Shown here: positions 1 to 64,000 of the stretch, one piece after another
How positions within the stretch are numbered: the first letter of the stretch is position 1
How the letters are laid out: the number at the start of each line of letters is the position of its first letter
Source: Minisyncoccia bacterium
GTDB lineage: Bacteria; Patescibacteriota; Minisyncoccia; Phycocordibacterales; UBA9973
Assembly (NCBI GenBank): GCA_038249055.1
Contig: JBBRWS010000002.1
Location: 78,118 to 142,117, forward strand
Reading direction: 5' to 3'
DNA length: 64,000 bases
Made by a program: the position numbers and the translations under genes
Notes under the pieces: generated by a model
The model's input: only the letters and a program-made list of their open reading frames with translations
What the model was told of the DNA's origin: nothing
The model's database searches: none

Positions 1-1
1 A

Positions 2-208
2 ATTTTTGTTCTAACAGGAACTCTTTCTACAATGTCACGGAATGATGCAAAGAAAAAAATCATTGAACAAGGTGGAAGCGTTGCATCTTCGGTATCCTCA
101 AATACTAGTTATGTAGTGGCGGGAGATAAGCCAGGAAGTAAATATGATGATGCAAATAAAATTGGGGTCAAAATACTCAATGAAGAAGAATTTTTGAAAA
201 TAATCTAA
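2..208 (+). CDS. ligA: NAD-dependent DNA ligase LigA, C-terminal BRCT domain (5'-partial; gene continues upstream of window)
   Basis: Frame-2 ORF runs off the 5' edge and ends TAA at 206-208. Translation ...SRNDAKKKIIEQGGSVASSVSSNTSYVVAGDKPGSKYDDANKIGVKILNEEEFLKII resembles the terminal BRCT module of bacterial LigA. Confidence 0.7.
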   Translation: MFVLTGTLSTMSRNDAKKKIIEQGGSVASSVSSNTSYVVAGDKPGSKYDDANKIGVKILNEEEFLKII

Positions 209-226
209 ATATGTTATTCTAAATAT

Positions 227-349
227 ATGCTCCCGTTAGAAGCCGCGGTCATGATATCTAATTGCGGGGTGTAAAAAAATATTATTTAAATTAATTATGC
301 AGGTTGGTTTCATTATAGAATTGACCACGACCTGCTTCTAACGGGATGC
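227..349 (+). repeat. Start-codon-overlapping inverted-repeat leader element, copy 1
   Basis: Left arm tCCCGTTAGAAGC (231-243) is perfectly complementary over 13 bp to right arm GCTTCTAACGGGa (334-346). Direct repeat ATGC at 227-230 and 346-349. Right-arm ATG 346-348 is the gatC start codon. Same architecture recurs at 43583-43712 and 57799-57924. Confidence 0.6.
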
Positions 350-642
350 AACTAGAAGATATTAAGAAATTAGCCCAACTCGCTCGTATAGATATGAGCG
401 ATGAAGAAATGACCAAAATTGCAAAAGATTTTGATCCTATTTTGGCGTATGTATCTCAAGTGCAAGAAGCATTGAAATTAAGTGAACATATTTCTCTTGA
501 TAAAGAACCAGAAAATTATTTTTTACACAATATAATGCGTGAAGATAAAGTTACAAATAATAGGGGAGAATATACAGAAAAAATTATGGCGGAGGTTCCC
601 GACACAGATAGTGGATTTATAAAAGTAAAACAAATATTATAG
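346..642 (+). CDS. gatC: Asp-tRNA(Asn)/Glu-tRNA(Gln) amidotransferase subunit C
   Basis: 98-aa ORF. Small acidic GatC-like sequence (…DFDPILAYVSQV…) immediately upstream of gatA, the conserved gatCA order. Confidence 0.85.
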   Translation: MQLEDIKKLAQLARIDMSDEEMTKIAKDFDPILAYVSQVQEALKLSEHISLDKEPENYFLHNIMREDKVTNNRGEYTEKIMAEVPDTDSGFIKVKQIL

Positions 643-684
643 ATTAGTTTCTAAAAGTTAGTGACTAAGTTTTAAACATATAAA

Positions 685-2103
685 ATGAAAATTGATTTAA
701 AAGATTTAACAATTGAAAAAGCGCACAACTCTTTAAAAAATGGTGAATATACCGTTACGGATTTAGTGAATGAATATTTAATAGTTATTAAAGAAAAAAA
801 TGGTGAAATAAATGCGTATAGAGAGATTTATAATGATGTATTAGAACAAGCGCATATTGCTGAAGAAATGTTTAAAAATGGAACTGATACTTTAATGACT
901 GGCATACCAATGGCTCTCAAAGACAATATGCTTTTTGATGGTCATATCGCTTCCGCATCATCTTTAATTCTTGAAAATTACAAGGCGACTTATGATGCAA
1001 CTCTTGTTAAACAATTAAAAAAACAAGGAGCAGTTTTTCTTGGCAGAACAAATATGGACGAATTTGCTATGGGATCTTCTACGGAAACAAGTGCTTTTGG
1101 TAACACAAAAAACCCTTTAGATATAACTCGAGTACCAGGTGGTTCGTCAGGTGGTTCTGTGGCAGCAGTTGCAATGAATGGGGCACTTGTATCTCTTGGG
1201 AGTGATACAGGTGGCTCAATACGTCAGCCAGCTGCATTCTGTGGGCTTGTGGGACTTAAGCCGACATATGGAACTGTTTCTCGATTTGGAATAATTTCAA
1301 TGGGAAGTTCACTTGACCAAGTTGGTCCTTTTGGAAAAACTGTTAGAGATGCAGAAATTCTTTTCAATGCTATTAATGATTATGATGAAAAAGATAGTAC
1401 TTCTATAAAAGAAGAGTTTAGATTAAAACCCGAAGCTCTTAAAAAGAAAATTGGTGTACCTAGGTCTTTTCTTTCCGGAGAGGGAACAGATCCTGAGATT
1501 ATTAAAAATTTTGAAGAGAGTTGTAAAAAATTGGAAGATGCAGGATATGAAATTATTGATGTATCATTACCTTTGATAAAATATTCACTCGCAGTTTATT
1601 ATATAATTTCTCCAGCAGAAGTTTCTAGTAATTTAGCACGTTATGATGGTATCCGTTATGGATTACATGAGGATGGTAAAAATCTTTATGATGTTTATAT
1701 AAAGAGTCGAGGGAAGGGGTTTGGAAAAGAAGTACGCAGAAGAATATTACTTGGAACTTATATACTCTCGCATGGTTATTACGATGCCTATTATAATACC
1801 GCGATAAAAGTTAGAGATGCTATTAAACAAGAATTAACAAATGTTTTTCTTGAAGTAGATGCTATTGTTACACCAACATCTCCTGTTATGCCTTTTCGTT
1901 TTGGTGAAAAAATGGAAGATCCTATTAGTATGTATTTATCGGATTTGTTTTCAGTTCCAGCAAATATTGCAGGAATTCCTGCAATCTCTATTCCGTCAGG
2001 AAAAAATAAAGAAGGATTACCATTTGGATTTCATATAATGGCTCCATCTTTACGTGAAGATATACTCTTTACCATTGGGAAAGATTTTGAAAAACAAGTA
2101 TAA
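685..2103 (+). CDS. gatA: Glutamyl-tRNA(Gln) amidotransferase subunit A (amidase signature family)
   Basis: 472 aa. Amidase signature GGSSGGSVAAVA, catalytic Ser-cisSer-Lys context, length typical of GatA. Confidence 0.9.
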   Translation: MKIDLKDLTIEKAHNSLKNGEYTVTDLVNEYLIVIKEKNGEINAYREIYNDVLEQAHIAEEMFKNGTDTLMTGIPMALKDNMLFDGHIASASSLILENYKATYDATLVKQLKKQGAVFLGRTNMDEFAMGSSTETSAFGNTKNPLDITRVPGGSSGGSVAAVAMNGALVSLGSDTGGSIRQPAAFCGLVGLKPTYGTVSRFGIISMGSSLDQVGPFGKTVRDAEILFNAINDYDEKDSTSIKEEFRLKPEALKKKIGVPRSFLSGEGTDPEIIKNFEESCKKLEDAGYEIIDVSLPLIKYSLAVYYIISPAEVSSNLARYDGIRYGLHEDGKNLYDVYIKSRGKGFGKEVRRRILLGTYILSHGYYDAYYNTAIKVRDAIKQELTNVFLEVDAIVTPTSPVMPFRFGEKMEDPISMYLSDLFSVPANIAGIPAISIPSGKNKEGLPFGFHIMAPSLREDILFTIGKDFEKQV

Positions 2104-2111
2104 TACATCAT

Positions 2112-2723
2112 ATGGAGACCACCGCTATACAATCAGCATTAGATAAACCTCTTTTTACACCAAATTATTTAAATATTGAATACGTATTTAGTAAAGTAAT
2201 TGAATACACGCAAGGAATAGTAAAAGTTTTATCTGATCCTCATACATGGTCTACAGTTGGTGTAATATCAGCTCTTTTAACGATGATTATACTAGCAATA
2301 ATTATATTCTCCCTTGTTAGATTAATAGAAATTCAAATTTACGACAAAGAAGAAATAGAACATGAAATTCACATAGCTCTATTAAAGGAAAAAGAAAGAA
2401 ATAGAAATGCAAACCCACGATGGCATTATATTCTGACTTTAGTTGAGAGCCCAAATGAATCTGACTGGCGGGTTTCAATTATGGAAGCTGATTCTATGAT
2501 GGAAGAAATTTTAAAAGAGAATGGTCTTTCCGGGGGAACTGTTAGTGAGCTTTTAGAAGGAGCTAAAGATAGTGGATATAGAAGTATTCAAGACGCATGG
2601 AGTGCTCACTTAATCAGAAATCAAATAGCACACGTTGGTTCCGAATTTCCCTTAAGCCAGGTTGAAGCTCGTCGAGTTATTAAAATGTATCAAAACTTTT
2701 TTGAAGAATTAAGGATAATATAA
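2112..2723 (+). CDS. Hypothetical membrane-anchored protein, single TM (VGVISALLTMIILAIIIFSLV), C-terminal soluble domain with HEPN-like Rx4H (LIRNQIAHV)
   Basis: 203-aa ORF directly after gatA. Hydrophobic helix near residue 50. No confident family assignment. Confidence 0.45.
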   Translation: METTAIQSALDKPLFTPNYLNIEYVFSKVIEYTQGIVKVLSDPHTWSTVGVISALLTMIILAIIIFSLVRLIEIQIYDKEEIEHEIHIALLKEKERNRNANPRWHYILTLVESPNESDWRVSIMEADSMMEEILKENGLSGGTVSELLEGAKDSGYRSIQDAWSAHLIRNQIAHVGSEFPLSQVEARRVIKMYQNFFEELRII

Positions 2724-2747
2724 AAAGAGTAGCGAATGCTACTCTTT

Positions 2748-3230
2748 TTATATTTTTGGTACAATTTTTATTGTTTCCATTCCACTTAAATATCCATGCA
2801 GAGTCGTTCCAGTGATTATAGACATTGGTAACTGAACAAATACTAAATTTATAATTAGTAAATCTAATGGAAACCAAATATAAATTAACATAGTTGAAAA
2901 ACTCAACGTATAAAATATATTAAACATTAAATGTTGATTAAATGTGTAATGTTTTTTCCAGTAAGTATCCATTATTTTCATTCCAAAACAACGATCTTTT
3001 TGGTATATAAATATAAAAGATTCATAAAGTCCAAAAAGTAAAATGACTGATATTCTCCAATATAAAGATGGCCCCCATAGTATCAAAAAGGGAACTGATA
3101 AACCTAGGGCAATAAGTGTATTTAAAAAAGAAGCACCTAATTTTTGGAAAGGGTTAGTTTTTTTAATTTCATATTTCAATCCATCGATTGGAGGTAACTG
3201 TTCAATGTGAAGATTTTTTTTTCTTTTCAT
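2748..3230 (-). CDS. Hypothetical polytopic membrane protein (about 4 TM)
   Basis: The track ORF 2748..3434 is trimmed to the internal Met (MKRKKNLH…). Upstream of that the ORF overlaps a tRNA-fragment/repeat region and has no hydrophobic periodicity. The body is strongly hydrophobic. Confidence 0.4.
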   Translation of the reverse strand: MKRKKNLHIEQLPPIDGLKYEIKKTNPFQKLGASFLNTLIALGLSVPFLILWGPSLYWRISVILLFGLYESFIFIYQKDRCFGMKIMDTYWKKHYTFNQHLMFNIFYTLSFSTMLIYIWFPLDLLIINLVFVQLPMSIITGTTLHGYLSGMETIKIVPKI

Positions 3231-3358
3231 TAATGGATTATAACAGAAAAAGTGAGAGTAAGAATAGTGGGGGGTTATACATGATTGGAAATGTCGAAGG
3301 GACTTTCCGATTACATCGGCAGGTATTTTTCGGTCTCGTAAACTCGACATCGAAAAAT

Positions 3359-3375
3359 CTTTCAAGTCCCTTACG
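3359..3375 (+). repeat. Partial copy of tRNA-Asp T-arm/3' end (CTTTCAAGTCCCTTACG), in inverted orientation relative to the tRNA-Asp gene
   Basis: 14/16 match to GGTTCAAGTCCCTTCG of the tRNA at 3582-3655. Immediately followed (3376-3418) by the reverse complement of the 40-nt 'Y hairpin' also found at 13322-13362. Confidence 0.5.
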
Positions 3376-3485
3376 GAGCAAACCCAGTAGGTCATTTTAC
3401 TAAATGAGCAGTTTATGATGACTTGGTCACACATAATTTTCTGGTGAAAATTTGTGCTACCCCGACTCGGCTCGCCAGCCTCCGT

Positions 3486-3507
3486 CTTTCAAGTCCCTTC
3501 GACTGCC
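3486..3507 (+). repeat. Copy of tRNA-Asp 3' end (T-stem 3' strand plus acceptor: CTTTCAAGTCCCTTCGACTGCC), inverted relative to the gene
   Basis: 20/22 identical to the 3' terminal 22 nt of the tRNA-Asp sense sequence. Forms a 19-bp inverted repeat with 3583-3604 across a 75-nt spacer containing two hairpins. Confidence 0.6.
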
Positions 3508-3545
3508 ATTAAAAACAACTAATGTTGCTTTTAATGGCAAATAAA

Positions 3546-3573
3546 TAAAAGCCCCTATTAAAAGGGGCTTTTA
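3546..3573. terminator. Bidirectional rho-independent terminator hairpin (AAAAGCCCCTATTAAAAGGGGCTTTT)
   Basis: Perfect 9-bp GC-containing stem with A/T runs on both sides. Sits just 3' of tRNA-Asp. Confidence 0.6.
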
Positions 3574-3581
3574 TTTATTTG

Positions 3582-3655
3582 CGCAGTCGAAGGGACTTGA
3601 ACCCTCAACCTCCCACGTGACAGGCGGGTGCTCTAACCAGTTGAGCTACAACTGC
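3582..3655 (-). tRNA. tRNA-Asp (anticodon GTC)
   Basis: Minus-strand cloverleaf GCAGTTG/TAGCTCAACTGGTTAGAGCA/CCCGCCTGTCACGTGGG/…GGTTCAAGTCC/CTTCGACTGC+G. 7-bp acceptor with one G-U, TTCAAGT T-loop, anticodon loop CT-GTC-AC. CCA not encoded. Confidence 0.85.
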
Positions 3656-3885
3656 AAATTCTTTTTTAGAAACCTTCTTCCAGCTGCTGTTTTGAAATAA
3701 ACTTCACGAGAACGAGCTTCTTTTAAAGAAGGATATTCCTCCGTGTAAACAATTTTTAAGCCAGACATATTTTTTGTCGATTTAGTTTGTCCACTTTTAT
3801 GCTCACTGAAACGTCTGGCAAGATCATTAGTAAATCCTTTATAGAATTTTCCTTTATTATCTTGTAAAACGTAGACAATATACAT
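3646..3885 (-). CDS. GIY-YIG nuclease superfamily protein (UPF0213-like small stand-alone GIY-YIG)
   Basis: Begins MYIVYVLQDNKGKFYKGFTNDLARRFSEHKSG… (GIY…YKG, R, E, H, N motifs). The track ORF extends to 3987 but the family starts at the MYIVYV Met. Its 3' end overlaps the tRNA-Asp 5' end by about 10 nt. Confidence 0.7.
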   Translation of the reverse strand: MYIVYVLQDNKGKFYKGFTNDLARRFSEHKSGQTKSTKNMSGLKIVYTEEYPSLKEARSREVYFKTAAGRRFLKKNLQL

Positions 3886-3994
3886 AATTAGTTGAGCCCC
3901 GCCCGACTGAACGATGTAATCAGTCGTTCGGGCAGGTACAACTGTAAACACATTATTAAGATAACATAAAGTAGAATTTTTTTCCACTTTATTG

Positions 3995-4068
3995 TGTCGG
4001 TGGGAAGACTTGAACTTCCTACCTCGGGCTTATGAGTCCCGCGCTCTAACCAGATGAGCTACACCGAC
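3995..4068 (-). tRNA. tRNA with CAT anticodon (elongator Met, or Ile2 if lysidinylated)
   Basis: Minus-strand GTCGGTG/TA/GCTC…GAGC/G/CGGGA-CTCATAA-GCCCG/AGGTA/GGAAG-TTCAAGT-CTTCC/CACCGAC+A. Regular G1:C72 acceptor. CCA not encoded. Confidence 0.7.
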
Positions 4069-4136
4069 ATTTACTAAAAACAAAATCGATTACTTCGGTT
4101 TTGTGGATACGCATTGGTATGTCACTTACCGAATTG

Positions 4137-4207
4137 TTGCGGGAGGTCGAATCGAACGACCGTCTTAAGGTTATGAGCCTTACGAGATACCATTTCTCTA
4201 TCCCGCG
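4137..4207 (-). tRNA. Initiator-type tRNA-fMet (anticodon CAT)
   Basis: Minus-strand CGCGGGA…TCCCGCA+A with the bacterial-initiator C1:A72 mismatch. A11:U24 in the D-stem, anticodon loop CTCATAA, T-loop TTCGATT. 71 nt, no CCA. Confidence 0.7.
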
Positions 4208-4235
4208 ATATTATTACTACTTCAAACTTTTTCTT

Positions 4236-4312
4236 CTCAAATCTTAAGGTTATGAGATCTATTATTTTCTTGCGAGATACCATTTCTCTATCCCGCGATA
4301 TTTACTACTTTT
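4236..4312 (-). pseudogene. Tandem partial duplicate of the tRNA-fMet gene (5' two-thirds: acceptor, D-arm and anticodon arm, interrupted by ATCTATTATTTTCTTG; no T-arm)
   Basis: 4239-4290 repeats 4160-4210 (…TTAAGGTTATGAG…CGAGATACCATTTCTCTATCCCGCGATATT…). The following TACTACTT is also duplicated. No complete cloverleaf. Confidence 0.6.
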
Positions 4313-4523
4313 AACTGTTTTGTATATTAAAAACGTAACAAATGAAGCCTTTTTAACAGGCCTTATGCATGTAATTTATATAGTGTACTCATTATAACAA
4401 AAAATATAGATTTTGCAATGATTGAAAGAGAGCTTAATTTATAGTATTCTTAAATCAATTAATTGTTTTAGCTCTACAACATTAAAAATGTTCGGGCGAA
4501 TAATTTTTAATAAAATTGTTTTA

Positions 4524-4595
4524 GCCGTCGTAGCTTAGTGGTAAAGCACTGTCTTGGTAAGACAGAGACCGTGAGTCCGATTCTCACCGACGGCT
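4524..4595 (+). tRNA. tRNA-Thr (anticodon GGT)
   Basis: GCCGTCG/TA/GCTT-AGTGGTAA-AGCA/CTGTC-TTGGTAA-GACAG/AGAC/CGTGA-GTCCGAT-TCTCA/CCGACGGC+T. Perfect 7-bp acceptor. Confidence 0.85.
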
Positions 4596-4597
4596 CA

Positions 4598-5101
4598 TTA
4601 AGAAATTTCTATTTCAGTCTCAGGTGTAATTTTGTTTACGAGTTTTAACATATCTTCTTTTTTGACAGCCAAACATCCTTTGGTATATTCCATATTTTTC
4701 TTTGCGATATGTATAAATATAGCACTTCCTTTTTCTTTTATAACTGGTGAGTCATTGTATCCGAGAACAATAATAATGTCGTACATTTCATCCTCTCTCC
4801 ATAAATTTTCATAACTTCCAGCAAAAGGTAATTTAATAAAAGTATTATATTCTTTTTTTGTTGGGTCATCACACCAAGCATCATTTTCAGATAAGGGGAT
4901 ACATTTTATTGTTGTTTCTAAATCAGAGATACGGTCTTTTCTATAATATATTTTTCTTATAGGGAAAGTTCCTTTTGGTGTTTTCCAATCTCCCTCCATT
5001 TTTTCAGTAGTTACCCCGTCTCTTCCGAATACACAAAAAAAAGAGACATCATCCGTAGATAATAATCTCTTTTCGTATTCAGCTTGTAACTTGTTTTCCA
5101 T
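4598..5101 (-). CDS. L,D-transpeptidase (YkuD/ErfK family) catalytic-domain protein
   Basis: 167 aa with the L,D-TPase active-site arrangement …GSAIFIHIA…TKGCLAV (His…Ser/Thr-x-Gly-Cys). Confidence 0.7.
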   Translation of the reverse strand: MENKLQAEYEKRLLSTDDVSFFCVFGRDGVTTEKMEGDWKTPKGTFPIRKIYYRKDRISDLETTIKCIPLSENDAWCDDPTKKEYNTFIKLPFAGSYENLWREDEMYDIIIVLGYNDSPVIKEKGSAIFIHIAKKNMEYTKGCLAVKKEDMLKLVNKITPETEIEIS

Positions 5102-5105
5102 AATA

Positions 5106-5600
5106 TTATTCTACTTTATCAAAAGCAGAATGCCAATATAGTTCCAGTACAGGAGCTTTCTTTTTACTTCCGTCCTTATCAAGTCCGGAGTAGTGTAAAG
5201 GGTGTTCACCTGGCATACCTAAAGAACTTCGATTTGAGATTGCTTGGCTTTCACCAACATAAACACCTAAATGTTTATGGTCTGCTCCATTCTGATGAAC
5301 AGAGCCCCAAACTACAACGCAACCCTTTTTGAGGTTATTTATTTTGTACCATCCAGATTTTTGCATAGCGTACAATGTTCCGGGGACTGTAAAATGTGCT
5401 CTATCAATTAATCCATGTAAAAGAAGAATAGATGAAATAAAATAAGCACAAGATAAATCCCCATCTTTTAGTACGTCATTACCTTCTTTATCAAGGTAAC
5501 TTCTAAAAAGTTGAGATCCAGTAGCATTTCGGATACTCAAAAGAAAATTTTCTTTTTTCATCTTGCGTTTTTTTGTTTTAAATTTCTCAAAATTTACCAT
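5106..5600 (-). CDS. Putative CHAP/NlpC-P60-like cysteine peptidase (cell-wall hydrolase-like)
   Basis: 164 aa. Conserved Cys (GDLSCAYFISS) followed about 60 residues later by His in a beta-strand context (ADHKHLGVYVGE), as in papain-like amidases. Co-oriented with the L,D-transpeptidase, 4 nt apart. Confidence 0.45.
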   Translation of the reverse strand: MVNFEKFKTKKRKMKKENFLLSIRNATGSQLFRSYLDKEGNDVLKDGDLSCAYFISSILLLHGLIDRAHFTVPGTLYAMQKSGWYKINNLKKGCVVVWGSVHQNGADHKHLGVYVGESQAISNRSSLGMPGEHPLHYSGLDKDGSKKKAPVLELYWHSAFDKVE

Positions 5601-5681
5601 TTTTAGGGTATTATGTCAAAATGATACATAAGTGTTATTATGTTGTTAACTTAAATATTTTTTAAGGTTAAAAATAAAAAG

Positions 5682-5754
5682 GCCGATGTAGCTCAGTTGG
5701 TAGAGCAGTCCCTTCGTAAGGGAAAGGTCGTCAGTTCGATTCTGACCCTCGGCT
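5682..5754 (+). tRNA. tRNA-Thr (anticodon CGT)
   Basis: GCCGATG/TA/GCTC-AGTTGGTA-GAGC/A/GTCCC-TTCGTAA-GGGAA/AGGT/GTCAG-TTCGATT-CTGAC/CCTCGGC+T. One acceptor mismatch (T6:C67) and a G27:A43 mismatch. Confidence 0.7.
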
Positions 5755-5887
5755 CTGGTTGGGTAAAATAGAAAAGTTCATTCGTAAGAAAATAGATTAA
5801 CTTAGTTAGCAAAACATTGGAAGTATCCGATTCCGACCTTTGGCTAAGTTTTTAATAAAAGGAAGCTAATGATTTTAAAATTAACAT

Positions 5888-6934
5888 ATGAATAAAAATA
5901 AAAGCACAAGCAATAATAATAAAGTTTTTAAAGGAGAAAATGCAATAAAAGATTTTTTGACACCAGGAGCATTGGGAATGACACCTATTGTTGAGCTTCC
6001 TCCTTCTCTAAATAAATTTTCTAAAGATGGTGTCAGAATATTTGTAAAGTTAATGCAATTTGTTCCTCTTGGAAATATAAAATCAATGCCATCATGGGAA
6101 ATGCTTTCCGGTATTGATAAAAATACTCTTAAAAATACAAAACATTTAGTTGAGTATTCATCAGGTAATACTGTTTTATCTCTTGCAATTCTTTCTCGTC
6201 ATTTTGGAATTCCAAATTTACACGCAATTATTACTCCTGATGTTCCAGAGCATAAAAAACGCTTACTTAAATTAGTTGGGGCAGATTTACTCATATCTCA
6301 TGGACCAAGAAGTCCCGATGTTCATAGTAAAATGGGGGGAGTTTATGAGGCTAAAAAACTTGGAGAAAAAAAGGGATGGCATAATCTAAATCAGTATATA
6401 AATCCTGGTAATGCGGGTGCATCAGAGGAATATGTAGCCAAAGAACTATGGAATCAACTAGGAGATAGTCTAACTATTTTTGCTTCAACTATTGGAACCG
6501 CTGGAACTATATATGGAACAGGAACTTATTTAAAATCAAAAAATAAAAATATTTATGTAGCCGGTTCTTCAATTAAAAAAGGTTCATCTATTCCTGGCCC
6601 TCGTGTAGATGAGGCTATACTTAAGCTCGGTATTCCTTGGTATGACATTGTAGATAAGGTTATTCCTATTGATGCAGTTTCTGCGTATGAAAGAAGCCTA
6701 GCACTTATCAGGCTTGGATTATTTGTTGGACCTTCAACAGGGATGCAATTAGCTATGATAGAAAAAATGTTAAAAGAAATGAAGAAAAATAAAACCCTTT
6801 CTCAATACAGAAATAAAAATAAAGAAGTTGTTATTGCTTTTGTGGCTTGTGATATGATGCATCCATACATAGACGATTATTTTTCTATTTTACCTAAAAA
6901 ATATTTCAAACCTGAACATAATTTAAATAAATAA
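5888..6934 (+). CDS. PLP-dependent enzyme of the cysteine synthase / Trp-synthase-beta (fold type II) family
   Basis: 348 aa. Lys in NIKSMPSW (PLP Schiff-base context), SGNTV glycine-rich loop, …RLLKLVGADLLISHG… matching CysK/CysM layout. Confidence 0.6.
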   Translation: MNKNKSTSNNNKVFKGENAIKDFLTPGALGMTPIVELPPSLNKFSKDGVRIFVKLMQFVPLGNIKSMPSWEMLSGIDKNTLKNTKHLVEYSSGNTVLSLAILSRHFGIPNLHAIITPDVPEHKKRLLKLVGADLLISHGPRSPDVHSKMGGVYEAKKLGEKKGWHNLNQYINPGNAGASEEYVAKELWNQLGDSLTIFASTIGTAGTIYGTGTYLKSKNKNIYVAGSSIKKGSSIPGPRVDEAILKLGIPWYDIVDKVIPIDAVSAYERSLALIRLGLFVGPSTGMQLAMIEKMLKEMKKNKTLSQYRNKNKEVVIAFVACDMMHPYIDDYFSILPKKYFKPEHNLNK

Positions 6935-6953
6935 ATTTTGTTATAATAAGATA

Positions 6954-7838
6954 ATGGAAAATAATGAAGAATTAAAAAAAGAAATAGAAGTTCTTGAAGA
7001 ACAAATGGTTCAGGGAAATTTCTGGGAAGACAAAGTAAATGCCCAAGCTGTTATTAAACGTATAGCTTTTTTAAAAGATGAAATTTTAGGTAATCAAAAA
7101 TATGATAAGGGTAATTGTATTCTCTCTGTTCTTTCCGGGGCAGGAGGGGATGATGCAGAAGATTTTTCTGCAATGCTTGTTCGTATGTATACAAAATATT
7201 TTGAGAATAAAGGTTGGTATTGGAATGTAATTCATGAAAATAAAAATGATCTGGGTGGATATAGAAATATTTCTATTGAAGTTATAGGGAGTAGGGCATA
7301 TGGAACACTTAAAAATGAATCAGGGGTGCACAGACTTGTTAGAACTTCACCATTTAATTCTAAGGGTCTTCGTCATACTTCATTTTCTCTTGTTGAAGTA
7401 ATTCCAGAATTTGAAAAAAATAGTAATGTTATAGAAATAAGACCAGAAGAATTAAGAGTTGAACTTTCAAAGTCTGGAGGACCTGGAGGGCAAAATGTAA
7501 ATAAAAGAGAAACTGCAGTAAGAGTAGTTCACTTACCTACAAATCTTTCAGTCCATGTTACTTCTGAGCGTTCCCAAGAGCAAAATAAAGAAAAAGCACT
7601 TGAAATGCTTAAAGGTAAGCTTTTTAAAAAAATGGAAGAGGATCGAAAAAGAGAAAAGGACGGATTATCTATTTCAAAGATTACTGATATTGAATGGGGA
7701 AGCCAAATACGTTCGTATGTTCTTCATCCTTACAAAATGGTCAAAGATCATAGGACTGGAATAGAGATTAATAATGTTGACTCTGTCCTTTTAGATGGTG
7801 AGATAGATAAGTTTATTGAAGCGGAATCGAATTTGTGA
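6954..7838 (+). CDS. prfB: Peptide chain release factor 2 (N-terminally short form, no frameshift site)
   Basis: SPF tripeptide (VRTSPFNSKG), GGQ loop (SGGPGGQNVNKRETAVR), conserved EWGSQIRSY. 294 aa. Lacks the N-terminal ~45 aa that carry the CUU UGA C +1 frameshift in most RF2. Only 19 nt of intergenic sequence upstream. Confidence 0.85.
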   Translation: MENNEELKKEIEVLEEQMVQGNFWEDKVNAQAVIKRIAFLKDEILGNQKYDKGNCILSVLSGAGGDDAEDFSAMLVRMYTKYFENKGWYWNVIHENKNDLGGYRNISIEVIGSRAYGTLKNESGVHRLVRTSPFNSKGLRHTSFSLVEVIPEFEKNSNVIEIRPEELRVELSKSGGPGGQNVNKRETAVRVVHLPTNLSVHVTSERSQEQNKEKALEMLKGKLFKKMEEDRKREKDGLSISKITDIEWGSQIRSYVLHPYKMVKDHRTGIEINNVDSVLLDGEIDKFIEAESNL

Positions 7839-7854
7839 TATTCTTAATAAGGCA

Positions 7855-8532
7855 ATGATCTATTTCAACAATGTTACAAAAAAATATAGAGATAATGTAT
7901 CCTTAGAGGATATAAGTATTACTATCACACAAGGAGAGTTTGTCGCTATAGTGGGGCATTCGGGTGCAGGTAAGACTACTTTAACTAAATTGATTCTTGC
8001 AGAAGAAAAACCAACAGCGGGAACTGTTTTTTATGAATCAAAAGATATTCACAAACTTTCCAGTAGGGATTTAACTCATTTTCGACGTAAGGTCGGAGTA
8101 GTTTTTCAAGATTTTCGATTGTTGTCTAATAAAACAGTTTATGAAAACATAGCATTTGCAATGGAAGCAATAGAAAAAAATGAAGAAGAAATTTTTCAAG
8201 ATGTTCCCCATGTACTTGAGTTAGTTGACCTTACAGCTAGAGCATCTCATTTCCCTCATCAATTGTCTGGCGGTGAAAAACAAAGATTAGCAATTGCCCG
8301 TGCAATTATTACTCAACCCGATTTAATAATCGCAGATGAACCAACAGGGAATCTAGATCCTATCAATACCAATGAAGTTGTAAATCTTCTTAAAAAAATA
8401 AATGATTTAGGTACCACGATTATTTTAACTACTCACAATAAATCTGTATTAGATCAAATTAAAAAAAGAGTCATAACTTTAGAAAATGGGCGTGTTATTA
8501 GAGACGATAAGGATGGTAAGTATATGTTATAA
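7855..8532 (+). CDS. ftsE: Cell-division ABC ATPase FtsE
   Basis: Walker A GHSGAGKTT, signature LSGGEKQRLAIARA, Walker B LIIADEPTGNLD. Start placed at MIYFNNVTKKY (the track ORF begins at a TTG overlapping prfB). Confidence 0.85.
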   Translation: MIYFNNVTKKYRDNVSLEDISITITQGEFVAIVGHSGAGKTTLTKLILAEEKPTAGTVFYESKDIHKLSSRDLTHFRRKVGVVFQDFRLLSNKTVYENIAFAMEAIEKNEEEIFQDVPHVLELVDLTARASHFPHQLSGGEKQRLAIARAIITQPDLIIADEPTGNLDPINTNEVVNLLKKINDLGTTIILTTHNKSVLDQIKKRVITLENGRVIRDDKDGKYML

Positions 8533-8536
8533 TAAT

Positions 8537-9463
8537 CATATGTTTTTTATAAAAACCAAAAGAATAATAATTTCAGGCTGTCGTAATTTTAAGCGTAGTG
8601 GATTCACTTCATTCGCTAGTATTCTTATTATGACAGTGACTTTGTTTGTAATAACTTCTTTAATATTTATCCAAGCTGCATTAAACTCTTCTCTTAATGA
8701 TATAAAAGAAAAAGTTGATGTTACTGTATACTTTGTTTCAGATGCCGAAGAGTCAGCTATTAAAAACATTGAAGTGGCTCTTAAAAATCTACCTGAAGTT
8801 AAGAATATAACTTATACTTCTCAGGACCAGGCTTTAGTAGAATTTAAAGAGAGACATTCTAATGATTATTTAACGCTTCAAGCTCTTGATGAGTTAGATG
8901 AGAATCCATTAGGGGCATCTCTTAATGTTAAAGCAAGAGACCCTTCTCAATACGAAAGTATTTCTAAATATTTTGAAAGCGAAGATGCTCTTTCAAAAGG
9001 GGCTTTAACTATTATTGATAAAATAGATTATCATCAAAATAAAGTTGTAATTGATAGACTTACTTCAATTATTGCAGGTGCAAAAAAACTTGGTTTTGCA
9101 GTTTCTCTTATTCTCGTTATAATTTCGATTATAATTACATTTAGTACAATCAGACTTATTATTTATATGTCCCGTGAGGAAATAAATGTGATGAAGCTCG
9201 TTGGAGCAGGAGCCCGATATATCCGTGGTCCATTTATAGTTTCTGGAGTCTTGGTAGGTATTATATCTTCTATTGTCACAATTTTAATATTTATTCCTGT
9301 TTCAATTTGGCTAGGTAATCAGATGACTGATTTTGTTGGAATTAATTTATTCACATATTATAAAACTAATTTCTTACAGTTATTTATTATTATGCTTGGA
9401 TCGGGTGTAACTATTGGAAGTATTTCCAGTATTTTCGCTATTCATAGATATTTACGAAAGTAA
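8537..9463 (+). CDS. ftsX: Cell-division permease FtsX
   Basis: Follows ftsE by 4 nt. Four-TM FtsX topology with a large periplasmic loop. C-terminal …MKLVGAGARYIRGPFIVSGVLVG… typical of FtsX. Confidence 0.75.
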   Translation, partial: HMFFIKTKRIIISGCRNFKRSGFTSFASILIMTVTLFVITSLIFIQAALNSSLNDIKEKVDVTVYFVSDAEESAIKNIEVALKNLPEVKNITYTSQDQALVEFKERHSNDYLTLQALDELDENPLGASLNVKARDPSQYESISKYFESEDALSKGALTIIDKIDYHQNKVVIDRLTSIIAGAKKLGFAVSLILVIISIIITFSTIRLIIYMSREEINVMKLVGAGARYIRGPFIVSGVLVGIISSIVTILIFIPVSIWLGNQMTDFVGINLFTYYKTNFLQLFIIMLGSGVTIGSISSIFAIHRYLRK

Positions 9464-9470
9464 TTTGCTT

Positions 9471-11156
9471 ATGAAACAAAAACTTTCTGAAATTTCAAAA
9501 AAAGAGATACCTAATTGTAAGTATATCTTTGTCGTTGGTGGAGTTATTTCAGGTGTAGGTAAAGGAATTACTGCAAGTTCTATTGCACGTATTCTCTCTG
9601 ACCGAGGGGAGCGTGTTACTGCTATTAAAATTGATCCATATATAAATATTGATGCTGGTACTATGAATCCAACTGAGCATGGAGAAGTTTTTGTTTTAGA
9701 TGATGGTGATGAAACTGACCAGGATATGGGCAATTACGAACGTTTTCTTGGTGTAGATTTATCTCGTGCAAATTATTTAACTACAGGGCGTGTTTACCAA
9801 AGCGTAATCGAACGTGAAAGAAATTTAGAATACGGTGGTGCTTGTGTTCAGGTTGTACCTCATATTCCTCTTGAAGTTATTCGTCGCATAGAGAATGCTC
9901 GTGATAAGGCCAATGCCAATGTTGTTGTCATAGAGATAGGCGGTACTGTAGGTGAGTATGAAAATATTCTTTTTCTAGAAGCTGCACGTATGATGAAACT
10001 TCGTAATCATAGTAGTGTATTTTTTGTCATGGTTTCTTATTTACCAATACCAAGTAATGTTGGAGAAATGAAAACAAAGCCAACTCAACATGCCGTTAGA
10101 ACTTTAAATGCTTCAGGTGTACAACCGGATATCATTGTAGCCAGAAGTAAGGTGCCCCTTGATGAAAAAAGAAAAGAAAAATTATCTATGTTTTGTAATA
10201 TTGCACAAGACCATATTATTTCGGCTCCAGATGTAGAAAGTATTTATGATATACCAATAAATTTTGAAAAAGAGGGGTTAGGAGACATGATTTGCAATAC
10301 GATTGGTATGACTTGTGGCCCAGCTGTAAACGAAGGATCTAAAAAATGGAAGAAATTTGCTGATTCAAGTCACACAAAGAAAAATATTGTTAATATAGCT
10401 ATCGTTGGTAAGTATTTTAATACTGGGGATTTTACTTTATCTGATTCTTATTTATCAGTTATTGAAGCAATAAAATATTCTGCATATTCTGTTGGGAGTA
10501 AGCCAGTCTTAACTTGGATTTCATCTATGGATTTTGAGAAGGATCCTAAATCTATCAAAAAATTATCTAGTTATGATGGAATTATTGTTCCTGGAGGATT
10601 TGGCTCAAGAGGCATAGAAGGGATTTTGAAAACAATTGAATATGCAAGAAAACACAATATACCTTATTTCGGTCTTTGCTATGGTATGCAACTTTTAGTT
10701 ATTGAATATGCTCGTAATGTATTGGGTATTAAAGATGCTATAACTCGCGAAGTTAATCCAAATGCTAAAGATTTGGTTATAGATATAATGGAGGATCAAA
10801 AAGCAAAACTTGAAAATAAAGATATGGGAGCTAGTATGAGATTAGGAGCATATGTTGCACATTTAAAAAAGGGAACAATAGCACAAAAAGCTTACAAATC
10901 AGATATCATATCTGAACGTCATCGTCATCGTTATGAAGTAAATCCCGCTTATATAGAGAGATTGGAAAAGGCCGGGTTAGTATTTTCTGGTATTTCCCCA
11001 GACGGAACGCTTTGTGAAATAGCTGAATTACCTTCAAATAAACATCCATTTTTCTTGGGCACACAATTCCACCCAGAATTCAAAGCAAGACCGCTTTCTC
11101 CGCATCCTTTGTTTACTGCTTTTATTAAATCTTGTATAAAAAACAAAAAGAAATAA
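9471..11156 (+). CDS. pyrG: CTP synthase
   Basis: YIFVVGGVISGVGKGITASS N-terminus. C-terminal class-I glutamine amidotransferase domain (GLCYGMQL…, HPEF). Confidence 0.9.
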   Translation: MKQKLSEISKKEIPNCKYIFVVGGVISGVGKGITASSIARILSDRGERVTAIKIDPYINIDAGTMNPTEHGEVFVLDDGDETDQDMGNYERFLGVDLSRANYLTTGRVYQSVIERERNLEYGGACVQVVPHIPLEVIRRIENARDKANANVVVIEIGGTVGEYENILFLEAARMMKLRNHSSVFFVMVSYLPIPSNVGEMKTKPTQHAVRTLNASGVQPDIIVARSKVPLDEKRKEKLSMFCNIAQDHIISAPDVESIYDIPINFEKEGLGDMICNTIGMTCGPAVNEGSKKWKKFADSSHTKKNIVNIAIVGKYFNTGDFTLSDSYLSVIEAIKYSAYSVGSKPVLTWISSMDFEKDPKSIKKLSSYDGIIVPGGFGSRGIEGILKTIEYARKHNIPYFGLCYGMQLLVIEYARNVLGIKDAITREVNPNAKDLVIDIMEDQKAKLENKDMGASMRLGAYVAHLKKGTIAQKAYKSDIISERHRHRYEVNPAYIERLEKAGLVFSGISPDGTLCEIAELPSNKHPFFLGTQFHPEFKARPLSPHPLFTAFIKSCIKNKKK

Positions 11157-11165
11157 AATAAAAAA

Positions 11166-11300
11166 ATAGCCCAGTAGGTCAATCTACTGATTGAAGGTTG
11201 GACGTCTACGGGAGACGTCCATTAGAGGTCCAACCTCTATCTGGCTTCGGAGGTTGTACCTCTATAAAAATACCTCCTCGATTTTTAGAGAAGGTATTTT
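11166..11300. terminator. Structured GC-rich convergent-terminator region between pyrG (+) and the LOG-family gene (-)
   Basis: Hairpins CAGTAGGTCAATCTACTG; nested AGGTTGGAC-GTCTACGGGAGAC-GTCCAACCT; GGAGGTTGTACCTC; AAAATACCTCCTCGATTTTTAGAGAAGGTATTTTT. Contains the recurring CCCAGTAGGTC motif. Confidence 0.4.
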
Positions 11301-11308
11301 TAATATTT

Positions 11309-12034
11309 TTATTGTAATGAATCGCTACCTGTGCGAATTTTACTATTTTTAATTATTTCTAAAATTTCGTCTTCATTGTCTTTAATTATAAATAGATTAG
11401 AATCTTCTTCGTCTATGGTTTTATATTTTTCTAATAAAACTTCTCGTATGACTTTTATTAAAGGATTCCAAAATTCAGAACCAAAAAGTATAACAGGAAT
11501 TTTCCCAGTTTTTCCAGTTTGTAAATGAGTTAGTAATTCAAAAAGCTCATCTAGTGTACCAAATCCACCTGGGCAAAAAATACAAACTTCTGTTGCATAA
11601 GACATTGAAGCCTGACGAGCAAAGAAAAATTCAAAAGGTATTTCTTCTTTAACATATGGGTTAGTAGATTGTTCATGGGGAAGTCTAATAGTGAGACCAA
11701 GTGATCTTCCCCCTGCTTCGAATGCTCCACGATTTGCAGCTTCCATAGCTCCACCACCTCCACCGGTAATAATTGCGTAGTCTAATTCTTTAGATATTCT
11801 ATAAGCAAGACTCTGGACCATTTTGTATGGTTGGCCATCCTCTTTTAATCTAGTTGAACCATAAAAAGTGACGGAAGGATTACAATTTTTAATACCATCT
11901 ATTCCATTTCTAAACTCTTCCTTTATCATGCATAATTTGGTTTCCTCTTCATTGTTTCCAGTTACAACTATGCAGCCATTTTTTATTTCATCGATTGTTA
12001 GATGTCCGTGTTTTTTTATTGGTTCAGTATTCAT
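11309..12034 (-). CDS. LOG family protein (cytokinin riboside 5'-monophosphate phosphoribohydrolase / 'lysine decarboxylase-like', TIGR00730-type)
   Basis: ITGGGGGAMEAANRGA… and PGGFGTLDELFELLT motifs. Confidence 0.75.
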   Translation of the reverse strand: MNTEPIKKHGHLTIDEIKNGCIVVTGNNEEETKLCMIKEEFRNGIDGIKNCNPSVTFYGSTRLKEDGQPYKMVQSLAYRISKELDYAIITGGGGGAMEAANRGAFEAGGRSLGLTIRLPHEQSTNPYVKEEIPFEFFFARQASMSYATEVCIFCPGGFGTLDELFELLTHLQTGKTGKIPVILFGSEFWNPLIKVIREVLLEKYKTIDEEDSNLFIIKDNEDEILEIIKNSKIRTGSDSLQ

Positions 12035-12145
12035 AAATCTAATTTTACTCCAATATTGTTATATTTTCAATTGTTTTTTGGCTGTTTTATGGTACTATGT
12101 TGAAGTTATCGATGCATTACATAATTAAATCGATTAAATAATTAT

Positions 12146-12216
12146 TGCGGGATCGTCTAATGGTAGGACTACAGTTTCTGGAACTGTGTATCTAGGTTCG
12201 AATCCTAGTCCCGCAG
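12146..12216 (+). tRNA. tRNA-Gln (anticodon CTG)
   Basis: TGCGGGA/TC/GTCT-AATGGTA-GGAC/T/ACAGT-TTCTGGA-ACTGT/GTAT/CTAGG-TTCGAAT-CCTAG/TCCCGCA+G. U1:A72 pair typical of bacterial tRNA-Gln. Confidence 0.8.
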
Positions 12217-12273
12217 CAAAAAAATAAAAGCGTAGCGTTTTTTGCTGCGGGACGAAAGCAAACTACTTTGCTT

Positions 12274-12456
12274 GCGTCTACGATTAGTAAATCGAACCGT
12301 GAGGAGGATTCGAAGACCTTTTCCGTGTGAGTGCGTCCACGAACGGAAAAGGTGTACAGAACCAGCGAATGAGTACATTCGCCTACTGGGTAGGGTTCGA
12401 AAAGTGCGAATGAGTACATTCGCCTACTGGGTACTCACGGTCCTAGTCCCGCAGCA
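12274..12456 (+). repeat. Structured repeat X (copy 1) ending in a direct copy of the tRNA-Gln 3' end (TCCTAGTCCCGCAGCA at 12441-12456)
   Basis: About 99% identical to 13369-13510 apart from an internal 42-nt duplication (GCGAATGAGTACATTCGCCTACTGGGTA occurs twice). Contains hairpins CCTTTTCCGT…ACGGAAAAGG and GCGAATG-AGTA-CATTCGC. Confidence 0.7.
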
Positions 12457-12505
12457 AATTTGACATAAAAGCAATTATATTGTTTATATATGCTATGATA
12501 TAGAT

Positions 12506-13216
12506 ATGAATAAAAATAAACTTGTTATAGCATTTTTTGTGTTAGTTATTGTTTTGGGATTCGGGGTGTACTACTTTTCTTCTAAGGATAAAACCATTCC
12601 ACCAGGCGAGGATATAAATTCTCCTTTGGTTTCTTCTGTGGTTTATAAAAATAATGATTACGGATTTAACTTTTCTTTACCTGCTAATTGGCAAGGATAT
12701 TCAATTGTGAGTAATACATGGGAAGGGATGTCTTTAACTACTTCCACGATAGTCGAAACTGGGCCAAAACTTCTAATACGGGATCCAAAATGGACAGTAA
12801 CTTCACCTCATGAAGATCTACCAATATTGGTTTTTACAATTCAGCAATGGAATTCATATCTAGCAGAGAATTTCTCCATTGGTGCCGCACCAATTAAAGC
12901 AAGTGAATTAGCACGTAATAATACTTACGTCTTCGCTCTTCCAACACGTTGGGATTTTGATTATAGTCTAGGCTTCAAAGAAGCACAGGATATTATTGCA
13001 GGAAATCCTATCCGTACATTCGATTTAGTAATAGTCGATAAACCACAAGGTAAGTTAAATATAAACGTCATATGTGAGCAGGCAATATCATACATGAAAT
13101 TTACAGATGCAAAAAGCGCAGATTTGTTTATTGCTGACTGTAAAGAAGGAAAACACCCCGAAGTAATAGAAAAATATAAAGCAGATATGAATCTTGGTGA
13201 TGGTGTTGCAATTTAA
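12506..13216 (+). CDS. Hypothetical secreted/membrane-anchored protein (N-terminal signal/TM)
   Basis: 236 aa with hydrophobic N-terminus (LVIAFFVLVIVLGFGVYYF). No recognisable catalytic motif. Confidence 0.5.
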   Translation: MNKNKLVIAFFVLVIVLGFGVYYFSSKDKTIPPGEDINSPLVSSVVYKNNDYGFNFSLPANWQGYSIVSNTWEGMSLTTSTIVETGPKLLIRDPKWTVTSPHEDLPILVFTIQQWNSYLAENFSIGAAPIKASELARNNTYVFALPTRWDFDYSLGFKEAQDIIAGNPIRTFDLVIVDKPQGKLNINVICEQAISYMKFTDAKSADLFIADCKEGKHPEVIEKYKADMNLGDGVAI

Positions 13217-13368
13217 TAGTAAAGAATAAATCAACAAGCTCAGACTTGTTTAGTTTTTTCTAAATAAGTTCCAACATCTACCCAGACCGCCGCAAATAAG
13301 CTAAGGCTTATTTGCGGCGGGAAGCGAGCAAACTGCTCATTTAATAAAATGACCTACTGGGTTTGCTC

Positions 13369-13510
13369 GCGTCTACGATTAGTAAATCGAACCGTGAGGA
13401 GGATTCGAAGACCTTTTCCGTGTGAGTGCGTCCACGAACGGAAAAGGTGTACTGAACCAGCGAATGAGTACATTCGCCTACTGGGTACTCACGGTCCTAG
13501 TCCCACAGCA
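13369..13510 (+). repeat. Structured repeat X' (copy 2) ending in a second direct copy of the tRNA-Gln 3' end (TCCTAGTCCCACAGCA at 13495-13510)
   Basis: Near-identical to repeat X (2 substitutions, lacks the 42-nt internal duplication). Preceded by a 15-bp perfect hairpin (CCGCCGCAAATAAGC…GCTTATTTGCGGCGG) and the Y hairpin at 13322-13362. Confidence 0.7.
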
Positions 13511-13592
13511 GTTTAGTATCGATGGACCTAGAGGGGTTAGGGACTGAGTCTCGAAATTTCTATATCAATGTTTATATGCTAAAATACCTAAT

Positions 13593-14123
13593 ATGAATAG
13601 AAAAAATATAATTATATTTACCTTGATCGCAATTCTTGCTTTAGCATACGTACTTATCAAGTACGTAAATCAGCCCGACCCCGAACAAAAAATAAAGGAT
13701 CCAGAGCCAATTGCATATGAGTGTAACGGTGATGGCAAGGTGTGCCCGGATGGTTCAGTTGTGGGCAGAACAGGAAGTGATTGTAGTTTTGCGATGTGCC
13801 CCGCGCCAGATGCAAAATCGGCAAAAATCACAACAACACTTGGGCAGGTATCAACCGCATTAAATGTTTCCATTACTCCCAAAGAAGTTGTTTCTGACAG
13901 TCGTTGCCCTTCTGACGTGCAATGCATCTGGGCTGGCACTGTCGAGGTACGTACCGTCACCGCAACCAAGGTCTCTCATGGCGAACAAATTTTCAAACTT
14001 AATGAGCCAAAAATATTCGGAGATTTTGAAATAACCTTGATCGAAGTTGCACCATACCCAAAGTCCGGCGAAAAAATCAAGGAATCATCCTATCGCTTTT
14101 CGTACGAAGTCACAAGAAGGTAG
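13593..14123 (+). CDS. Hypothetical secreted Cys-rich protein
   Basis: 176 aa. N-terminal TM/signal (IIIFTLIAILALAYVLI), 8 Cys in the mature part. Confidence 0.45.
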   Translation: MNRKNIIIFTLIAILALAYVLIKYVNQPDPEQKIKDPEPIAYECNGDGKVCPDGSVVGRTGSDCSFAMCPAPDAKSAKITTTLGQVSTALNVSITPKEVVSDSRCPSDVQCIWAGTVEVRTVTATKVSHGEQIFKLNEPKIFGDFEITLIEVAPYPKSGEKIKESSYRFSYEVTRR

Positions 14124-14306
14124 AGATAGGATTCTGTTATAATAAATTTATGAACATGTTTAAATCACTGAAGATCTAAAATTCATGGTAAATAAGTACT
14201 CGGAGTTCTCAGCCCTAATAAATCTTATTTTCCGTTAAAAATGTTCCAACATCGACCCAAACTCTCAGAAAGTTATTTTCAAATATTACCGTGATATAAT
14301 ATATAC

Positions 14307-15038
14307 ATGAAGAAAATTATTTACATTATTTTAATATTGGCTTTAGTTGGTATCCTCTTTTTTTCTATTATTGGAAACAAGAAGGAAGAAATAGTAAACA
14401 ATCCAATAAATAATTCCGAAACAGAATACGTATATTATAAAAATTCCGAATATAGCCCGGAATTCATTTATCCTAAATCGTGGGGAGAAGTTACTATAAA
14501 AGAAGGAAATAAAATATGTCCTGAGGAAGATAGTTATCGCACAAGTGATACGCTGCAAATTTTTGACTGGGAATTCGCCTTTAATGAAATAAAACTTCCA
14601 GGATCAGAAAGTATTATTCGTGTTGGTATTCGCCAGTATGAGCTCGACCCCAAAAAACTAAATGATTGCGGAGACGATTTTCATTTAAAGATTGCTAGAA
14701 AAGAAGTTATTCCCGAATCACTATCTTCTTTTATATTAAATTCAGTAACACTCAAGAGTGGTCTGTCTGGTACTTATAACAAGGAGGCTAGCCGGCTCAA
14801 TACAGAGGCACGAACACAATATGCTTTCTTTGTTTTACAAAACTCAAGAATATATATTCTTCAGCCTTACATGAGTTTTATTCCTTATTTTGGTTCTCCT
14901 GAGTTAAAAGAAATGGAACAAGAATTCGGTGGGGATATGAGTGAGTATATAAAGAGTGGAAAAACAGCCCAAAATATAAGAAGATATTTGGAAGAATTTA
15001 CTAAGATGACAGAAAGTTTGAAATTTTCGGCTAAATAA
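14307..15038 (+). CDS. Hypothetical secreted protein
   Basis: 243 aa. N-terminal signal-like helix (IIYIILILALVGILFFSII). Confidence 0.45.
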   Translation: MKKIIYIILILALVGILFFSIIGNKKEEIVNNPINNSETEYVYYKNSEYSPEFIYPKSWGEVTIKEGNKICPEEDSYRTSDTLQIFDWEFAFNEIKLPGSESIIRVGIRQYELDPKKLNDCGDDFHLKIARKEVIPESLSSFILNSVTLKSGLSGTYNKEASRLNTEARTQYAFFVLQNSRIYILQPYMSFIPYFGSPELKEMEQEFGGDMSEYIKSGKTAQNIRRYLEEFTKMTESLKFSAK

Positions 15039-15224
15039 TTGTTAAAGCTAAACTTGTTCCAATAGCGAACCATACGGCCAGCAATTGATATAATAAAAAT
15101 ATGAATCTAAAAAATTTTTTATTGGCTGGGCAATAAGTTTTTTTGTAGTTATTTGTTTAGTAATGATATATTATTTATTTTTTAAATAAATTCCAACTTT
15201 GTCCCATAAGGTCAGCAACTGTTT

Positions 15225-15719
15225 TTGATTTACTTTTGGTATAATAGAACTATGATTAAATATAAACATACCCAAATAGGATATCTAATGCTATTTGTTA
15301 CGCTAGCTGTTTTGGTGCTCTTCGCATGGGTTCAAATTATGGCCAGGCTCGAGTCTCCCTCGATCAACTCTGGCACAAATTTTGCTGTTACTGGGATAAT
15401 GGTATTAATCCTGTTTATTCTTGCATCATTTGCCACACTGACAGTATCGATTGATGAAAATTATGTACGAATAAAATTTGGTTATGGACTTTTTCAAAAG
15501 AAATTATTACTTAATGAAATAAGTTCTGTTAAAACTGTAAAAAATCATTGGTACTACGGATGGGGGATAAGATTATGGTTATGGCCTACCACTTGGATTT
15601 ATAATGTTTCTGGTTTTGATGCAGTTGAATTAATCATGAAGAACGGAAAAATATATCGAATAGGAACAGATGAACCAATAAAACTTGAATCTGCTATTAT
15701 CACAGCTATAAATAGATAG
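15225..15719 (+). CDS. Hypothetical membrane protein with bacterial PH-like (bPH/DUF304-type) C-terminal domain
   Basis: Two TM helices then …VRIKFGYGLFQKKLLLNEISSVKTV…GKIYRIGTDEP. Confidence 0.4.
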   Translation: MIYFWYNRTMIKYKHTQIGYLMLFVTLAVLVLFAWVQIMARLESPSINSGTNFAVTGIMVLILFILASFATLTVSIDENYVRIKFGYGLFQKKLLLNEISSVKTVKNHWYYGWGIRLWLWPTTWIYNVSGFDAVELIMKNGKIYRIGTDEPIKLESAIITAINR

Positions 15720-15851
15720 AATTCAAAGCATTATTAATAGTTTTGGAAATATTATTCTTTTAGAATGATTTACTAAAATTTAATATAAGTTCTAATATTG
15801 CACTAGATACACAGCAAGGTTTTTAACTATTGTTTTGGTATAATATGGCCT

Positions 15852-16016
15852 ATGAATGAAAATCAACAGAGAATTAAAGAAATTGAATATACTCAAATTA
15901 ATTTTTTGAATAAATTAAATGTTTTAAAAAATGAAAAGAATAGATTGACTAAGGATATAAATAAAAAGTTAGATTTAATCAAGATAGATAAAATCCTTAA
16001 TGATATAAACAAATAA
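15852..16016 (+). CDS. Possible small ORF (54 aa, coiled-coil-like: MNENQQRIKEIEYTQINFLNKLNVLKNEKNRLTKDINKKLDLIKIDKILNDINK)
   Basis: Starts 10 nt after a TGGTATAAT extended -10. Stop TAA lies 1 nt before the ATG of the next gene. Not in the supplied track (under 60 aa). Confidence 0.3.
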   Translation: MNENQQRIKEIEYTQINFLNKLNVLKNEKNRLTKDINKKLDLIKIDKILNDINK

Positions 16017-16017
16017 T

Positions 16018-16812
16018 ATGATTAATTTTGAAAAAAACATACAGAGTATTGAATTTAAAGATAATGAGAATGAATTTGTTGAATCTTTGCCCGAGTCTAA
16101 TTTAGAAGATTTATCTAGTAAAACCGAACTTGAAATTAATAATTCTGCAACGTTGCTTATTAATAAAAACTCTGAGTTGCTTGAAGAACCTGAGGCTAAA
16201 AATTTTCTAGAGGTAAAGAAGTTGGTTGAATTAAATGAAGAAATAAATAAACTTCAAAATGAAGCTATAGATAGTATTTCTTGGATTAAAAATATAAAAA
16301 GATTTAATTTAGATAAAAGTACAAAAGAAAGTTTTTATGATATTGAAATTCAGGGCTCTGAAGAATTTAGAGAAAAGATTAAAAATTCTTTAAGTTATTT
16401 ATCATTATCTCCAGAAAAATTAGATTTTTCTAAAAAATATATTAAAAGAATTCAAGAATGGAGTCATTCAGGTATGAATATGTTCAAAGATAAACCAACT
16501 TTTGAGATAGGGGATATCTGGAAAGAATCAGATGAAGTGTATTTAGCAAGCGGGATTGCTCATGATGCATATCATTCATATTTATGTGCTGGGAGTGAAG
16601 ATTCTAATGGGAATATTTCTTTGGGGGCTTATGTCGGAAAAGAAGCAGAAAAAAAATGCTTAGCTTTTCAAATTGATACACTGGAGAGTATTAAAAAAAC
16701 TGACCATATGAAGAATTATCAAAATGAGATTGATAATGATATTAATGGTCTTAAGGAATTAATGATTGATCCAACATATCAAGATATTCCATATGAGGAG
16801 AGGAATTGGTAA
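16018..16812 (+). CDS. Hypothetical protein
   Basis: 264-aa acidic ORF. No recognisable motifs. Confidence 0.45.
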   Translation: MINFEKNIQSIEFKDNENEFVESLPESNLEDLSSKTELEINNSATLLINKNSELLEEPEAKNFLEVKKLVELNEEINKLQNEAIDSISWIKNIKRFNLDKSTKESFYDIEIQGSEEFREKIKNSLSYLSLSPEKLDFSKKYIKRIQEWSHSGMNMFKDKPTFEIGDIWKESDEVYLASGIAHDAYHSYLCAGSEDSNGNISLGAYVGKEAEKKCLAFQIDTLESIKKTDHMKNYQNEIDNDINGLKELMIDPTYQDIPYEERNW

Positions 16813-16896
16813 TAAACTTATTCACATAAAATAATTTCTAGCATCGACCCAGACAGTCAGCAGTGGTTTTAACTATTGTTTTGGTATAATGCAATC

Positions 16897-17313
16897 ATGA
16901 ATAATATTAGACCCAATGCCTTAATTATAATTGTAAAAGATAATTATGTGCTTGCTGAAAAAGGGGTTGATTTAAATACAAATAAAACTTTTTACCGTCT
17001 TATGGGTGGTGGTATTGAATTTGGTGAATTATCCTCGATGACAACCAAAAGAGAAATGTTGGAAGAGTTAAATGTAGAAATCATAAATGAAGAATTTCTG
17101 TGTTCAATTGAAAATATTTTTGAATTCAATTCAAAAAAATATCACGAGCTCACTTTTTTATATAAAGGAGAATTTTTAGATAAATCTATGTATGAAAAAC
17201 AAATAATCCAAAGAGTTGATGGTTATTCCAGTTACTCTGAGTGGGTTTCTATATCAGAAATTAAAAAAGGTAATATTATATTTTATCCTGAAAAAGCCAT
17301 AGAATATCTTTAA
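16897..17313 (+). CDS. NUDIX hydrolase
   Basis: Nudix box GGGIEFGELSSMTTKREMLEELNV. Start moved to MNNIRPNAL because the track start at 16876 lies inside the TTTTGGTATAAT promoter. Confidence 0.7.
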   Translation: MNNIRPNALIIIVKDNYVLAEKGVDLNTNKTFYRLMGGGIEFGELSSMTTKREMLEELNVEIINEEFLCSIENIFEFNSKKYHELTFLYKGEFLDKSMYEKQIIQRVDGYSSYSEWVSISEIKKGNIIFYPEKAIEYL

Positions 17314-17338
17314 ACTATTTATTTGATACAATAAACCA

Positions 17339-18253
17339 ATGTCCACTGTTAAAACTAAAATAGATAAAGAAATAGTATTTTCTTATCTTAAAAATAATTT
17401 TGATAATTCTGTTTTAAATCTAGAATTTATAAATGGAGGAGAGATGTCTCAGGCTTTTAGCTTTCAAACGAACAAAGGTAACTTTGTTATTAGGGTAAAT
17501 ACAAGTTCAAGGTCTTTTTATAAAGACCAAAAGGCCTTTGAGCGTTTTGGTAATAAGGGTGTGCCAATTCCTAAAATAATAGAGATAGGTCAAATGGATG
17601 ATATCTATCATTTTGCAATTTCTGAAAAAGCAGAAGGCAAACACATAACAGATCTTACAGAGGAAGAATATAAAAAAACACTACCAAGTCTTTTGAAAAT
17701 AATGGATTCTATCCATGATTTGGGGATAAAAAATACAAAAGGTTTTGGAAAATGGAATCTAGAAGGTAATGGGGTTTATGATACATGGAGAGAATTTATT
17801 CTTGCTGTAAATGAATTTCAAAACAAAGAAGATCTTTTTAAGACATCTTTTTTAGAGAAGGATATATGGGAAAAAATTTATTCGAAAATTGAAAAACTTT
17901 CAGAATTTTGTCCTGAAGAAAGATTTTTAGTTCATGGAGATTATGGTAATAATAATGCTGTATCAGACGGAGAGAAGGTCACAGGTGTTTTCGATTGGGC
18001 AGATTCGTTGTATGGAGATTATTTATATGATATTGCTTGGATTACATTTTGGTTAAAGAAACCTGAAAGAATAAAAGAAATTGAGGACTACTATGAAGTT
18101 AAAAATATTTCTAATTTTACACAAAGATTACTTTGTTATAAATTACGCATAGGTCTTGGATCATTAAGTTTTTATGCTTATTCTAACCAAAAAGATAAAT
18201 ATGACTCTATTAAACAAAGAACGCTTAATTTATTACCTGAATTAAATAAGTAG
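17339..18253 (+). CDS. Aminoglycoside/choline-kinase-type phosphotransferase (APH family)
   Basis: Brenner motif FLVHGDYGNNN and DWADSLYGDYLYDIA (HGDxxxxN…D). Confidence 0.7.
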   Translation: MSTVKTKIDKEIVFSYLKNNFDNSVLNLEFINGGEMSQAFSFQTNKGNFVIRVNTSSRSFYKDQKAFERFGNKGVPIPKIIEIGQMDDIYHFAISEKAEGKHITDLTEEEYKKTLPSLLKIMDSIHDLGIKNTKGFGKWNLEGNGVYDTWREFILAVNEFQNKEDLFKTSFLEKDIWEKIYSKIEKLSEFCPEERFLVHGDYGNNNAVSDGEKVTGVFDWADSLYGDYLYDIAWITFWLKKPERIKEIEDYYEVKNISNFTQRLLCYKLRIGLGSLSFYAYSNQKDKYDSIKQRTLNLLPELNK

Positions 18254-18344
18254 TTATTTAGCCTTATTTTTAGCAATAAAAGTTAAAATTTCAATCCAAA
18301 CAATTAGCAATTATTTTGACTACCGTTTTGGTATAATTAAAAAC

Positions 18345-18956
18345 ATGAAAATATTACTTGCTACAAATAATAAAGGAAAGGTAGAAAGATTTAAAAAATT
18401 AATAAATTACATAGATTCAAATATTGAATTATTTTCACCCAATGAGTTAGGAATTAATCCTATTGATACAGAAGAAAATGGTAAAACTCTTATGGAGAAT
18501 GCTCTATTAAAAGCTAATGCATATTTTGGTAAAATTGATATTCCAATTTTGTCTAATGATACAGGATTTTATGTTGAAGGGGATGGATTTATTGATGCCC
18601 CTAAAAGAATAGCATTGGAAGGCAAAAATGAAAATGAATTATCAGAAGAAGAAATATCTAAGAGACTACTAAATTTTTGGAAAGCAATTGCAACGAAGCA
18701 TGGAGGGAAAGTTGATGCTATTTGGATAGAGGCTTGGGTTGTTTTATATCCCAATGGAGAAATCAAGAAGGTTGAATCCAGAAGAGAAATAATTTTAACT
18801 GACCAAGAATTTGGAGTACCTCATATTCATATGCCAATTAGGGCTTTATATTATTCTAAGATAACAAATAAGCCTGCAATTTTACATACAGAAGAAGATG
18901 AAATCATAGAAATGTCACCTATTTTGAAAGCTTTGCAAGAAGTTTTAGGACTTTAA
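18345..18956 (+). CDS. Ham1/RdgB-like non-canonical purine NTP pyrophosphatase (divergent C-terminus)
   Basis: N-terminal ILLATNNKGKVERFKKL and …LSNDTGFYVEG resemble the RdgB/ITPase core. C-terminal third diverges. Confidence 0.5.
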   Translation: MKILLATNNKGKVERFKKLINYIDSNIELFSPNELGINPIDTEENGKTLMENALLKANAYFGKIDIPILSNDTGFYVEGDGFIDAPKRIALEGKNENELSEEEISKRLLNFWKAIATKHGGKVDAIWIEAWVVLYPNGEIKKVESRREIILTDQEFGVPHIHMPIRALYYSKITNKPAILHTEEDEIIEMSPILKALQEVLGL

Positions 18957-19007
18957 ATAATTTACAATATGGACTCAAACTCTAGTTAATTTGATACAAT
19001 AAAATAT

Positions 19008-19514
19008 ATGGAAGAAAAAACAATTAATGCATTGAAGTGGATAGTTTCAATCCTAAATAAACATAATATTCCATATAGAATAGGGGGTGGTTTTGCTGCA
19101 CATATGTATGGTTCAAATCGCCCAGTAAATGATATAGACTTTTCTCTTTCTGGAAAATATTTTCCTATTATTGTTTCAGAAGTGAAAGAATTCATCACCT
19201 CAGGACCAAAACATTATTTGAATGCAAAATGGGATTGTGATACTCTCTCCCTTAACTATTATGGTCAGGAAATAGATATAACTGATATTGATACCTTACG
19301 GATGAGCAATAAAGAACAGACAGAGTGGTTTCAAACAAAAGATAATTATCGTAAATTTTCTAATTTTATAAAAGTAGTTGATGGTATTGAAATATCATTA
19401 ATTAATCCAAATGATTTAGTTGCATATAAAAAAGAATTAGTTGATAAAGATCATCGATATCAATTAGATGATGTTGAGACAGTAGAGAAATATATAATTA
19501 ATCATAATCTTTAA
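19008..19514 (+). CDS. Pol-beta-superfamily nucleotidyltransferase, Lnu(A)/LinA-like (lincosamide nucleotidyltransferase-type fold)
   Basis: 168 aa. YRIGGGFAAHMYGSNRPVNDIDFSL parallels Lnu(A) YWLDGGWGVDVL…DIDIDF (G[GS]…DxD nucleotidyltransferase motif). Size matches Lnu(A) (about 160 aa). Confidence 0.5.
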   Translation: MEEKTINALKWIVSILNKHNIPYRIGGGFAAHMYGSNRPVNDIDFSLSGKYFPIIVSEVKEFITSGPKHYLNAKWDCDTLSLNYYGQEIDITDIDTLRMSNKEQTEWFQTKDNYRKFSNFIKVVDGIEISLINPNDLVAYKKELVDKDHRYQLDDVETVEKYIINHNL

Positions 19515-19543
19515 AATAAATTTCAACTTCTAAAAACAAGACC

Positions 19544-19861
19544 ATGCAAACATTTTCTGAGAGAGTAATTAAAATAGCATTGGGAATTCCAAAAGGTAGA
19601 GTTACTACGTATGGAAGAATTGCTAGAGCTTGCGGGGCAGGTCCTATGGCTTCACAAAGTATAACTAATATACTAGGAAAGGCTTATATGGCAGGAATAA
19701 AAAATATTCCTTTCCATAGGATTGTATATTCTGATGGCAAGGTGTGGATTAATGATAAATATAAAAAGGAAAGATTTGCTCTATATAAAAAAGAGGGGAT
19801 TGAATTGGATAAAAATAATAAAATTTTAAACTTCAGAGATATTTTGTTTGAATTTAAATAA
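19544..19861 (+). CDS. Alkyltransferase-like protein (MGMT DNA-binding domain lacking the acceptor Cys)
   Basis: YGRIARACGAG…NIPFHRIV: MGMT helix-turn-helix with Phe replacing the PCHRV cysteine, as in ATL proteins. Confidence 0.6.
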   Translation: MQTFSERVIKIALGIPKGRVTTYGRIARACGAGPMASQSITNILGKAYMAGIKNIPFHRIVYSDGKVWINDKYKKERFALYKKEGIELDKNNKILNFRDILFEFK

Positions 19862-19923
19862 TTTATAACATCATACTAAGCTATCAACTAGGATTTTTGG
19901 TCATAATTATATATAATTTTTGT

Positions 19924-20379
19924 ATGGCTTATAAATATTTTTCATCAGGTTATTTAGTAAGAGATGGTAAGGTTCTTTTAGTTCATCATAAGAAATTTGA
20001 TAAATGGACACCCCCAGGAGGACATCTTGAAGAAAATGAAACTCCTGACCAAGCGCTTATTAGAGAATGGAAGGAAGAGTTAGATTTAGATATTGGAATT
20101 TTACCAGCTCACGAAAGCGCTTTTTCTGGTGATGCAAATGCGACTCCAGTTCCAATGCCTTTTCATATTAATCTTGAGCGTGAAGGTTTTGATGTTCCAC
20201 ATATTGGTTATTTTTTCTATGTAAGACTGGAAGATTCAGATCAAATAATTACAGTTTTGGAAAGTGAATTACATGACGCTAAATGGTTTTCTAAAGAAGA
20301 ACTTTCTACTATTCAAACTTTTGACCAAGTGCGGGCATTAGCAGAATATGCTATTAATCATTTTCCAGAAATTTCCTAA
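19924..20379 (+). CDS. NUDIX hydrolase
   Basis: PGGHLEENETPDQALIREWKEELDL Nudix box. Start at MAYKYF because the track start overlaps the -10 element. Confidence 0.7.
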   Translation: MAYKYFSSGYLVRDGKVLLVHHKKFDKWTPPGGHLEENETPDQALIREWKEELDLDIGILPAHESAFSGDANATPVPMPFHINLEREGFDVPHIGYFFYVRLEDSDQIITVLESELHDAKWFSKEELSTIQTFDQVRALAEYAINHFPEIS

Positions 20380-20436
20380 ATATATGAATATTTATATTTC
20401 ACATTTTAAAGATTTTAATTTTTATACAATATTTTT

Positions 20437-20790
20437 ATGGAAAATAATAAATTTATAGAAAATTCGTCAGAAAGAATATTACGTTGTTTACAAGATTATT
20501 CTAATGATTTTATGGCAATTGAAATTATTTTTAGAAGTAGTGGTATAGATGGTGTTCGGAAACTTATCAAAGATGGGTATAGGATATCAACTGTTGAAAA
20601 CTATTTACAAAAATATAGAACAGAAGGCAGAAAGACAATTAGTCTGGAAGACCAAAAAGATTCTATATTTATTGAAAAAGCACAAATACTAAATAATTTG
20701 GCAAATAAAATTAATTCACTAGGGGAAAATGTAGATGAACGTACTATAAGTGAAACTATAGAAGTAGTTAAAAGGATTATTTATAATTAG
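20437..20790 (+). CDS. Hypothetical protein
   Basis: 117-aa ORF. Last gene of the co-directional + strand array. Confidence 0.4.
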   Translation: MENNKFIENSSERILRCLQDYSNDFMAIEIIFRSSGIDGVRKLIKDGYRISTVENYLQKYRTEGRKTISLEDQKDSIFIEKAQILNNLANKINSLGENVDERTISETIEVVKRIIYN

Positions 20791-20823
20791 ATAAAATAAA
20801 ATAGATTTTATTAGAGTCTAATA

Positions 20824-21543
20824 TTATTCAAATTTATTTAAATAATCTAAATTTAATTGCTCGGCTAGTATCTCTTTTTGTTTTTGATCTAAATACTTTT
20901 GTAGAAGTAGCGCTATTTTTTCAGTAATTACACCTTTAATAGCATTGTTTGATGCAATCGATACTATAACCATTGCATCTTTTTTATTTATAGGTACATT
21001 TAAATACCTCGCAATTTTTTGTGCAATTGGAGTTTGTAATTTTTTACTTCGCCATTTTATATGTTCAAGAACTTTTTTTACATCTTGGTCTGTTATTAAC
21101 TTGGGATTAATTTGATTTGAATTTGTCATTTTCCATGTATGACGAATAATTCCTAGTATTCCTAATTTCTCAAGTACATCAGCATCATGCACGATTTTAG
21201 CCTCAAGTGTTTTTGGTTTTTCAGTTCCTTCATGTGAAGCTACACATTCCGCAATGAGTTCTTTATCCGTTTGTGATATATCAATAGGGGATAATAAATT
21301 CATCACAATTTTTTTATTATTTTTATAATTGTAATCATTGCCTGTTGGTAATGCAGTATCATGAAGCCATGCCCCTCCCTCAACAATTGATAAATCTGCT
21401 TTTGTTTTGATTGCTAAATATTTTGCTATTTTTACAGCACGAAATAAATGCTTATTTCCTTTGGATTTTCCCCCGAAGGCGATTTCATGGTCTATTTTAA
21501 TTCCGAGTTTTTTAATTTCTTTTATTTTTTTCTGGTTAATCAT
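20824..21543 (-). CDS. HD-domain phosphohydrolase
   Basis: H…HD…H…D arrangement (GGAWLHDTALP…, KIVHDADVLEKLG). Confidence 0.7.
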   Translation of the reverse strand: MINQKKIKEIKKLGIKIDHEIAFGGKSKGNKHLFRAVKIAKYLAIKTKADLSIVEGGAWLHDTALPTGNDYNYKNNKKIVMNLLSPIDISQTDKELIAECVASHEGTEKPKTLEAKIVHDADVLEKLGILGIIRHTWKMTNSNQINPKLITDQDVKKVLEHIKWRSKKLQTPIAQKIARYLNVPINKKDAMVIVSIASNNAIKGVITEKIALLLQKYLDQKQKEILAEQLNLDYLNKFE

Positions 21544-21608
21544 TATATATATTATATGCTATCTTTATTTAATAAAAAACCCGCCGTAAAAACAGCGGGT
21601 TAAATAAG

Positions 21609-22145
21609 TTATTTTTCAATAAGTTTTAAAACATTTTCTACTGATATATCAGTATCATCGTTGTTGACGATGATATGATTTTGACTATCAGATGAAAATT
21701 TTTCAAAAATTTCTTGAAACAACAAGTTCATTTTTAGAGCCTCCTCTGTTGAGAGAATGTGCCCAGTTCTTGTTTGTGCTTTAAGCCGTTTTTCTACTAA
21801 GTCATATGGACATTTTACTTCAATCCAGAAAACTTGAATATCCTTATTTTTACAAAGGTCTTCAATTTTTATTCTGAGTTGTTCTAAATGAAATACTTCA
21901 TCCATAATTATGGCCGAGATATCGCTCGTTCCAAAGAGATTAAAAGCATGTTCTAGTGCTTTTTTGTAGTAACTCCACCTTATATTTGGTGGGTCAATTT
22001 GGTTCGTGACGAGAGTCGGGTCAACATCAACTCTTTTAAAATCGTCTAAATCTAGGACTTTTGCTCCTATTTTATGACTAATTTTTCTTGAAATAGTTGA
22101 TTTACCAACTCCAGGTAAGCCGGCCAATAAAATGATTTTTTTCAT
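21609..22145 (-). CDS. P-loop NTPase / kinase (AAA_33/zeta-toxin-like nucleotide or polynucleotide kinase fold)
   Basis: Walker A LLAGLPGVGKSTISRKI at the N-terminus. 178 aa. Immediately upstream of and co-oriented with the HD gene. Confidence 0.6.
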   Translation of the reverse strand: MKKIILLAGLPGVGKSTISRKISHKIGAKVLDLDDFKRVDVDPTLVTNQIDPPNIRWSYYKKALEHAFNLFGTSDISAIIMDEVFHLEQLRIKIEDLCKNKDIQVFWIEVKCPYDLVEKRLKAQTRTGHILSTEEALKMNLLFQEIFEKFSSDSQNHIIVNNDDTDISVENVLKLIEK

Positions 22146-22509
22146 TTCATATATGCTACCTACTTTACTCGGTAGACTTTTTTAGTTTATATTAGGTTTT
22201 AAAAGAACTAAGAAAAGGAAGTTTTTAAAACATACCTTTTTGATGAAAGAACAAAAAAGCCCCTAAATAAAGGGCTGTTTTTTATGTTCAAATGGAGATT
22301 TTATATCAACGCAAACAACAACCCTCTATATATAGGAGTTGTAGCAATAACTTGCGTTGATAATATTCAATTTCATATATTTACTATATTAAATATATGA
22401 AATATAGTCAATCCTATATATTTTATTACTATATTTTAATAATAAATTATATATGTTTTATTAGATTTAAGATGGTTGATTTAATCAATAATAAACGTAT
22501 ACTTGTAAT

Positions 22510-22830
22510 ATGATTATACTTTTTATTATCGGATTATTATTTGGGGCTGTAGCAGTTATTTTTGCATTACAAAATACTGCAGTTATAACTGTTACTTTTT
22601 TATCGTGGCATTTAACAGGTTCTCTCGCTTTAGTTTTATTATTAACTATAACCTCAGGGATACTTATCGCAATATTTTTATTGCTTCCAGAATTTATCAG
22701 TAGTTATTTAAAAAACAAAAATCTAAAAAAGGAAAATTTAAGACTTGAACAAGAAATATTGAAACAAACCGAACAAACTGTTTTGGCTAAACGCTCACCT
22801 GCAGTAGAAGAAAATATTGTAAAAATTTAA
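22510..22830 (+). CDS. LapA-domain (DUF1049-like) small inner-membrane protein
   Basis: Two TM helices, then a charged coiled tail. Confidence 0.45.
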   Translation: MIILFIIGLLFGAVAVIFALQNTAVITVTFLSWHLTGSLALVLLLTITSGILIAIFLLLPEFISSYLKNKNLKKENLRLEQEILKQTEQTVLAKRSPAVEENIVKI

Positions 22831-22915
22831 TAAAAGTATTAAATAACAAAGTTATGCCCATATTTAATAGGGTTTTTTCTAGGGGAATAGATATTGTAGA
22901 TGATATAATGAACTT

Positions 22916-24268
22916 ATGATAAATAAACAATTGGTTGATTTCATTAAACAGCAATTACAGAAGGGAATAACAAGGGAAGTTATAAGCAAAGAACTCTTGG
23001 TTGGTGATTGGACCTTACAGGATATCGACGAGGGTTTTAAATCAATAAATATAATAAATAAAACTTCCATCTCTACTCCTCCTCCTACTCAATCTTCCGT
23101 TTCTATTAAAGCTTCAATACCTAGTCCTGTTACTACTCCAATTTTAGATCCAGATTCTATCCCTTTTTTAAGCAAAGCTCCAATTCAAACCTCAATTCCA
23201 ACAATTGTTTCAAATTTCCATACAACATCAAATAGACCTATGTCTTCTATCGAGAATCACAACCACACAGTAAGAAATGTTTTTCTAACTATAATGGGTT
23301 TATTTTTATTAGCAGGTTTGATGTTTGGTTATTTTTTTAGAGATGAAATACCAGTAATTAAAGACTTAATAAAAAATAAAAATTCAACTATAAATGAAAT
23401 AAACCAAAATCAAAATACTCAACTTCAAATACAAGACGAACAAGGGGAAGTACAACCAGAAATACAACCAGAGCAAAAACCAGAAGCGATTACAGATGGA
23501 ACAAATCAAGAAGATAAATTAATCATAAAAAATGATGATAATAAAGTTGTGGAAATGGATAATGGGCCAATTAATTGCGGTAAAGACATGACTTGTTTTA
23601 TGGATGCAATAAAGAATTGTTCTAAAGCGTATGTTGAAGAAACTAAAATAATGGATTTTTTTGGAATGGTTCAAACAACAAAAATTATAAGTACTTTAGA
23701 TGGTTTTGATTCTTCAAAAAAGTGTCTTTACTCAACTTATATACTAGATGCTAGTTTAGATTATTCTACAGAAATGATAGCTCAAGCGAAAGCATCAGGG
23801 GTTACAGAAGAAAATTTAGACTTACAGCTCAAAAAATCAAGTGAATCTGTAAAAGGAACAATTGGAATGATTACAAAGTGTTCATTCACAACTGTTTATT
23901 TAAGCGAATTATTTATTAAATGGAATAAAGGCAGTTTTAGTTCCTCAGATATGGATCCTGGTAATTGTACTATTAGCGGCGGAACACTTCCTCTTTCAAG
24001 TACTACTATATATTTATCTTCTACTCAAAAAGAGATGCTATCTTCTGGGCTAAAGTTTAATTATATTAATATAACTAAAGACACAGCGAAGTTAATGATT
24101 ACTCAAATAAGTACTGGTAAAACACAAACCGTTGATTTCATTCCAAATAAAGAAATTATCGTTTTTGATACAACAATAACGCTTATTGTAATTACAGAAG
24201 AAAATTATACATTGAATGGTGAAATTATTAAATATTTAGAAGCAGAAATTGAGATAAAAGATAAATAA
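22916..24268 (+). CDS. Hypothetical membrane-anchored protein with Ser/Thr/Pro-rich linker
   Basis: 450 aa. TM near residue 125 (VFLTIMGLFLLAGLMFGYFF). Extracytoplasmic Cys-containing domain. Confidence 0.45.
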   Translation: MINKQLVDFIKQQLQKGITREVISKELLVGDWTLQDIDEGFKSINIINKTSISTPPPTQSSVSIKASIPSPVTTPILDPDSIPFLSKAPIQTSIPTIVSNFHTTSNRPMSSIENHNHTVRNVFLTIMGLFLLAGLMFGYFFRDEIPVIKDLIKNKNSTINEINQNQNTQLQIQDEQGEVQPEIQPEQKPEAITDGTNQEDKLIIKNDDNKVVEMDNGPINCGKDMTCFMDAIKNCSKAYVEETKIMDFFGMVQTTKIISTLDGFDSSKKCLYSTYILDASLDYSTEMIAQAKASGVTEENLDLQLKKSSESVKGTIGMITKCSFTTVYLSELFIKWNKGSFSSSDMDPGNCTISGGTLPLSSTTIYLSSTQKEMLSSGLKFNYINITKDTAKLMITQISTGKTQTVDFIPNKEIIVFDTTITLIVITEENYTLNGEIIKYLEAEIEIKDK

Positions 24269-24322
24269 ATTTAAACAATATTATCTTAGTTATTTATTTA
24301 ACTTTATGATATTTATAATAAA

Positions 24323-24817
24323 ATGGATAATTTTAAAAAAATAAATATTGAAAGAAAAGAAGATTTATCTGTTAAAGCAGAAACTGTCGATACAGATACT
24401 TTAATTGACTTAATTTATAAAGGTCAAAACTTACCGCAAGATAATCGTTTTTTATCAGTAGAAGAGGGTGGAGTTTTTAAATATTTTGATTTAAAACATA
24501 TCCAGGACCATAAAAATGATAAATTTTATCCAATAATAAAATCAGAAAATAAAATAGTTGGTCTAAGTGAATTATTAAAAGATCCTTTCTTAAAAAATAA
24601 TCTTTGGATTCAATTTATATCAGTTGATGAAAATGAACAAGGTAAGGGGTATGCCTCTAAACTTGCAAGAGAAATTTTTGATTTTGCTGAACAAAATGGT
24701 TATTCACTTGAAGCATCGCATTATACAGAAGATGGTTTTCTTAAACTAAGGCCAGTATTTGAAAAATTAGCAAACGAATATTCTAATGTTAGCTTTATTA
24801 ATAAAAATAAACTCTAA
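24323..24817 (+). CDS. GNAT-like acetyltransferase (putative)
   Basis: …WIQFISVDENEQGKGYASKLAREIFDFAEQNGY… resembles the GNAT motif A (Q/RxxGxG/A). Confidence 0.4.
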   Translation: MDNFKKINIERKEDLSVKAETVDTDTLIDLIYKGQNLPQDNRFLSVEEGGVFKYFDLKHIQDHKNDKFYPIIKSENKIVGLSELLKDPFLKNNLWIQFISVDENEQGKGYASKLAREIFDFAEQNGYSLEASHYTEDGFLKLRPVFEKLANEYSNVSFINKNKL

Positions 24818-24942
24818 TTAAATATTTTTATCATTAAATCTCATTTATGAAACGATGAAGTGTTAAGAATTGATTTATTAATTCAATATTTTATTATAGA
24901 TGCGCAAAATCATCATATTTGCTACAATAACAAAACCCTTAT

Positions 24943-26217
24943 ATGGACATACTTTTAATCATTTTTTTAATATTACTCAACGGTGTTTTCTCAATGAGCG
25001 AAATTGCAATGGTTTCCTCACGTAAATTTAAGCTGGAAAGTGCAGCAAAGAGTGGTAGTAAAAGTGCCAAACGTGCTTTAGAACTCGCTAATAATCCAAA
25101 TCGTTTTCTTTCAACCATTCAAATAGGCATAACTCTCATTGGTATCCTTATTGGTATTTTTAGTGCTGAAAAAATAACAGATAATCTTACTAATTTGATT
25201 TCTTTCATAGATATTTTATATCCCTATGCACATTCTATTGCGGTGATTATAGTCGTTATTATTGTAACTTTTTTTTCTATAGTTCTTGGGGAACTTTTAC
25301 CAAAAAGAATTGGACTTCTTTTCCCCGAAAAAATTGCATCTGTTATGGCAAAACCAATGCACTTACTTTCAAAAATATCTTCACCTTTTATATGGCTTCT
25401 TAGTATTACAAATGAATTTCTTTTAAAATTGTTTGGTATTAAAAGTGAATCAAAACATGGAGTTACAGAAGAAGAGATAAGAGCGATTATTCAAGAGGGA
25501 GCCCTTGGTGGTGAAGTGCAGGAAATTGAACAAGATATTATTGAGAGAGTATTTGGACTAGGGGACCGCAAGGTTGTAGAGCTTATGACTCACCGAAAAG
25601 ACATGATTTGGTTAGATGTGAATGATACAATTGCTCTTATTCAAAAAAAAATAGCATTAGAGCCACATTCTGTTTATCCAGTTGCTGATGGAAAACTAGA
25701 TAAACTACTTGGAGTTGTTAGCGCAAAAGATATGTTTGCTGCTCTTGGGCGTATTGATTTTTCTTTAGTTGATTATATAAAAAAACCCCTAGTTGTTCAT
25801 GAAAATACACCAGCCTATCGTCTTTTAGAAAAGTTTCGAAAAGTTAGATGGCATGCTGCGCTCGTTGTAGATGAGTATGGCTCTCTTCAAGGTGTTGTCT
25901 CTATGGATGATGTCGTAGATGCTCTTCTTGGTGATGTGTCAGAATACAACCAGCAAGAATATAAAATTACACTGCGTGAAGATGGAACTTGGCTTGCTGA
26001 TGGTCAATATCCATATTTTGAACTATTACATTTTTTTGACATTACAGATATTGATTCAGAAAGAGAATATAATACTATTGCCGGACTTATATTACATAAA
26101 GTTGAAAATATTCCTACTGTGGGAGAAAAAATTGATTGGGGTCATTTCACTCTTGAGATTTTAGATATGGATGGATCACGCATAGATAAGGTGCTTATCA
26201 CCAAGAAAAATATTTAA
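24943..26217 (+). CDS. CNNM/HlyC-CorC family transporter (DUF21 + CBS pair + CorC_HlyC)
   Basis: N-terminal DUF21 (…NGVFSMSEIAMVSSRKFKLE…), tandem CBS, C-terminal transporter-associated domain. Confidence 0.8.
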   Translation: MDILLIIFLILLNGVFSMSEIAMVSSRKFKLESAAKSGSKSAKRALELANNPNRFLSTIQIGITLIGILIGIFSAEKITDNLTNLISFIDILYPYAHSIAVIIVVIIVTFFSIVLGELLPKRIGLLFPEKIASVMAKPMHLLSKISSPFIWLLSITNEFLLKLFGIKSESKHGVTEEEIRAIIQEGALGGEVQEIEQDIIERVFGLGDRKVVELMTHRKDMIWLDVNDTIALIQKKIALEPHSVYPVADGKLDKLLGVVSAKDMFAALGRIDFSLVDYIKKPLVVHENTPAYRLLEKFRKVRWHAALVVDEYGSLQGVVSMDDVVDALLGDVSEYNQQEYKITLREDGTWLADGQYPYFELLHFFDITDIDSEREYNTIAGLILHKVENIPTVGEKIDWGHFTLEILDMDGSRIDKVLITKKNI

Positions 26218-26370
26218 AAAATAATAAAGAATGAATGTATACTATAAGGAATATAGTTATTTCATTTTTATAAAAAATAAAATAACGCAAATAGTGTTTT
26301 TTTTACCTTTACTTTATAGTAAATAATTATGCTATAATATGGTTATTATAAATAATCTATTAATTGCCTT

Positions 26371-26523
26371 ATGAATAATTTATTAAAGGATTTTATTTCA
26401 AAAGAACAACGAGATTTTAGCTTTAAAATAGGTCGGGATCTTGCATCAGCTCTTTCTGGATTTATTGCGGGTGCTCTCGCTGCAAGTATTGTTTGGACTA
26501 CTTGTATTTTACTATCTAATTAA
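26371..26523 (+). CDS. Possible small membrane peptide (50 aa, MNNLLKDFISKEQRDFSFKIGRDLASALSGFIAGALAASIVWTTCILLSN)
   Basis: Preceded by TATAAT (26333-26338). Amphipathic then hydrophobic C-terminus. Followed by a strong terminator hairpin. Not in the track (under 60 aa). Confidence 0.3.
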   Translation: MNNLLKDFISKEQRDFSFKIGRDLASALSGFIAGALAASIVWTTCILLSN

Positions 26524-26589
26524 TTTTTAATTTCAGAATTAAATATTACTATAAAAAAAGGTTAAATTTTTTTAATATTTTAATTATTA

Positions 26590-26625
26590 AAATGACCACA
26601 CTGAAATTTATCAGTGTGGTCATTT
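26590..26625. terminator. Bidirectional terminator hairpin (AAATGACCACACTGA…TCAGTGTGGTCATTT)
   Basis: 14-bp perfect stem flanked by A/T runs. Serves the small + ORF and the convergent dGTPase-like gene. Confidence 0.6.
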
Positions 26626-26629
26626 TTAT

Positions 26630-27709
26630 TTATAAATATTTTCTGTAAAAATCTGACTTATTTAAGTCTGGATTAAAAATATCAATTTTCTTTCCGTGAA
26701 AATTTTTAATGATTTCAAAAAAACCATAATTAATGTTATTTGTATTGCCATTAATTATATCATTGTAGAAGTTATGAACCTCGCTGTCTGTCATGCAACA
26801 AATAGCGAGGTAGGGGTCAATTTGCTCATCAAATTTTTCATTAATAAAAGAAATAATTTTCACCATCTCTTGTTTAATTTGTTTTTTGTATTCTTGTTTA
26901 TCAAGCTTGAAATAAACATTTTCATACATCCAACTTTTTAAATCAACAAATTTTTGTGCAGTTTCAGATTTAGAAAAAGAAACTCTTCCTTCTTCTGAGC
27001 TTTCTTTAATAAGTTCAAACAAAACATTAGCTATTCGTTCTCTTTGGTCTTTTCCAAAAAAGAGAGCTATTTCAGGCAATGATTCTTCTTTTAGGAATCC
27101 AACCTTTAATGTGTCATTTAAATCAGAAAAAGTGTAAGCGATTTTATCACAATACATGCACAAAGTCGCTTCTTCTGAAATGTTAGAATTAATTTTCATT
27201 TCACTATTTCCACGAGAGTGATTAAGTATTCCCTCAAGTGTTTCATAAGTTAAATTTAATCCTTTCCCTTTGCGCTCAATTTTTTGTGCAACAATTACAC
27301 TCATAATACTGTGTGCAAATTTTTTTCCAGAAAGTTCACTAATTAATGTTTCACCTAAATGTCCAAACGGGGTATGCCCAATATCATGTCCATAGGCGAT
27401 AGCTTCTGCTAGGTATTCATTTAACCCTAAAACATTAGCGCAGATTGCATCAAGATTGACGACATCATTTGTGTGAATAAGTCTGTTTCTTGTGTTTGAA
27501 TGTAACCCAGGTGGGAAGACTTGTGTTTTATCATCAAGCCTGCGGTAGTGTTTACCTAATCGTATTTTTTCTCTATCACGAAGAAATGGGTCAAGAGTGG
27601 CATACAAAAGGTCAGAATCATCATAAAAGCGTCGCCCGAGACTATTTCTCGGTTTAAAAGCAAGAGATTTTAAAGACCCCTTGAAATCAGAAAGATTATT
27701 TTTTTTCAT
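26630..27709 (-). CDS. dGTP triphosphohydrolase-like HD-domain protein (dGTPase family)
   Basis: GHDIGHTPFGHLGE metal-binding motif and overall dGTPase-like layout. 359 aa. Confidence 0.7.
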   Translation of the reverse strand: MKKNNLSDFKGSLKSLAFKPRNSLGRRFYDDSDLLYATLDPFLRDREKIRLGKHYRRLDDKTQVFPPGLHSNTRNRLIHTNDVVNLDAICANVLGLNEYLAEAIAYGHDIGHTPFGHLGETLISELSGKKFAHSIMSVIVAQKIERKGKGLNLTYETLEGILNHSRGNSEMKINSNISEEATLCMYCDKIAYTFSDLNDTLKVGFLKEESLPEIALFFGKDQRERIANVLFELIKESSEEGRVSFSKSETAQKFVDLKSWMYENVYFKLDKQEYKKQIKQEMVKIISFINEKFDEQIDPYLAICCMTDSEVHNFYNDIINGNTNNINYGFFEIIKNFHGKKIDIFNPDLNKSDFYRKYL

Positions 27710-27818
27710 TTTTTAAAAGATTATATTTTTTCTTCACATTACAACTTATATAAATAATTGTCAAAAAGTGATATATAGCAATATATTATTTAAAAATCTA
27801 ATTTTGTATTATAATCAT

Positions 27819-28559
27819 AAAATGAAACTTATCTCACTAAACATAGAACTTAACAGGCATCACGAACTCGTGTTGCCTTTTCTTAAAAAAGAGAAAGCAG
27901 ATGTAATCTGCTTGCAAGAACTTTTAGAAGAGGATTTTGAAATGTATAAGAAAGAACTTGGAATGGATGGAGTTATTAGAATTACTAGTTATATTGATGA
28001 TAGTGTTCACTTGGAATCAAAAGGCAAAAGAGAGGGAACAGCCATTTTTTCTAAAAAAATAGAAGACTCAGGTTATTTTTTTCATGTTGGTAGTTTGGAA
28101 AAAATAGAAAGATCTTTTGAAGAATATGTAAATGATGAGTATCTGGTAAAACCGCGTGCTTTATTATGGGTAGATATTAAAGATGACAAAGGTAATGTTT
28201 TTAAGATTATAACTTCACATCTAACTATTACTCATCATGGAGAAGTGAGCTCTGTTCAAATTGATGCTAATGAAATATTTATAAATCAAGCAAAGAGTCT
28301 CGGTGAATTTATTTTATGCGGAGATACTAATGCACCTCGGGGTAGAGCAGCATTTGATAGAATGGCAAAAGAATTTAAAGATAATATTCCCGCTTTATAT
28401 AAGACTAGTCTAGATAGAGATTTACATAGGGCAAAAGGAGTAGATTTTATGGTTGATTGTCTTTTTACGACTCCTTTATATTTTGCTAAAAATGTAGAAT
28501 TAAAAGGTGGAGTTAGTGACCATATGGCAGTAGTTTCAGAAATTTATAAAGTGGAATAA
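27819..28559 (+). CDS. Endonuclease/exonuclease/phosphatase (EEP) family protein
   Basis: MKLISLNIE… N-terminus, CLQEL motif, C-terminal SDH. Start placed after the TGTATTATAAT promoter. Confidence 0.6.
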   Translation, partial: KMKLISLNIELNRHHELVLPFLKKEKADVICLQELLEEDFEMYKKELGMDGVIRITSYIDDSVHLESKGKREGTAIFSKKIEDSGYFFHVGSLEKIERSFEEYVNDEYLVKPRALLWVDIKDDKGNVFKIITSHLTITHHGEVSSVQIDANEIFINQAKSLGEFILCGDTNAPRGRAAFDRMAKEFKDNIPALYKTSLDRDLHRAKGVDFMVDCLFTTPLYFAKNVELKGGVSDHMAVVSEIYKVE

Positions 28560-28592
28560 TCTTAACTTTTTTAAATAAGTAATTTAAGTAAA

Positions 28593-29111
28593 ATGAATAC
28601 TCTTTTGCATACAAAAAATATTTCTCAAGGTAAAGAGAATTATAAAGTTGAAACATATTTAGCAGATACAATCCCATCTGTTTCAGATTGTTCGTCTGTA
28701 TATGCTTTTGTTTTTAAAAATGGAGAATTCTTACAAACAGAACTTCGTAAAGGTGAACGCCCCAAAAGGATGTTTGATATTCCAGGTGGACATATAGATA
28801 AAGATGAAAGCCCAGAAGATGCTGTTGTTAGAGAAACATTTGAAGAAACGGGTGTTATAGTAAGTGTTAATAAAATAGTCGCATATAAAAAAGTGACGTT
28901 AATGGGTTTAAAACCAGATAATTATCGTTATTCTTATCCTATCAGTTATATGACATTTTATATTTGTGAAGTAATAGAGGAAACTCCGTTTGAGGGCAAT
29001 GAAGAAACTCACGGAAGATTATGGCTGAAGTTTGAAGATTTTGAAAAATCAGAATGGTGTATTAATAACAAAATTTTATTTGAGGAGGTCATTAAAAGTT
29101 TAAATTTATAA
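28593..29111 (+). CDS. NUDIX hydrolase
   Basis: GGHIDKDESPEDAVVRETFEETGV Nudix box. Confidence 0.7.
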   Translation: MNTLLHTKNISQGKENYKVETYLADTIPSVSDCSSVYAFVFKNGEFLQTELRKGERPKRMFDIPGGHIDKDESPEDAVVRETFEETGVIVSVNKIVAYKKVTLMGLKPDNYRYSYPISYMTFYICEVIEETPFEGNEETHGRLWLKFEDFEKSEWCINNKILFEEVIKSLNL

Positions 29112-29162
29112 ATACTATAAATTAGTATTACCACCAGTAATAAAATTTAGTATAATGAGATA

Positions 29163-29846
29163 ATGGAATTAAAAAATAAAGTCGTTGTTATTACAGGAGG
29201 TACTAAAGGGATAGGAAAGGCACTCGCAATTTTATTTAAAAATAACAATGCAAATGTTGTTATCTGTGGAGATAAAGAAGAAGAATTCGAAGATATTTCA
29301 AACAAAGAAATTTTAGCAATAAAGGCAGATGTAACAAAAGAGGATGATTTAAATAACTTACTAAAAATTGTTGTAGAAAAATTTGGCGAAGTAGATTTAT
29401 GGATTAATAATGCTGGAGTTTGGATGCCTTATGCACCCATCGAAGAAACAGACTGGAAAAGAGCTCACGCACTAATGGAGGTTAATTTATTTGGAACTAT
29501 TTATGGTTCTAAAGTTGCTTTGATTCAGATGAGAAAACAAGGTTTTGGAATGATAATGAATATTTTGTCCGTTAGAGCACTAGGGGGGATTGCAGGAGCT
29601 TCTGCTTACTGTGCGAGTAAATATGCTGCAAATGGTTTTACTCAATCATTAATAAAAGAAGTTGAGGGAACAAATATAAAAGTTATTTCTGTTTATCCTG
29701 AAAAAATAAAAACTAATTTATTTGATGAAAAAAGACCAAGTAATTATGATGAATATATGGATTCAGATACAGCCGCAAATGAAATTATAGAAAATCTTAA
29801 AAAGGAACCACCCGAAGAAAAATTAATTGTTAAACGCAATAATTAA
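29163..29846 (+). CDS. Short-chain dehydrogenase/reductase (SDR)
   Basis: TGGTKGIGKA cofactor motif. Catalytic YCASKYA (YxxxK). Confidence 0.8.
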   Translation: MELKNKVVVITGGTKGIGKALAILFKNNNANVVICGDKEEEFEDISNKEILAIKADVTKEDDLNNLLKIVVEKFGEVDLWINNAGVWMPYAPIEETDWKRAHALMEVNLFGTIYGSKVALIQMRKQGFGMIMNILSVRALGGIAGASAYCASKYAANGFTQSLIKEVEGTNIKVISVYPEKIKTNLFDEKRPSNYDEYMDSDTAANEIIENLKKEPPEEKLIVKRNN

Positions 29847-29891
29847 ATAAATTTAAAATGAGCGGCTTCAAAAAGAAGTCGCTCATTTTTA

Positions 29892-30557
29892 TTATTGTTC
29901 TATTTTATAGAACGATGGAACTTGTAAAGAATTATGGTTTATTCCATCCCAAGTAATCATGTCGTTGACCACTAGGTTGGTGATTTTAGCCTGGTACAGA
30001 TGTTCATATTCGTTTACTCTTCTTGCGAGAGTTTCCGGATTTTCATCATCGTTGATTGGGACTTTAATTCTTGCAAAGGCAGGGCCATTGTCATACTTTT
30101 CATCAATAAAGTGCATTGTGATTTCAGTGTCTGTGATTTCACCTTTTTTGAAAGATTCAATTACTGCCTTATGGACATTGTGACCATAAAAACCATTACC
30201 TCCAAATGCAGGTAAGGGTCCCGGGTGAATATTAAAAACTGTTTTTGAGTTAAAATTTGTTTTTAAATCAAGTCCAGAAATTAATTTAATCCATCCTGAT
30301 AGGGCAAAATAATCAGCACCAGATTTGATGGCTATTTCCTGGTAATTTTTTCCTGTCCAAGGCTCTGGGAAGTGGATAAAAGATATACCAAGTTTGTCGG
30401 CTCTTTCGCGTACACCACCATACTCATGATTTGATACGACTCCTACGATGTCAGCATGGAGTATTTCTTTGCGAGTAGCCTCAACCAATTTTTCAAACCC
30501 AGAGCCACCTCCGTTAGTGGTTCCTGATGCAAATACTAAAATTCTCGGTTTAAACAT
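29892..30557 (-). CDS. purN: Phosphoribosylglycinamide formyltransferase
   Basis: RILVFASGTTNGGGSGFEKL N-terminus. NIHPGPLPAFGG formyltransferase motif. Confidence 0.8.
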   Translation of the reverse strand: MFKPRILVFASGTTNGGGSGFEKLVEATRKEILHADIVGVVSNHEYGGVRERADKLGISFIHFPEPWTGKNYQEIAIKSGADYFALSGWIKLISGLDLKTNFNSKTVFNIHPGPLPAFGGNGFYGHNVHKAVIESFKKGEITDTEITMHFIDEKYDNGPAFARIKVPINDDENPETLARRVNEYEHLYQAKITNLVVNDMITWDGINHNSLQVPSFYKIEQ

Positions 30558-30680
30558 AATTCAAGTTTTAAAGGTTTAAAATTCAATTTCCTTCATATTA
30601 CAAATTATCAGTTTTTTGTCAATTTAATCATCTTATCTAATTATGTAAATTATTAATAGATTTGATATAATTAGGTTGCT

Positions 30681-31187
30681 TTGAACACAGATATATCTTT
30701 GCAAAACACTAAAAAAATAAGACTTATTTCAGCGATTATTATTTCTGTATATTTTGTATACTATTGTTTTTCTTTTATGGAATGGCATTTTATTGATAAT
30801 ATTAATCTTATTATTCATGAAGCAGGGCACTCCGTGTTTATTTTTTTTGGTGATTTTATAAATATTTTATCTGGGTCTTTATTCCAGATATTATTTCCTT
30901 TTGTTTTTGTATTGTACTTTTATAAAAAACAGGAATATTTTTCTGCCTCACTTTTATTATTTTGGGTAGGTCAAAATATTATTAATGTTTCTGTTTATGC
31001 TTCCGATGCACAGACTATGCAGTTACCACTTTTAGGCGGGGAACATGATTGGAATTATTTATTACAAACGACCGGGTTGCTTGGTTATACTAATATGATT
31101 GGTTCTAGTATGTATGCCATAGGTGTTATTGTTATAGTTCTAGCTATTTGTCTATCCCTTGTTACCTCTTTAGATAAAAAATTTTAA
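30681..31187 (+). CDS. Hypothetical polytopic membrane protein
   Basis: 168 aa, 4-5 hydrophobic helices. Confidence 0.4.
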   Translation: MNTDISLQNTKKIRLISAIIISVYFVYYCFSFMEWHFIDNINLIIHEAGHSVFIFFGDFINILSGSLFQILFPFVFVLYFYKKQEYFSASLLLFWVGQNIINVSVYASDAQTMQLPLLGGEHDWNYLLQTTGLLGYTNMIGSSMYAIGVIVIVLAICLSLVTSLDKKF

Positions 31188-31292
31188 ATTTTATGAAAAA
31201 TTAGAAAGAGATATTTAAAATAAAATATAAAATACCACTCATAATAAATTATGAGTGGTATTTTATATTTGCCCTGTCTTTATAGTTATTAA

Positions 31293-32423
31293 TTAGTTAT
31301 AAAAAGTGAATTCACTAGATACAACTGCATTTTTTAGAGCATCAGCAGACTTTAAAATAAAGTGATAGATTGTGCTTGATACTAAACCGGGGATGCTAAT
31401 TGAGTGTTCTTTTACTAATTTGTCATCAGTGATAGAAGCTGTTGCGGTATTGTTTATATCAACTGATATTCCTGTTGAATAAAAAATACTTGAAGTCGAA
31501 GGTTCGTTAGTAACCCAAGATATTGTTGTATTAGTTGCACTGATTGTCTTTGTAACTCCACTGATTACTGGAGCTGTTACATCAACAATCACTACTGGGT
31601 TAACTGTAATTTTTAGTAAAGAAGAAGTTTCTTTACCCTCAGTATTTTTTACTATAAATTTTGCTACATATGTTCCTGGAACTTCGTATATATGAGTAAA
31701 TGTTGCAGTTTTAATAAATACTGGTTCGGGTTGTGCTATAACCGCGTCACCGGAAGTTATTTTAGTATCTCCCCAGTTAACAGCATAACTTAATTCACTA
31801 TTTTTTGGGTCGTAAGCTTTTACTGTAACGGTTTCATTTTCTCCAACTGCAATAGTTGTAAGTCCTGTTAACTCTGTAATAACAGGTTTAACAGATTCAT
31901 AATTTTTTAATGAAGTTGTGAATGAAATTTCAGAAGATGTTATTGTTCCTTCATCATTTGTAGATTTAATTATTACATAATATTTTGTATTTTCTTCTAA
32001 GTTCTTTAATACAATTTTATGTTTTAAAACTTCAGACTTACGAGAATAATTTGATTTTACTGAAGTATCTATATTTGATGTTTTACTGTACCAAATAGCA
32101 CTATCAGCTTTTATATCAGTATTCCAATATATGAAAGCTTTATGTGATTTAATTTTAGCTACTTTTAAATCACTTATTGTTGGCACTTTATTAATAATAC
32201 TGTCTTCGTCTTCTTCATGGTCTTCACGATATTTGGATATTCTATTCCAAATAGAGTTAGAATTATCTTTTTTATCAGAAAACTTGTTTATATTTTTTTC
32301 TATACCTGATTTATTCTCACGGTTGTTTTTAATATCTTTATCACTTGCAAAAGTTATTGCAGGTGCGGACATTATAACAGCGGCCATAAGAGAACCGGCT
32401 ATTAATGATTTGTAATTTTTCAT
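31293..32423 (-). CDS. Secreted protein with FN3/PKD-like beta-sandwich repeats
   Basis: Signal peptide (LIAGSLMAAVIMSAPAITFA). …YAVNWGDT… PKD-like motif. Confidence 0.45.
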   Translation of the reverse strand: MKNYKSLIAGSLMAAVIMSAPAITFASDKDIKNNRENKSGIEKNINKFSDKKDNSNSIWNRISKYREDHEEDEDSIINKVPTISDLKVAKIKSHKAFIYWNTDIKADSAIWYSKTSNIDTSVKSNYSRKSEVLKHKIVLKNLEENTKYYVIIKSTNDEGTITSSEISFTTSLKNYESVKPVITELTGLTTIAVGENETVTVKAYDPKNSELSYAVNWGDTKITSGDAVIAQPEPVFIKTATFTHIYEVPGTYVAKFIVKNTEGKETSSLLKITVNPVVIVDVTAPVISGVTKTISATNTTISWVTNEPSTSSIFYSTGISVDINNTATASITDDKLVKEHSISIPGLVSSTIYHFILKSADALKNAVVSSEFTFYN

Positions 32424-32596
32424 TTTATTTATAATCTATTAATTAATAATTTATATTGAACATATATCCAATATGCGACCTCACAATAGGGTAGACGCTT
32501 TAGGTTAGAAACTTCTTACATGGACATTTATGTCTTTATGTTGTATTTTGGGTATATGAATGATGTAAGAAATATACAGTTAATACGTCACACTGT

Positions 32597-33139
32597 ATGA
32601 AGGTGAATATTGAGCGTACATTTGAAGCAATATATGAAAGTGAATCAGATGCTATATTTAGATTTTGTTTAATTCGTGTATCTAATCGTGAACAAGCATT
32701 AGATATTACTCAAGAAACATTTCTAAGATTATGGAAAAGTTTACTTGAAGACAAGGAAATTCTTAATAATAAAGCATTCATTTTCACAATTGCTAGACGT
32801 CTTATTATTGATTGGTATCGCAAAAAGAAAAGTTTCTCATTAGACAGCTTAATGTTTGCGGGGGATGAAGGCGGATACGATGTTTTAGATGAAAAAACTA
32901 CAGAAAAGAATATTTTATTAGGTGTTGAAGGTAGACACTTGATAGATCAAATTGATAAATTAAATACTTCTTATCGTGAGCCTTTATATTTAAGATTTGT
33001 AGAAGATTTGTCACCACCTGAAATTGGAGAAATTCTAGGCATCTCTACCAACGCGGCATCAGTTAGAATAAATAGAGGAATCACAGAGTTAAGAAAAATA
33101 TCTGGTTATGATATAGATAAAGATGAATTAGAATTATGA
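32597..33139 (+). CDS. ECF-type RNA polymerase sigma factor (sigma-70 regions 2 and 4)
   Basis: Region 2 (…ETFLRLWKSL…) and region 4 HTH (LSPPEIGEILGISTNAASVRINRG). Confidence 0.8.
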   Translation: MKVNIERTFEAIYESESDAIFRFCLIRVSNREQALDITQETFLRLWKSLLEDKEILNNKAFIFTIARRLIIDWYRKKKSFSLDSLMFAGDEGGYDVLDEKTTEKNILLGVEGRHLIDQIDKLNTSYREPLYLRFVEDLSPPEIGEILGISTNAASVRINRGITELRKISGYDIDKDELEL

Positions 33140-34107
33140 AAAATAAAAAATTAAACAATGGAATAAGTGAAATAAGAAAAATCACCATGACAGGTGATGA
33201 AAAAAAACGCATATTTGATAATGTATTAAGCTATACAATTCCAGAAAAAAAATTCATCAAAAGTCCTTGGATTAGTGAAGTGTTTGTTTCTATACTATAT
33301 AAGAAAAATTTAGCCTTTTATATAATAGTTCCTTTGCTTGTTGTGTTATCTAGTGGCGGAATCGTTTTTGCTTCACAAGAAAGTTTACCCAATAGTATAT
33401 TTTATCCAATTAAGGTAAATGTTATTGAGCCTGTAAAAGGAGCTCTTACTTTTTCTTTAAAAAATAAAGCAAAATATGAGAGCAGTTTAGCCAGAGAGCG
33501 TTTAATTGAAGCTGAAATTTTAGCAAGTCAAAATAAACTCGATTCAACTAATGAAAAAAGAATTAACAAGCTATTAATGGACCATACTAATGGACTAGAT
33601 AAAACTTTAGATAAAATTGATAAATCAGATTCTGACATAGATACAAACGAAATAATTACAAATTTTAGAGCAGAAATGAATGCACACTCTAAGGTTTTAG
33701 AAAATATTCAAATTCAAAAAGAAGATAAAAATGATTCTGATAATGAAGATAACAAAGTATACAAAGAAGCACGAAAAAGTTCAGATAAAATTAGAAATTA
33801 TAAAAATATTAAAGATTTAAACGATTCAGATAAATATTTAAAAAGAAAAGAATCAGTTGAATTGCTTATAAATAATATAGATAAAGATTTTAAAATTAAG
33901 TCACTTGATGATGAAAAAGAAAAAAATACAGAGACACAAAAAACTATAAATGAAGCAAAAAAATATATGGAAGAGGTGTATGAAAATGAAAAAGTGGGGA
34001 GTATAGAAGAGGCCTACGAGGCTCTTTTGGATTCAGAGAGTTATATTAAAGAGGCTAATATCTTATCAAACGAAGAATCAAAAAATAAAAATGACGATGA
34101 AGATTAA
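33136..34107 (+). CDS. Putative anti-sigma factor (single-TM, cognate to upstream ECF sigma)
   Basis: ATGA start/stop overlap with the sigma gene. One TM (FYIIVPLLVVLSSGGIVFA). Charged coiled C-terminal domain. Confidence 0.45.
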   Translation: MKNKKLNNGISEIRKITMTGDEKKRIFDNVLSYTIPEKKFIKSPWISEVFVSILYKKNLAFYIIVPLLVVLSSGGIVFASQESLPNSIFYPIKVNVIEPVKGALTFSLKNKAKYESSLARERLIEAEILASQNKLDSTNEKRINKLLMDHTNGLDKTLDKIDKSDSDIDTNEIITNFRAEMNAHSKVLENIQIQKEDKNDSDNEDNKVYKEARKSSDKIRNYKNIKDLNDSDKYLKRKESVELLINNIDKDFKIKSLDDEKEKNTETQKTINEAKKYMEEVYENEKVGSIEEAYEALLDSESYIKEANILSNEESKNKNDDED

Positions 34108-34228
34108 GAAATAAAGATTTTAAATAATCATCTTGTATGTAAAACTTGCTTTTTATTTATAAAAAGGTATAATACTTGCTATAATCATAATAACTTGTCT
34201 AATATTAGCAGGTAAATAAATAAAATAT

Positions 34229-34807
34229 ATGGGAAACTATCAAGGAGGAGGCGGTGGAGGTAACAGAGGCGGCGGCGGTTTTAGAGGTGGAAATAGTGGT
34301 GGAGGAAGACCTAGTTTCCGTGGAGGAGACAGAGGTGAAGTTACAATGCACAAAGCTATTTGTGACGAATGTAAAAAGAGCTGTGAAGTTCCTTTTCGTC
34401 CATCAGGTGATAAGCCTGTATACTGTTCCGATTGTTTTAGTAGTAAAAGAGAAGACGGAGATAGAGGCGGTGATCGTGGCCCAAGAAGAGATTTTGGAGA
34501 TCGTGCACCTAAAAGAGATTTTAATGATAGACCAGCTCCATCTTTTGCTAAACCAGCATCAATGCCTACGAGTGATGCAGTTACAAAACAATTAAGTGAA
34601 ATAAGTACAAAACTTGATCGTCTTACAAGTGCAATCGAAAAACTTACTCAACCTAAGACAGAAGCCAAGCAAGCTTCAGTAGTAGCTAAAGTAGAAGTTA
34701 AAAAAGCTCCAGCTGTTAAAGTTGCAGCAAAGAAAGTAGTTGCAGTAAAAGCTCCAGCTGTTAAAGTTGCAGCAAAGAAAGTAGTTGCAAAGAAGAAGAC
34801 TAAATAA
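34229..34807 (+). CDS. FmdB-like CxxC-x17-CxxC zinc-ribbon protein with N-terminal RGG/Gly-Arg repeats and a Lys/Ala-rich (histone-H1-like) C-terminal tail
   Basis: MGNYQGGGGGGNRGGGGFRGG…; CDECKKSCEVPFRPSGDKPVYCSDCF; tail AKKVVAVKAPAVKVAAKKVVAKKKTK. A 42-nt tandem DNA repeat (34708-34788) lies inside the CDS. Confidence 0.6.
   Translation: MGNYQGGGGGGNRGGGGFRGGNSGGGRPSFRGGDRGEVTMHKAICDECKKSCEVPFRPSGDKPVYCSDCFSSKREDGDRGGDRGPRRDFGDRAPKRDFNDRPAPSFAKPASMPTSDAVTKQLSEISTKLDRLTSAIEKLTQPKTEAKQASVVAKVEVKKAPAVKVAAKKVVAVKAPAVKVAAKKVVAKKKTK
34708..34788 (+). repeat. Two tandem copies of a 42-nt unit (GCTCCAGCTGTTAAAGTTGCAGCAAAGAAAGTAGTTGCA…) within the zinc-ribbon gene
   Basis: Direct near-perfect tandem duplication encoding the KAPAVKVAAKKVVA repeat. 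In-frame copy-number change is possible. Confidence 0.6.
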
Positions 34808-34933
34808 GCGATTCCGCTTATCGTCCGAACTTTTGTTTTCAAAAGTTTTAGGAAATAATTTAATTATTTTAAATAAAAGCCCTCAATTGAGGGCTTTTAT
34901 TTTTTGTCTGATTATACATGTTATAATATAAAT

Positions 34934-35203
34934 ATGTATTTTATTTATATTTTAGAGTGCTCAGATAAAAGTCTTTATACCGGATCCACAAATGATCTAG
35001 AAAAAAGACTCCATAAGCACAACAATTTAAAATCCGGAGCGCATTATACTAAAATACGCCGACCCGTAGTTCTAAAATATTCAGAAGAATTTGATACTTT
35101 AAAAGAAGCTAGGAGAAGAGAGGCCGAACTTAAAAGGTGGAGCAGAATTAAAAAATTAAATTTGATATCAATGTGTTTAGATGATAATGACATAAAAGAT
35201 TAG
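34934..35203 (+). CDS. GIY-YIG nuclease superfamily protein (second copy of the small stand-alone type)
   Basis: MYFIYILECSDKSLYTGSTNDLEKRLHKHNN…; homologous to the protein at 3646-3885. Confidence 0.7.
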   Translation: MYFIYILECSDKSLYTGSTNDLEKRLHKHNNLKSGAHYTKIRRPVVLKYSEEFDTLKEARRREAELKRWSRIKKLNLISMCLDDNDIKD

Positions 35204-35284
35204 GTGCTGAGCATAGTAGTGCGAATGCGGGGAAATAAAAAGAATGAATAGGGAGGAAAAGATTAAATTAATTCTCAACAAATA

Positions 35285-35854
35285 ATGGAAAAGACCATAC
35301 AACTCGATAAACAAAATTTAAATTATACTTTAAAGCTGAGCAATAGATCAAAGAATATCAGACTCTCTATTCACAGAAATGGAAGTTGTGTAGTCACAAC
35401 CCCAAGGTATATTCCTCAATTTATCATTAATAATTTTTTAAAATCTAAGTCAGATTGGATTATAGGTAAAATGGAGTATTTTTTGAAATTTAAAGGAAGT
35501 ACTTTTAAAAAAGGAACTAAATCTGATTATTTAAAATATAAAAAAGAGGCGCTAATAATCGTAAATAATAGACTCGAATATTTTAATACATTTTATGGGC
35601 ATAAATGGAATAATATTGTTATTAGAAATCAGAGTACCAGATGGGGGAGTTGTTCTAGAAAAGGTAATTTAAATTTTAATTATAAGATAGCATTACTGCC
35701 AGAAAAGGCGTCTAATTATATTATTGTACATGAGCTATGTCATCTTGGGGAATTTAATCACTCTAAAAATTTTTGGAATCTAGTATCTAAAACAATACCG
35801 AATTATAAAGAAATTAGAAAACAATTAAAAAATAATGGATTTATTCTTGAATAA
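35285..35854 (+). CDS. YgjP-like M48-superfamily metal hydrolase (DUF45; UTP pyrophosphatase family)
   Basis: …RWGSCSRKGNLNFNYKIALLPEKASNYIIVHELCHLGEFNHSKNFW… matches the DUF45 HExxH(x)EFNHS core. Confidence 0.75.
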   Translation: MEKTIQLDKQNLNYTLKLSNRSKNIRLSIHRNGSCVVTTPRYIPQFIINNFLKSKSDWIIGKMEYFLKFKGSTFKKGTKSDYLKYKKEALIIVNNRLEYFNTFYGHKWNNIVIRNQSTRWGSCSRKGNLNFNYKIALLPEKASNYIIVHELCHLGEFNHSKNFWNLVSKTIPNYKEIRKQLKNNGFILE

Positions 35855-35949
35855 TTCTGTGCTAGGCAAGACATAGTGCAGAGACCTATTACAGAAAATA
35901 TAATTCAATTATGCATAAATCCTTTCAATTTACCTCAAAATAAGGTAAA

Positions 35950-37434
35950 GTGATAACCTATATGGCTCAAGGAGAAGTAGTAGTACGTTTTGAAAAGGTT
36001 TCATTTGAATATGGACACAACAAGCCAATTTTGGATGCTGTAGATTTTTCGATACGACGCGGAATGAAAGTCACAATAATGGGACAAAATGGTGCTGGTA
36101 AAAGTACTATATTTTCATTAATAACAGGAGAACAGGTTCCCGAAGATGGCCAAATACACAGAGCTCAGAGAACAACAATTGCTCTTTCTCGTCAAGTAAT
36201 TCCCCGTGATGAGTTAGGACTAACAGTTCGGGAATTTTTTGAAAAATGTTTTTCAGAAAAAGTATATGATATTGACCCTAAAATAGATGATGTACTCGAG
36301 GTTGTTAATTTGAAAGGACACGAAAAAGTGCACGAAAGAATTGTCTCATCTTTTTCGGGTGGTCAACAGGCACGCTTACTTCTTGCATCTGCTCTTATTC
36401 AAGAACCAGATATATTGCTTTTAGATGAACCAACAAATAATTTAGACAAAGCAGGGATTGCACACCTTACAGATTTTCTAGTTAAATACAAAAAGACAGT
36501 TATCGTTATTTCTCACGATGCGGAATTTTTAAATAGATTCACTGATGCAGTTTTATATTTAGATCTTTATACAAAAAAAATTGAACAATATGTAGGTAAC
36601 TACACAGATGTAAGAGATCAAATAGCGGCAAGAATGGAAAGAGAAAATCGTAAAAACGCGATGCTTTCAAAAGAAATCTTGGCTAAAAAAGAACAAGCAA
36701 ATGCCTTTGCTATGAAGGGAGGTAACTTACGTGCTGTTGCAAAGAGAATGAGAGAACTTGCTGAAACTTTAGAAGAGGAAAAAGTAGATGTAAGGAAAGA
36801 AGATAAAACTATTCGACCTTTTACTATTCCTGTTCAGGAAAATATAATAGGAGACCTTGTAACTTTTTCATCTATCTCAATATATAAAAATCATAAAATA
36901 AAAAAAATAAAGGCAAGCATAAAGCTTCGTAAAAATAAACACTTATTACTTTCAGGTCCAAATGGAATAGGGAAGAGTACCTTACTTGAATTAATTGCAA
37001 AAAGAGATGCCGAAGGAATATTTATATCACCCGATGTTCGGATAGGATATTATCGTCAGGATTTTTCAACTCTAAATTTTAATGATACAGTTTATGAAGC
37101 TCTAGCGAATACAACCAGAATTGTAGAAGGACGTGTAAACGAAGAGGCCATCCGCTCTACAGTAGCAGGGTTTCTAATTACAGGAGATATGGTCCACACT
37201 AGGATTGGTAGTCTGTCTGAAGGACAGAAAGGACTCGTTGCTTTTGCTCAACTTGTACTTACTCGACCAGGACTTTTAATTCTTGATGAGCCGACAAATC
37301 ATATAAATTTTCGTCACTTACCTGTTATAGCAAAGGCACTTTCTGAATATCAAGGGGCAATGATTCTCGTATCTCACACTCCTGAGTTTGTGGAACAAAT
37401 TCGCATTGATGAAATATTGGACTTAGATAAATAA
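35950..37434 (+). CDS. ABC-F family ATPase (two tandem ABC domains, no TMD)
   Basis: Two Walker A (GQNGAGKST; GPNGIGKST), two signature motifs (FSGGQQARL; LSEGQKGLV), linker between them. Confidence 0.8.
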   Translation: MITYMAQGEVVVRFEKVSFEYGHNKPILDAVDFSIRRGMKVTIMGQNGAGKSTIFSLITGEQVPEDGQIHRAQRTTIALSRQVIPRDELGLTVREFFEKCFSEKVYDIDPKIDDVLEVVNLKGHEKVHERIVSSFSGGQQARLLLASALIQEPDILLLDEPTNNLDKAGIAHLTDFLVKYKKTVIVISHDAEFLNRFTDAVLYLDLYTKKIEQYVGNYTDVRDQIAARMERENRKNAMLSKEILAKKEQANAFAMKGGNLRAVAKRMRELAETLEEEKVDVRKEDKTIRPFTIPVQENIIGDLVTFSSISIYKNHKIKKIKASIKLRKNKHLLLSGPNGIGKSTLLELIAKRDAEGIFISPDVRIGYYRQDFSTLNFNDTVYEALANTTRIVEGRVNEEAIRSTVAGFLITGDMVHTRIGSLSEGQKGLVAFAQLVLTRPGLLILDEPTNHINFRHLPVIAKALSEYQGAMILVSHTPEFVEQIRIDEILDLDK

Positions 37435-37506
37435 AAATAGCCCATAAGGTTAATTTGCTAACCGAAGGTCATATGTCTATGGGAGACTCTGATCTTGATT
37501 GAAAAA

Positions 37507-37550
37507 AACATTGAGGTGATTTATTGTAATCACCTCAATGTTTTTTTTGT
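37507..37550. terminator. Bidirectional terminator (AACATTGAGGTGATTTATTGTAATCACCTCAATGTT + T8)
   Basis: 13-bp stem with T-run. Between the convergent ABC-F and nitroreductase genes. Confidence 0.6.
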
Positions 37551-37566
37551 TCTAATTTTATTTGTA

Positions 37567-38208
37567 TTAAATAAACTCAACTACATCATTAAAGTCTCTT
37601 CTAACTTTTGGATAGTTACTAGTTGTGTCTTCACCTCTATATCCAATTGTTAAAATTGATGATGATTTTAAATTTTTTTCTTTCAATTGTAGTATTTCAT
37701 CAACTTTTTCAAATTGAAATCCTTCCATTGGGCAAGTATCAATATCTAAGAGAGATGCAGTTTCTATCATAATTCCTAGTGGAATATAAGTTTGATTTTT
37801 AACCCAAGCATCCAATGTACCATCTGCAAGTTTTTGAGCAACACTATTCTCTAGCATTGATTTAAATCCATCAAGTTTTTCTAAATCCATGTTTCTTATT
37901 TTGGAAATTCTATTTATTGTTTCATTTGTTAAACTTACAGCACTATCTGTTCTATATGTTATTACAATTAAATGTGAGGCCTCAGTAATTTGAGATTGAC
38001 CGTAAGCCGCTACTTTTAGTTTTTCTTTTAAAGTCTCATTTTTTACTACAATAAATTTCCACATTTCACTCCCATAAGAACTAGGAGCTAAGCGTGCAGC
38101 TTCTAAAATAATATTAATATCTTCTTCTGATACTTTTTTATTTGTATCGAATACCTTTGTTGCGTAACGCCAATTTAATGATTTTAGTATTTTTTCTTTT
38201 ATTTCCAT
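37567..38208 (-). CDS. NAD(P)H nitroreductase family protein
   Basis: …RYATKVFDTNKKVSEEDINIILEAARLAPSSYGSEMWKF… nitroreductase N-terminal signature. Confidence 0.75.
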   Translation of the reverse strand: MEIKEKILKSLNWRYATKVFDTNKKVSEEDINIILEAARLAPSSYGSEMWKFIVVKNETLKEKLKVAAYGQSQITEASHLIVITYRTDSAVSLTNETINRISKIRNMDLEKLDGFKSMLENSVAQKLADGTLDAWVKNQTYIPLGIMIETASLLDIDTCPMEGFQFEKVDEILQLKEKNLKSSSILTIGYRGEDTTSNYPKVRRDFNDVVEFI

Positions 38209-38329
38209 ATCATTTAATATAATTATTATTATAAATATATTATACTCAAATAATTAAACAATATCCATTTATTTAATGAGTTTTGTCAATGAGACAAAAC
38301 AGTTAAGATGTGCGTATAATAGGTGAGTA

Positions 38330-38911
38330 ATGATAAATCATGAAGAATGCATTAACAGTACAGATAATGAACTGGTCAAATTATCGCTAGATAATCCGGA
38401 CCATTTTTTGTGTTTAATTAGAAGGTATGAGGGTAAGTTACTCCATTATATTATGAGAATTTCTAAGTTTAGACGTGAGGATGCCGGAGATATTCTTCAA
38501 GATATTTTTGTAAAAACTTACTATCATTTAAATGAATTTGATGATGGATTAAAATTTTCATCATGGATATATCGAATTGCTCACAATCAAACTGTTAGCG
38601 AAATAAGAAAAAAATCAAGTAGACCATCAGTTCCATTTGAAAAGGAAGACCTTGATAGATTTGAATATGTTTTTGATATAATTAAAGAGATTGATAATTC
38701 TTTAGATAGAGAAAAAATAGATAAAGCTCTTTCACTGCTAGATGAAAAATACAGAGAAGTTCTTGTGCTAAGATTTTTAGATGAAAAAGATTATGTTGAA
38801 ATTGCTGATATTTTAAAAAAGCCAATAAGTACTGTAGGTAATTTAATATTAAGAGGAAAAAAACTTTTTAAAGAAGAGTATGAAAAGTTAATAAATGAAT
38901 CAAATAAGTAA
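38330..38911 (+). CDS. ECF-type sigma factor (second copy)
   Basis: Region 2 plus region 4 HTH (DYVEIADILKKPISTVGNLILRG). Confidence 0.75.
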   Translation: MINHEECINSTDNELVKLSLDNPDHFLCLIRRYEGKLLHYIMRISKFRREDAGDILQDIFVKTYYHLNEFDDGLKFSSWIYRIAHNQTVSEIRKKSSRPSVPFEKEDLDRFEYVFDIIKEIDNSLDREKIDKALSLLDEKYREVLVLRFLDEKDYVEIADILKKPISTVGNLILRGKKLFKEEYEKLINESNK

Positions 38912-38919
38912 TTATAAAC

Positions 38920-39648
38920 ATGGAGAATCAAAATATAAGCCAAATAGCATTACAAAAAATAAAGGAAAGTGGGATTAAGCCTATTTCCAAAAATGTCTTT
39001 AATTTAAAAAAGGTGATTTTTTGGTCTCTTGTTGGGTCCTCTCTTGTTATTGGGGCTATTTCATTTTCTGTTACTTTATCTATGTTATTTAATAATGACT
39101 GGGATTTATACCAAAGATTTGGATTTAGTTTTATTTTTAAAACCCTGCCATATTTTTGGGTTGCTTGTTTATTGTTCTTTGCTATTTTAGGAGAATTTTA
39201 TTATAGAAAAACTTTTTTTGGTTATCGCCATAGAGTTATAACGATTATGGGAATATATATTATTTTAACAATTATTTTTGGTTCAATTCTTCATTTCTTT
39301 AGAATAGGAGAAATTGTTGAGCAGTCTATGTCAGATAATATTTCAATTTATCACGGTTTCGTATTTGATAAAAGTGAATTTTGGTCTCATCCAGAAGATG
39401 GACTTATCTCTGGCAAAATTATTGATGTTGAAAATAACATTATTAAAATAGTTGATTTTAATAATGTTATTTGGACTGTAAATATGGATAATGCCATCAT
39501 TGGGAGACAAGTAGAAATAGAAGAAGGCAAAACCATAAGAATCATTGGGGATTTAGATAATAATAATATTTTTGTTGCGGAACATCTTCGTCCCTGGATA
39601 GGTGCCAAATTAGATGTAAATGATTTAAAGATTAATATGATGAGATAA
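38920..39648 (+). CDS. Putative membrane anti-sigma factor / hypothetical membrane protein
   Basis: Starts 9 nt after the sigma gene. About 4 TM helices, then a soluble C-terminal domain. Confidence 0.4.
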   Translation: MENQNISQIALQKIKESGIKPISKNVFNLKKVIFWSLVGSSLVIGAISFSVTLSMLFNNDWDLYQRFGFSFIFKTLPYFWVACLLFFAILGEFYYRKTFFGYRHRVITIMGIYIILTIIFGSILHFFRIGEIVEQSMSDNISIYHGFVFDKSEFWSHPEDGLISGKIIDVENNIIKIVDFNNVIWTVNMDNAIIGRQVEIEEGKTIRIIGDLDNNNIFVAEHLRPWIGAKLDVNDLKINMMR

Positions 39649-39760
39649 ATTTTCTATCTCTTGCGTAGTATAAATGTAGGTAGTAACGATACCTTACATT
39701 TATTAAATTAAATCAAATTAACTTTATTATATAAATTGTAAAATAAAGTAAATAAATCAA

Positions 39761-40186
39761 ATGAAAAGTAAAAATAAATTAATAATGAGTGGATTGATGG
39801 CGTTGGTTTTAGGTTTAGGGGTTTCAGGTACAGCCCTTGCCTATAAAGGAGATTTTTCAAAAGAAGGTCCTAATTATACTCCAGAATTTCAATCTCAAAT
39901 TACTGAAGTTCTGACTAATAAAGATTATGAAGGATGGAAAGATCTTATTGAAGAAAAAGTTGGTAATAGTAGAGTTACCAAGGTAATAAATAAAGATAAT
40001 TTTGGTAAATTTGCTGAAGCATGGAGATTAGCAAATGAAGGTAAAATTAAAGAAGCAAACGTTCTTAGGAAAGAATTGGATTTAAGGACGAGTAGTGAAA
40101 AAATGTTTTCTAATAGAGGAAATCATAAAGGCATGGGGAAAGGGAATCATCATAGTATGAGGGATGGAAATGGTTTTAATAGATAA
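39761..40186 (+). CDS. Hypothetical secreted protein with His/Gly-rich C-terminus
   Basis: Signal peptide (LIMSGLMALVLGLGVSGTALA). C-terminal NHKGMGKGNHHSMRDGNGFNR. Confidence 0.45.
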   Translation: MKSKNKLIMSGLMALVLGLGVSGTALAYKGDFSKEGPNYTPEFQSQITEVLTNKDYEGWKDLIEEKVGNSRVTKVINKDNFGKFAEAWRLANEGKIKEANVLRKELDLRTSSEKMFSNRGNHKGMGKGNHHSMRDGNGFNR

Positions 40187-40201
40187 TTAAATATTCTTTA
40201 C

Positions 40202-40231
40202 AAAAACCCATAATTTAAATTATGGGTTTTT
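40202..40231. terminator. Terminator hairpin (AAAAACCCATAATTTAAATTATGGGTTTTT); a second hairpin lies at 40254-40290 for the convergent minus-strand gene
   Basis: Perfect palindromes with flanking A/T runs. Confidence 0.55.
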
Positions 40232-40288
40232 GTCTTTTAATAATACTTATTAAAAAAACAGGTTCATAATATAAATTATAAACCTGTT

Positions 40289-40780
40289 TTAAAAAATTAA
40301 ATTTATTAATCCAAAAACGGAATAAATAGTACCAGCTAAAGTTAGAGTGCAAATAATTTCACTCATAAAAAATAGCATAAAGTTTTTTCTCGGAATATTA
40401 TTCCAAGCGTGGTGTCCATCACGATAATAAAGGATAGTTACTACTGGATCCGTACATAAGAGTCCAATAAATAAGAACCAATTACCAATCTTTTTTAACT
40501 TTAAGATTTTTCTTGTGACAGATGTGTGTTCAGTTGATTCTTGTTTTTGGTGTAATTTTTCTTTTAAATATTCGATTAGAAGCCAATCTTTTTTTGTGAA
40601 ATCATAGATTAGTATCATGGAATATCTTATTAAAAAACTAAATAAAAACATTAATAAAATTGCAATTTTAAAATCATTCATTTCCGCAATTTTATACTCA
40701 ACAATCTTGATTGCCATATTTATAGCAATAAAAACAATTAAACCAATTTTAAATTGATCTGGAATTATAACCCTTTTCAA
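40289..40780 (-). CDS. Hypothetical polytopic membrane protein
   Basis: 163 aa with about 4 hydrophobic helices. Confidence 0.4.
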   Translation of the reverse strand: MKRVIIPDQFKIGLIVFIAINMAIKIVEYKIAEMNDFKIAILLMFLFSFLIRYSMILIYDFTKKDWLLIEYLKEKLHQKQESTEHTSVTRKILKLKKIGNWFLFIGLLCTDPVVTILYYRDGHHAWNNIPRKNFMLFFMSEIICTLTLAGTIYSVFGLINLIF

Positions 40781-40947
40781 TTTTTGCCTCCTTTTTATTA
40801 AGCGTCAGTTTTTATCAATATTAACCTATTTAAATTTTTTTACAAGGAGGATATCTATGCATTCTGTTCTATATATTTATAAAAATGGTATAATTAGCGA
40901 GTTGTCGTTTATTATTTAAATTAAAACGCTAATAGCGGAATAAATAT

Positions 40948-41343
40948 ATGAAAAAAGGATATAAAGATAATATCGAAATACTATCAAAAGAAAATGTAAA
41001 TTTTCGTAAGGTTTTATACACAGGGGAACATTGTCAGCTTGTCCTTATGAGCCTGCTTGCTAATGAAGAGATAGGAATGGAAGTGCATCCTGACAATGAT
41101 CAATTTTTTCGGTTTGAGGAGGGTAGCGGAAAAGTAATAATCAATGAGACAGAATATGAGGTTTCAGATGGAGATGCTGTTGTCGTGCCTTGTGGTTCCA
41201 ATCATAATGTTATAGCGGGGGTTGATGGACTTAAAATGTATACGATATATTCTCCAGCTCATCACAAAGACGGTATAGTTAGAGTTACTAAAAATGAAGC
41301 AGAAAGCAACGAAGCTGATTTTGATGGCGTAACTACAGAATAA
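40948..41343 (+). CDS. Small cupin-domain protein
   Basis: 131 aa. Two-motif cupin pattern (…HPDNDQFFRFEEGSG…; …VVPCGSNHNV…). Confidence 0.65.
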   Translation: MKKGYKDNIEILSKENVNFRKVLYTGEHCQLVLMSLLANEEIGMEVHPDNDQFFRFEEGSGKVIINETEYEVSDGDAVVVPCGSNHNVIAGVDGLKMYTIYSPAHHKDGIVRVTKNEAESNEADFDGVTTE

Positions 41344-41346
41344 TAA

Positions 41347-42459
41347 ATGATTAGTTTTATTTATAAAAAAATAATTAAACCCATACTTTTTTCCTTTCCA
41401 GCGGATGATGTACATACCTTCTTTTTGAAGACGGGGAGGTTTTTGGGTAAATTTTCTTTTTTTAGATTGATTGTAAAAAACATTTTATTTTACAAAAATG
41501 ATATTTTGAGTCAAAAAATTTTTAATATTTCATTTCAAAATCCAATTGGTCTTGCCGCTGGTTTTGATTATGATGCAGATTTAATAGAGATATTACCTTC
41601 AGTAGGATTTGGTTATCACACTGTTGGAACAGTTACTAATCTTCCATATGCAGGGAATGCAAAGCCAATGCTCGGAAGACTTCCTAAATCAAAGTCTTTA
41701 TTAGTAAATAAAGGTTTTAAGAGTATGGGGATGGAATCTGTATTAAAAAAAATAAATAAAAAAGAAAAGAAAATTCCATTAGGGATAAGTATCGGTTCAA
41801 CTAATAAAGCATATCAAAACATAGAAGAAATGACTAAAGACATAATTCTATCTTTTAGAAAAGTTTTAGAAGAAAATTATTTTGATTATTTTGAGTTAAA
41901 TATTAGTTGTCCGAATCTTATAAATTCAGAAAATTTAACTACAAAATTCGATACACCAGATGGATTGAAATTATTACTTTCCAAGTTAGAAAAACTTTTT
42001 ATTAATAGACCTTTATTTATAAAAATGTATTTAGAAAAAAGTATTGAGGATACTCTTTCCTTAGCAGAAGTTGCTTCCTCTTTTCCATTTATAAGTGGCC
42101 TAATTTTTTCAAATTTAGTTAAGGATAGAACTAATCCTTCTTTTGACAAAGAAGAAATAAAAAGTGCAGGTAAGGGAAATTTTAGTGGAAAACCAACAGA
42201 AAAAATTACCAATATTCTTATTAGTGAAGTTTATAAAAAATATAAAGAAAGATTTTTAATAATTGGTTGTGGTGGAGTTTTTACAGGAGCGGATGCTTAT
42301 GAAAAGATAAAGAGAGGAGCAACTTTAATCCAAATGATTACAGGAATGATTTATGAAGGACCAAGTCAAATAGGGAAGATAAATAAAGAGCTAGCTTTAT
42401 TAATTGAAAAAGATGGTTATAAAAATATAAGTGAAGCCGTTGGTGTCTATTATAAGTAA
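41347..42459 (+). CDS. pyrD: Dihydroorotate dehydrogenase, class 2-like
   Basis: NPIGLAAGFDYDADLIEILPSVGFGYHTVGTVT…GNAKPMLGRLPKS… aligns with the family-2 DHODH core. N-terminal hydrophobic extension. Confidence 0.8.
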   Translation: MISFIYKKIIKPILFSFPADDVHTFFLKTGRFLGKFSFFRLIVKNILFYKNDILSQKIFNISFQNPIGLAAGFDYDADLIEILPSVGFGYHTVGTVTNLPYAGNAKPMLGRLPKSKSLLVNKGFKSMGMESVLKKINKKEKKIPLGISIGSTNKAYQNIEEMTKDIILSFRKVLEENYFDYFELNISCPNLINSENLTTKFDTPDGLKLLLSKLEKLFINRPLFIKMYLEKSIEDTLSLAEVASSFPFISGLIFSNLVKDRTNPSFDKEEIKSAGKGNFSGKPTEKITNILISEVYKKYKERFLIIGCGGVFTGADAYEKIKRGATLIQMITGMIYEGPSQIGKINKELALLIEKDGYKNISEAVGVYYK

Positions 42460-42534
42460 AATGAAAAAAGAGCCTTGCGGGAGCAAGACTCTTTTTTTGT
42501 GGGATAAATAAATATCGTTTTTTATTTTTACCCT

Positions 42535-42831
42535 TTAGTTTTTGAACGGTAAACCAAATACATACCTACGATTTGATTTTTTCGCTCCATTTTCTGGGAC
42601 TTTATGTCCAATAAAAAAATATTTTTCAAGCTCATTGTTGACCTGGAATAACCGGGCAGTTTTAAATAATCTTATCTGGTCGTCATCAACACAAACTTTT
42701 TTGTTTACAGTTTTGTCTTTAGATGTTGCTATACTAGCTGCTCCTATTGTTTCTGTAAACTGGTAAAGATTTCCAACAACGGCTGAATCTGTTCCCCATG
42801 TGTATAGGGTACAATTGTTTGTTTTACACAT
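42535..42831 (-). CDS. Hypothetical protein (weak call)
   Basis: 98-aa ORF divergent from the downstream adenosyltransferase gene. No motif. The overlapping + ORF 42542-42766 is the alternative. Confidence 0.3.
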   Translation of the reverse strand: MCKTNNCTLYTWGTDSAVVGNLYQFTETIGAASIATSKDKTVNKKVCVDDDQIRLFKTARLFQVNNELEKYFFIGHKVPENGAKKSNRRYVFGLPFKN

Positions 42832-42913
42832 AAATGTAATTTTTTTATTTAAAGAATTTATTTTATTATATCTCTTTTACAAAAATAGTCAAGAGGTGTT
42901 TTTTTATTTAAAA

Positions 42914-43546
42914 ATGAAGCATGTTATACTTAGTCATATGAAAAAAATTCAAAATAATTTAAAAAAAGATAAAAATATTTTATATACTGGTTTTGGTGAT
43001 ACTGGCATGACTACTCTTTTTGATTGTAAACAAGGTAAAATTTCTAAGAGCGCCATTCTTATCGAGGCCCTCGGTTCGGTAGATGAGCTCAATGCGTATT
43101 TAGGAATAATCAAAGTATATTCAGATATTGATAAAATTGTTTTAAAAATAGGAACTAAAAAAATATTGTTTAGTAAAATTATTGAAGATATTCAACAAAA
43201 TTTATTTATAATTCAGGCAGAACTTGGAGGATCTAAAATGTTTATCGGCAAAAAAGAATTAACTAAAATTGAAAATATAATAAATAAAGTAGGGGAGGTC
43301 CTTCCTCCTATTACATCATTTACTATTTCGGGGGGGAGTATTATTAGCTCTGGTTTAGATTTTGCTCGTACACTTGCCCGTAAGTCAGAAAGAAGAATTA
43401 TATCAACAAACGAAGAAGGGATAAGAATTATTAAACCAAATACAATTTCTTATATGAATAGACTTTCTAGTGTTCTTTTTGCGATGTCACGTTATTCTAA
43501 TCATATTTTTTCTATTCCAGAAAATCATCCGGATTATAATAAATAA
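42914..43546 (+). CDS. PduO-type ATP:cob(I)alamin adenosyltransferase family protein
   Basis: …ILYTGFGDTGMTTLFDCKQGKISKSAILIEALGSVDELNAYLG… (YTxxGDxGxTSL…DELN) signature. Start at MKHV or MKKIQ (42938). The track start at 42800 is unlikely. Confidence 0.75.
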   Translation: MKHVILSHMKKIQNNLKKDKNILYTGFGDTGMTTLFDCKQGKISKSAILIEALGSVDELNAYLGIIKVYSDIDKIVLKIGTKKILFSKIIEDIQQNLFIIQAELGGSKMFIGKKELTKIENIINKVGEVLPPITSFTISGGSIISSGLDFARTLARKSERRIISTNEEGIRIIKPNTISYMNRLSSVLFAMSRYSNHIFSIPENHPDYNK

Positions 43547-43582
43547 CTCCAAATAAACTATAAAATATAGTATAATATCGAT

Positions 43583-43712
43583 ATGGATCCCGTTAGAGAT
43601 GTGTTTGTTGTATTTTATGGGATACTTAGAAATATTTATAAGGTTTGTATTATTAACTCTAATTAATAAGATACGTCCCACCTAAAGAGGGACTATCTCT
43701 AACGGGATGGAT
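43583..43712 (+). repeat. Start-codon-overlapping inverted-repeat leader element, copy 2
   Basis: Arms ATCCCGTTAGAGAT (43587-43600) and ATCTCTAACGGGAT (43695-43708) form a perfect 14-bp IR. Direct repeat ATGGAT at 43583-43588 and 43707-43712. Internal hairpin GTCCCACCTAAAGAGGGAC. TATAAT at 43571-43576 puts a likely TSS at the left arm. Right-arm ATG is the CPBP start. Confidence 0.6.
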
Positions 43713-44321
43713 TCCATAAAACACGAAAGAGAAATTGTCTGGTTACAAATATTATATTTATATTTGATTCCGATTCTCCTTCTTTATTATAGAGTAATCT
43801 CTAGTAATTTTCGTATTTTAATGCTACTACTCGTTACTATTTTAATATATGGAATTACTCGTTATGAAAAATGGAATAATCAAGATTTTGGAATTCAAAA
43901 AGATTGGAAAAAATATTTTTGGCAATATTTAATTTTTACCATCGTAGGAGTTATTTTTCTTTTTGTAATAGAAGAGTTTGAGGTTGGAAAACCATTTTTA
44001 AATTGGTGGAAAAATGCTAAATTTTTGCTTTTATTTATTCCACTTAGTGTTATTCAAGAATTATTATTTCGCGGAATATTAATGAATATGTTTCGACGCG
44101 TTTTTACGAGTCCTATTTTTATAATTGTTTTAAATGCCTGCATCTTTGCTTTAATGCATGTTATTTATCTTAATTCAGCTTTTGTTATTCCAGTGACTTT
44201 TATTGCAGGTATTGGTTTTGCTTGGATGTATTATAAATATGAAAATTTAATTTTAATATCGATTTCTCACACAATCCTTAATTTTGTTGCAATGATATTT
44301 GGGTTTTTTATTTTAAGGTAA
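43707..44321 (+). CDS. CPBP-family intramembrane metalloprotease (CAAX protease / Abi-like)
   Basis: Motif 1 EELLFRGILMN and motif 2 …FALMHV… within a polytopic membrane protein. Confidence 0.75.
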   Translation: MDSIKHEREIVWLQILYLYLIPILLLYYRVISSNFRILMLLLVTILIYGITRYEKWNNQDFGIQKDWKKYFWQYLIFTIVGVIFLFVIEEFEVGKPFLNWWKNAKFLLLFIPLSVIQELLFRGILMNMFRRVFTSPIFIIVLNACIFALMHVIYLNSAFVIPVTFIAGIGFAWMYYKYENLILISISHTILNFVAMIFGFFILR

Positions 44322-44360
44322 TATATTCGCTTTTTTATATAAACAGGATATAATAAATTT

Positions 44361-44690
44361 ATGGTAGATCTTAAAGAATTACAAAAAGAGGTGATGAGAA
44401 ATAAGATAGAGAAAGGATTCAATACTACAGATGTAGCATTAGAATTTTGTCGAGCCCATGAAGAGCTTTCAGAAGCATTCTCTAAGTTTAATAAAAACCA
44501 AGAAGGAGTTGCTGAAGAATTTGCAGATGTTGCAATCTTTTTACTTGGAATGTGTGAAATTCTAGGTTATGATTTAGAAAAAGAATTAGTTGAAAAAATA
44601 GAGAAAAATAAAAATCGTAAATATATAAAATCAAAATCACCTGATGGTAAAGAAATACACATAAGAGTTAAAACAGATATAGATCCATAA
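44361..44690 (+). CDS. MazG-like all-alpha NTP pyrophosphohydrolase (small single-domain form)
   Basis: …EEFADVAIFLLGMCEILGYDLEKELVEKIEKNKNR… (EExxD…L…G.DL) MazG catalytic helix pair. Confidence 0.6.
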   Translation: MVDLKELQKEVMRNKIEKGFNTTDVALEFCRAHEELSEAFSKFNKNQEGVAEEFADVAIFLLGMCEILGYDLEKELVEKIEKNKNRKYIKSKSPDGKEIHIRVKTDIDP

Positions 44691-44703
44691 TAAAAAATCC
44701 GCT

Positions 44704-45210
44704 TTAAGCGGATTTTTTATTATATATTACAAAGTTACAATCATATTTATTTTTGTCATCTTTTTCATGTTTATCTTCAGACGATTTATTCCACTTAGTC
44801 ATATCAATAATAGGGAAGAAAGTATCGGCGTCTTGAAATGAGGCATTAACATGGGTTATGTATAATCTATCTGCTTTATCAATAAATAATTTATATATTT
44901 GTCCTCCCCCTATTATAAAAGCTTCCTCAGTTTCTCCCATTGTTTCCTTTAATAAAGTATCGAGTTCTTCTAGCGAATAAACGACTTCAATATTTTCTCC
45001 AATAAAATTTTTATCTAAAGTAAGTATTATATTTCTTCTGTTGGGAAGAGGACGACCAATAGACTCAAAAGTTTTCTGCCCCATTATCACTGGATGTCCT
45101 GTGGTTGTTTCTTTAAAGTGTTTCATATCTATGGGTAAATCCCATAGTAATTCATTCTTCCTTCCTATTTCATTATTATTTGCTACTGCTGAAATTATAG
45201 ATAAAATCAT
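44704..45210 (-). CDS. folA: Dihydrofolate reductase
   Basis: MILSIISAVANNNEIGRKNELLWDLPIDMKHFKETTTGHPVIMGQKTFESIGRPLPNRRNIILT aligns residue-for-residue with the DHFR N-terminal half. Confidence 0.85.
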   Translation of the reverse strand: MILSIISAVANNNEIGRKNELLWDLPIDMKHFKETTTGHPVIMGQKTFESIGRPLPNRRNIILTLDKNFIGENIEVVYSLEELDTLLKETMGETEEAFIIGGGQIYKLFIDKADRLYITHVNASFQDADTFFPIIDMTKWNKSSEDKHEKDDKNKYDCNFVIYNKKSA

Positions 45211-45213
45211 TTT

Positions 45214-46062
45214 TTATTTTACTATATCAAGTCCTGGTATAGCTTCACTAGGTTTATAAAATGGGGCAAAAGATTGATATATTTCATCTACTATTGTTTC
45301 ATCTTTTGCAAATGAACGGTCGTATATATTTTCTGGTAAGATAGGAAATATATTTGGATGATCGTTTTCTCTTTTTATTAATTCCTGCGCTCCTTCATAA
45401 TGAATATCATAAATATGAGCATTAGAAATACTGTGGGTATATATTCCTGGCTTTACCCCTAGTTTTTGAGCAAGAGCACACATAAGAAGACTAAAACCAA
45501 ATGTATCAAATGGACAACCTAGCATCATGTCATTTGAGCGTATTATGTTATGAAAATGAAGTCGTCCACCAATTATATTTACAGTGAAAGCAAATGGGCA
45601 AGGTACATTTTTTTTATAAGTTGCCTTTAATCCCGTTCCATATAATCCATCGTCTGATGGATCCCAGGTTACTACAACACCTTGTCTTGAATGAGGCTCC
45701 TCAGTAAGATGTTTAACCAATTGATCAAGCTGGTCTCTTCCGAAGTGGTGTCTCCATCTATATCCATAAGCAGAAGTTATTGTCCCATCTTCTTCAGCAA
45801 ACTCATCCCAAATTTTTGTATATTTTCTTAAAAAGTCTGCATTCTTTTCTCCAGTAACAAACCATACTTGTTCAGCAATGGGAGATTTAATTGGATTCTT
45901 ACGTAAAGTTAAAACTGGAAATCCATCTTTTTCAACATCAATTTGGAAAGTAAGACCTGGTAATATTTTTATCTTATGTCCTGTTCTTTCATTCAATTCT
46001 TCTATCCCTTCTTCCATTATTCTTTTTATTAAATTTTTATAGATTGCGTCAAATGTTGTCAT
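45214..46062 (-). CDS. thyA: Thymidylate synthase (ThyA family)
   Basis: …DRTGHKI…FPVLTLRK… N-terminus. Active-site VPCPFAF (catalytic Cys). IRSNDMMLGCPFD region (R-S-x-D). 4 nt upstream of folA on the same strand. Confidence 0.8.
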   Translation of the reverse strand: MTTFDAIYKNLIKRIMEEGIEELNERTGHKIKILPGLTFQIDVEKDGFPVLTLRKNPIKSPIAEQVWFVTGEKNADFLRKYTKIWDEFAEEDGTITSAYGYRWRHHFGRDQLDQLVKHLTEEPHSRQGVVVTWDPSDDGLYGTGLKATYKKNVPCPFAFTVNIIGGRLHFHNIIRSNDMMLGCPFDTFGFSLLMCALAQKLGVKPGIYTHSISNAHIYDIHYEGAQELIKRENDHPNIFPILPENIYDRSFAKDETIVDEIYQSFAPFYKPSEAIPGLDIVK

Positions 46063-46091
46063 AATGTATAGTATACAAAAATATAAACATT

Positions 46092-46595
46092 ATGGAAACA
46101 GACAAAAAACAAACAATTATTTACCCGTATTTACCAGAAGGATATAAAATTCACTATGTTCCTGAAAGTAATCAATACATTCAAGCTGCAAAAAAATTTG
46201 CGAAAGAACATTCTTTAGATAAGATGGTCCCTACTGGAGCTGTGGCTGTAAAAGATAATAAAATTATAGGGTATGGAGCTAATGGTAGTGATTATCATAA
46301 AACTCACGAATGTGAGAGAGTAAAGAATCATATACCTACTGGTCAGGGCTATGAATTATGTGAAGGATGTCATCCTAAAAATCATGCTGAGAGCAGAGCA
46401 GTCCAAAATGCCATAGACAACGGTTTTAATCCTAAAGGTTCAGATTTGTATCTTTGGGGACACCATTGGTGCTGTGAACCATGTTGGAATACCATGATCA
46501 ATCATGACATAAAAGATGTTTATTTAATGGAAGGAAGCGATATTCTTTTTGATAGAACAAAGGATGGGAATATCATCGGACATCAATTCGAATAA
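46092..46595 (+). CDS. dCMP deaminase-like cytidine/deoxycytidylate deaminase
   Basis: Zinc motifs HAESRAVQNA (H-A-E) and CCEPCWNTM (PCxxC). Confidence 0.75.
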   Translation: METDKKQTIIYPYLPEGYKIHYVPESNQYIQAAKKFAKEHSLDKMVPTGAVAVKDNKIIGYGANGSDYHKTHECERVKNHIPTGQGYELCEGCHPKNHAESRAVQNAIDNGFNPKGSDLYLWGHHWCCEPCWNTMINHDIKDVYLMEGSDILFDRTKDGNIIGHQFE

Positions 46596-46683
46596 TAAAA
46601 AGCGAGCTCGTAAGGCTCGCTTTTTTGTTTATATTTATTGTGTTAAAATTGGTCTATTATAAATTTAATTTATCCACCATGTT

Positions 46684-47859
46684 ATGAAAGATAAACAAAT
46701 AGAAAAACTTATAAAAGAGGAGGAGAAGAGACAAAAGAGCGTTGTGAATTTAATAGCTTCTGAGAACATTGTTTCTGATGATGTTCTGAAAGCTTTAGGT
46801 TCAAAGCTTACAAACAAATACGCCGAAGGTTATCCAGGAAAGAGATATTATGGTGGAAATCAAGTGATAGATAAAGTAGAACTGCTTTGTATGGCACGTG
46901 CTTTAAAACTTTTTAAATTAAAACCCGAAAATTGGCACGTGAATGTTCAGCTTCTTTCCGGAAGTCCTGCTAACTTTGCTTTGTATTCAGCTCTTGTTCC
47001 AATTGGTGGAAAAATAATGGGGATGAAACTTACTGCTGGTGGTCATCTTACTCATGGACATCCTCTTTCCATGACCGGTAAACTCTGGAAGCCTTTACAG
47101 TTTGAACTTGATAAAGAGACAGAGGTTATAGATTATGAAGTATTAAAAAAAATAGCAGTAGAAGAAAAACCAGACATTATTGTTTGTGGATTTACAGCAT
47201 ATCCACGAGTTGTAGATTTTAAAAAATTTAGAGAAATTGCAGATCTATGCGGAGCATTACTTCATGTAGATATGTCTCACTTTGCTGGACTTGTTGCAGG
47301 AGGTGCTTATCCATCACCATTTCCATATGCAGATTCAGTAATGACTACTACCCATAAATCTCTCCGTGGTCCAAGACAGGCAATTCTTTTTGTAAAAAAA
47401 GATGAGCGTGGTTTTGATAAAAAATTGGACAAGATGGTAATACCAGGACTTTTTGGTGGTCCACATGAAAATAATATAGCAGCTGTCGCTGTATGTTTAG
47501 CAGAAGCTATGAAGCCTGATTTTAAAAAATATGCAAAACAAGTAATTAAAAATGCAAAAGTTTTAGCAAAAGAATTACAAAAATTAGGTTGGCATATAAT
47601 TTCAGGAGGTACAGATTCTCATTTGATATTGATGGATACATGGATGGAAGGGAAAGGTATTTCTGGTAAAGACGCCGGTATCTTACTTGAAAAAGCTGGA
47701 ATTATTGTAAATATGAATACAATTCCAGGTGATACAAGAAGTGTTATGGATCCGTCCGGAATTCGTCTTGGTACTTGTGCCGAAACTACAAGGGGAAGAA
47801 AAGAATCTGATATGGTTAAATTAGCCACAAAGATGGATAAAGTATTAAGAGGAAAATAA
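46684..47859 (+). CDS. glyA: Serine hydroxymethyltransferase
   Basis: …LIASENIVSDDVLKALGSKLTNKYAEGYPGKRYYGG… and PLP-lysine region TTTHKSLRGPR. Confidence 0.9.
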   Translation: MKDKQIEKLIKEEEKRQKSVVNLIASENIVSDDVLKALGSKLTNKYAEGYPGKRYYGGNQVIDKVELLCMARALKLFKLKPENWHVNVQLLSGSPANFALYSALVPIGGKIMGMKLTAGGHLTHGHPLSMTGKLWKPLQFELDKETEVIDYEVLKKIAVEEKPDIIVCGFTAYPRVVDFKKFREIADLCGALLHVDMSHFAGLVAGGAYPSPFPYADSVMTTTHKSLRGPRQAILFVKKDERGFDKKLDKMVIPGLFGGPHENNIAAVAVCLAEAMKPDFKKYAKQVIKNAKVLAKELQKLGWHIISGGTDSHLILMDTWMEGKGISGKDAGILLEKAGIIVNMNTIPGDTRSVMDPSGIRLGTCAETTRGRKESDMVKLATKMDKVLRGK

Positions 47860-47860
47860 T

Positions 47861-48187
47861 ATGGAAAAATTAGATTTAAAACAATTAACAGAATTAATTT
47901 TGAAACAAGCAGAAGTTAAAGGTTTTGGTACAAAACCAGAAGATATTAATGTTGGAGAAAAAATTGCACTTATTCATTCAGAAGTATCTGAGGCATTTGA
48001 AGCCTATAGGCATAAAAATATTGACGGTAAAGATGGATTTAAAGAAGAACTGGGGGATGTGATACAAAGAGTTTTACATCTAAGTGGAATTTTCGGTATT
48101 GATATTGAAGCTGAAGTTTTAAAGAAAATTAATTCCAATAAAGATAGAAATTGGAATTTCGACAAAATGAACGAACAACATAGTTAA
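47861..48187 (+). CDS. MazG-like all-alpha NTP pyrophosphohydrolase (second copy)
   Basis: …IHSEVSEAFEAYRHKN…EELGDVIQRVLHLSGIFGIDIEAEVLKKI…. Start overlaps the glyA stop (TAATATG). Confidence 0.6.
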   Translation: MEKLDLKQLTELILKQAEVKGFGTKPEDINVGEKIALIHSEVSEAFEAYRHKNIDGKDGFKEELGDVIQRVLHLSGIFGIDIEAEVLKKINSNKDRNWNFDKMNEQHS

Positions 48188-48278
48188 GTTTGTTTTTAAA
48201 GAAAAAATCTCTGTTTCAACAGAGATTTTTTCTTATTTGGAGGTAAGTATTTTTTTGAGTATAATAAAAAGTATAATT

Positions 48279-48854
48279 ATGAAAAAAGAAAAAATAGTTA
48301 ATAAGCCAACGGTTGAATGGTTTGACGAGATAACGAAAAATTGTCTTGATATCATTGAATTGAAAAAGAAAGAGTATGGGTCAAGTGTTTGCAAATATAG
48401 ACCTTCCTCTATTACAGATAGAATACTCACTAAACTATCTCGCATTAGATCTATTCAGGAAAAGGGTAAAGCCCGTGTAAATGAAAGTGTGGAAGAAACT
48501 TTGTCGCATACTATTAATTATGTTTTATTTAGACTATGGAGACAGGAGGAAAAAAAGAAAGTAAGAGAAATTAATATATTAAAAATAAGTAAGATTATTA
48601 AAGAGTCCAAGGATATCCTTGAAAGTAAAAATCATGATTATGGTGAAGCATGGAAAAAGATGCGCATATCTTCTATTGTTGATGAAGCTTTGGTGAAAAC
48701 TTATCGCATAGTAGAAATGGAAAAAATGTTAAAGAAAAATTCAAAGCTTATAGTAAAGTTAAATCCTAAAATTCTTGACTCTTTGTTTGATATTACAAAT
48801 TATCTTATTTTTGCAATTATTCATATTAAAGAGGGGAAAGACCCTATGCAGTAG
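48279..48854 (+). CDS. Two-repeat all-alpha protein of unknown function (tandem K-x2-[ED]YG-x-x-W…SSIxDxLxK…RI modules; possibly DUF1599-like, uncertain)
   Basis: Internal duplication: KKEYGSSVCKYRPSSITDRILTKLSRIRS… versus KNHDYGEAWKKMRISSIVDEALVKTYRIVEME…. Embedded between MazG and dut in the thymidylate cluster. Confidence 0.4.
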   Translation: MKKEKIVNKPTVEWFDEITKNCLDIIELKKKEYGSSVCKYRPSSITDRILTKLSRIRSIQEKGKARVNESVEETLSHTINYVLFRLWRQEEKKKVREINILKISKIIKESKDILESKNHDYGEAWKKMRISSIVDEALVKTYRIVEMEKMLKKNSKLIVKLNPKILDSLFDITNYLIFAIIHIKEGKDPMQ

Positions 48855-48863
48855 TTTAGGCGT

Positions 48864-49286
48864 ATGAAAATTAAAATTAAAAAATTAAAAGAGGGGATAA
48901 AAATACCAAAATACGCTCATCCTGGAGACGTAGGAATGGATTTATATTCTATGGAAACAGTGATAATAAGGCCTGGCGAACAATATCGTTTTTACCATGG
49001 GTTTGCAGTAGAATTTCCTGTTGGTTATGCTGGTATTATTATGGATAAATCTAGTATTTCAAAAGCGGGGCTTACTAAAATGGGAGGAGTATTTGATGCT
49101 GGGTATCGAGGTGAATACAATACCCATCTTGTAAATCTTGGGAGTGAACCATATACTGTGGAAGAGGGAGATAAAGTTTCTCAACTTGTTATAGTTCCAA
49201 TAGTAATTGTAGAAATAGAAGAAGCGGATATATTAAGTGAATCCTCTCGTGGTATGGGAGCTTTTGGCTCAACTGGTAAAAATTAA
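48864..49286 (+). CDS. dut: dUTP diphosphatase
   Basis: …KIPKYAHPGDVGMDLYS… motif 1, GIIMDKSS, RGMGAFGSTG C-terminal motif 5. Confidence 0.85.
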   Translation: MKIKIKKLKEGIKIPKYAHPGDVGMDLYSMETVIIRPGEQYRFYHGFAVEFPVGYAGIIMDKSSISKAGLTKMGGVFDAGYRGEYNTHLVNLGSEPYTVEEGDKVSQLVIVPIVIVEIEEADILSESSRGMGAFGSTGKN

Positions 49287-49287
49287 T

Positions 49288-51000
49288 ATGAAAGAACAAA
49301 TAGAAAATTTAATAAAAGATGTTTTAAAAAATATTGGAATTATAGAAGATATTTCTTTTAATGTAGAACATCCAGATGATTTTAAAAATGGAGATTATTC
49401 TACAAATATAGCCATGGTTTGTGCTAAAAAGATTAGTAAAAACCCAAGAGAATTAGCTGAAAAAATTGTTGAAGAATTAAATAAAAATCTACCAAAAGAA
49501 ATTGGAAAAGTTGAAGTAGCAGGAGCTGGATTTATAAACTTTTACTTATCACGAGAATTTTTTACTGATAGTGTGAATAAAATTTTAGAAGAAAAAGAAA
49601 ATTGGGGTAAAAGTAATTTACTTAAAAGTAAGAAAATTATGGTTGAGTATACAGACCCAAATCCTTTTAAGCCATTTCACATAGGACATTTAATGACCAA
49701 TGCAATAGGGGAATCAATATCTCGTATTGTAGAATTTTCTGGAGCAGAAACTATTCGTGCAAATTATCAGGGTGACGTAGGTCCTCATGTGGCCAAGGCC
49801 GTTTATGGACTTATGAAGTTTGGTATGCCGGATAAAAATAAGACTGTATCTGAACAGGCTCAGTATATAGGTAAATGTTATTCCGATGGAAGTAATTTAT
49901 ATGATACAGACGAGAATGCAAAAAAAGAAATTGAAGTAATAAATAAAAAAATTTACGAAAGGAGCAATGAAGAAATAAATACTATTTATGATTATGGAAG
50001 AAAAATAACACTTGATGCTTTTGAGGAAATATACAAACTCCTGGGTACTAAATTTAAAGATGGTTGTTCTTTTTTTGAAAGTGTAATAGCTCCAATTGGT
50101 GAAAAAATAGTTCGTGAAAATATTGGTAAAGTTTTTGATGAATCTGATGGAGCGATTGTTTTTCATGGAGAAAATTATGATAAGAAACTTCATACTCGTG
50201 TCTTTATAAATTCTCAAGGATTGCCTACTTATGAGACAAAAGAAATTGGTTTAACTGTTACTAAGTTTGAAAAAGAAAATCCTGATATTTCCATAGTTGT
50301 AACTGCAACAGAGCAAGCTGAATATATGAAAGTAGTGCAGAAAGCTATCTCTTTAATACATCCTGATTTGGAATCAAGAATGAAGCATATTACTCATGGA
50401 ATGATGAAATTTGCTTCAGGAAAAATGTCTTCTAGAAAAGGGAACATAGTTACAGGAGAATCTCTATTACACGATTCAATGAATATTGTTTTTGAAAAGG
50501 TTAAAGACCGTGAGTTAACTGAAATTGAAAAAAAAGAAATTTCAGAAATTGTTGGAGTTTCTGCTTTGAAGTATTCTATACTTAAGTCATCACTCGGTAG
50601 TGATATCGTTTATGATTTTGAAAAATCTATTTCTTTTGATGGAGATTCAGGTCCTTATTTACAATACACAGCAGTACGAGCAAATTCTATAATTAAAAAA
50701 GCTGAAGAATTTAATACTGAAGATAAGAATGAAATACCAAATCAAATTTCGGACTTAGAAAAGTTAATTTATCAATTTCCAGAAGTTATTAAAAATTCCT
50801 ACATTCATCTTGAACCACATCACGTAGCTACTTATCTTACACATCTAGCAAGTAGCTTCAATTCTTTCTATGGAAATACTAAAATTTTAGTTGAAGATAA
50901 TAAATACGCTATTTATCATTTAAAACTTATAGAGTCTTTCTATCAGACCATGAAAAATGGGCTTTGGTTGCTTGGAATAGAAACTCCAGAAAAAATGTAA
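49288..51000 (+). CDS. argS: Arginine--tRNA ligase
   Basis: Class I HIGH-region (…TDPNPFKPFHIGHLMT…) and C-terminal DALR anticodon-binding domain. Start at MKEQIENL directly after the dut stop. Confidence 0.9.
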   Translation: MKEQIENLIKDVLKNIGIIEDISFNVEHPDDFKNGDYSTNIAMVCAKKISKNPRELAEKIVEELNKNLPKEIGKVEVAGAGFINFYLSREFFTDSVNKILEEKENWGKSNLLKSKKIMVEYTDPNPFKPFHIGHLMTNAIGESISRIVEFSGAETIRANYQGDVGPHVAKAVYGLMKFGMPDKNKTVSEQAQYIGKCYSDGSNLYDTDENAKKEIEVINKKIYERSNEEINTIYDYGRKITLDAFEEIYKLLGTKFKDGCSFFESVIAPIGEKIVRENIGKVFDESDGAIVFHGENYDKKLHTRVFINSQGLPTYETKEIGLTVTKFEKENPDISIVVTATEQAEYMKVVQKAISLIHPDLESRMKHITHGMMKFASGKMSSRKGNIVTGESLLHDSMNIVFEKVKDRELTEIEKKEISEIVGVSALKYSILKSSLGSDIVYDFEKSISFDGDSGPYLQYTAVRANSIIKKAEEFNTEDKNEIPNQISDLEKLIYQFPEVIKNSYIHLEPHHVATYLTHLASSFNSFYGNTKILVEDNKYAIYHLKLIESFYQTMKNGLWLLGIETPEKM

Positions 51001-51013
51001 AGAATAATATAGT

Positions 51014-51556
51014 ATGAATATTTTAATCAATGATAAAATAGTAAACTTTACTAAAGATGATTTTCCAATTTTAATTTCAGGAGCCAATAAAACTGGGTCT
51101 TCATTATTTAGTATTACGCTTGTGGCTAATTTATTTAAAAGTGGGAATAAAGTTTTATTTTTAACAGCATATCCTCCCGCTAAAATGGACTTTAGAAATC
51201 AATTGGGGAATTTATTAAATGAAAATGCAATAATTGTAGATTCTGGAGAGGAAAGTGTGTTTGTAAAAAAATTAGAGGAAATAAAAGATTTAGAAAATGT
51301 TATTGTTCTATTGAAAAATATGGAAAATTACAGCACTAAATTATTTGATAAATTAAAAGATAAAAAAATGGTAATTTTTTCTGGGGATATAGACGAGTGC
51401 GTTTTTAGGAATCAATTATCTAATATAGATTTTAAAACAAAAATATTTTTTTCTTATCCTAAAAAAATAAATATAGAAAATAAAATAGAGTTACCTAAAT
51501 ATAATGGGTTGATAATAAGTGAAAAATATAATGGAATAATAAAATTAGAAAATTAG
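51014..51556 (+). CDS. Hypothetical protein (degenerate P-loop-like GANKTGSS)
   Basis: 180-aa ORF downstream of argS. No firm assignment. Confidence 0.35.
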   Translation: MNILINDKIVNFTKDDFPILISGANKTGSSLFSITLVANLFKSGNKVLFLTAYPPAKMDFRNQLGNLLNENAIIVDSGEESVFVKKLEEIKDLENVIVLLKNMENYSTKLFDKLKDKKMVIFSGDIDECVFRNQLSNIDFKTKIFFSYPKKINIENKIELPKYNGLIISEKYNGIIKLEN

Positions 51557-51594
51557 ATTTCTTGCAATTTTAAGATTTTGTAGTATTCTTAGTA

Positions 51595-51780
51595 TATGCG
51601 TTGAAGAGGCCTCGTCCGAGTAATACGGGCAGACATCACCTCTGAGCTTATGGGAAGAAAGCCTTTATTGGTAAGTAGAACCCTCTAAATGAGAAGTAAA
51701 CGAGGTGGTACCACGTGTTTCAATAGAAACTCGTCCTTGTATAGCAATTATTGTAATTGTTGTACGAGGACGAGTTTTTT
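51595..51780 (+). promoter_or_regulatory. T-box riboswitch leader with Ile (AUC) specifier, upstream of ileS
   Basis: T-box-like GAGGTGGTACCACG (consensus AGGGTGGNACCGCG). ACATCA in the Stem-I 3' strand. AGTAATA distal loop. Intrinsic terminator ACTCGTCCTTGTA…TACGAGGACGAGTTTTTT at 51729-51780. Confidence 0.55.
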
Positions 51781-51781
51781 G

Positions 51782-51893
51782 TGTCCCGTACTAAATTTTG
51801 ATTCAATTTATATTACATATATTAAGTTTATCTTTTAAATAAATATTGTATTTATATTAAAAATATATATTGAAAATTTTAGTACGGGGATAG
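51782..51893 (+). repeat. IR-flanked AT-rich insert between the T-box terminator and ileS (arms GTCCCGTACTAAATTTT / AAAATTTTAGTACGGGGA)
   Basis: Inverted repeat of about 15 bp (one indel) spaced by 75 nt of low-complexity AT sequence. Terminal CCCGT resembles the CCCGTTAGA family termini. Confidence 0.4.
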
Positions 51894-52095
51894 TTTAAAT
51901 TAATAGTTTAGGTACTTCATTAAATATTAAAATTTTTCAAGTCCTCGGATGAGGGAGGACGAGGGGCCAGACCATTCAAAATTTTATATTTAATTACGTA
52001 CCGATTTAACCAGTAGTTGATTCAATTAATGATTCTGATGAATTGTTTATTGAATAAGATTTTTTATAAATAATTTGTTAAGTTTAATAAAATAT

Positions 52096-55000
52096 ATGGA
52101 CGAAAAAAACCCAAAAACTAATAGTGCACTTAGAGAAGAAGAAGTTTTAAAATTTTGGAAAGAGAATGAAATTTTTAAAAAGAGTTTAGAAAAAGATTCT
52201 CCTAAGGGTGAATATGTTTTTTATGAAGGGCCACCTACTGCAAATGGGAAACCAGGAATCCATCATTTAGAAGCTCGTGCTTTTAAGGATGCTATCCCTC
52301 GATATAAAACAATGAAAGGATATCATGTTGGAAGAAAAGGTGGGTGGGATACTCACGGTCTTCCTGTGGAACTTCAGGTAGAAAAAAAATTAGGTCTATC
52401 TTCAAAAAAAGCTATTGAAGAATATGGGGTTGCTAAATTTAATAAAGAATGTAAAGAAAGTGTGTGGGAATATACTGATCTATGGGAAAAATTTACCGAG
52501 AGAATTGGTTTTTGGGTTGATCAAGAAAATCCATACGTTACATATCATAATGATTACATTGAATCAGTTTGGAATGTTATTAAAGAAGCAAATAAACAAG
52601 ATTTACTTTATAAGGATTATAAAGTTGTACCTTGGTGTCCTAGGTGTGGAACAGGTCTTTCTTCTCACGAGCTTGCTCAAGGGTATGTTGATGTAAAAGA
52701 TTTATCAATATATGCAAAGTTTAAAATCAAAGGGAAAGAAAATACTTATATTCTTGCCTGGACCACAACTCCATGGACTCTTCCAGGAAATGTAGCCTTG
52801 GCTGTCGGTGAGAAAATAATGTATGTAAAAGTGAAAGCGGGGGAAGATTTTTATATTTTAGCTGAATCTCGATATCCATTTGTATCCCAGGAGTATCAAA
52901 TTGTTGAGAAAATAAAAGGTGAAGATTTAATTGGTTTGCAATATGAACCACTTTATCCTTATCTTGAAAATATAATTTCTGATTCTGAAAAACCTAAACT
53001 AGAAAAAGCTTATAAGATTTATAATGCAGATTTTGTGACAACTGAAGATGGAACAGGAGTGGTGCACACAGCTGTAATGTACGGGCAAGATGATTTTGAA
53101 TTAGGAAATAAAATTGGTTTACCAAAACATCATTTGGTAGGTCTTGATGGAAAGTTCTTAGCGGGGACGGGATTTTTAGAAGGACGATTTGTTAGAGACG
53201 AAGAAGTGGCTGTAGATATTATAAAGGATTTGGCTCATAGAGGTTTTCTCTTTAAAAAAGAAAAATATGAACACTCCTATCCACATTGTTGGCGTTGTAA
53301 AACAGCACTTATATATTATGCTCGGGATTCTTGGTACATAAGGATGTCTTCACTTAGGGATAAACTTATTAAAGAAAATGAAAATATAAATTGGGAACCT
53401 TCTCATATAAAAGAAGGACGTTTTGGTGAATGGTTAAAAGATATTAAAGATTGGGCAATTTCTAGAGAAAGATATTGGGGAACTCCACTTCCTGTTTGGT
53501 CCTGTTTGGAATGTAAAAAAATGGAGGTACTTGGAAGTATTGAAGATATTAAATCTAAAACCAAAAAATCTGGAAATAAATACTTTATAATGAGACACGG
53601 GGAAACTGAATGTAATATAAGAGGGGAAGTAAGTGATACTGTAAATAATGATGATAAATTAACTAAACTTGGCCGTGAGCAAGTTTTAAACTCTGTAAAA
53701 GGATTAAAGAAAAAAAATATTGACCTAATAATCATTTCTCCTTTTGTGAGAACAAAAGAAACTGTCGATATCTTAGCTTTAGAGATGGATTTTAACAAAG
53801 ACAATATTTTATTTGATGATAGATTGCATGAAATGTCTGTACCTATGTATGAAGGTAAAAAATGGGAAGATTATCATAATGATTATCCAAAATCAGTAGA
53901 AAACTTTTATAAAGCACCAGAAGGAAATGAATCATATGAAGATGTGAGAAGAAGGTCCATGAGTTTTTTATATGATATTGAAAAAAAATATTCAGGAAAA
54001 AATATTTTGATTATTACTCATGGAAGTCCTGTTTGGTTAATGTTTTCTGAGGTTAATGGTTTAAGTACTTCCGAATCTCTAGGGATAATAGCCAGAGATA
54101 ATAGTTATTGCTATTTAAATAATGGAGAATTTATAGAGCTTCCTTTTGTACCAGTACCTCATGATGAAAATTATAAGGTTGATTTACACAAACCATATAT
54201 TGATGAAATAAATCTAACTTGTGAATGTGGAGGAGAATTATCTAGAGCAAAGGAAGTAATGGATGTCTGGCTTGATTCTGGCTCAATGCCTTTTGCACAG
54301 AGTCATTATCCTTTTGAAAAAAAGGAAATACAATATCCCGCCGATTTTATAAGTGAAGCTGTCGATCAAACCCGTGGTTGGTTTTACACACTTCATGCAG
54401 TCGGAGTTATTATGGGAAGGGGAAATGCATATAAAAATGTAATTTGTCTTGGTTTATTACTTGATGCAAACGGGAAAAAGATGTCAAAATCTGTGGGAAA
54501 TGTTGTAGATCCATGGGCTATGATGGATAAATATGGAGTAGATACAATTAGACTTTGGATGTATTCAGTGAATCAACCAGGGGAGCCAAAAAACTTTGAT
54601 GAAAAAATTATTTCTGAATTACATAACAAAGTTTTTAATTTGCTGTATAACGTTTTAGCTTTTTACGAATTATATAGAGATGAAAAAGTAGAAAATAGAA
54701 AGGAAAAAGTAGAAAGTCAGAATGTTCTTGATCAATGGATTCTAACTCGTCTTGATGAACTTATAATCATAACTACAATAAATCTAGATGATTATAAGCT
54801 TCTTGAACCTGTTCGTGCCATTCGTGAATTTATAGACGATCTTTCTACTTGGTATTTACGACGCTCTCGTGAAAGAATAAAAGAAGGAGATGTTGAAGCA
54901 AAAATTACCTTATATAATGTTTTTAAAATCCTATCTAAATTAATGGCACCTTTTGCTCCATTTACGGCTGAAGATATTTGGCAAAAATTAAGAAATGAAG

Positions 55001-55548
55001 ACGATGAAGAGAGTGTACATTTATCAGGATGGCCTAAAAATGAAGAAAGTAAAAAAGAGGAAATAGAAAAAATTATTAAAGAAATGAGAGAGGTTAGAGA
55101 TGTCGTAACTCTTGGTTTGCAGGCAAGACAAAAAGTTGGTATTCCAGTACGACAACCACTTGGTGAATTACGAATTACAAACTATGATTTAAAAGAAGAA
55201 TATTTAGAAATTATTAAAGATGAGCTAAATGTTAAGATGGTAAAGTTTTTAGAAGATGTTGAACAAAAAATAGAATTGGATACATATATAACAGAGGATT
55301 TAAAAAATGAAGGTCAGTGTCGTGAACTATTAAGAAGTATTCAAGATATAAGAAAGAAAAATGGATTAAATCCAAATGATGTTATAATTCTTAGTATTGA
55401 TACGAATGTGTCTGGACAAGAATTAATAAATAAATTTAAAAAGGAAATAATGAAAGCAGTTAGTGCAAAAGAAATACAAATTGAAGAAAATAATGGAATA
55501 GAGATAAAAATTGATGAATTTGTATTTAAGGTTGTAGTAGAAAAATAA
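52096..55548 (+). CDS. ileS: Isoleucine--tRNA ligase with an inserted histidine-phosphatase (PGAM/SixA-like) domain
   Basis: HIGH-type motif PPTANGKPGIHHLE, editing-domain TTPWTLPGN, WAISRERYWGTPLPVW, KMSKS. Between WGTPLPVW and DVWLDSGS (about 60 aa in E. coli IleS) sits a roughly 200-aa insert carrying FIMRHGETECN and ILIITHGSPVWLM (approx. nt 53560-54150). Start at ATG 52096 (the track TTG at 52075). Confidence 0.9.
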   Translation: MDEKNPKTNSALREEEVLKFWKENEIFKKSLEKDSPKGEYVFYEGPPTANGKPGIHHLEARAFKDAIPRYKTMKGYHVGRKGGWDTHGLPVELQVEKKLGLSSKKAIEEYGVAKFNKECKESVWEYTDLWEKFTERIGFWVDQENPYVTYHNDYIESVWNVIKEANKQDLLYKDYKVVPWCPRCGTGLSSHELAQGYVDVKDLSIYAKFKIKGKENTYILAWTTTPWTLPGNVALAVGEKIMYVKVKAGEDFYILAESRYPFVSQEYQIVEKIKGEDLIGLQYEPLYPYLENIISDSEKPKLEKAYKIYNADFVTTEDGTGVVHTAVMYGQDDFELGNKIGLPKHHLVGLDGKFLAGTGFLEGRFVRDEEVAVDIIKDLAHRGFLFKKEKYEHSYPHCWRCKTALIYYARDSWYIRMSSLRDKLIKENENINWEPSHIKEGRFGEWLKDIKDWAISRERYWGTPLPVWSCLECKKMEVLGSIEDIKSKTKKSGNKYFIMRHGETECNIRGEVSDTVNNDDKLTKLGREQVLNSVKGLKKKNIDLIIISPFVRTKETVDILALEMDFNKDNILFDDRLHEMSVPMYEGKKWEDYHNDYPKSVENFYKAPEGNESYEDVRRRSMSFLYDIEKKYSGKNILIITHGSPVWLMFSEVNGLSTSESLGIIARDNSYCYLNNGEFIELPFVPVPHDENYKVDLHKPYIDEINLTCECGGELSRAKEVMDVWLDSGSMPFAQSHYPFEKKEIQYPADFISEAVDQTRGWFYTLHAVGVIMGRGNAYKNVICLGLLLDANGKKMSKSVGNVVDPWAMMDKYGVDTIRLWMYSVNQPGEPKNFDEKIISELHNKVFNLLYNVLAFYELYRDEKVENRKEKVESQNVLDQWILTRLDELIIITTINLDDYKLLEPVRAIREFIDDLSTWYLRRSRERIKEGDVEAKITLYNVFKILSKLMAPFAPFTAEDIWQKLRNEDDEESVHLSGWPKNEESKKEEIEKIIKEMREVRDVVTLGLQARQKVGIPVRQPLGELRITNYDLKEEYLEIIKDELNVKMVKFLEDVEQKIELDTYITEDLKNEGQCRELLRSIQDIRKKNGLNPNDVIILSIDTNVSGQELINKFKKEIMKAVSAKEIQIEENNGIEIKIDEFVFKVVVEK

Positions 55549-55579
55549 TATAAATTATTATTTATTAATTAATAAATAA

Positions 55580-56509
55580 ATGAGCATAAAAGATAAATCA
55601 TATGGTGTAATTCTTGTGCTTCGTAGAAATAAGGACGAAGATAAATTTTTAATATTACACCAAACTGAAGGTCATTGGGGTTTCCCGAAGGGTCATCTTG
55701 AAGTGGGTGAAAACCCTTATGAAGCTGCTCTTCGTGAATTAAAAGAGGAAGCTGGTATCTCTGATATAAAATTAGCAGATTTGCCGAGTTTAATAGAAAA
55801 ATATTCTTTTGAGAAAAATGGGAACCATTATGATAAAGTAGTTGAATATTTTATTGCGTTTACTAAAAATGATGAAGTAACTATTCAAGAATCCGAAATT
55901 CAAAATTATAAATGGGCAACATATGAAGAGGCGCTTGATACTTTAACATTCAATGAAGCAAAGGAATTTCTAAAAATAGCAAAAAAATATATTGACTTGA
56001 AAGGTATTAGTCATGAGTTGGCAGTAATAAATTTAAAAGGTGTTTCGCCTGAGGACTCTGATAAATTACCCATAGTGTACAAAGCTAAGGCAGTTGTAAT
56101 AAATTCGGATAATAAAATTATTTTAATTAATGTTGTTTCAAAAAATAAAATAAGCATTCCAGGTGGTAAAATGGAATATGGAGAAAATATTTATGAAACA
56201 TTAGCTCGTGAGTGCAAAGAAGAAATAGGTTATAATATTTCAATTGCTACATCCTTGGGTTATGCAAAATTATATCGAAAAAAATATATTTCAGTAACGT
56301 TTGTTTTTATTGTTAATACTGTTGGAGAACAGTCAACTCTCTCTTTAATGGAAGATGAAATATTTGAGGGGCATGAAGTTGTGCATAAAGACATAGATGA
56401 GGCATTGGAAGAGATTAATAATTATATTATAGACAATCCAATATCTGCTTTGACTCAAATAGCATTAAAAGAAGCTAAAAAATATATTAATTATGGAACA
56501 ACAAAATAA
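55580..56509 (+). CDS. Tandem (double) NUDIX-domain hydrolase
   Basis: Two Nudix boxes: GFPKGHLEVGENPYEAALRELKEEAGI and PGGKMEYGENIYETLARECKEEIGY. Confidence 0.7.
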   Translation: MSIKDKSYGVILVLRRNKDEDKFLILHQTEGHWGFPKGHLEVGENPYEAALRELKEEAGISDIKLADLPSLIEKYSFEKNGNHYDKVVEYFIAFTKNDEVTIQESEIQNYKWATYEEALDTLTFNEAKEFLKIAKKYIDLKGISHELAVINLKGVSPEDSDKLPIVYKAKAVVINSDNKIILINVVSKNKISIPGGKMEYGENIYETLARECKEEIGYNISIATSLGYAKLYRKKYISVTFVFIVNTVGEQSTLSLMEDEIFEGHEVVHKDIDEALEEINNYIIDNPISALTQIALKEAKKYINYGTTK

Positions 56510-57119
56510 AAAATTAGTCATATTTGATTTTGATGGGGTTCTTGTGAATACTCTTGAATTTTCATACGTTATTCATAAAGAAAAGAATCCTGATCTTACT
56601 TGGAAAAAATTTCAAGATTTTTCTAACGGCAATTTTATAGATGCGATTAAAAGTGCTGAAAGTGAAGGCGGTCACGTTATTCCTAGTAATTTTCAAGAAA
56701 AATATCAGGAACAAATGAAAGAAATTAATATTCATAAGACTTTACATGAAGCAATCTTGGCGTTAAGTGAAGAATATATAATTTCTATTGTCTCCTCAAC
56801 TCATAGTTATTTAATAGATGGTTTTTTAAAAAAAGAAAATCTAAGAGATTATTTTTCTGATATTTTAGGGACCGATGTTAGTAAAAGTAAAATTATTAAA
56901 ATAAATAGTTTACTTGAAAAATATAATATTTCACCAAACAATGCCGTGTTCATTACAGATTCACTAGGGGACATTTTGGAAGCAAATAATTGTGGGGTTA
57001 GATCTATCGGTGTAACTTGGGGAATTCATGGTAGGGAAAATTTAGAAAAAGGTAAACCAATAGCTATACTTGATAATCCAGAGAATTTATTGAGTACAAT
57101 AGATAATGTGTTAAAATAG
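56493..57119 (+). CDS. HAD-superfamily phosphatase (beta-PGM/phosphoglycolate-phosphatase-like subfamily)
   Basis: Motif I VIFDFDGVLVNT. C-terminal D…D motif. Overlaps the Nudix gene by 17 nt. Confidence 0.7.
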   Translation: MEQQNKKLVIFDFDGVLVNTLEFSYVIHKEKNPDLTWKKFQDFSNGNFIDAIKSAESEGGHVIPSNFQEKYQEQMKEINIHKTLHEAILALSEEYIISIVSSTHSYLIDGFLKKENLRDYFSDILGTDVSKSKIIKINSLLEKYNISPNNAVFITDSLGDILEANNCGVRSIGVTWGIHGRENLEKGKPIAILDNPENLLSTIDNVLK

Positions 57120-57155
57120 ATGTTAGTTATAATTTATTAAATAATTAAAAAATAT

Positions 57156-57728
57156 ATGAAAAGTCCAGAATTTGTTCCAGCAAGTGAAGAGATAAGAGAG
57201 GAAAAAGAGAGGCTTAATAAAGGAGACCCAAAAAGTGATAAAGAAGGAAGACCATTGAAACTTTTTATCCCAAAAGAAGAAATTCCAAACTCAGATATTG
57301 ATGAGGAAGAAAAAATAGTAGATGATATAGATACTAAAAATGTAGAAGAAATAAATGAAAAAATAAGTAGAGAAGAAAAGTTAAAACAACAAATAATAAA
57401 TGATTTAAAGAAAAATGAGAAAATTGGATTTTTACAAAATGATATAGGTGTTGCTCATGTTGGACCTGATTTTGATTATAAGAATCAATCACAAGAATTG
57501 ATTCCTGAGTCAGTAGAGTCTGAATCCGATAATCATCCCTACCGTAAGTCATGGAAACAATCATTTAGTGAATTATTTAAATATGGTAATTTACCAAGAA
57601 AAGATGAGAGAAATACAGGAAGAGAAAAAGATAATCTTAAAACCATGTCAGATTCTCAAAAAGAAAGAAACTCTCGTGAAAAAATTAAAGAAATTATTGA
57701 CAACCCAGAGAATTTTTCAAATAACTAA
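57156..57728 (+). CDS. Hypothetical acidic/low-complexity protein
   Basis: 190 aa rich in E/K/D/N. Confidence 0.35.
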   Translation: MKSPEFVPASEEIREEKERLNKGDPKSDKEGRPLKLFIPKEEIPNSDIDEEEKIVDDIDTKNVEEINEKISREEKLKQQIINDLKKNEKIGFLQNDIGVAHVGPDFDYKNQSQELIPESVESESDNHPYRKSWKQSFSELFKYGNLPRKDERNTGREKDNLKTMSDSQKERNSREKIKEIIDNPENFSNN

Positions 57729-57798
57729 TCACGAATAAATAAAACCCTATACTTTTTAGGGTTTTATTTATTTTATCTGAATGTGTTAAAATAGATGC

Positions 57799-57924
57799 AT
57801 GAATCCCGTTAGAAACCGCGGTCACGGTTATAATAGGAAAATTAATAAATCATTAAATTTAATTTAAACAATCTCGCATTTATTTGTAAAAATATTAATC
57901 GCGATCTGTTTCTAACGGGATGAA
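57799..57924 (+). repeat. Start-codon-overlapping inverted-repeat leader element, copy 3
   Basis: Arms ATCCCGTTAGAAAC (57803-57816) and GTTTCTAACGGGAT (57908-57921) form a perfect 14-bp IR. Direct repeat ATGAA at 57799-57803 and 57920-57924. Internal CCGCGGTCA shared with copy 1. TGTGTTAAAAT extended -10 just upstream. Right-arm ATG is the start of the hydrolase gene. Confidence 0.6.
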
Positions 57925-58486
57925 AAAAGTATTTATGATACATGGTTTTAAAGGAGAGCCTAATGGAGGTTGGCGACCTTGGCTTATGGGAGAACTCGCT
58001 CAAAATGAGATTTGGGCTTGTGCTTTACCTATGCCAACACCAGAATTCCCTGTAAAAGATGAATGGGTCAAAAAAATAAGTGAAGAAGTTAAAAGTCCTA
58101 ATGAAGAAATATTTTTGGTTGGACACTCATTGGGAGTGCCTGCAATTTTGCGATATTTAGAAACTTTACCCAAAGGTTCAAAAATTGGAGGATCTATATT
58201 TGTGTCAGGTCCCGTGTTTAAAAAGTTAGAAGGGGGTAATGAATATATAAAGATTTTTTTAAATGAACCTTTTGATTTTGAACATATAAAAAGTGTGTGT
58301 AAAAATTTTACAGTAATACATGGAGACGATGACCCAAATGTTCCAATATCTGATGCCAAATATTTAGCAGAAAATTTATCGAGGAATTTAATTCTAGTAC
58401 CTAACGGAAAACATTTAAATGGTTTAGCTGGAATATATAAATTACCACAAGCATTAGATTCATTATTAAAAATGATTAATACCTAA
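57920..58486 (+). CDS. Alpha/beta serine hydrolase of the YdeN/RBBP9 family
   Basis: MKKVFMIHGFKGEPNGGWRPWL N-terminus and nucleophile elbow VGHSLG. Confidence 0.6.
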   Translation: MKKVFMIHGFKGEPNGGWRPWLMGELAQNEIWACALPMPTPEFPVKDEWVKKISEEVKSPNEEIFLVGHSLGVPAILRYLETLPKGSKIGGSIFVSGPVFKKLEGGNEYIKIFLNEPFDFEHIKSVCKNFTVIHGDDDPNVPISDAKYLAENLSRNLILVPNGKHLNGLAGIYKLPQALDSLLKMINT

Positions 58487-58520
58487 TCACTAAAACCTAG
58501 TCACTAGTAAATAATTTTAT

Positions 58521-59105
58521 ATGCATCATATCTATCACATTCATGGATTTATTCTCTCATCTCGTAATACGGGAGAAGCAAATAAAATGCTTACAATTTA
58601 TACTCGTGAGATGGGTCTTGTTCGTGCTATTGCTCAAGGAATAAGATTAAATAAATCAAAACTTAAATTTACCTTGCAAGATTTTTCTTACGCTAAAATT
58701 GATTTAGTAAGAGGCAAAGAAATATGGAGAGTTACTTCAGCTAAACATATTTCTTCTTTTCCTTTGGCTCGCAGCAATTCACAATCTCTTCTTTTGGTTG
58801 CCAGAGTAAATAAATTAATAGAACGTTTATGTGATGGAGAATTTCCTCATAAGGATATTTTTGATGATTTTATACAAGCGTTGTATTTATTGGATGATGA
58901 AAATATTACACCTACATCTCGAGAAGCATTAGAACTCCACCTTGTTCTTCGTCTTATGAATAGCCTCGGTTATATAGGGGACTCAGAGATATTGGCAAAA
59001 TATCTAACTTCTTCTTTTGATTATAGTAATACTGAATCACTTCTAAGAGAGCGCCAGTCTATAATTTCGCATATAAATAAGGCTTTAAATGAAAGTCAAT
59101 TATAA
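58521..59105 (+). CDS. recO: DNA repair protein RecO (short form)
   Basis: N-terminal OB-fold pattern …IHGFILSSRNTGEANKMLTIYTREMGLVRAIAQGIR…WRVTSAK…. Confidence 0.6.
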   Translation: MHHIYHIHGFILSSRNTGEANKMLTIYTREMGLVRAIAQGIRLNKSKLKFTLQDFSYAKIDLVRGKEIWRVTSAKHISSFPLARSNSQSLLLVARVNKLIERLCDGEFPHKDIFDDFIQALYLLDDENITPTSREALELHLVLRLMNSLGYIGDSEILAKYLTSSFDYSNTESLLRERQSIISHINKALNESQL

Positions 59106-59129
59106 GGTTTTTATGATATAATATAACCT

Positions 59130-61028
59130 ATGCTAGAAGATAATAAAAATAAAATTGAAGATATCAAAAGAAATCTTTATGATCCAAATGATAAATCCAC
59201 AGGCCATCAAAGAGAAGGAATTCTGCATCAGGTAAATCATAAAGTCAAAGAAGAGTGGCAGAGTGATGAGATTAAATCTTCAGATACTATGAATAATAAA
59301 TTTAAAAAACCACCGGTATCTATTTTTAAAAAGTTTTTTTATGTATCAATTATTTTTTTTATAGTGGCACTCGGAATTGCTTTTTATAAATTCTCAAATA
59401 ATGATGTTTCTGTTTCCAGTGAAAAGATTAATATAGAGGTTATTGGTAATGCTTTTACAAAGGGAGGGGAGGAGTTACCATTACAGATTGAAATTACAAA
59501 TAATAATAATGCACTCCTCGAGCTCTCGAATCTAGTTATAGAATATCCAAAAGGAGCAGGAGATAGTGCTACTGATGTTATTCGTTTACCAAAGGATCCT
59601 ATTGGTTCAATAAAACCTGGGGAAAGTATAATAAGAAATATTACTGTTAAACTTTTTGGGGAAGAAAAGTCTATTAGAAATATAAAAATTAGCTTAGAAT
59701 ATCATCCTGAGGGATCAAATGCAATCTTTATAAAAGATAAATTTTATCCCGTTACAATAAGTTTAGCTCCACTTTCTCTTAATATAGAGGCTCCTAAAAG
59801 TACAACTTCAAATCAGCAGATTTCTTTTAAAATTATAGCAACTCTGAATACTTCTTTACCTGATGAAAATCCTGTTTTACAATTAACATATCCGAATAAT
59901 TTTGTATTTGATAGTGCAACACCAATTCCATCTCTTGGAAATTCTATTTGGGATATTTCATCTTTAACCGTTGCCAATCCAATATCAATTGAAGTTAGAG
60001 GGCGTTTAATCGGACAAGATGGGGAGGAACAAGTGTTCCACGCCTACGCTGGTACGACAAGTGGAACAAATCAATCAATAGTAAATGTTATTTATAGTTC
60101 TATTTTACAAAAAATTTCAATAATAAAACCATTCTTAGAAGCAAACATATTAGTTAATGGTCAGGATAAGACTGAATATTCAGTTTCAGGAGGAGAAAGT
60201 GTTAATGCCGAAATAGCTTGGGCAAATAATCTAACGACCAGGATAACAGACGGTCAAATAATTGCTAGTTTGTCAGGTAATGTTTTTGATAAAAGTACAG
60301 TAAATTCATTTAATGGTTTTTATGATTCGGCAAATAATCAAATCATATGGGATAAAAATTCAGTTTCAGAATTAGCAGAAATAAATCCGGGGGAAAGAGG
60401 AACTGTATCATTTAGTTTTAAACCGTTATCATTAATTGGATTATCTTATATTAAAAATCCACAAGTTTCTATTAAAGTTAGTATTCGTGGAAGAGAGCCA
60501 CTTTTAGGTTCTACTTATAATGATATAAATAATTTTTCAGAAAAAATAGTAAAAGTATTATCTGATTTTCAAATTGCTTCATCTGCAACTTATTCTGCAG
60601 GAAGTATGCCTCCAAAAGCAGAGACTGAAACAAAATATATTGTAACTTGGAATCTTTCAAATTCTGCAAATAATATAAGCCAGGCTCAAGCGCGTTCTTC
60701 TTTGCCTATTTATGTAAACTGGGGAGGAATAACGCAAGGAGAAAGTGAAAATATAATTTATAATGAGGTTACTCGTGAGGTTACTTGGAATATAGGAGGA
60801 GTTCGTCCAAACACAGGAATAGATTCAACAAGAGAAGTATCTTTCTTTATTAATTTAAAGCCATCATTATCTCAAGTTGGAAGTGTGCCTCAATTAATGA
60901 AAGAAATTTATTTAACCGGAACAGATTCATTTTCAAATACTACAATTAAGAGTACGCGTGGGCCAATTAATACTGCATTAACTGATGATCCTAATTTTTT
61001 GCCTATTAATGGAAGAGTTGTTCAATAA
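59130..61028 (+). CDS. Large hypothetical membrane-anchored protein (single TM after about 70 aa, about 550-aa extracytoplasmic beta-rich domain)
   Basis: TM FFYVSIIFFIVALGIAFY. No catalytic motif. Confidence 0.45.
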   Translation: MLEDNKNKIEDIKRNLYDPNDKSTGHQREGILHQVNHKVKEEWQSDEIKSSDTMNNKFKKPPVSIFKKFFYVSIIFFIVALGIAFYKFSNNDVSVSSEKINIEVIGNAFTKGGEELPLQIEITNNNNALLELSNLVIEYPKGAGDSATDVIRLPKDPIGSIKPGESIIRNITVKLFGEEKSIRNIKISLEYHPEGSNAIFIKDKFYPVTISLAPLSLNIEAPKSTTSNQQISFKIIATLNTSLPDENPVLQLTYPNNFVFDSATPIPSLGNSIWDISSLTVANPISIEVRGRLIGQDGEEQVFHAYAGTTSGTNQSIVNVIYSSILQKISIIKPFLEANILVNGQDKTEYSVSGGESVNAEIAWANNLTTRITDGQIIASLSGNVFDKSTVNSFNGFYDSANNQIIWDKNSVSELAEINPGERGTVSFSFKPLSLIGLSYIKNPQVSIKVSIRGREPLLGSTYNDINNFSEKIVKVLSDFQIASSATYSAGSMPPKAETETKYIVTWNLSNSANNISQAQARSSLPIYVNWGGITQGESENIIYNEVTREVTWNIGGVRPNTGIDSTREVSFFINLKPSLSQVGSVPQLMKEIYLTGTDSFSNTTIKSTRGPINTALTDDPNFLPINGRVVQ

Positions 61029-61051
61029 TTATAAATTAATAAAAAAATCAA

Positions 61052-62431
61052 ATGCAAGAAAAAGATGAAAATTTAATGGAGAAAATAATATCACTTTGCA
61101 AAAGAAGAGGGTTTATTTATCCAGGGTCAGAAATATACGGAGGACTTGCAGGAACATATGATTATGGTCCACTCGGATCATTGCTTAAAAAAAATATTGA
61201 AGATTCATGGACAGACTATTTTGTAAAAAGTAGAGAAAATATTTATTTAATAGATACTCCTATTTTAATGCATCCAAAAGTTTGGGAAGCATCAGGTCAT
61301 ACTAGTGAATTTATTGATCCTCTTGTTGATGATCTTGTTACAAAGAAACGTTATAGAGCTGATCATTTACTAGAAGAAAATGGAGTAAATGTTGAGAAAT
61401 TAACCATAGATGAAATGGATAAGAAAATTAAAGAGCTTGGGTTAAAGAGCCCCGACGGAAATCCATTTTCTGATGTCCGTAGATTTAATCTTATGCTTGA
61501 AACAAAAATGGGGGCAGTCGAAGAAACAGCGGTAACTACATTTTTAAGACCGGAAGAAGCTCAAAGTATGTTTATTAATTTCAAAAATGTATTACAATCT
61601 GTATCCCCAAAAGTTCCATTTGGAATAGCTCAGATTGGTAAAGCATTCCGCAATGAAATAACTCCAAGGGATTTTACTTATAGATTGCGCGAATTTGAAA
61701 TAATGGAATTTGAATATTTTATTCACCCATCTTCTCCTTGGGAAGCTTATTTTGATAATTTTTTATTAGAGCAAAAAGATTGGCTTTCAAAAATAGGAGT
61801 TGATACAGCGAAACTACATCCACTTGAACACCCAGAAACAGCTCGAGCACATTACAGTAAAAAGACTGTAGATTTAGAATTTGAATATCCATTTGGAATA
61901 AAAGAACTCACAGGCCTTTCTCATAGAGGTGATTTTGATTTGAAGAGACATCAAGAGTTTTCGGGAGAATCAATGTGGATGTTAGATGATGCAACTGGAG
62001 AAAAATTTATACCTCATGTTATAGAGCCTACTATAAGCGTAGATAGGGCAATGCTTGCTACATTGTGTTCTTGCTATAGAGAAGATGGTGAAGGGGAAAA
62101 TATAAGAGTTTATTTAAAATTCCCTCCATCTGTTGCCCCCTATAAAGCTTGTGTGTCTCCACTTCTAAAAAATAAACCGGAACTAGTTTCTTATGCAAGA
62201 ACAATATTTACTGAATTAAAAAAGGAATTTGGATGGGTAGCATGGGATGATAATGGAAATATCGGTAAACGATACAGAAGACAAGACGAGATAGGAACTC
62301 CTTGGTGTGTTGTTATTGATTTTGATACTTTATCTGATGAATCAGTTACAATTCGTAACCGCGATACAGGATTACAAGAAAGAATAAAGAAAGAAGAAGT
62401 TATTGCTTATATAAACGATAGAATGAATTAA
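61052..62431 (+). CDS. glyQS: Glycine--tRNA ligase (alpha2 dimeric type)
   Basis: …RRGFIYPGSEIYGGLAGTYDYGPLG… N-terminus and class II motifs. Confidence 0.85.
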   Translation: MQEKDENLMEKIISLCKRRGFIYPGSEIYGGLAGTYDYGPLGSLLKKNIEDSWTDYFVKSRENIYLIDTPILMHPKVWEASGHTSEFIDPLVDDLVTKKRYRADHLLEENGVNVEKLTIDEMDKKIKELGLKSPDGNPFSDVRRFNLMLETKMGAVEETAVTTFLRPEEAQSMFINFKNVLQSVSPKVPFGIAQIGKAFRNEITPRDFTYRLREFEIMEFEYFIHPSSPWEAYFDNFLLEQKDWLSKIGVDTAKLHPLEHPETARAHYSKKTVDLEFEYPFGIKELTGLSHRGDFDLKRHQEFSGESMWMLDDATGEKFIPHVIEPTISVDRAMLATLCSCYREDGEGENIRVYLKFPPSVAPYKACVSPLLKNKPELVSYARTIFTELKKEFGWVAWDDNGNIGKRYRRQDEIGTPWCVVIDFDTLSDESVTIRNRDTGLQERIKKEEVIAYINDRMN

Positions 62432-62437
62432 AAATAT

Positions 62438-62674
62438 ATGGAAAATTTTAAAAAAGAAAATATTAGAGTAGAAATTAATGAAAAAACAGAAATAAATTCC
62501 GAAATGTCAAAAATCGAACAAAAGATTAGGGATGTTGAAGAATTGGGAGGAAGAATAAGAGAGATGTATAATAATGAAGAAATTTCAAAAGAAGCACAGG
62601 ATTTTTTAATAAAACTTGATCAGATAAAAAATGGTTATTCTATCAAAATGGAAAAATCAAAAAATGGACAATAA
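62438..62674 (+). CDS. Hypothetical small coiled-coil protein
   Basis: 78-aa charged ORF. Confidence 0.35.
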   Translation: MENFKKENIRVEINEKTEINSEMSKIEQKIRDVEELGGRIREMYNNEEISKEAQDFLIKLDQIKNGYSIKMEKSKNGQ

Positions 62675-62712
62675 CATTTCCCCTTGGATTATACCCAAGG
62701 GGAAATGTTTTA
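62673..62712 (+). terminator. Rho-independent terminator (AACATTTCCCCTTGGATTATACCCAAGGGGAAATGTT + TT)
   Basis: 14-bp stem directly after the stop codon. Confidence 0.55.
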
Positions 62713-62732
62713 ATATATGCTAATATTTAAAT

Positions 62733-63776
62733 ATGGAAAAATTTATTGGTCCAGGTATTAAAAATATAAAAGATGGAGATTTGGATACATTTAAAGAGGA
62801 GCGTATTTTGTCTGGGAAAGAAAAACATCAAGCTGAAATGGAAAAGACCCAAGAAGAAGAGAAAATGCTAACTCAGTTGGTAGGTTTTTTGAATACTGAA
62901 ATGGAGAGTCTTGGTTTGCCTATTTTTAATTTTCCACTTGAAAGATTACATCTATTGCCAAAACATTTTTATTGGCAACCTGGAGGATATACTGTTGGGT
63001 CTTATAATCCAGAAAAACATTCTATACAAACAGAAGTTAGTAGGTTGCGGTTGGATGATTCGGATAAAATAAAAGATAAAATACATAAATTAATACATTT
63101 AGCCCCAATATCTTTTTCCTCAGAAAAAGATAAAGATGCATCTATTCTTTTACATGAATTAATCCATGCAAGTAGTTTTGTAGGTTTCTTTGTAAAAGAA
63201 GATGGTGACATAAAAAACTACAGAAGTGGATATGATTATGGAGGAGTAAAAAAAGAATTAACAAAAAATGGAGATTATTTTAGAGGATTAAATGAGGCAA
63301 TCACTCAAAAAATAACAGAGGAACTTTTTTCTAAAAATATGGAAAAAATATTCAAATCTAAAGAAATTATAAATGCTGAGAAAAAAATATTAGGTTCACC
63401 AACCTATAAAGGTTATATAGATATTTTAAATACTATTATAAAAACTATTTCACAATTTGAATATAAAACTGAAGGTGAAATTTGGAAACGGATAGAGAAG
63501 GGGTATTTTACTGGTGAAATGATGCATTTGCGTAAAATTGAAGAAATATTTGGACCAGGTTCACTTCGTGTTTTGGCTGCTATGAATCCTACTACAATGT
63601 CAAATCTAGTTTTAGAAGATGGATCATTATTCATGAAATATTTTTCTTTTGATATAAATAAAGAAGAAAAGGAAAAAATAGCAGATGAAATTCTTACGGA
63701 TGAAGAAAATATAATAAGAAACAGTCACATAAATATCATTCAAAACTCCGAAAAAAGACGTGATAAATATTTATAA
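62733..63776 (+). CDS. Hypothetical protein with HExxH motif (possible zinc metallopeptidase)
   Basis: …ILLHELIHASSFVG…. Confidence 0.4.
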   Translation: MEKFIGPGIKNIKDGDLDTFKEERILSGKEKHQAEMEKTQEEEKMLTQLVGFLNTEMESLGLPIFNFPLERLHLLPKHFYWQPGGYTVGSYNPEKHSIQTEVSRLRLDDSDKIKDKIHKLIHLAPISFSSEKDKDASILLHELIHASSFVGFFVKEDGDIKNYRSGYDYGGVKKELTKNGDYFRGLNEAITQKITEELFSKNMEKIFKSKEIINAEKKILGSPTYKGYIDILNTIIKTISQFEYKTEGEIWKRIEKGYFTGEMMHLRKIEEIFGPGSLRVLAAMNPTTMSNLVLEDGSLFMKYFSFDINKEEKEKIADEILTDEENIIRNSHINIIQNSEKRRDKYL

Positions 63777-63828
63777 ATTAATTTTTTGTCAATTATTTAT
63801 TACTCTCAAAATATGATAGAATCACCTT

Positions 63829-64000
63829 ATGCAAAAAGCAAAAAAGAAGATATATAAAAATGGTTTAAGAGTTATAACTATTCCGATGAAAGAAAACCCT
63901 ACAGTAACTGTGCTTGTTCTAGTGGGGACGGGTAGTAACTATGAAAAAAAGGAGATAAATGGTATTTCGCATTTTCTAGAACATATGTGTTTTAAAGGGA
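63829..64000 (+). CDS. M16-family (pitrilysin/insulinase-like) peptidase, 3'-partial
   Basis: N-terminal …NGLRVITIPMKENPTVTVLVLVGTGSNYEKKEINGISHFLEHMCFKG with the inverted zinc motif HxxEH. Runs off the window end. Confidence 0.65.
   Translation, partial: MQKAKKKIYKNGLRVITIPMKENPTVTVLVLVGTGSNYEKKEINGISHFLEHMCFKG

Follow-up and report, generated by a model that had tools for sequence, protein, structure and literature searches.

MITE-like hairpin elements nested in the start codons of Patescibacteria and other bacteria

Hairpin elements of the window

The window, by which we mean the whole 64-kb stretch of DNA that was analysed, has Paceibacterota/Nomurabacteria MAGs as its nearest named relatives. 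It carries three main copies of a repeat of ~117 nt (Table 1), and the genes that start at their right ends encode GatC (346), an Rce1/CPBP protease (43707) and a Ser_hydrolase (57920). This confirms the original prediction that three copies with inverted-repeat arms lie at these places and that the right-arm ATG, directly after ...CGGG, is the start codon of three unrelated genes. The prediction counted a three-copy family, which holds for the main copies, but it missed a fourth copy with sister arms that was revealed by a relaxed arm scan. The fourth element is off any start codon and lies directly 3' of the T-box terminator in the ileS leader; in relatives, its arm type occurs at start codons, namely that of gatC in L170-172 and that of GlyRS in L141.

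Table 1. Features of the element copies and their flanks in the window
Feature	Position	Strand	Description
Copy 1, resident -10-like hexamer	215..220	+	TATTCT, 6 nt 5' of original ATG; host promoter
Copy 1, left copy of original start	227..230	+	ATGC; A of the original ATG at 227, followed by TGC, the left target duplication (1 nt short)
Copy 1, uORF from left ATG	227..274	+	Product MLPLEAAVMISNCGV, then stop; read from sequence
Copy 1, element tip to tip	231..346	+	T-CCCGTTAGA-AGC ... GCT-TCTAACGGG-A; interior type B (CGCGGTC ... GACCACG-ACCT)
gatC start codon	346-348		Terminal A346 of copy 1 + TG
Copy 1, right target duplication	347..350	+	TGCA
Copy 2, resident -10	43571-43576		TATAAT
Copy 2, left target duplication	43584..43587	+	TGGA; original ATG 43583-43585
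Copy 2, element tip to tip	43588..43707	+	T-CCCGTTAGA-GAT ... ATC-TCTAACGGG-A; interior type A
Copy 2, subterminal hairpin	43675-43679 / 43689-43693		GTCCC/GGGAC
Copy 2, right target duplication	43708..43711	+	TGGA; Rce1/CPBP rebuilt start codon 43707-43709
Fourth element, sister family	51784..51889	+	Arms CCCGTACTAAATTTT / AAAATTTAGTACGGG
Copy 3, resident extended -10	57782-57792		TGTGTTAAAAT
Copy 3, left target duplication	57800..57803	+	TGAA; original ATG 57799-57801
Copy 3, element tip to tip	57804..57920	+	T-CCCGTTAGA-AAC ... GTT-TCTAACGGG-A; interior type B
Copy 3, right target duplication	57921..57924	+	TGAA; Ser_hydrolase rebuilt start codon 57920-57922

The three pairs account for every exact occurrence of the 9-mers CCCGTTAGA and TCTAACGGG in the 64 kb. 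The relaxed arm scan over ~614 kb (the window and relatives) gave 12 matches compared with none in shuffled sequence, and a chance origin of the arm pairs is ruled out by the shuffles and by permutation.

The family has the termini 5'-YCCCGTTAGA...TCTAACGGGR-3', followed by 3-5 more complementary bases. The terminal arms are perfect over 13-16 bp in all window copies, with stems that reach 3-4 nt beyond the core and 1-2 nt outward, and the predicted folds of the window copies, a check called for in the original prediction, have z = -3.5 to -5.2. Arm covariation beyond the core, claimed earlier from the three copies, was borne out more widely. In further copies compensatory changes are seen both in the extension of the terminal stem (P1) and in a subterminal hairpin of 7 bp (P2), with 97% of cells paired, and the arms run at least 3 nt past the 9-mer in 70 of 82 gene-start copies of other genomes. 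The tip pairs also covary, being T.A in 67 copies and C.G in 13; in the C.G-tip copies the rebuilt codon is GTG and the left copy is still ATG. Element sizes range from ~24 to 135 nt, the ORF content is limited to short, non-conserved upstream ORFs (uORFs), and the loop varies from 3 nt up to a whole tRNA gene. The asymmetric interior is found both ways round with respect to the gene (22 versus 6). In a wobble comparison bearing on an RNA-level stem, the gene-sense strand has 13 G.U against 8 A.C. Searches with the Rfam covariance models gave no match at the gathering score, and relaxed thresholds gave only noise (E >= 0.34, copies 1 and 2).

Shine-Dalgarno sequences are nearly absent from the genome of the window, and many ATGs are preceded at 5-8 nt by a -10 box. 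In relatives, the distance from the -10 box to the ATG is the same at sites that lack the element, and the stretch atatgttattctaaa at gatC is conserved both at the empty site of L168 and at filled sites. Since empty sites have the -10 box at equal distance, it is the leaderless promoter of the host gene itself and lies outside the element. Thus, the earlier idea of a 'portable promoter' has to be abandoned. We also rejected a general rule by which insertions are directed to open complexes or transcription start sites: a -10 box is found 5-8 nt upstream in only 18 of 67 copies and a Shine-Dalgarno sequence in about 9, and the GlyRS gene is also hit at its internal Met9 codon.

Insertion into start codons

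Empty orthologous sites were found for all three main copies, and in each case the difference is exactly the element plus a 4-nt duplication. At gatC, the site of L168 is empty (...AACAT|ATGCAAC), while the window and L173/L174 are filled. The site of copy 2 is empty in L124, L133, L142, L154, L156 and L158, and that of copy 3 is precisely empty in L121, L124, L147, L150, L127 and L138. In L121, the orthologue of copy 2 has decayed arms and has lost its upstream ATG (ATG1) and stem, and the gene persists. As the precise empty sites come with 4-nt target duplications (TGCA, TGGA, TGAA), the window elements are inserted DNA. The repeats have terminal inverted repeats, target duplications, presence/absence polymorphism, small size and multiple copies. 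Judged by these sequence features, they are a family of MITE-like, non-autonomous, hairpin-forming DNA transposons without an ORF of their own, and the original suggestion, a mobile MITE-like module whose target duplications contain ATG, is in essence upheld. The direct repeats seen earlier are genuine duplications, but their length had been misjudged; it is 4 nt (TGNN), with the left repeat of copy 1 one nucleotide short.

The copy 1 orthologue in L173 keeps the full duplication (ATGCA-T...A-TGCA). Its sequence is about 86% identical to copy 1, with identical arms and one compensatory change in P2. For GatC and GatA together, identity to the window is 89.5% in the empty L168 and 85.0% in the filled L173, and the L168 site has no footprint. 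The greater closeness of L168, which is empty, suggests footprint-free loss of the element at gatC. Alternatively, this pattern may reflect independent insertions. Different members have hit gatC independently: its insertion is of type B in the window and L173, and has sister arms in L170-172. GlyRS likewise has three different insertions (L150, L127 and L141).

At least 139 copies were found, spread over at least 120 genome stretches of Patescibacteria, Omnitrophota, Planctomycetota and others. The 4-nt repeat is identical on the two sides (l5-l2 = r2-r5) in 93 of 137 copies of other genomes, against 8.8% after permutation. Duplications include TGAA, TGGA, TGAG, TAAA and others, and TTAA is absent among the 93 exact repeats. 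The preferred duplicated target is T-R-R-R with a purine before it. The 4-mers at the insertion vary by lineage, being TGRR in Patescibacteria and TAAA in Omnitrophota and Planctomycetota, and away from start codons they are diverse (TAAA, TATA, TTGA, CTGA, CGCA and others). At least 15 copies have a fixed CYTG in place of the upstream duplication. The host genes are functionally unrelated (GatC, CAAX protease, hydrolase, SHMT, GlyRS and many others), and further copies lie at stop/start junctions, in the T-box leader and in a tRNA gene. With the tag YCCCGTTAGA...TCTAACGGGR, horizontal exchange between Patescibacteria, Omnitrophota and Planctomycetota could be followed. Carriage by phages is disfavoured, as the viral collection gave only 3 matches to the element. 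A literature search by arm sequence and by the topics MITE, start codon, leaderless and CPR returned nothing relevant and no paper on the element.

An ORF of at least 60 codons begins at the base after ...CGGG in 88 of 140 arm pairs. Among TGNN-flanked copies, 61 of 66 lie exactly on an ORF start, so the enrichment of the arms at start codons, on which the original prediction had called for a wider search, is real. Where the target is A|TGRR at a start codon, the element enters after the A. The 3'-terminal purine of the element and the duplicated TG then rebuild ATG or GTG before the intact ORF, while the original ATG with its initiation context (in the window genome, the leaderless 5' end) remains upstream of the element. 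The start codon is thus rebuilt from the terminal A or G and the duplicated TG, instead of being carried whole by the module as first proposed. As the end of the element rebuilds the start codon, the interrupted gene probably stays usable. Start-codon insertion with built-in signal repair is a new way for mobile DNA to live in compact genomes and would explain how repeats are tolerated in the streamlined, leaderless-mRNA genomes of Patescibacteria. There is also a warning for annotation, since the true initiation context of many genes would lie ~120 nt 5' of the called start.

If all non-coding ATGRR sites were equally tolerated, the expected share at ORF starts would be ~37%. The observed enrichment is above this tolerance-only prediction, which indicates that the model still lacks some factor for targeting or retention. 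A bolder reading, which we hold only tentatively and think doubtful as it stands, is that start codons are an actively exploited 'safe harbour'. The ends would have evolved to hide the insertion from translation by a tip purine with which RTG is rebuilt, by stops in two of the frames but not the third, and by the terminal stem. Active targeting, rather than mere survival at these sites, would bring the element to start codons or to stop/start junctions, and the hand-over from the old ATG to the rebuilt one would occur by termination-reinitiation or hairpin shunting. The element would then be a translation-level analogue of an intron across several phyla.

Proposed translation across the element

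In 23 of 67 copies the frame of ATG1 runs through the interior without a stop, compared with 12 of 134 other sense frames, 28 of 201 antisense frames and 8.9% of shuffles. All 23 open uORFs are out of frame with the rebuilt codon (ATG2), and they stop at a right-arm TAA in 15 copies and at an ATGA junction in 8. Put another way, open uORFs are found in 23 of 53 out-of-frame copies versus 0 of 14 in-frame copies. The interiors are mutually unrelated (median identity 0.56, against 0.54 when shuffled), and we rejected a conserved uORF peptide because the products share only the arm-encoded M-x-P-V-R. The original prediction was therefore right that the peptide is not the conserved entity, but it missed the non-random frame and stop. 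A non-random open frame that runs up to a stop supplied by the element suggests translational coupling of the uORF to the gene. In the three window copies the uORFs stop 40-70 nt 5' of ATG2, so coupling is not the whole story for these three.

We propose that ribosomes initiate at ATG1, the old start, and translate across the element along a short uORF (M-N/D/S-P-V-R...). Translation of the uORF would melt the terminal hairpin. Ribosomes would then terminate at the element-supplied stop beside ATG2, which depending on frame would be the right-arm TAA, 4 nt upstream of ATG2, or the TGA of the ATGA junction, and re-initiate at ATG2. Alternatively, the 14-16-bp terminal stem may loop the insert out and bring ATG2 beside the old initiation context. 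Either way, insertion into a start codon would be nearly harmless, which would allow such copies to survive and accumulate. This part of the model predicts hundreds of natural uORF-plus-hairpin leaders with a measurable effect on translation.

A different possibility is that the element is removed or skipped at the RNA level, either by a nuclease that cuts the stem and leaves a leaderless mRNA starting at ATG2, or by ribosomes that bypass or shunt from ATG1 to ATG2. The end of the element coincides exactly with the start of a functional RNA, not only at start codons; in L035 it ends exactly at the 5' end of tRNA-Leu, and in L091 the arms bracket tRNA-Val. A 5'-terminal AUG would matter because the host genes are leaderless, identical take-off and landing sequences (AUGRA...AUGRA) flank a stable hairpin, and in the CYTG-class copies, which lack ATG1, the stem pairs all three bases of ATG2. 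The arrangement recalls T4 gene 60 bypass and the hairpin-bridged ribosome-binding site of T4 gene 38, where a stable hairpin lies between identical codon contexts or between an initiation context and the start. Unlike in gene 60, no stop codon follows ATG1, the take-off codon, and the gap is ~120 nt rather than 50. That uORFs are selected to stay open until a stop supplied by the element points to ribosomes that translate through, favouring read-through and re-initiation over hopping. Additionally, no Rfam ribozyme or other RNA family matches the element, and L035 is equally explained by a terminal GGG(G) that rebuilds the tRNA 5' end. We therefore regard RNA-level removal as quite improbable.

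We give even less credence to a host cis-regulatory leader common to a set of regulated genes, for example a riboregulator or thermosensor in which the start codon is sequestered. This reading would account for a stable stem that takes in r1-r2 of the start codon, for arms that stay identical between the window and L173 copies at ~14% divergence with a compensatory P2 change, and for the 22:6 orientation bias of the interior towards the gene. However, the host genes share no function, at these genes close relatives have intact promoters and no element, the L121 gene persists after losing ATG1 and the stem, and copies also sit at the junction, T-box leader and tRNA positions given above. Insertion polymorphisms in unrelated genes, an interior found both ways round and the decayed arms of L121 thus speak against the cis-regulatory 5'-UTR of the original prediction as the primary nature of the element. 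Individual copies may have been exapted later as regulatory leaders.

Known systems and the mobilising chemistry

In our best explanation, a mobile hairpin element rebuilds the start codon that it enters, the gene is reached by the translation route proposed above, and movement resembles that of IS1380/piggyBac. Taken as a whole, we consider this account likely. The family resembles Correia elements (CREE/NEMIS) of Neisseria and other bacterial MITEs (RUP, ERIC, Nezha) in its size of ~100-150 bp without an ORF, its long hairpin of terminal repeats, target duplication, many gene-proximal copies and co-transcription with a neighbouring gene. Correia elements duplicate TA, have 26-bp repeats unrelated to the present arms, are known from one genus only and are intergenic; the present family instead duplicates 4 nt, spans several phyla, and sits on and rebuilds the start codon. 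IS200/IS605-derived PATEs and REP/REPIN-RAYT systems are ruled out by the target duplication, the perfect terminal repeats and the finding of the interior in both orientations at the same target. Those systems lack target duplications and terminal inverted repeats, have subterminal hairpins at either end and keep one orientation towards a 4-5-nt target.

Rickettsia palindromic elements (RPEs) are likewise palindromes of ~100-150 bp that enter genes without destroying them, and the GlyRS copy of L150, an in-frame 26-codon insertion, is comparable. RPEs are translated as part of the host protein, whereas the present family avoids in-frame read-through (0 of 14) and the gene is normally kept by start-codon rebuilding. 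A likeness in concept only is seen with the introner-type transposons of eukaryotes, in which the transposon end and the target duplication recreate a splice site so that insertion is tolerated inside a gene. Here the interrupted signal that is recreated is the start codon, it acts via translation initiation or re-initiation and not splicing, and no evolutionary relationship is implied.

We also considered site-specific recombination instead of transposition, by a tyrosine or serine recombinase or by a hairpin-specific enzyme acting on folded single-stranded DNA. The excised circle would carry the site TCTAACGGGR-NNNN-YCCCGTTAGA and join its targets by a 4-nt overlap, and this overlap region would be the 'duplication'. 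Folded single-stranded sites are used by recombinases at integron attC and at the attP hairpin of CTX phage. attC sites are imperfect hairpins of ~60-140 nt with a covarying inner stem and a variable loop, they can lie directly 5' of ORF starts, and their core consensus is GTTRRR/YYYAAC, which the arm GTTAGA/TCTAAC fits. Conservation of the outer stem only, with a covarying P2 and a variable loop, recalls the R-box/L-box/variable-loop layout. Hybrid junctions, with CYTG on one side and the target TGNN on the other, are expected from an overlap heteroduplex resolved by replication, and lineage-specific 4-mers fit homology-guided targeting. However, attC has the order 5'-RYYYAAC ... GTTRRRY-3' and recombines at G|TT, while here the order is reversed (GTTAGA...TCTAAC, with GTTAGA on the 5' arm of both strands) and the boundaries lie outside CCC/GGG. 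attC cassettes form arrays next to intI/attI; the present copies have a 4-nt duplication and syntenic housekeeping genes as flanks, with no cassette arrays, no intI or other integrase beside them and no integrase among the window ORFs scanned against Pfam. The target flanks have no arm-like conservation, the 4-mers at non-start sites are diverse, and a 4-nt overlap is atypical for tyrosine and serine recombinases. For these reasons integron attC was rejected, and recombination in general, the recombinase-site reading of the original prediction, seems to us an unlikely but possible mobilising chemistry.

Transposition of the IS1380/piggyBac kind gives the best fit to what is seen. The ends of piggyBac and IS1380 begin CCC...GGG, a putative resemblance to the present ones. 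piggyBac proceeds through 4-nt donor flaps and excises seamlessly (PMC7351741), and IS1380 has served as the prokaryotic outgroup of piggyBac (PMC10813416). Cut-and-paste movement of this type would be consistent with the 4-bp duplication, the CCC...GGG ends, the apparently seamless loss and the 'hybrid' flanks, whose junctions are compatible with a 4-nt donor flap. There are also differences. The target is mostly R|TRRR, not TTAA, so that the TTAA specificity of piggyBac is not shared, and an extra covarying Y/R base lies between the duplication and CCC. The fixed-CYTG copies are not predicted by simple fill-in duplication, and a conserved subterminal hairpin such as P2 is not classically seen at the ends of DDE transposons; both points count against our best explanation. 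If the enzyme proves to be a piggyBac-like bacterial transposase that excises seamlessly and has a non-TTAA target, it would be of interest to genome engineers.

In the window and ~1.5 Mb of fetched loci, no transposase of this type is linked to the elements, and the search for an autonomous element or a transposase with matching ends came up empty. Arm pairs 0.4-4 kb apart all proved to come from two separate small elements. When 1,305 ORFs from 120 loci were clustered all against all, no neighbour gene recurred, and the largest family was present in 9 loci. In line with the original prediction, which had seen no transposase or recombinase in the window, the 70 window ORFs scanned against Pfam included no transposase or integrase. 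The only nuclease-like ORF in the window encodes a stand-alone GIY-YIG protein of 99 aa (34904-35203).

Arms, host genes and empty sites of the three window copies

The three elements of the original prediction were re-located exactly. Within the 64-kb window the 9-mers CCCGTTAGA and TCTAACGGG occur, with zero mismatch, only as these three pairs, with 96-100 nt between the two members of each. Pairing between the arms (terminal inverted repeats) extends outward by 1-2 nt and inward by 3-4 nt, through bases that differ between copies and are, as had been claimed, perfectly complementary within each (AGC/GCT, GAT/ATC and AAC/GTT). The predicted folds reach -32 to -42 kcal/mol (z -3.5 to -5.2), well below shuffled sequences, and no Rfam family matched the copies at gathering or relaxed thresholds. 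In all three, the A of the real gene's ATG directly follows ...CGGG, and the right-arm ATG is indeed the start of three unrelated genes.

Orthologous sites were compared in 44 loci retrieved from metagenomes with ArgRS of the window as query (47-84% amino-acid identity) and, for copy 1, by placing GatC homologues on their own contigs; fetched loci carry L-numbers. The search for empty sites that had been proposed found them for all three copies. The copy 3 site reads ...TGTGTTAAAAT-N6-ATGAAAAAAGT in the closest relative, L121, and in five others, and ...TGTGTTAAAAT-N6-ATGAA-[T CCCG...CGGG A]-TGAAAAAAGT when filled in the window. At the copy 2 site, six relatives have TATAAT-N6-ATGGAT... and no element; L121 has an orthologue of copy 2 that is decayed at both arms and at ATG1, the original start codon left of the element. 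The copy 1 site is empty in L168 (...ttattctaaacat|ATGCAACTAG). L173 and L174 carry an orthologue of copy 1, about 86% identical with identical arms; its flanks read ATGCA-T...A-TGCA and show that the left duplication of window copy 1 has been shortened by one base. In L170-172 this gatC site is taken by another member, whose arms are of a sister type (CCCGTAGTAAATTTT). The comparisons show that the three window copies are inserted DNA.

The suggestion that the element contains a portable promoter did not hold: empty orthologous sites already carry the upstream -10 boxes, so these are resident promoters of the host sites. Throughout the window many ATGs have a TATAAT-like -10 box 5-8 nt ahead of them, and Shine-Dalgarno motifs are nearly absent (1/58 genes); the genes of this genome look largely leaderless. 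Most window genes open with ATGAA or ATGGA. In contrast with its leaderless neighbours, SHMT (window 46640-46683) has, in nearly all relatives, a TGTGNTAAAAT promoter followed by a conserved leader of ~32 nt (...attacaaatctaat...). L150 and L127 have a divergent SHMT (~50% identity to the window protein), whose start carries an element.

Coordinates of the elements and associated features
Feature	Locus	Position	Remark
Copy 1	window	231-346	GatC start codon at 346
Copy 2	window	43588-43707	Rce1/CPBP-type protease start codon at 43707
Copy 3	window	57804-57920	Ser_hydrolase family protein start codon at 57920
Fourth element	window	51784-51889	sister family
T-box leader	window	51592-51780	Rfam RF00230, E = 4e-7, only 38.7 bits, below gathering
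T-box terminator hairpin	window	51727-51777	upstream of ileS (ATG 52097)
Hybrid CYTG junction	L170	889-1000	
Hybrid CYTG junction	L150	4632-4751	
Hybrid CYTG junction	L112	4807-4918	
GlyRS insertion	L141	11796-11862	sister-arm copy, true start
GlyRS insertion	L150	21212-21294	at Met9, clean in-frame 26-codon insertion
GlyRS insertion	L127	18179-18268	other member at Met9; old N-terminus truncated, new ATG inside element

Family, junctions and preference for start codons

A scan for CCCGTTAGA-N83-113-TCTAACGGG in one genome per species (596 Gb) matched at least 120 stretches; by our own rough, uniform-composition arithmetic, a few hundred chance matches would be expected. We regard the family matches as not due to chance because the arms are at least 3 nt longer than the searched 9-mers in 70 of 82 gene-start copies, and because an identical 4-nt direct repeat in fixed register flanks 93 of 137 copies, versus 8.8% after permutation. 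This repeat, with which the empty sites agree, bears out the view of the ATG-containing flank repeats as target-site duplications. Among the titles listed, for 80 of these stretches, nearly all are Patescibacteria/CPR (Saccharibacteria, Parcubacteria and Paceibacterota included), Omnitrophota or Planctomycetota, with a minority of Deltaproteobacteria, Edwardsbacteria and Stahlbacteria MAGs. The elements thus occur across several poorly studied phyla; a viral collection gave only three matches to the arm pattern.

For a junction census, the 82 gene-start copies were all turned to the gene's orientation. The bases adjoining the arms covary (T.A in 67/82, C.G in 13/82), and the target duplication is the four bases beyond these tips (TGAA, TGGA, TGAG, TGGG or TGCA). 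Together, the covarying tips and the outer repeat define the element as YCCCGTTAGA...TCTAACGGGR. Insertion takes place between the A and the TG of the start codon, which the terminal purine and the duplicated TG recreate as ATG2. With C...G tips the left copy stays ATG and the gene start becomes GTG (12 cases). At least 15 copies have hybrid junctions, reading N-CYTG-Y-CCCG upstream and, towards the gene, the TGNN of the target itself. The CYTG is foreign to the target, since empty orthologous sites lack it; these copies are without an upstream ATG, and their stem pairs all three start-codon bases.

Away from start codons, the duplications are TAAA/TTTA in 14 cases and TATA, TTGA, TCAA, CTGA, TAGA, TTCG, CGCA and CTTG in one each; T-R-R-R fits ~84% of them. 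TAAA is the usual duplication in Omnitrophota and Planctomycetota, and in several TAAA copies the left TAA is the upstream ORF's stop, with the next ATG 0-10 nt past the element. Tight gene-junction TAAA copies were seen in L005, L033, L052:6471, L055 and other loci of these two phyla, and TAAA-copy interiors have two covarying hairpins in common, e.g. GACGGTGG...CCACCGTC and CCACCGAC-TAAA-GTCGGTGG.

In 88 of 140 arm pairs the base after ...CGGG begins an ORF of 60 codons or more, and 61 of the 66 copies with a TGNN duplication sit on an ORF start. The window holds 39 ATGRR sites at start codons and 67 intergenic ones; equal tolerance of all non-coding ATGRR sites would place ~37% at starts, and the observed excess has p ~4e-21. 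When relatives were sampled irrespective of the element, 8/9 independent insertions coincided with an ATG at a gene's 5' end (p = 0.002). Start-codon nesting is stronger than simple tolerance predicts. The gatC start was used repeatedly, by two element types, and within a single small clade the 5' end of GlyRS took up three distinct insertions. The upstream context of 67 copies is heterogeneous (-10 box in 18, Shine-Dalgarno in ~9, neither in 40), so transcription-start-site targeting does not explain the preference as a general rule. A copy in L035 (1916-2019) lies in the 5' end of tRNA-Leu; because its terminal GGG(G) stands in for the first G's of the tRNA, this gene is rebuilt much as start codons are.

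Internal architecture and expression across the insertion

Type A is common and includes window copy 2; such copies bear, beside one arm only, a hairpin of 7 bp (...ACGG-[GGNNNNN loop NNNNNCC]-T-RYY-TCTAACGGG). In type B (window copies 1 and 3) the equivalent stem is formed long-range, as CGCGGTC...GACCGCG-ACCT. Pairing is kept in additional copies, as predicted: when 30 type-A copies are aligned, 97% of cells are paired, and two-sided, compensatory changes affect six of the seven pairs of the subterminal hairpin (P2) and four pairs of the terminal-stem (P1) extension. Relative to the gene, the asymmetric interior is found either way round, as is expected of a DNA transposon with symmetric ends, with a 22:6 bias for hairpin-near-gene (p = 0.004). 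Loop size varies from 3 nt (L072, L088) up to an entire tRNA-Val gene: at L091:432-538, inside a tRNA cluster, 13-bp arms surround tRNA-Val(GAC), and beyond the right arm lies a fragment that looks like the 3' half of a tRNA.

We propose that ATG1 keeps the old initiation context and would open a short reading frame (uORF) beginning M-(N/D/S)-P-V-R. The element's right end gives a stop in two of three frames, either an arm-internal TAA ending 4 nt ahead of ATG2 or a TGA overlapping it as ATGA; in the third, the uORF would fuse with the gene. In 23/67 copies no stop interrupts the ATG1 frame anywhere in the interior, compared with 12/134 for the other sense frames, 28/201 antisense and 8.9% of shuffles (p ~9e-9). 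These open uORFs fall in the stop frames (15/31 and 8/22) and never in-frame with the gene (0/14). The open interiors resemble one another no more than shuffled sequences do (median identity 0.56 vs 0.54), so these frames have been kept open rather than inherited. Coupling by termination-reinitiation would predict such a pattern. The window uORFs, of 15, 27 and 22 codons, stop 40-70 nt short of ATG2, so in these copies the terminal stem, bringing ATG2 beside the old context, or some other route would have to operate.

Mobilisation and the fourth element

The precise empty and filled sites and the 4-nt duplication support the mobile, MITE-like reading (a non-autonomous DNA transposon); a regulatory 5'-UTR leader as the element's primary nature was not supported. 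The finding is real: the elements are a kind of MITE with an unusual and well-supported property, that of nesting on start codons and restoring these.

Their 4-bp duplication and CCC...GGG ends suggest a likeness to piggyBac-type cut-and-paste, as does the footprint-free empty L168, which is nearer to the window (89.5% identical) than the filled L173 (85.0%). Excised piggyBac bears 4-nt donor-site flaps and its donor is resealed seamlessly (PMC7351741); bacterial IS1380 transposases are its usual prokaryotic outgroup (PMC10813416). Unlike piggyBac, the elements do not target TTAA. Carry-over of donor flaps would account for the hybrid CYTG/TGNN junctions, where only the daughter duplex keeping RTG on the gene side would survive, but it leaves the near-constant CYTG 4-mer unaccounted for. 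Movement by a site-specific or hairpin-specific recombinase is a serious rival. An assignment to integron attC sites fails on core-box order and on context. No transposase was linked to the elements in ~1.5 Mb of fetched loci plus the window; the sole nuclease-like small ORF in this screen encodes a stand-alone 99-aa GIY-YIG domain protein (window 34904-35203).

The fourth element (arms CCCGTACTAAATTTT / AAAATTTAGTACGGG) lies in the ileS leader, immediately downstream of the T-box terminator and not on a start codon. In relatives, gatC (L170-172) and GlyRS (L141) have arms of this type at their start codons. Between this element and the ileS ATG lie ~200 nt more of leader with another hairpin, and the isoleucyl-tRNA synthetase ORF (window 52075-55548) has an internal histidine-phosphatase domain (His_Phos_1, residues 504-668). 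Elsewhere in the window, the 3' end of tRNA-Asp (3581-3655, minus strand) has a perfect 19-nt inverted copy (3488-3506 and 3583-3601), which may be a partial tRNA duplicate; the pair flanks a terminator-like palindrome at 3537-3582.

What the first reader, a model, noticed from the sequence alone, without database searches (positions are those of the whole stretch)
12146..13512. tRNA-Gln followed by two direct copies of its own 3' end and two near-identical structured repeats
Direct repeats of a tRNA 3' end are the classic scar of site-specific integration, and here the copies are in tandem. TCCTAGTCCCGCAGCA (the tRNA-Gln T-stem 3' strand, acceptor and discriminator, 12203-12218) recurs at 12441-12456 and, with one substitution, at 13495-13510.

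Each copy is preceded by the same about 150-180-nt sequence (X 12274-12456; X' 13369-13510; 2 substitutions plus one 42-nt internal duplication). X carries a repeated module GCGAATG-AGTA-CATTCGC-CTACTGGGTA (two copies in X, one in X') that looks like arm-type protein-binding repeats. It also carries a long hairpin CCTTTTCCGT…ACGGAAAAGG.

Segment 12457-13510 carries one secreted-protein gene and no integrase. That suggests either decayed elements or integrase-less satellites mobilised in trans. The near-identity of X and X' points to recent activity or gene conversion.
Basis: partly seen in the sequence, partly recalled or inferred. Interest (0 to 1): 0.7.

Follow-up and report, generated by a model that had tools for sequence, protein, structure and literature searches.

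The report
tRNA-tail mimic repeat elements in Patescibacteria
The two repeats after tRNA-Gln are members of a large, apparently undescribed family of small, gene-less, folded DNA/RNA modules. In candidate-phyla-radiation bacteria they sit just behind tRNA and tmRNA genes and carry forward and reverse-complement copies of that tRNA's own 3' end.

Summary
In detail: tRNA-Gln(CTG) is followed by two copies of its 3' end (12441, 13495), each closing a near-identical ~210-nt structured unit (X, X').

These are not plain integrase scars. A third unit follows tRNA-Asp (3293-3506, minus strand), with ends matched to tRNA-Asp.

The same architecture recurs in Paceibacteria genomes. The units lie behind tRNAs with more than 30 anticodons, and behind tmRNA.

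Each unit has this order:
- a reverse complement of the acceptor 3' strand;
- a conserved hairpin;
- a reverse complement of the T-loop and T-stem 3' strand;
- a conserved core of covarying hairpins;
- an exact copy of the tRNA's last 15-19 nt.

Hairpin covariation is strong: 94.8% of cells paired against 78.4% in shuffles, and score 0.421 against 0.121.

Close relatives differ in whether a unit is present. Units occur in tandem and decay. No integrase, transposase or other linked gene was found, and phage and plasmid collections give no match.

Best reading: a protein-less, non-autonomous insertion module specific for tRNA 3' ends, acting as a folded single strand. How it moves is unknown. 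A tRNA-like non-coding RNA role is not excluded.

The parts
12146..12217 (+). tRNA-Gln(CTG), intact. Its last 16-18 nt (12203-12220) are repeat copy S1.
   Evidence: ARAGORN; Rfam tRNA model, 59.6 bits.
12208..12253 (+). Perfect 16-bp palindrome GTCCCGCAGCAAAAAA / TTTTTTGCTGCGGGAC with a 14-nt loop. The left arm is the tRNA acceptor 3' strand plus trailer. The right arm contains A1 (TGCGGGA, 12246-12252).
   Evidence: I10. The same design occurs across the family, with uninterrupted arms of up to 30 bp that start at the acceptor 3' strand.
12238..12458 (+). Element X. Parts in order:
- A1;
- P2 hairpin (12256-12273, loop CUAC);
- P3 hairpin CGATT-AGTA-AATCG (12281-12294);
- A2-like CCGTGAGGAGGATTCGAA (12297-12314);
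- P5 long hairpin (12316-12353);
- two hairpin+CCTACTGGGT modules (12365-12392, 12406-12433);
- CTCACGG (12434-12440);
- S2.
   Evidence: Fold at -97.1 kcal/mol, z = -7.8. Family pattern hit at 12258-12351. Covariance-model R1 hit, 28.2 bits, E = 0.0014.
12441..12458 (+). S2: an exact 18-nt copy of the tRNA-Gln 3' end (T-stem 3' strand, acceptor 3' strand, discriminator and 3 trailer nt).
   Evidence: (D3).
12506..13216 (+). The only gene between X and X': a 236-aa protein with an N-terminal hydrophobic segment and no Pfam family.
   Evidence: The exact sequence is not on record in the public collection.
13287..13320 (+). Palindrome CCGCCGCAAATAAGC / GCTTATTTGCGGCGG at the 5' edge of X'. It is equivalent to the tRNA-end/A1 palindrome of X but has a different acceptor-like sequence (CCGCCGC/GCGGCGG).
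   Evidence: I14; alignment with X. Other family members away from tRNAs begin with the same kind of remnant.
13287..13512 (+). Element X'. Parts in order:
- P2' (13324-13332 paired with 13362-13370), which carries an inserted hairpin+CCTACTGGGT module (13338-13362);
- P3' (13376-13389);
- A2' (13392-13409);
- P5' (13411-13448);
- one module (13460-13486);
- S2' (13495-13512, one G-to-A change).
   Evidence: Fold at -76.1 kcal/mol, z = -4.3. R1 hits at 13387-13480 (26.4 bits) and 13320-13386 (19.2 bits).
3293..3506 (-). Third family member, behind tRNA-Asp (3581-3655, minus strand). Parts:
- A1+A2 as one 19-nt perfect antisense, GCAGTCGAAGGGACTTGAA (3488-3506);
- an extra 'class 3' domain;
- P2 with the same inserted module as X' (3376-3414, 38/39 identical);
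- a second antisense AAGGGACTTGAA (3361-3372);
- P5 and P6;
- S2 AAGTCCCTTCGAC (3293-3305).
   Evidence: Fold at -98 kcal/mol, z = -8.2. R1 hit, 58 bits, E = 1.8e-10.

Best explanation
X and X' are two tandem members of a lineage-wide family in Paceibacteria/Patescibacteria. The family consists of small (about 100-300 nt), protein-less, highly structured insertion modules that sit directly 3' of tRNA and tmRNA genes, always on the tRNA's strand.

**Anatomy of one unit, 5' to 3':**
- a trailer or terminator hairpin;
- A1, the reverse complement of the acceptor 3' strand;
- the conserved hairpin P2;
- A2, the reverse complement of the T-stem 3' strand plus the T-loop;
- a conserved core, GAAAGAC-P5-(G)UACCUG-P6;
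- S2, a copy of the last 15-19 nt of the neighbouring tRNA.

As a single strand, A1 and A2 pair with S2. This rebuilds the acceptor and T helices of that tRNA, topped by the core. A1 and A2 can instead pair with the real tRNA end through the terminator.

**Shown:** the anatomy, the tRNA-matched ends, the covariation, the presence/absence polymorphism, the tandem arrays, the decay, and the lack of any linked gene.

**Inferred:**
- The units are non-autonomous mobile or recombining elements.
- They add themselves at the 3'-terminal segment of tRNA/tmRNA genes and leave the tRNA intact.
- The folded strand (ssDNA or RNA) is the active form.
- An unlinked host factor, or hairpin-primed template switching, does the chemistry.

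On this reading the direct repeat of the tRNA end is a built-in part of the unit, not the footprint of a lost integrase-carrying island. X itself looks recombinant. Its A1 and S2 match tRNA-Gln, but its A2 keeps a tRNA-Ser-type T stem.
For: **Family and tRNA association**
- A third unit follows tRNA-Asp in the window.
- 18 of 168 tRNAs in 80 related genome loci carry such units.
- 83 of 112 evaluable hits have a same-strand tRNA a median of 44 nt upstream, with more than 30 anticodons represented. Three more follow tmRNA.
- Copies of the tRNA end lie downstream, not upstream: sense copies 56 against 3, antisense copies 51 against 2.

**Matched ends**
- A2 matches the reverse complement of its own tRNA at 10.8/12, against 8.1/12 for other tRNAs. 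The variable T-loop dinucleotide matches in 67 of 78.
- S2 starts at -15, -18 or -19 from the tRNA end and usually runs to that end.

**Structure**
- 94.8% of cells are paired, against 78.4% in shuffles. The covariation score is 0.421 against 0.121 (0 of 500 shuffles reach it), and slid controls reach at most 0.086.

**Mobility**
- Close relatives show filled and empty sites, and one internal deletion derivative.
- A perfect tandem copy of a whole unit exists in L099.
- The tRNA-Asp unit and X' share a 39-nt stretch, 38/39 identical.
- The acceptor part of S2 is degraded in 24 of 76 units.
- A unit closes a 1.96-kb insertion that carries a Fic gene, in L033.

**No linked protein**
- Recurrent neighbour genes are explained by conserved gene order.
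- No XerD-like or IS608 TnpA-like ORF was found in about 2 Mb of loci.
- The next downstream gene is on the same strand in 41 cases and the opposite strand in 31, so the unit is not a leader for it.

**DNA-level palindrome logic**
- The tRNA end, trailer, terminator and A1 form uninterrupted palindromes of up to 30 bp. These include the discriminator and trailer, and also CCA where the gene encodes it.

**X is recombinant**
- Its A2, CCGTGAG-GAGG-ATTCGAA, equals the form seen at tRNA-Ser(TGA) elements in L124 and L182.
Against: - No mobilising enzyme, excised form or empty/filled pair within one population was observed, so mobility is inferred from comparisons between species.
- Orthologous tRNA-Ser(TGA)-ruvX loci (RuvX 71-84% identical) all carry a unit, and compensatory changes keep the hairpins. 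This could equally mean long-term selection for a host function.
- Conserved unpaired motifs, and an invariant G-T wobble in the 'class 3' domain, suit a functional RNA.
- How a unit acquires ends matched to more than 30 different tRNAs is unexplained.
- The test for strand-specific wobble pairs was inconclusive (G-U 18 against A-C 14), so RNA, ssDNA and cruciform DNA cannot be told apart.
Confidence: 0.55

Rival explanations
1. The units are functional tRNA-like non-coding RNAs or 3'-trailer structures. They would be transcribed by read-through from the tRNA promoter. The A1/A2:S2 helix would mimic the acceptor/T minihelix shared by tRNAs and tmRNA, so that RNase P, RNase Z or the CCA-adding enzyme process the transcript. 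Alternatively, A would switch between pairing with the real tRNA end and pairing with S2. The match to the neighbouring tRNA would be kept by selection or by local gene conversion.
For: - Strong covariation and conserved loops and junctions.
- The unit is always on the tRNA's strand.
- Some units lie inside tRNA operons with no terminator (L018 and L003). Eleven short-spacer units lack both a terminator and A1.
- In the window, no canonical terminator separates tRNA-Gln from X.
- tmRNA is also followed by units, and it shares only the minihelix with tRNAs.
- An invariant G-T wobble occurs in the class 3 domain.
- Units are retained at orthologous tRNA-Ser loci.
Against: - 30 of 78 units lie behind a hairpin plus T-run terminator, with no promoter-like site of their own.
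- A1 also pairs with the discriminator, the trailer and encoded CCA, which a tRNA mimic should leave free.
- Only about 11% of the tRNAs examined in the related genome loci carry a unit, and close relatives lack them.
- The acceptor part of S2 is often degraded.
- Internal deletion derivatives and perfect tandem duplicates look like selfish DNA.
- No Rfam family matches.
Confidence: 0.27
2. The repeats would be attL/attR-type scars left when integrase-carrying islands or prophages integrated in tandem into the tRNA-Gln 3' end and then decayed. Alternatively they would be integrase-less satellites mobilised by a classical tyrosine integrase encoded elsewhere, with X as the arm of attP.
For: - Direct repeats run from the T-loop or T-stem to the 3' end, and tmRNA is also a target. 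Both are typical of tyrosine-integrase sites (established knowledge).
- Tandem arrays exist.
- Insertions of 1-2 kb carrying cargo are bounded by copies of the tRNA end (window X'; L033 Fic gene).
Against: - No integrase was found in the window's ORFs or in about 2 Mb of related loci. No recombinase appears among recurrent neighbours.
- Most units are 100-300 bp with no gene.
- The units are absent from 2.9 million viral contigs, 50,697 phage records and 72,556 plasmids.
- One enzyme would have to recognise more than 30 different core sequences.
- Integrase models predict neither the reverse-complement copies nor the compensatory hairpin covariation.
Confidence: 0.1
3. A purely local rearrangement with no family-level biology. 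On this view a direct-inverted-direct triplication of the tRNA 3' end arose by snap-back or template switching at the terminator and T-arm hairpins (a tandem-inversion duplication). X' would be a segmental duplicate homogenised by gene conversion.
For: - The S1-A-S2 geometry, with junctions at hairpins and perfect palindromic arms.
- X and X' are 98% identical, while the 5' part of X' carries a different acceptor-like strand. That fits a conversion tract.
Against: - The same conserved P2 and core occur at more than 100 independent loci and more than 30 tRNA types.
- No core-less triplications were found.
- Covariation shows that the structure is selected.
Confidence: 0.06

Closest known systems
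tRNA/tmRNA-gene-targeting integrative elements (tyrosine-integrase attP/attB; T-loop and 3'-end sublocations)
   Same: - The insertion leaves the tRNA intact.
- It is bounded by a direct repeat of the tRNA's 3' segment.
- tmRNA is also a target.
- Tandem arrays and small cargo occur.
   Different: - No integrase is present, either adjacent or within about 2 Mb of sampled loci.
- The units are 100-300 bp.
- They also carry reverse-complement copies of the target.
- Their hairpins covary.
- They are absent from phage, plasmid and viral collections.
Folded single-strand recombination sites: integron attC sites (inverse core/core, variable terminal structure) and the CTX-phi attP(+) hairpin
   Same: - An imperfect palindrome whose two arms rebuild a duplex copy of the target site.
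- A structured variable top.
- Gene-plus-site units in tandem.
- The recombinase acts in trans.
   Different: - There is no RYYYAAC/GTTRRRY core and no dif-like core.
- The 'core' sequence changes with every tRNA.
- No IntI or Xer link is shown.
- The arms are 15-21 nt long.
REP/BIME/REPIN elements and other MITE-like structured repeats (for example those mobilised by RAYT, an IS200/IS605-type HUH enzyme)
   Same: - Short, gene-less, multi-copy hairpin modules lying behind genes.
- Compensatory changes in the stems.
- Modular shuffling.
- Presumed mobilisation by a single unlinked enzyme acting on ssDNA.
   Different: - Strictly tied to tRNA/tmRNA 3' ends and to the tRNA's strand.
- The ends are copied from the neighbouring gene.
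- No RAYT-like or TnpA-like ORF was seen.
tRNA-like RNAs: the tmRNA tRNA-like domain, viral 3' tRNA-like structures, mascRNA and YrlA
   Same: The closing helices reproduce an acceptor stem stacked on a T stem, with the 3' strand ending at the discriminator.
   Different: - The mimic copies the adjacent tRNA's exact sequence.
- The T-loop is replaced by a 60-150-nt insert.
- There is no D arm or anticodon arm.
- The 5' strand also pairs with the discriminator, CCA and trailer.
- Neither the Rfam tRNA model nor the tmRNA model matches.
IS110-family bridge (seeker) RNAs and IS608 guide/cleavage-site pairing
   Same: A structured non-coding segment at the edge of an insertion, containing stretches that match the flanking target in both polarities.
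   Different: - No DEDD/serine recombinase or Y1 transposase is present.
- The matched stretches are much longer.
- They pair with each other.

Membership tests
Integrase-mediated tRNA-integrated island or prophage (att scars) | A direct repeat of the tRNA 3' segment flanks the inserted DNA. | tested here: met
   Copies at 12203, 12441 and 13495. The same holds in relatives.
Integrase-mediated tRNA-integrated island or prophage (att scars) | A tyrosine or serine integrase gene lies next to one att site. | tested here: not met
   - The only gene between the repeats has no Pfam family.
- No XerD-like ORF was found in the window plus about 200 loci. The query sequence was recalled from memory, so sensitivity is limited.
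- No recombinase cluster appears among the neighbours.
Integrase-mediated tRNA-integrated island or prophage (att scars) | The element or its attP is found in phage, plasmid or viral sequence. | tested here: not met
   No hits in the viral-contig scans (the single hit was a chance coding-region match). No blastn match in phages or plasmids.
Integrase-mediated tRNA-integrated island or prophage (att scars) | Excision to a circle, with restoration of an empty site in the same population. | not testable with these tools
   This needs read-level population data. Only differences between species were seen.
Any described RNA family (Rfam 15) | The covariance-model score reaches the family's gathering threshold. 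| tested here: not met
   Only tRNAs, tmRNA and rRNA matched in the window and 21 loci. In 12000-13700, only noise appeared at E values up to 10.
Integron attC site | R''/R' core sites RYYYAAC ... GTTRRRY at the two ends of an imperfect palindrome. | tested here: not met
   Read directly from the sequence: the ends are TGCGGGA ... TCCCGCA in X and differ for each tRNA. There is no GTTRRRY at the 3' boundary.
MITE (miniature inverted-repeat transposable element) | Terminal inverted repeats shared by all copies, plus a short target-site duplication of fixed length. | tested here: not met
   Terminal inverted repeats exist (A1/S2), but their sequence differs with each tRNA. The flanking repeat is 15-19 nt of tRNA, not a fixed short duplication.
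tRNA-like structured RNA (functional mimic) | An acceptor/T minihelix with an unpaired discriminator (and CCA), and evidence of transcription. | tested here: inconclusive
   The helices are rebuilt. However, A1 also pairs with the discriminator, the trailer and CCA. Transcription cannot be tested here.

The most novel reading that the evidence does not exclude
This would be a new class of protein-less genetic element. It is specific for tRNA and tmRNA genes and carries a folded replica of its target's acceptor/T arm, with sense and antisense copies acquired by a templated process. It would spread by a mechanism not yet described. Two candidates are recognition of the tRNA-like shape by general tRNA-handling or hairpin-handling host enzymes, and hairpin-primed template switching. 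Equally novel would be a hidden layer of one-per-tRNA companion RNAs in the reduced genomes of Patescibacteria.
Probability: 0.35. Interest if true: 0.85.

Novelty: new variant of a known kind. Interest (0 to 1): 0.72.

Why it matters
Patescibacteria have tiny genomes with few recognised mobile elements. It decorates tRNA and tmRNA genes with target-matched, strongly structured modules.

- **If mobile:** it shows a way to target any tRNA gene without an element-encoded recombinase. It would also explain tRNA-end repeats that would otherwise be scored as dead prophage scars.
- **If an RNA:** it adds an unknown partner to tRNA biology in a major uncultured lineage.

In either case it affects how tRNA loci, genomic islands and 'att sites' are annotated in these genomes.

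Tried and rejected
- **Rfam.** Searches of the window and 21 loci found nothing beyond tRNA, tmRNA and rRNA.
- **Exact-protein look-up** of the cargo gene: not on record.
- **Exact 20-mer of the shared module** in genome and viral collections: no hits. A 17-mer gave one viral hit, a chance match in a coding region.
- **A 14-nt tRNA-Met match at 27.5 kb:** inside an HD-domain gene, so chance.
- **Group I intron idea.** The Patescibacteria tRNA-intron paper (PMC13011429) concerns anticodon-loop introns. The tRNAs here are intact, and no intron model matches.
- **Retroviral-type primer-binding site.** Rejected, because the antisense copy matches the gene's trailer, not the mature CCA end.
- **Regulatory leader of the downstream gene.** Rejected: 41 downstream genes are on the same strand and 31 on the opposite strand.
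- **Linked nuclease genes** (YraN, RuvX, MiaA neighbours). These reflect conserved gene order around particular tRNAs.
- **Wobble-pair strand test** to separate RNA from DNA. The first count favoured the sense strand. A stricter count did not: 18 against 14.
- **Core-less direct-inverted-direct triplications.** None found.
- **Literature.** Five searches found no description of such elements.
- **Recombinase search.** XerD-like or IS608 TnpA-like ORFs were sought with queries recalled from memory. None were found; this is a weak negative.
Full report
**1. Observation**

tRNA-Gln(CTG) lies at 12146-12217 (Rfam 59.6 bits). Its last 16 nt recur at 12441 (exact) and at 13495 (one mismatch). That is 3 matches at up to 3 mismatches, against 0.06 expected.

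X and X' are near-identical. 12267-12392 matches 13362-13487 (126 nt, 98%). 12406-12456 matches 13460-13510 (51 nt, 98%). X has one extra 41-nt module. Both fold far better than shuffled controls: -97.1 kcal/mol with z = -7.8, and -76.1 kcal/mol with z = -4.3.

The region between them holds one 236-aa gene with no Pfam family. The description is therefore correct. The units do start further upstream than stated, and each begins with a reverse complement of an acceptor 3' strand. In X this makes a perfect 16-bp palindrome with the tRNA end (I10).

**2. A third copy changes the picture**

The motif CCTACTGGGT also occurs 190 nt behind tRNA-Asp on the minus strand. Reading that region shows another unit at 3293-3506. 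It contains:
- a 19-nt perfect antisense of the tRNA-Asp T-loop, T-stem and acceptor 3' strand;
- a second 12-nt antisense;
- a 13-nt sense copy of the tRNA-Asp 3' part at its end;
- a 39-nt stretch that is 38/39 identical to part of X'.

It folds at -98 kcal/mol, z = -8.2. So the family has ends that are matched to whichever tRNA is adjacent.

**3. Relatives**

A PyrG-based search of species-representative genomes returned 80 loci. All were Paceibacteria, Nomurabacteria or Parcubacteria metagenome-assembled genomes.

Of their 168 evaluable tRNAs, 20 are followed by an exact copy of at least 10 nt of their own 3' end; two of these (L006, L019) look like adjacent tRNA genes. The copy is usually preceded by an antisense copy of the T-loop and T-stem 3' strand. 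By type the counts are Asp 6/20, Gln-CTG 6/41, Thr-GGT 5/30, Met 2/36 and Thr-CGT 0/37.

Close relatives differ:
- L002 (PyrG 85% identical) has no unit at tRNA-Asp or tRNA-Gln. Its downstream gene starts 3 nt after tRNA-Asp, against about 360 nt in the window.
- L003 has single, different units at both tRNAs, plus an internally deleted unit at tRNA-Thr.
- The window has no unit at tRNA-Thr(GGT), although the identical tRNA in L029 has one.

Units also lie between two tRNAs of an operon (L018 and L003).

**4. Metagenomes**

- About 12 hits are chance matches.
- Of 112 evaluable hits, 83 have a same-strand tRNA a median of 44 nt upstream, with more than 30 anticodons represented.
- Three more follow tmRNA genes.
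- Most of the rest follow only a 5-10-nt remnant of an acceptor 3' strand plus a terminator, exactly like X'.
- 61 of 83 end in an exact copy of at least 9 nt of the tRNA end. The median length from the tRNA end to the end of that copy is 153 nt.
- A2 matches the reverse complement of its own tRNA's T-loop plus T-stem 3' strand at 10.8/12, against 8.1/12 for other tRNAs. The variable T-loop dinucleotide matches in 67 of 78.
- tRNA-end copies lie downstream, not upstream: sense copies 56 against 3, antisense copies 51 against 2.

**5. Structure**

An 87-sequence alignment gives hairpins P2, P5 and P6 with abundant compensatory change:
- 94.8% of cells are paired, against 78.4% in shuffles;
- the covariation score is 0.421 against 0.121, reached by 0 of 500 shuffles;
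- slid controls reach at most 0.086.

Conserved unpaired parts are the P2 loop CUGC, GAAAGAC, (G)UACCUG and the P6 loops UGUAA and CGUAG. A covariance model built from this alignment finds exactly the three window units and no others. Of its 14 hits with E < 0.01, 11 lie 0-350 nt behind a same-strand tRNA.

**6. What argues for DNA-level, selfish behaviour**
- The tRNA end, trailer, terminator and A1 form uninterrupted palindromes of up to 30 bp. They start exactly at the acceptor 3' strand and include the discriminator and trailer, and CCA where the gene encodes it.
- 30 of 78 units lie behind a hairpin plus T-run.
- The acceptor part of S2 is degraded in 24 of 76 units.
- A whole unit is perfectly duplicated in tandem in L099.
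- Modules are shuffled between units. X is recombinant: its A1 and S2 fit tRNA-Gln, but its A2 (CCGTGAG-GAGG-ATTCGAA) is the tRNA-Ser form seen in L124 and L182.
- The 5' part of X' carries a different acceptor-like pair, CCGCCGC/GCGGCGG.

**7. What argues for an RNA role**
- The units always have the same orientation as the tRNA.
- Some units have no terminator before them.
- The junction nucleotides are conserved.
- An invariant G-T wobble occurs in the extra 'class 3' domain.
- Units are retained at orthologous tRNA-Ser(TGA)-ruvX loci whose RuvX proteins are only 71-84% identical.

A general wobble-versus-A-C count was inconclusive: 18 against 14.

**8. No linked protein**

Recurrent neighbours (YraN, MiaA, RuvX) reflect conserved gene order around particular tRNAs. 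No XerD-like or IS608 TnpA-like ORF occurs in about 2 Mb of loci. That is a weak negative, because the queries were recalled from memory.

The family pattern is absent from 2.9 million viral contigs. X has no blastn match in phage or plasmid collections. The next downstream gene shows no orientation bias: 41 on the same strand, 31 on the opposite strand. Five literature searches found no description of such elements.

**9. Verdict**

The finding is real and more interesting than proposed. X and X' belong to a widespread family of structured, protein-less modules specific for tRNA/tmRNA 3' ends, whose sense and antisense tRNA-derived ends are part of the unit.

I favour a non-autonomous mobile or recombining element acting as a folded single strand (confidence 0.55). 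A tRNA-like ncRNA function is the main rival (0.27). Classic integrase scars are unlikely (0.10). The mechanism by which the ends become matched to each tRNA, and the enzyme involved, remain unknown.

Noticed in passing
window 3646-3987 (-), 34904-35203 (+); L002 12553-12942 and 13100-13345; L018 91-330: Small GIY-YIG (PF01541) genes of about 80-113 aa sit directly beside tRNA genes. 9 of 15 homologues in the loci lie within 170 nt of a tRNA. In the window, the stop codon of one overlaps the start of tRNA-Asp. They may be free-standing homing-type nucleases that target tRNA loci.
   Followed up: partly
window 4240-4300 (-); L003 upstream of tRNA-Asp (5601-5675): Partial 5' copies of tRNAs lie just upstream of the intact genes. 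In the window, about the first 43 nt of tRNA-Met (4136-4207) are repeated with an 11-nt insert. A similar tRNA-Asp 5' fragment occurs in L003.
   Followed up: no
window 13267-13287, 14243-14262; similar at about 15056 and about 15190: The motif GTTCCAACATC[T/G]ACCCA[G/A]AC recurs between successive small secreted-protein genes downstream of X. Its function is unknown.
   Followed up: no
window 11160-11300 (-): The 3' region of the LOG-family gene holds two features, followed by a T-run. One is a P6-like hairpin (GGACGTCT-CCCGTAG-ACGTCC). The other is a hairpin ending in CCTACTGGGC, the same small module as in X, X' and the tRNA-Asp unit. These mini-hairpin modules seem to move on their own.
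   Followed up: partly
L033 14591-16554; L055 12054-13424; L062 11876-17772: Longer insertions behind tRNA-Gln(CTG) are bounded by a second copy of the tRNA end. The 1.96-kb one in L033 carries only a Fic/DOC gene and ends in a family-like module. The 5.9-kb one in L062 holds housekeeping-like genes.
   Followed up: partly
L112 1471-1864, L184 22-408, L114 10211-10594: tmRNA genes are followed by the same kind of unit, with ends matched to the tmRNA 3' end.
   Followed up: yes
L118, L119, L122, L135, L150, L175, L192 (upstream of their units): Several units follow a conserved sequence, (A)AATAGGTTC[T/G]A[A/G]C..., that is neither a tRNA nor any Rfam family. In L119 it lies about 600 nt upstream of a 16S rRNA gene. 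Its identity is unknown.
   Followed up: partly
L180 after the first unit (about 9240-9330): A different palindromic repeat (CAGCCACAGGTCGGACCTGTGGCTG, several copies) replaces the 5' part of a second tandem unit.
   Followed up: no
window 12242-12463 (+) and 13349-13516 (+): ORFs of 73 and 55 aa run through X and X' and share a peptide only because the DNA is repeated. They are very unlikely to be genes.
   Followed up: no

Follow-up and report, generated by a model that had tools for sequence, protein, structure and literature searches.

Gene content of the array beside tRNA-Gln

The window (the whole stretch of 64,000 nucleotides that was analysed) comes from a member of the Paceibacterota (CPR) with a small, streamlined genome. 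It harbours an array of small genes anchored by a + strand tRNA-Gln(CUG) gene (12146..12217), detected by ARAGORN and by Rfam (59.6 bits). From this tRNA gene to position 20790 we counted 13 ORFs of 54-304 aa and one dead ORF of 11 codons, not the approximately 15 genes of the preliminary description. An ORF survey confirmed that every ORF in 12506-20790 is on the + strand. The next gene past the array encodes an HD-domain protein (20824-21543) and is convergent to the last + strand gene. Synteny with relatives stops exactly at tRNA-Gln, while on the right side of the island synteny comparison gave no fixed edge. The 3' end of tRNA-Gln, TCCTAGTCCCGCAGCAAA (12203-12220), recurs at 12441-12458 and 13495-13512 as direct-repeat family D11. 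These three copies (12203, 12441, 13495) bound the two proximal units, and more copies are present in a relative, L003.

Module 1 (12506..13216) encodes a predicted secreted protein of 236 aa with no Pfam match, with a GC3 of 0.24 as compared to 0.18 for core genes; its family has 431 homologues, the named ones being from Parcubacteria-type MAGs. Module 2 (13593..14123), encoding a Cys-rich predicted secreted protein of 176 aa, is the most foreign in composition (GC3 0.40). Next come module 3 (14307..15038; predicted secreted protein, 243 aa) and module 4 (15252..15719; membrane protein, 155 aa), neither with a Pfam match, and module 5 (15852..16812), a two-gene unit (54 aa + 264 aa) common to the closest relative, L021.

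The two Nudix hydrolases noticed earlier were borne out by Pfam. One, of 138 aa (16897..17313), is a weak match (25.6 bits), and its gene is followed by no box (described below) and directly abuts the promoter of the APH gene; the other, of 151 aa (19924..20379), matched with E=4e-18. The 304-aa protein encoded at 17339..18253 is indeed an APH-family kinase (Pfam E=6e-20), but aminoglycoside resistance does not follow, as its best NCBIfam match, APH(4)-Ia, scored 155 bits against a cut-off of 725. The Ham1/RdgB-like protein of 203 aa (18345..18956), earlier read as a Ham1-like NTPase, matches in its N-terminal 78 aa only. The 168-aa protein (19008..19514), previously likened to Lnu(A), gave a sub-threshold nucleotidyltransferase match (DUF2204) as its sole match and none in NCBIfam. 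Family cut-offs thus give no backing to a resistance-gene reading of either the APH or the Lnu-like gene. The 105-aa alkyltransferase-like protein (ATL; 19544..19861) was verified by its DNA_binding_1 domain and has PFHR where PCHR, the motif of active methyltransferases, is expected. The last + strand gene (20437..20790) encodes a 117-aa protein of no family and has no box after it. None of the 65 ORFs that cover the 64 kb had a Phage_integrase, Resolvase, Recombinase or transposase domain, in agreement with the initial impression that no integrase is in view.

Anatomy of the junction repeat

The sequence recurring in the spacers is a real repeat, as judged by enrichment of the 19-mer TTCCAACATCGACCCAGAC (3 occurrences at ≤2 mismatches, against 0 expected from shuffles) and by nhmmer recovery. 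A profile built from five copies, starting at 14226, 15177, 15779, 16818 and 18265, recovered all five, and also found the untrained partial copies at 13251 (E=1e-4) and 15043 (E=1e-4) and weak ones at 18950 and 19849 (E=0.3-0.5); in the other 55 kb of the window no match was better than E=0.5. Within the 64 kb the family (5 full, 2 partial and 2-3 degenerate copies) is confined to the array spacers, all copies lying in direct orientation within one 6-kb array.

Of the two halves of the repeat, the 3' one (TGnTATAAT followed by 6-7 nt and ATG) is the ordinary leaderless promoter of the organism: TAnAAT is found 4-9 nt upstream of a start codon in 31 of 72 ORFs. Among array ORFs of at least 100 codons, sequence prediction flagged TAnAAT 4-9 nt before a start codon in 11 of 12, one of these 11 matches (in the ATL gene) being ORF-internal and not a promoter. 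The 5' half is a "box" of ~35-45 nt, TTAAATAAGTTCCAACATCGACCCAGACAGYCAGCA, which is array-specific within the 64 kb. The repeat is therefore not a generic promoter found genome-wide, since only its -10/ATG end is generic.

Box A (13256..13297; nhmmer E=7e-9) is only the left half of a repeat, previously listed among the copies; a structured element of 225 nt follows it instead of a promoter. Junction B (14226..14309; E=3e-15, box alone E=8e-10) consists of box, TGATATAAT, 6 nt and ATG. Partial junction C (15043..15137; E=1e-4) carries TGATATAAT followed by the dead 11-codon ORF (15102-15137), and is probably the relic of a lost module. Together with junction D (15177..15254; E=4e-16; box, TGGTATAAT, 6 nt, ATG) it forms the double copy around this ORF (15043-15254) that had already been recognised. 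Junctions E (15779..15854; E=3e-16) and G (18265..18347; E=6e-14) have a degenerate box and TGGTATAAT, whereas junction F, the best copy (16818..16899; E=4e-20), reads box, CAGCAG, GGTTTTAACTATTGTTTTGGTATAAT, 6 nt and ATG. Junctions H (18950..19010; E=0.5; direct-repeat family D4) and J (19849..19926; E=0.27) are decayed. All of these are on the + strand. The copy claimed at 19515 was detected solely as a 23-nt direct-repeat match (family D7) and was not recovered by the nhmmer profile. An extended -10 had been ascribed to every copy; four copies do end in TGGTATAAT, but two end in TGATATAAT. The -10 lies 6-7 nt before the ATG, not 5-8 nt, and copies start 15-117 nt past the preceding stop codon and not on it.

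The box has no dyad symmetry in its consensus or alignments, and no internal inverted repeat was reported. It ends in CAGCA, as does the tRNA-Gln gene. By similarity scoring it is not significantly closer to the tRNA-Gln 3' end (score 6-8) than to other tRNA ends (mean 5.8 ± 1.2; tRNA-Met 9). Junction copies inside one genome are only 60-80% identical, and at least 12 copies from different genomes retain a common 20-nt box core. The spacing from box to promoter is variable, as a 55-nt insert or a 165-225-nt element may intervene. When the five full junctions were folded as DNA, neither strand gave the attC-like symmetry or folded bottom strand that had been proposed for checking (MFE -1.9 to -5.1 kcal/mol; z -0.32 to +1.46). 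Conservation of the junctions lies in sequence, not in structure.

A structured element of ~200 nt follows some of the boxes and contains a copy of the 3' end of the tRNA before it, whichever tRNA that is. Copy 1 (12221..12458, + strand; fold z = -8.0; nhmmer E=3e-38; supported by covariation) starts with a small terminator-like hairpin and then a stretch complementary to the tRNA 3' end; conserved hairpins come next, and the last 18 nt repeat the tRNA-Gln 3' end exactly. Copy 2 (13288..13512, + strand; families D3, D6 and D11; fold z = -7.1; nhmmer E=3e-38) terminates in a tRNA-Gln 3'-end copy carrying 2 changes. The 3' ~170 nt of the two copies are 98% identical, whereas the 5' ~60 nt differ. 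In the closing stem, the complement of the tRNA T-stem and acceptor 3' strand is paired with a copy of that strand. In Rfam only the tRNA reached gathering score, and nothing relevant was found in 12100-13620 at E≤10.

Gene turnover and gradients in related genomes

L002, L003 and L021 share the left flank, pyrG-LOG-tRNA-Gln, at ~80% identity, and homology halts where the tRNA ends. On the right side of the tRNA, L002 carries a type I restriction-modification island that includes a serine-recombinase fragment; an ORF of this island carries Recombinase and Zn_ribbon_recom, without a detected catalytic domain. L003 has another + oriented array of small genes and L021 has 15 + oriented genes. Gene order is not kept in relatives; of the two findings that had been named as refuting the cassette reading, a generic genome-wide promoter and a conserved gene order, neither was obtained. 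Only three modules are common to L021 and the window (the 54+264 pair, APH and ATL), with their relative order kept. For this shared order, homologous replacement is a simpler account than insertion at the tRNA only.

The box is also present in the arrays of four other genomes (L021, L003, L030 and L031), with at least 10 copies in L021 found by the window-trained profile (E from 2e-12 to 4e-5), and L023 has a diverged version with 12 occurrences. Comparison of the 54+264 module with L021 by blastn and blastp revealed 87% nucleotide identity extending from the -10 through the downstream box. Thus, the box travels with the upstream gene. As the box comes from the upstream module and the promoter from the downstream one, the repeat of ~84-85 nt, initially described as one promoter element, is a junction, in which the promoter segment of a module adjoins the 3' end of the module before it. 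The APH module is also 87% identical to that of L021 at the nucleotide level, and the ATL module is 85% identical in L021 and 78% in L031, with different neighbours in each. In the first module of L021 the promoter begins 1-2 nt past the tRNA end (GGCAGC/TAGGTTATAAT), with no box. The PKcyc modules of L031 and L021 are 91% identical; the former lies after a solo box and the latter after an element that terminates in the tRNA-Gln 3' end, and from the junction on their promoter segments do not differ.

Box score, determined with cross-genome profiles, declines with distance from the tRNA in the window (rho=-0.80, p=0.002) as well as in L021 (rho=-0.82, p=0.0003). The four window-specific proximal modules have GC3 values of 0.24-0.40 as compared to 0.181 ± 0.014 for the core, with a gradient in the window (rho=-0.84) that is absent in L021 (rho=0.17). 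The dS of shared modules was 0.53-0.81 (0.57-0.58 for the 54+264 module), whereas six core genes of the flanks gave 0.96-1.83 (Mann-Whitney p=0.0095), a roughly two-fold gap that is approximate because core dS is near saturation. With dN/dS of 0.09-0.15 in the shared modules, the distal boxes decay while their genes stay under purifying selection.

Origin of the array and comparison with known systems

We interpret the locus, with a probability of about one half, as a tRNA-Gln-anchored flexible island of single-gene (occasionally two-gene) modules in a CPR genome. Presence or absence of units, the tRNA anchor, polarity and the younger dS of shared units fit a cassette array, as had been suggested; the site behaves like a gene-swapping site other than an integron, and the window encodes no recombinase close to it. 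Each module consists of a leaderless promoter belonging to it (extended -10, 6-7 nt, ATG), an ORF and an unstructured conserved 3' box of ~35-45 nt. Modules may enter mainly next to the tRNA, pushing older ones outward, after which distal boxes would decay and deletion would remove modules, while exchange between related lineages would circulate the gene pool. Recombination would use the box, or else the tRNA 3' end, as its site, probably with the help of the ~200-nt element and its tRNA 3'-end copy. As no recombinase is encoded nearby, catalysis would be in trans. We saw neither circular or excised forms nor a donor copy for any of the modules.

Homologous recombination alone, without a dedicated site-specific system, is a rather unlikely origin that nevertheless accounts for several observations. 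Here the junctions would be diverged descendants of one intergenic sequence, and genes would change by RecA-dependent replacement after DNA uptake from relatives and by deletions between repeats, the homology needed for anchoring being supplied by shared modules, junctions and the conserved element core. Block or allelic replacement would yield shared modules with the same relative order yet younger dS than the flanks. The mosaic element copies, nearly identical over 170 nt and diverged over 60 nt, look like products of intra-element recombination; none of the 65 window ORFs has a recombinase domain and RecO is encoded in the window. However, junctions of 60-80% identity within a genome are a poor RecA substrate. 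The 20-nt core kept across genomes, the monotonic drop of box quality from the tRNA in two genomes and the abutment of the first L021 module on the tRNA end to the nucleotide likewise argue for a recognised site and a polar process.

A bolder reading, which we consider doubtful, extends the flexible-island interpretation to a previously undescribed cassette-capture system of Paceibacterota, in which tRNA 3' ends, or the box as a stand-in for one, would receive small promoter-bearing modules that have the structured element as their attachment site. One folded strand of the element would present a double-stranded replica of the target tRNA end, and could be reprogrammed to any tRNA, with the enzyme acting in trans; as RNA, the element could be a guide or a tRNA-minihelix mimic. 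The attC sites of integrons act as folded single strands, and the element would follow a like logic, here with reprogramming to any tRNA.

It is improbable that the box is an operator or UP-like element co-regulating small "house-cleaning" and surface genes, its repetition being due to selection for common control and gene turnover being incidental. A predicted promoter segment is present at every gene, several products are themed (two Nudix, Ham1-like and ATL in the window; HIT and NADAR in relatives), and homologous promoters upstream of unrelated genes have been described (PMC3488235). Nevertheless, the spacing from box to promoter is unfixed, varying by 55 to 225 nt, the first L021 module has a tRNA end and no box, the box stays with the upstream gene across genomes and has no dyad symmetry, and distal boxes decay next to genes under purifying selection; the spacing and the boxless module do not fit the fixed operator position of a shared-operator regulon. 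A classical integron or integrase-less attC cluster (CALIN) can be dismissed: the unidirectional, mostly single-ORF array with recurring inter-unit sequence and variable content had made the locus appear integron-like, but its junctions, conserved in sequence rather than structure, do not fold (about -2 to -5 kcal/mol, z -0.3 to +1.5), every unit has its own predicted promoter and no IntI or other tyrosine recombinase was found among the 65 ORFs.

The pdif modules of Acinetobacter plasmids are small one- or two-gene units with short conserved sites and a recombinase encoded elsewhere; they are Xer-dependent, with 28-nt sites of two inverted 11-nt arms and a 6-nt spacer in alternating orientation. 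The array resembles them in being made of modules of one or two genes, set between short conserved sites, that a recombinase encoded elsewhere would move, but its boxes are all direct and lack dyad symmetry; Xer/dif modules were rejected, no inverted-arm site being found in the box consensus.

Cassettes of integrons are mostly promoterless and expressed from a common Pc promoter, and attC sites are imperfect palindromes folding (R''-L''/L'-R') as single strands. Like integrons and CALINs, the array has one-directional, mostly single-gene units with a recurring site between them and content differing among close relatives. At one side the tRNA-Gln 3' end takes the place of attI as fixed primary site, and to judge from the box-score gradient the most recent units probably lie closest to it. 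In contrast, the inter-unit site is sequence-conserved and non-folding, units have their own promoters, no IntI is adjacent and the primary site is a tRNA gene end; a long-range stem that recalls a folded site occurs only in the ~200-nt element, which is distinct from the inter-unit site.

Putative mobile promoters ("Promoter propagation in prokaryotes", PMC3488235) are similar in that homologous promoter sequence lies upstream of non-homologous genes in one genome. Such promoters are dispersed in a genome, and the copies described here differ in being confined, within the 64 kb, to one array and one orientation, in being shared with arrays of other genomes, and in including a 3' box which belongs to the upstream gene.

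Tycheposons of Prochlorococcus are tRNA-anchored flexible islands built by serial integration, and carry their own tyrosine or large serine recombinase, replication genes and kilobases of cargo (bioRxiv 10.1101/2020.12.28.424599). The units of the array differ from these, as each is one gene of 0.3-1 kb, no recombinase is encoded in the window, and the units are separated by a dedicated conserved box and not by recognisable partial tRNAs. Common to both are a streamlined genome, a tRNA-adjacent island with a conserved tRNA-side flank, and partial tRNA 3' ends recurring in the island (12441-12458 and 13495-13512). In both, newer insertions would push older ones inward and remnants would decay, as suggested here by the box-score gradient in two genomes and by GC3 in the window only, and a relative (L002) has a different island at the same tRNA.

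Junction repeat and promoters of the array

The array extends from its anchor, tRNA-Gln (12146-12217), to position 20790, and holds 13 ORFs of 54-304 aa and one 11-codon relic. All ORFs in this stretch are on the + strand, confirming the one-directional arrangement given in the preliminary description. The repeat family reported from the spacers was also real, as the 19-mer TTCCAACATCGACCCAGAC occurred 3 times with at most 2 mismatches, compared to none in 100 shuffles. A profile built from five full copies (14226, 15177, 15779, 16818 and 18265) recovered two partial copies from outside its training set, at 13251 and 15043 (E=1e-4), and weak copies at 18950 and 19849, and had no match better than E=0.5 in the remaining 55 kb of the window. 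The earlier account of the repeat was thus right in substance, but the copies that it placed at 19515 and 19880 were barely detectable, its copy at 13256 was the left half only, and copies said to begin on a stop codon actually start 15-117 nt past it.

Alignments resolved the repeat into three segments: the box, (CCCTTATTTTNNG)TTAAATAAGTTCCAACATCGACCCAGAC; a short segment to its right, AGYCAGCA(A/G); and a promoter segment, GGTTTTAACTATTGTTTTGGTATAAT, followed by 6-7 nt and ATG. When the junctions were checked for attC-like symmetry and folding, DNA MFE values of -2 to -5 kcal/mol (z -0.3 to +1.5) left either strand unfolded, and attC-like folded sites were ruled out. Derivation of the box from a decayed tRNA-Gln 3' end was dropped, since its alignment scores were no better than those to other tRNAs. 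Another short motif, (AAAA)TGACCTACTGGGT, recurred in array spacers and in the structured elements described below, at 13349-13380, 12383-12395 and 3385-3400 (-) of the window, and among the compared contigs in L003 (~5470 and ~2840), L014, L010 and the spacers of L027 (reverse orientation). Its complementarity to the box core CCCAGACAGTCA is partial (9/12 positions) and may be chance or may mark a pairing site.

The window has a G+C content of 31%, and the LOG-family protein beside tRNA-Gln has 71% identity with proteins from MAGs of Candidatus Nomurabacteria and Paceibacterota. Window-wide, TAnAAT lies 4-9 nt ahead of a start codon in 31 of 72 ORFs, a leaderless architecture, and a Shine-Dalgarno-like motif was present in only 2 of the 72. 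TGnTATAAT-N6-ATG occurred 10 times against 0.14 expected, core genes included, so that the repeat carries at its 3' end the predicted generic leaderless promoter of the organism. That the repeat is simply such a promoter had been named as evidence against a cassette-like island; this holds for the 3' end, whereas the ~60 nt upstream of it are array-specific within the 64 kb. The predicted array promoters belong to the extended -10 class; within the array canonical -35/-10 promoters were not enriched, canonical -35 boxes were absent, and no intrinsic terminators were found between genes.

No recombinase domain was detected in the 65 ORFs of the 64 kb window. The APH-family kinase gene (17339..18253) and the gene taken as an Lnu(A)-like nucleotidyltransferase had been put forward as possible resistance genes; scores far below family cut-offs, or no match at all, gave this no support. 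Defence-system models returned one weak Nudix match only. Elsewhere in the window, the 1157 aa isoleucyl-tRNA synthetase (52075-55548, +) carries an inserted His_Phos_1 (histidine-phosphatase) domain at residues 504-668, between two stretches matching the catalytic domain; in the related contig L021 the array opens with a free-standing His_Phos_1 gene. The CNNM/CorC transporter (24943-26217, +) has a few close CPR relatives at 70-86% identity, followed by matches at ~60%, many of them named Bacteroidota proteins (Chitinophagaceae-type genera), a pattern which suggests transfer between phyla.

A structured element at tRNA 3' ends

Two GC-rich copies of a structured element lie near tRNA-Gln on the + strand, at 12221-12458 (fold z=-8.0) and 13288-13512 (z=-7.1); neither matched any Rfam family. 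Elements of ~170-240 nt were found in the window and in contigs L013-L016, L018, L020, L003 and L021. A metagenome scan gave 12 loci with the element core, in which the element lies directly 3' of tRNA genes of several isotypes; together with profile matches in fetched loci and the window copies, these isotypes are Gln, Asp, Ile, Glu, Ser, Arg and Lys. The element consists, in order, of a terminator-like hairpin, a complement of the tRNA T-stem/acceptor 3' strand, conserved hairpins and a copy of the tRNA 3' end. Its closing stem pairs that complement with the copy, and its ends vary with the tRNA. This variation of the stem with the preceding tRNA suggests a reprogrammable target site, which may be of technical interest.

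The alignment on which the structure was evaluated comprised 8 sequences, all chosen by way of an invariant 19-mer. In the consensus, 89.5% of cells were paired as compared to 74.5% in shuffles, and two-sided pair changes numbered 20 against 10 ± 1.9; 0 of 500 shuffles reached the observed values, and slid controls scored far lower. The consensus structure is thus supported by compensatory changes. A protein-coding role was rejected because neither the ORF at 12242-12463 nor that at 13349-13516 is conserved in other copies and the stem variation is compensatory. In 8 of 11 copies folding is slightly stronger on the top strand, a difference that does not decide which strand is functional.

Inside arrays there are three element copies (in the window, L003 and L021), each right after a box and each with the tRNA-Gln 3' end as its last part. 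A solo junction looks like the order box, element, tRNA end, promoter from which the element has been taken out between two CAGCA repeats. A variant element follows tRNA-Asp (3581-3655) at ~3290-3540 (-): a terminator hairpin, then AGTCGAAGGGACTTGAA, complementary to the 3' region of tRNA-Asp, then the motif AAAATGACCTACTGGGT and finally 12 nt copied from the 3' end of this tRNA, after which comes the promoter of the next gene. Contig L002 gave a weak element-profile match just 3' of its own tRNA-Asp (E=0.0011). In viral contigs the element core had zero matches, and three matches of the box were dismissed as chance, all being inside ORFs; in phage and plasmid collections nothing but the tRNA itself matched.

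The same site in related genomes

Conserved gene order in relatives had been named as evidence against a cassette-like island, and was not what we found. The left flank (RF1, FtsE, FtsX, PyrG, LOG, tRNA-Gln) is ~80% identical in L002, L003 and L021, homology ends at the tRNA-Gln 3' end, and the content to the right of it differs: a type I restriction-modification system with a serine-recombinase fragment on the opposite strand in L002; 13 small-to-medium genes in the orientation of the tRNA in L003; and 15 + strand genes with at least 10 copies of the window's junction repeat in L021 (GCA_964663815.1). In L002 (9770-9800, -) two copies of the tRNA-Gln 3' end TCCAGGTCTGGCAGC abut each other in tandem, and beyond them a ~100-nt GC-rich stretch closed by CACGTGAG...CTCACGTG leads to the restriction-modification island; no catalytic domain was detected in the serine-recombinase ORF at the island's far end. 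Synteny gave no right boundary for the island in the window, as the CorC gene has its homologues in unrelated contexts.

Only three modules are common to the window and L021, namely a pair of genes for 54- and 264-aa proteins (15852..16812; 87% nt identity over a stretch that starts at the -10 and takes in the next box), the APH-family gene (87% identity) and an alkyltransferase-like gene (19544..19861; 85% identity). Their relative order is kept, with different genes in between. A distant, 399-aa homologue (52% identity) of the 264-aa protein is encoded in L028 (10001-11200) and L029, in a type IV secretion/conjugation cluster with TrbL, PrgI, TraC-like and TraG.

The box is also present in L030 and L031, contigs reached via homologues of array proteins, and a diverged box, TTCGAACATCCTCCCAAGTTTGGAGCA, occurs in the more distant L023 (12 copies) and L027. 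In L023, a 300-nt stretch that contains the start of a bPH_2 gene occurs twice at 100% identity (6540-6839 and 16867-17166); the two copies flank 6 kb of opposite-strand sequence that holds DUF87 and nSTAND3/AAA genes and seems to have been inserted into the array. Between L031 and L021 the PKcyc module is 91% identical, as compared to 81% for the alkyltransferase-like gene in the same genome pair. The promoter segment of PKcyc is identical in both, following a solo box in L031 and an element with the tRNA-Gln 3' end in L021, and the promoter of the first module of L021 begins 1-2 nt past the tRNA. Thus, the tRNA 3' end, the element 3' end and the box are interchangeable left neighbours of a module, which is composed of a predicted promoter, a gene and a box. 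The metagenomic contig L001 (Logan SRR19962012, 7932 bp), 100% identical to window 13475-21406, starts inside the second element copy, so that short-read assemblies probably break there at the repeated element.

Proposed growth of the array and comparison with known systems

Box scores, obtained for each array from profiles trained on the other genome, dropped with distance from the tRNA in the window (rho=-0.80, p=0.002) as well as in L021 (rho=-0.82, p=0.0003). GC3 was 0.24-0.40 in four tRNA-proximal window modules, all missing from L021, as compared to 0.181 ± 0.014 in core genes and 0.14-0.21 in distal modules; this gradient was not reproduced in L021. The four genes shared with L021 had dS values of 0.53-0.81 against 0.96-1.83 for six flanking core genes (p=0.0095; core near saturation), with dN/dS of 0.09-0.15. 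These values argue that the shared modules are functional and younger than their flanks, and hence for exchange after the lineages split. A near-identical donor of the newest module was not found, its best non-self homologue being 70% identical.

We favour, with a probability of about 0.5, a tRNA-anchored island that grows tRNA-proximally by insertion of promoter-bearing single-gene modules. New modules, each with its own promoter, would enter at the tRNA-proximal end, and modules would be lost by deletion, with box and tRNA end as recombination sites and the enzyme encoded elsewhere and acting in trans. Homologous replacement alone would account for the kept order of the shared modules and for the mosaic element copies, but is doubtful as it leaves unexplained the box-score gradient, the core that diverged boxes have kept and the exact abutment on the tRNA. 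That box and promoter form a regulatory operator-promoter module is unlikelier still, being weakened by the variable spacing, the want of a box ahead of the first module and the decay of distal boxes.

CPR/Patescibacteria have very small genomes, and the locus would be an organised place of gene-by-gene accessory gain and loss among them, marked by a tRNA anchor, a predicted leaderless promoter per unit and a junction conserved in the window, L021, L003, L030 and L031 and, in diverged form, in L023 and L027. If only homologous exchange is at work, the locus still clearly exemplifies, in an uncultivated phylum, an accessory-gene array whose units are equipped with promoters. Literature searches on CPR tRNA-linked islands and RNA motifs turned up no account of the box, the element or arrays of this kind; box and element core together offer a searchable signature for further such arrays.

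The array resembles integrons in organisation but fails their defining tests, and an integron is most improbable; a dedicated recombination system, if true, would be a second solution to the integrons' task by a different mechanism. Its one point in common with 'mobile promoters' (PMC3488235) is that a promoter sequence is reused. Tycheposons make tRNA-anchored islands by serial integration, with partial tRNAs and decaying remnants (10.1101/2020.12.28.424599). The array resembles such islands, but differs in having no element-borne integrase, in its single-gene units and in a dedicated box as their boundary.
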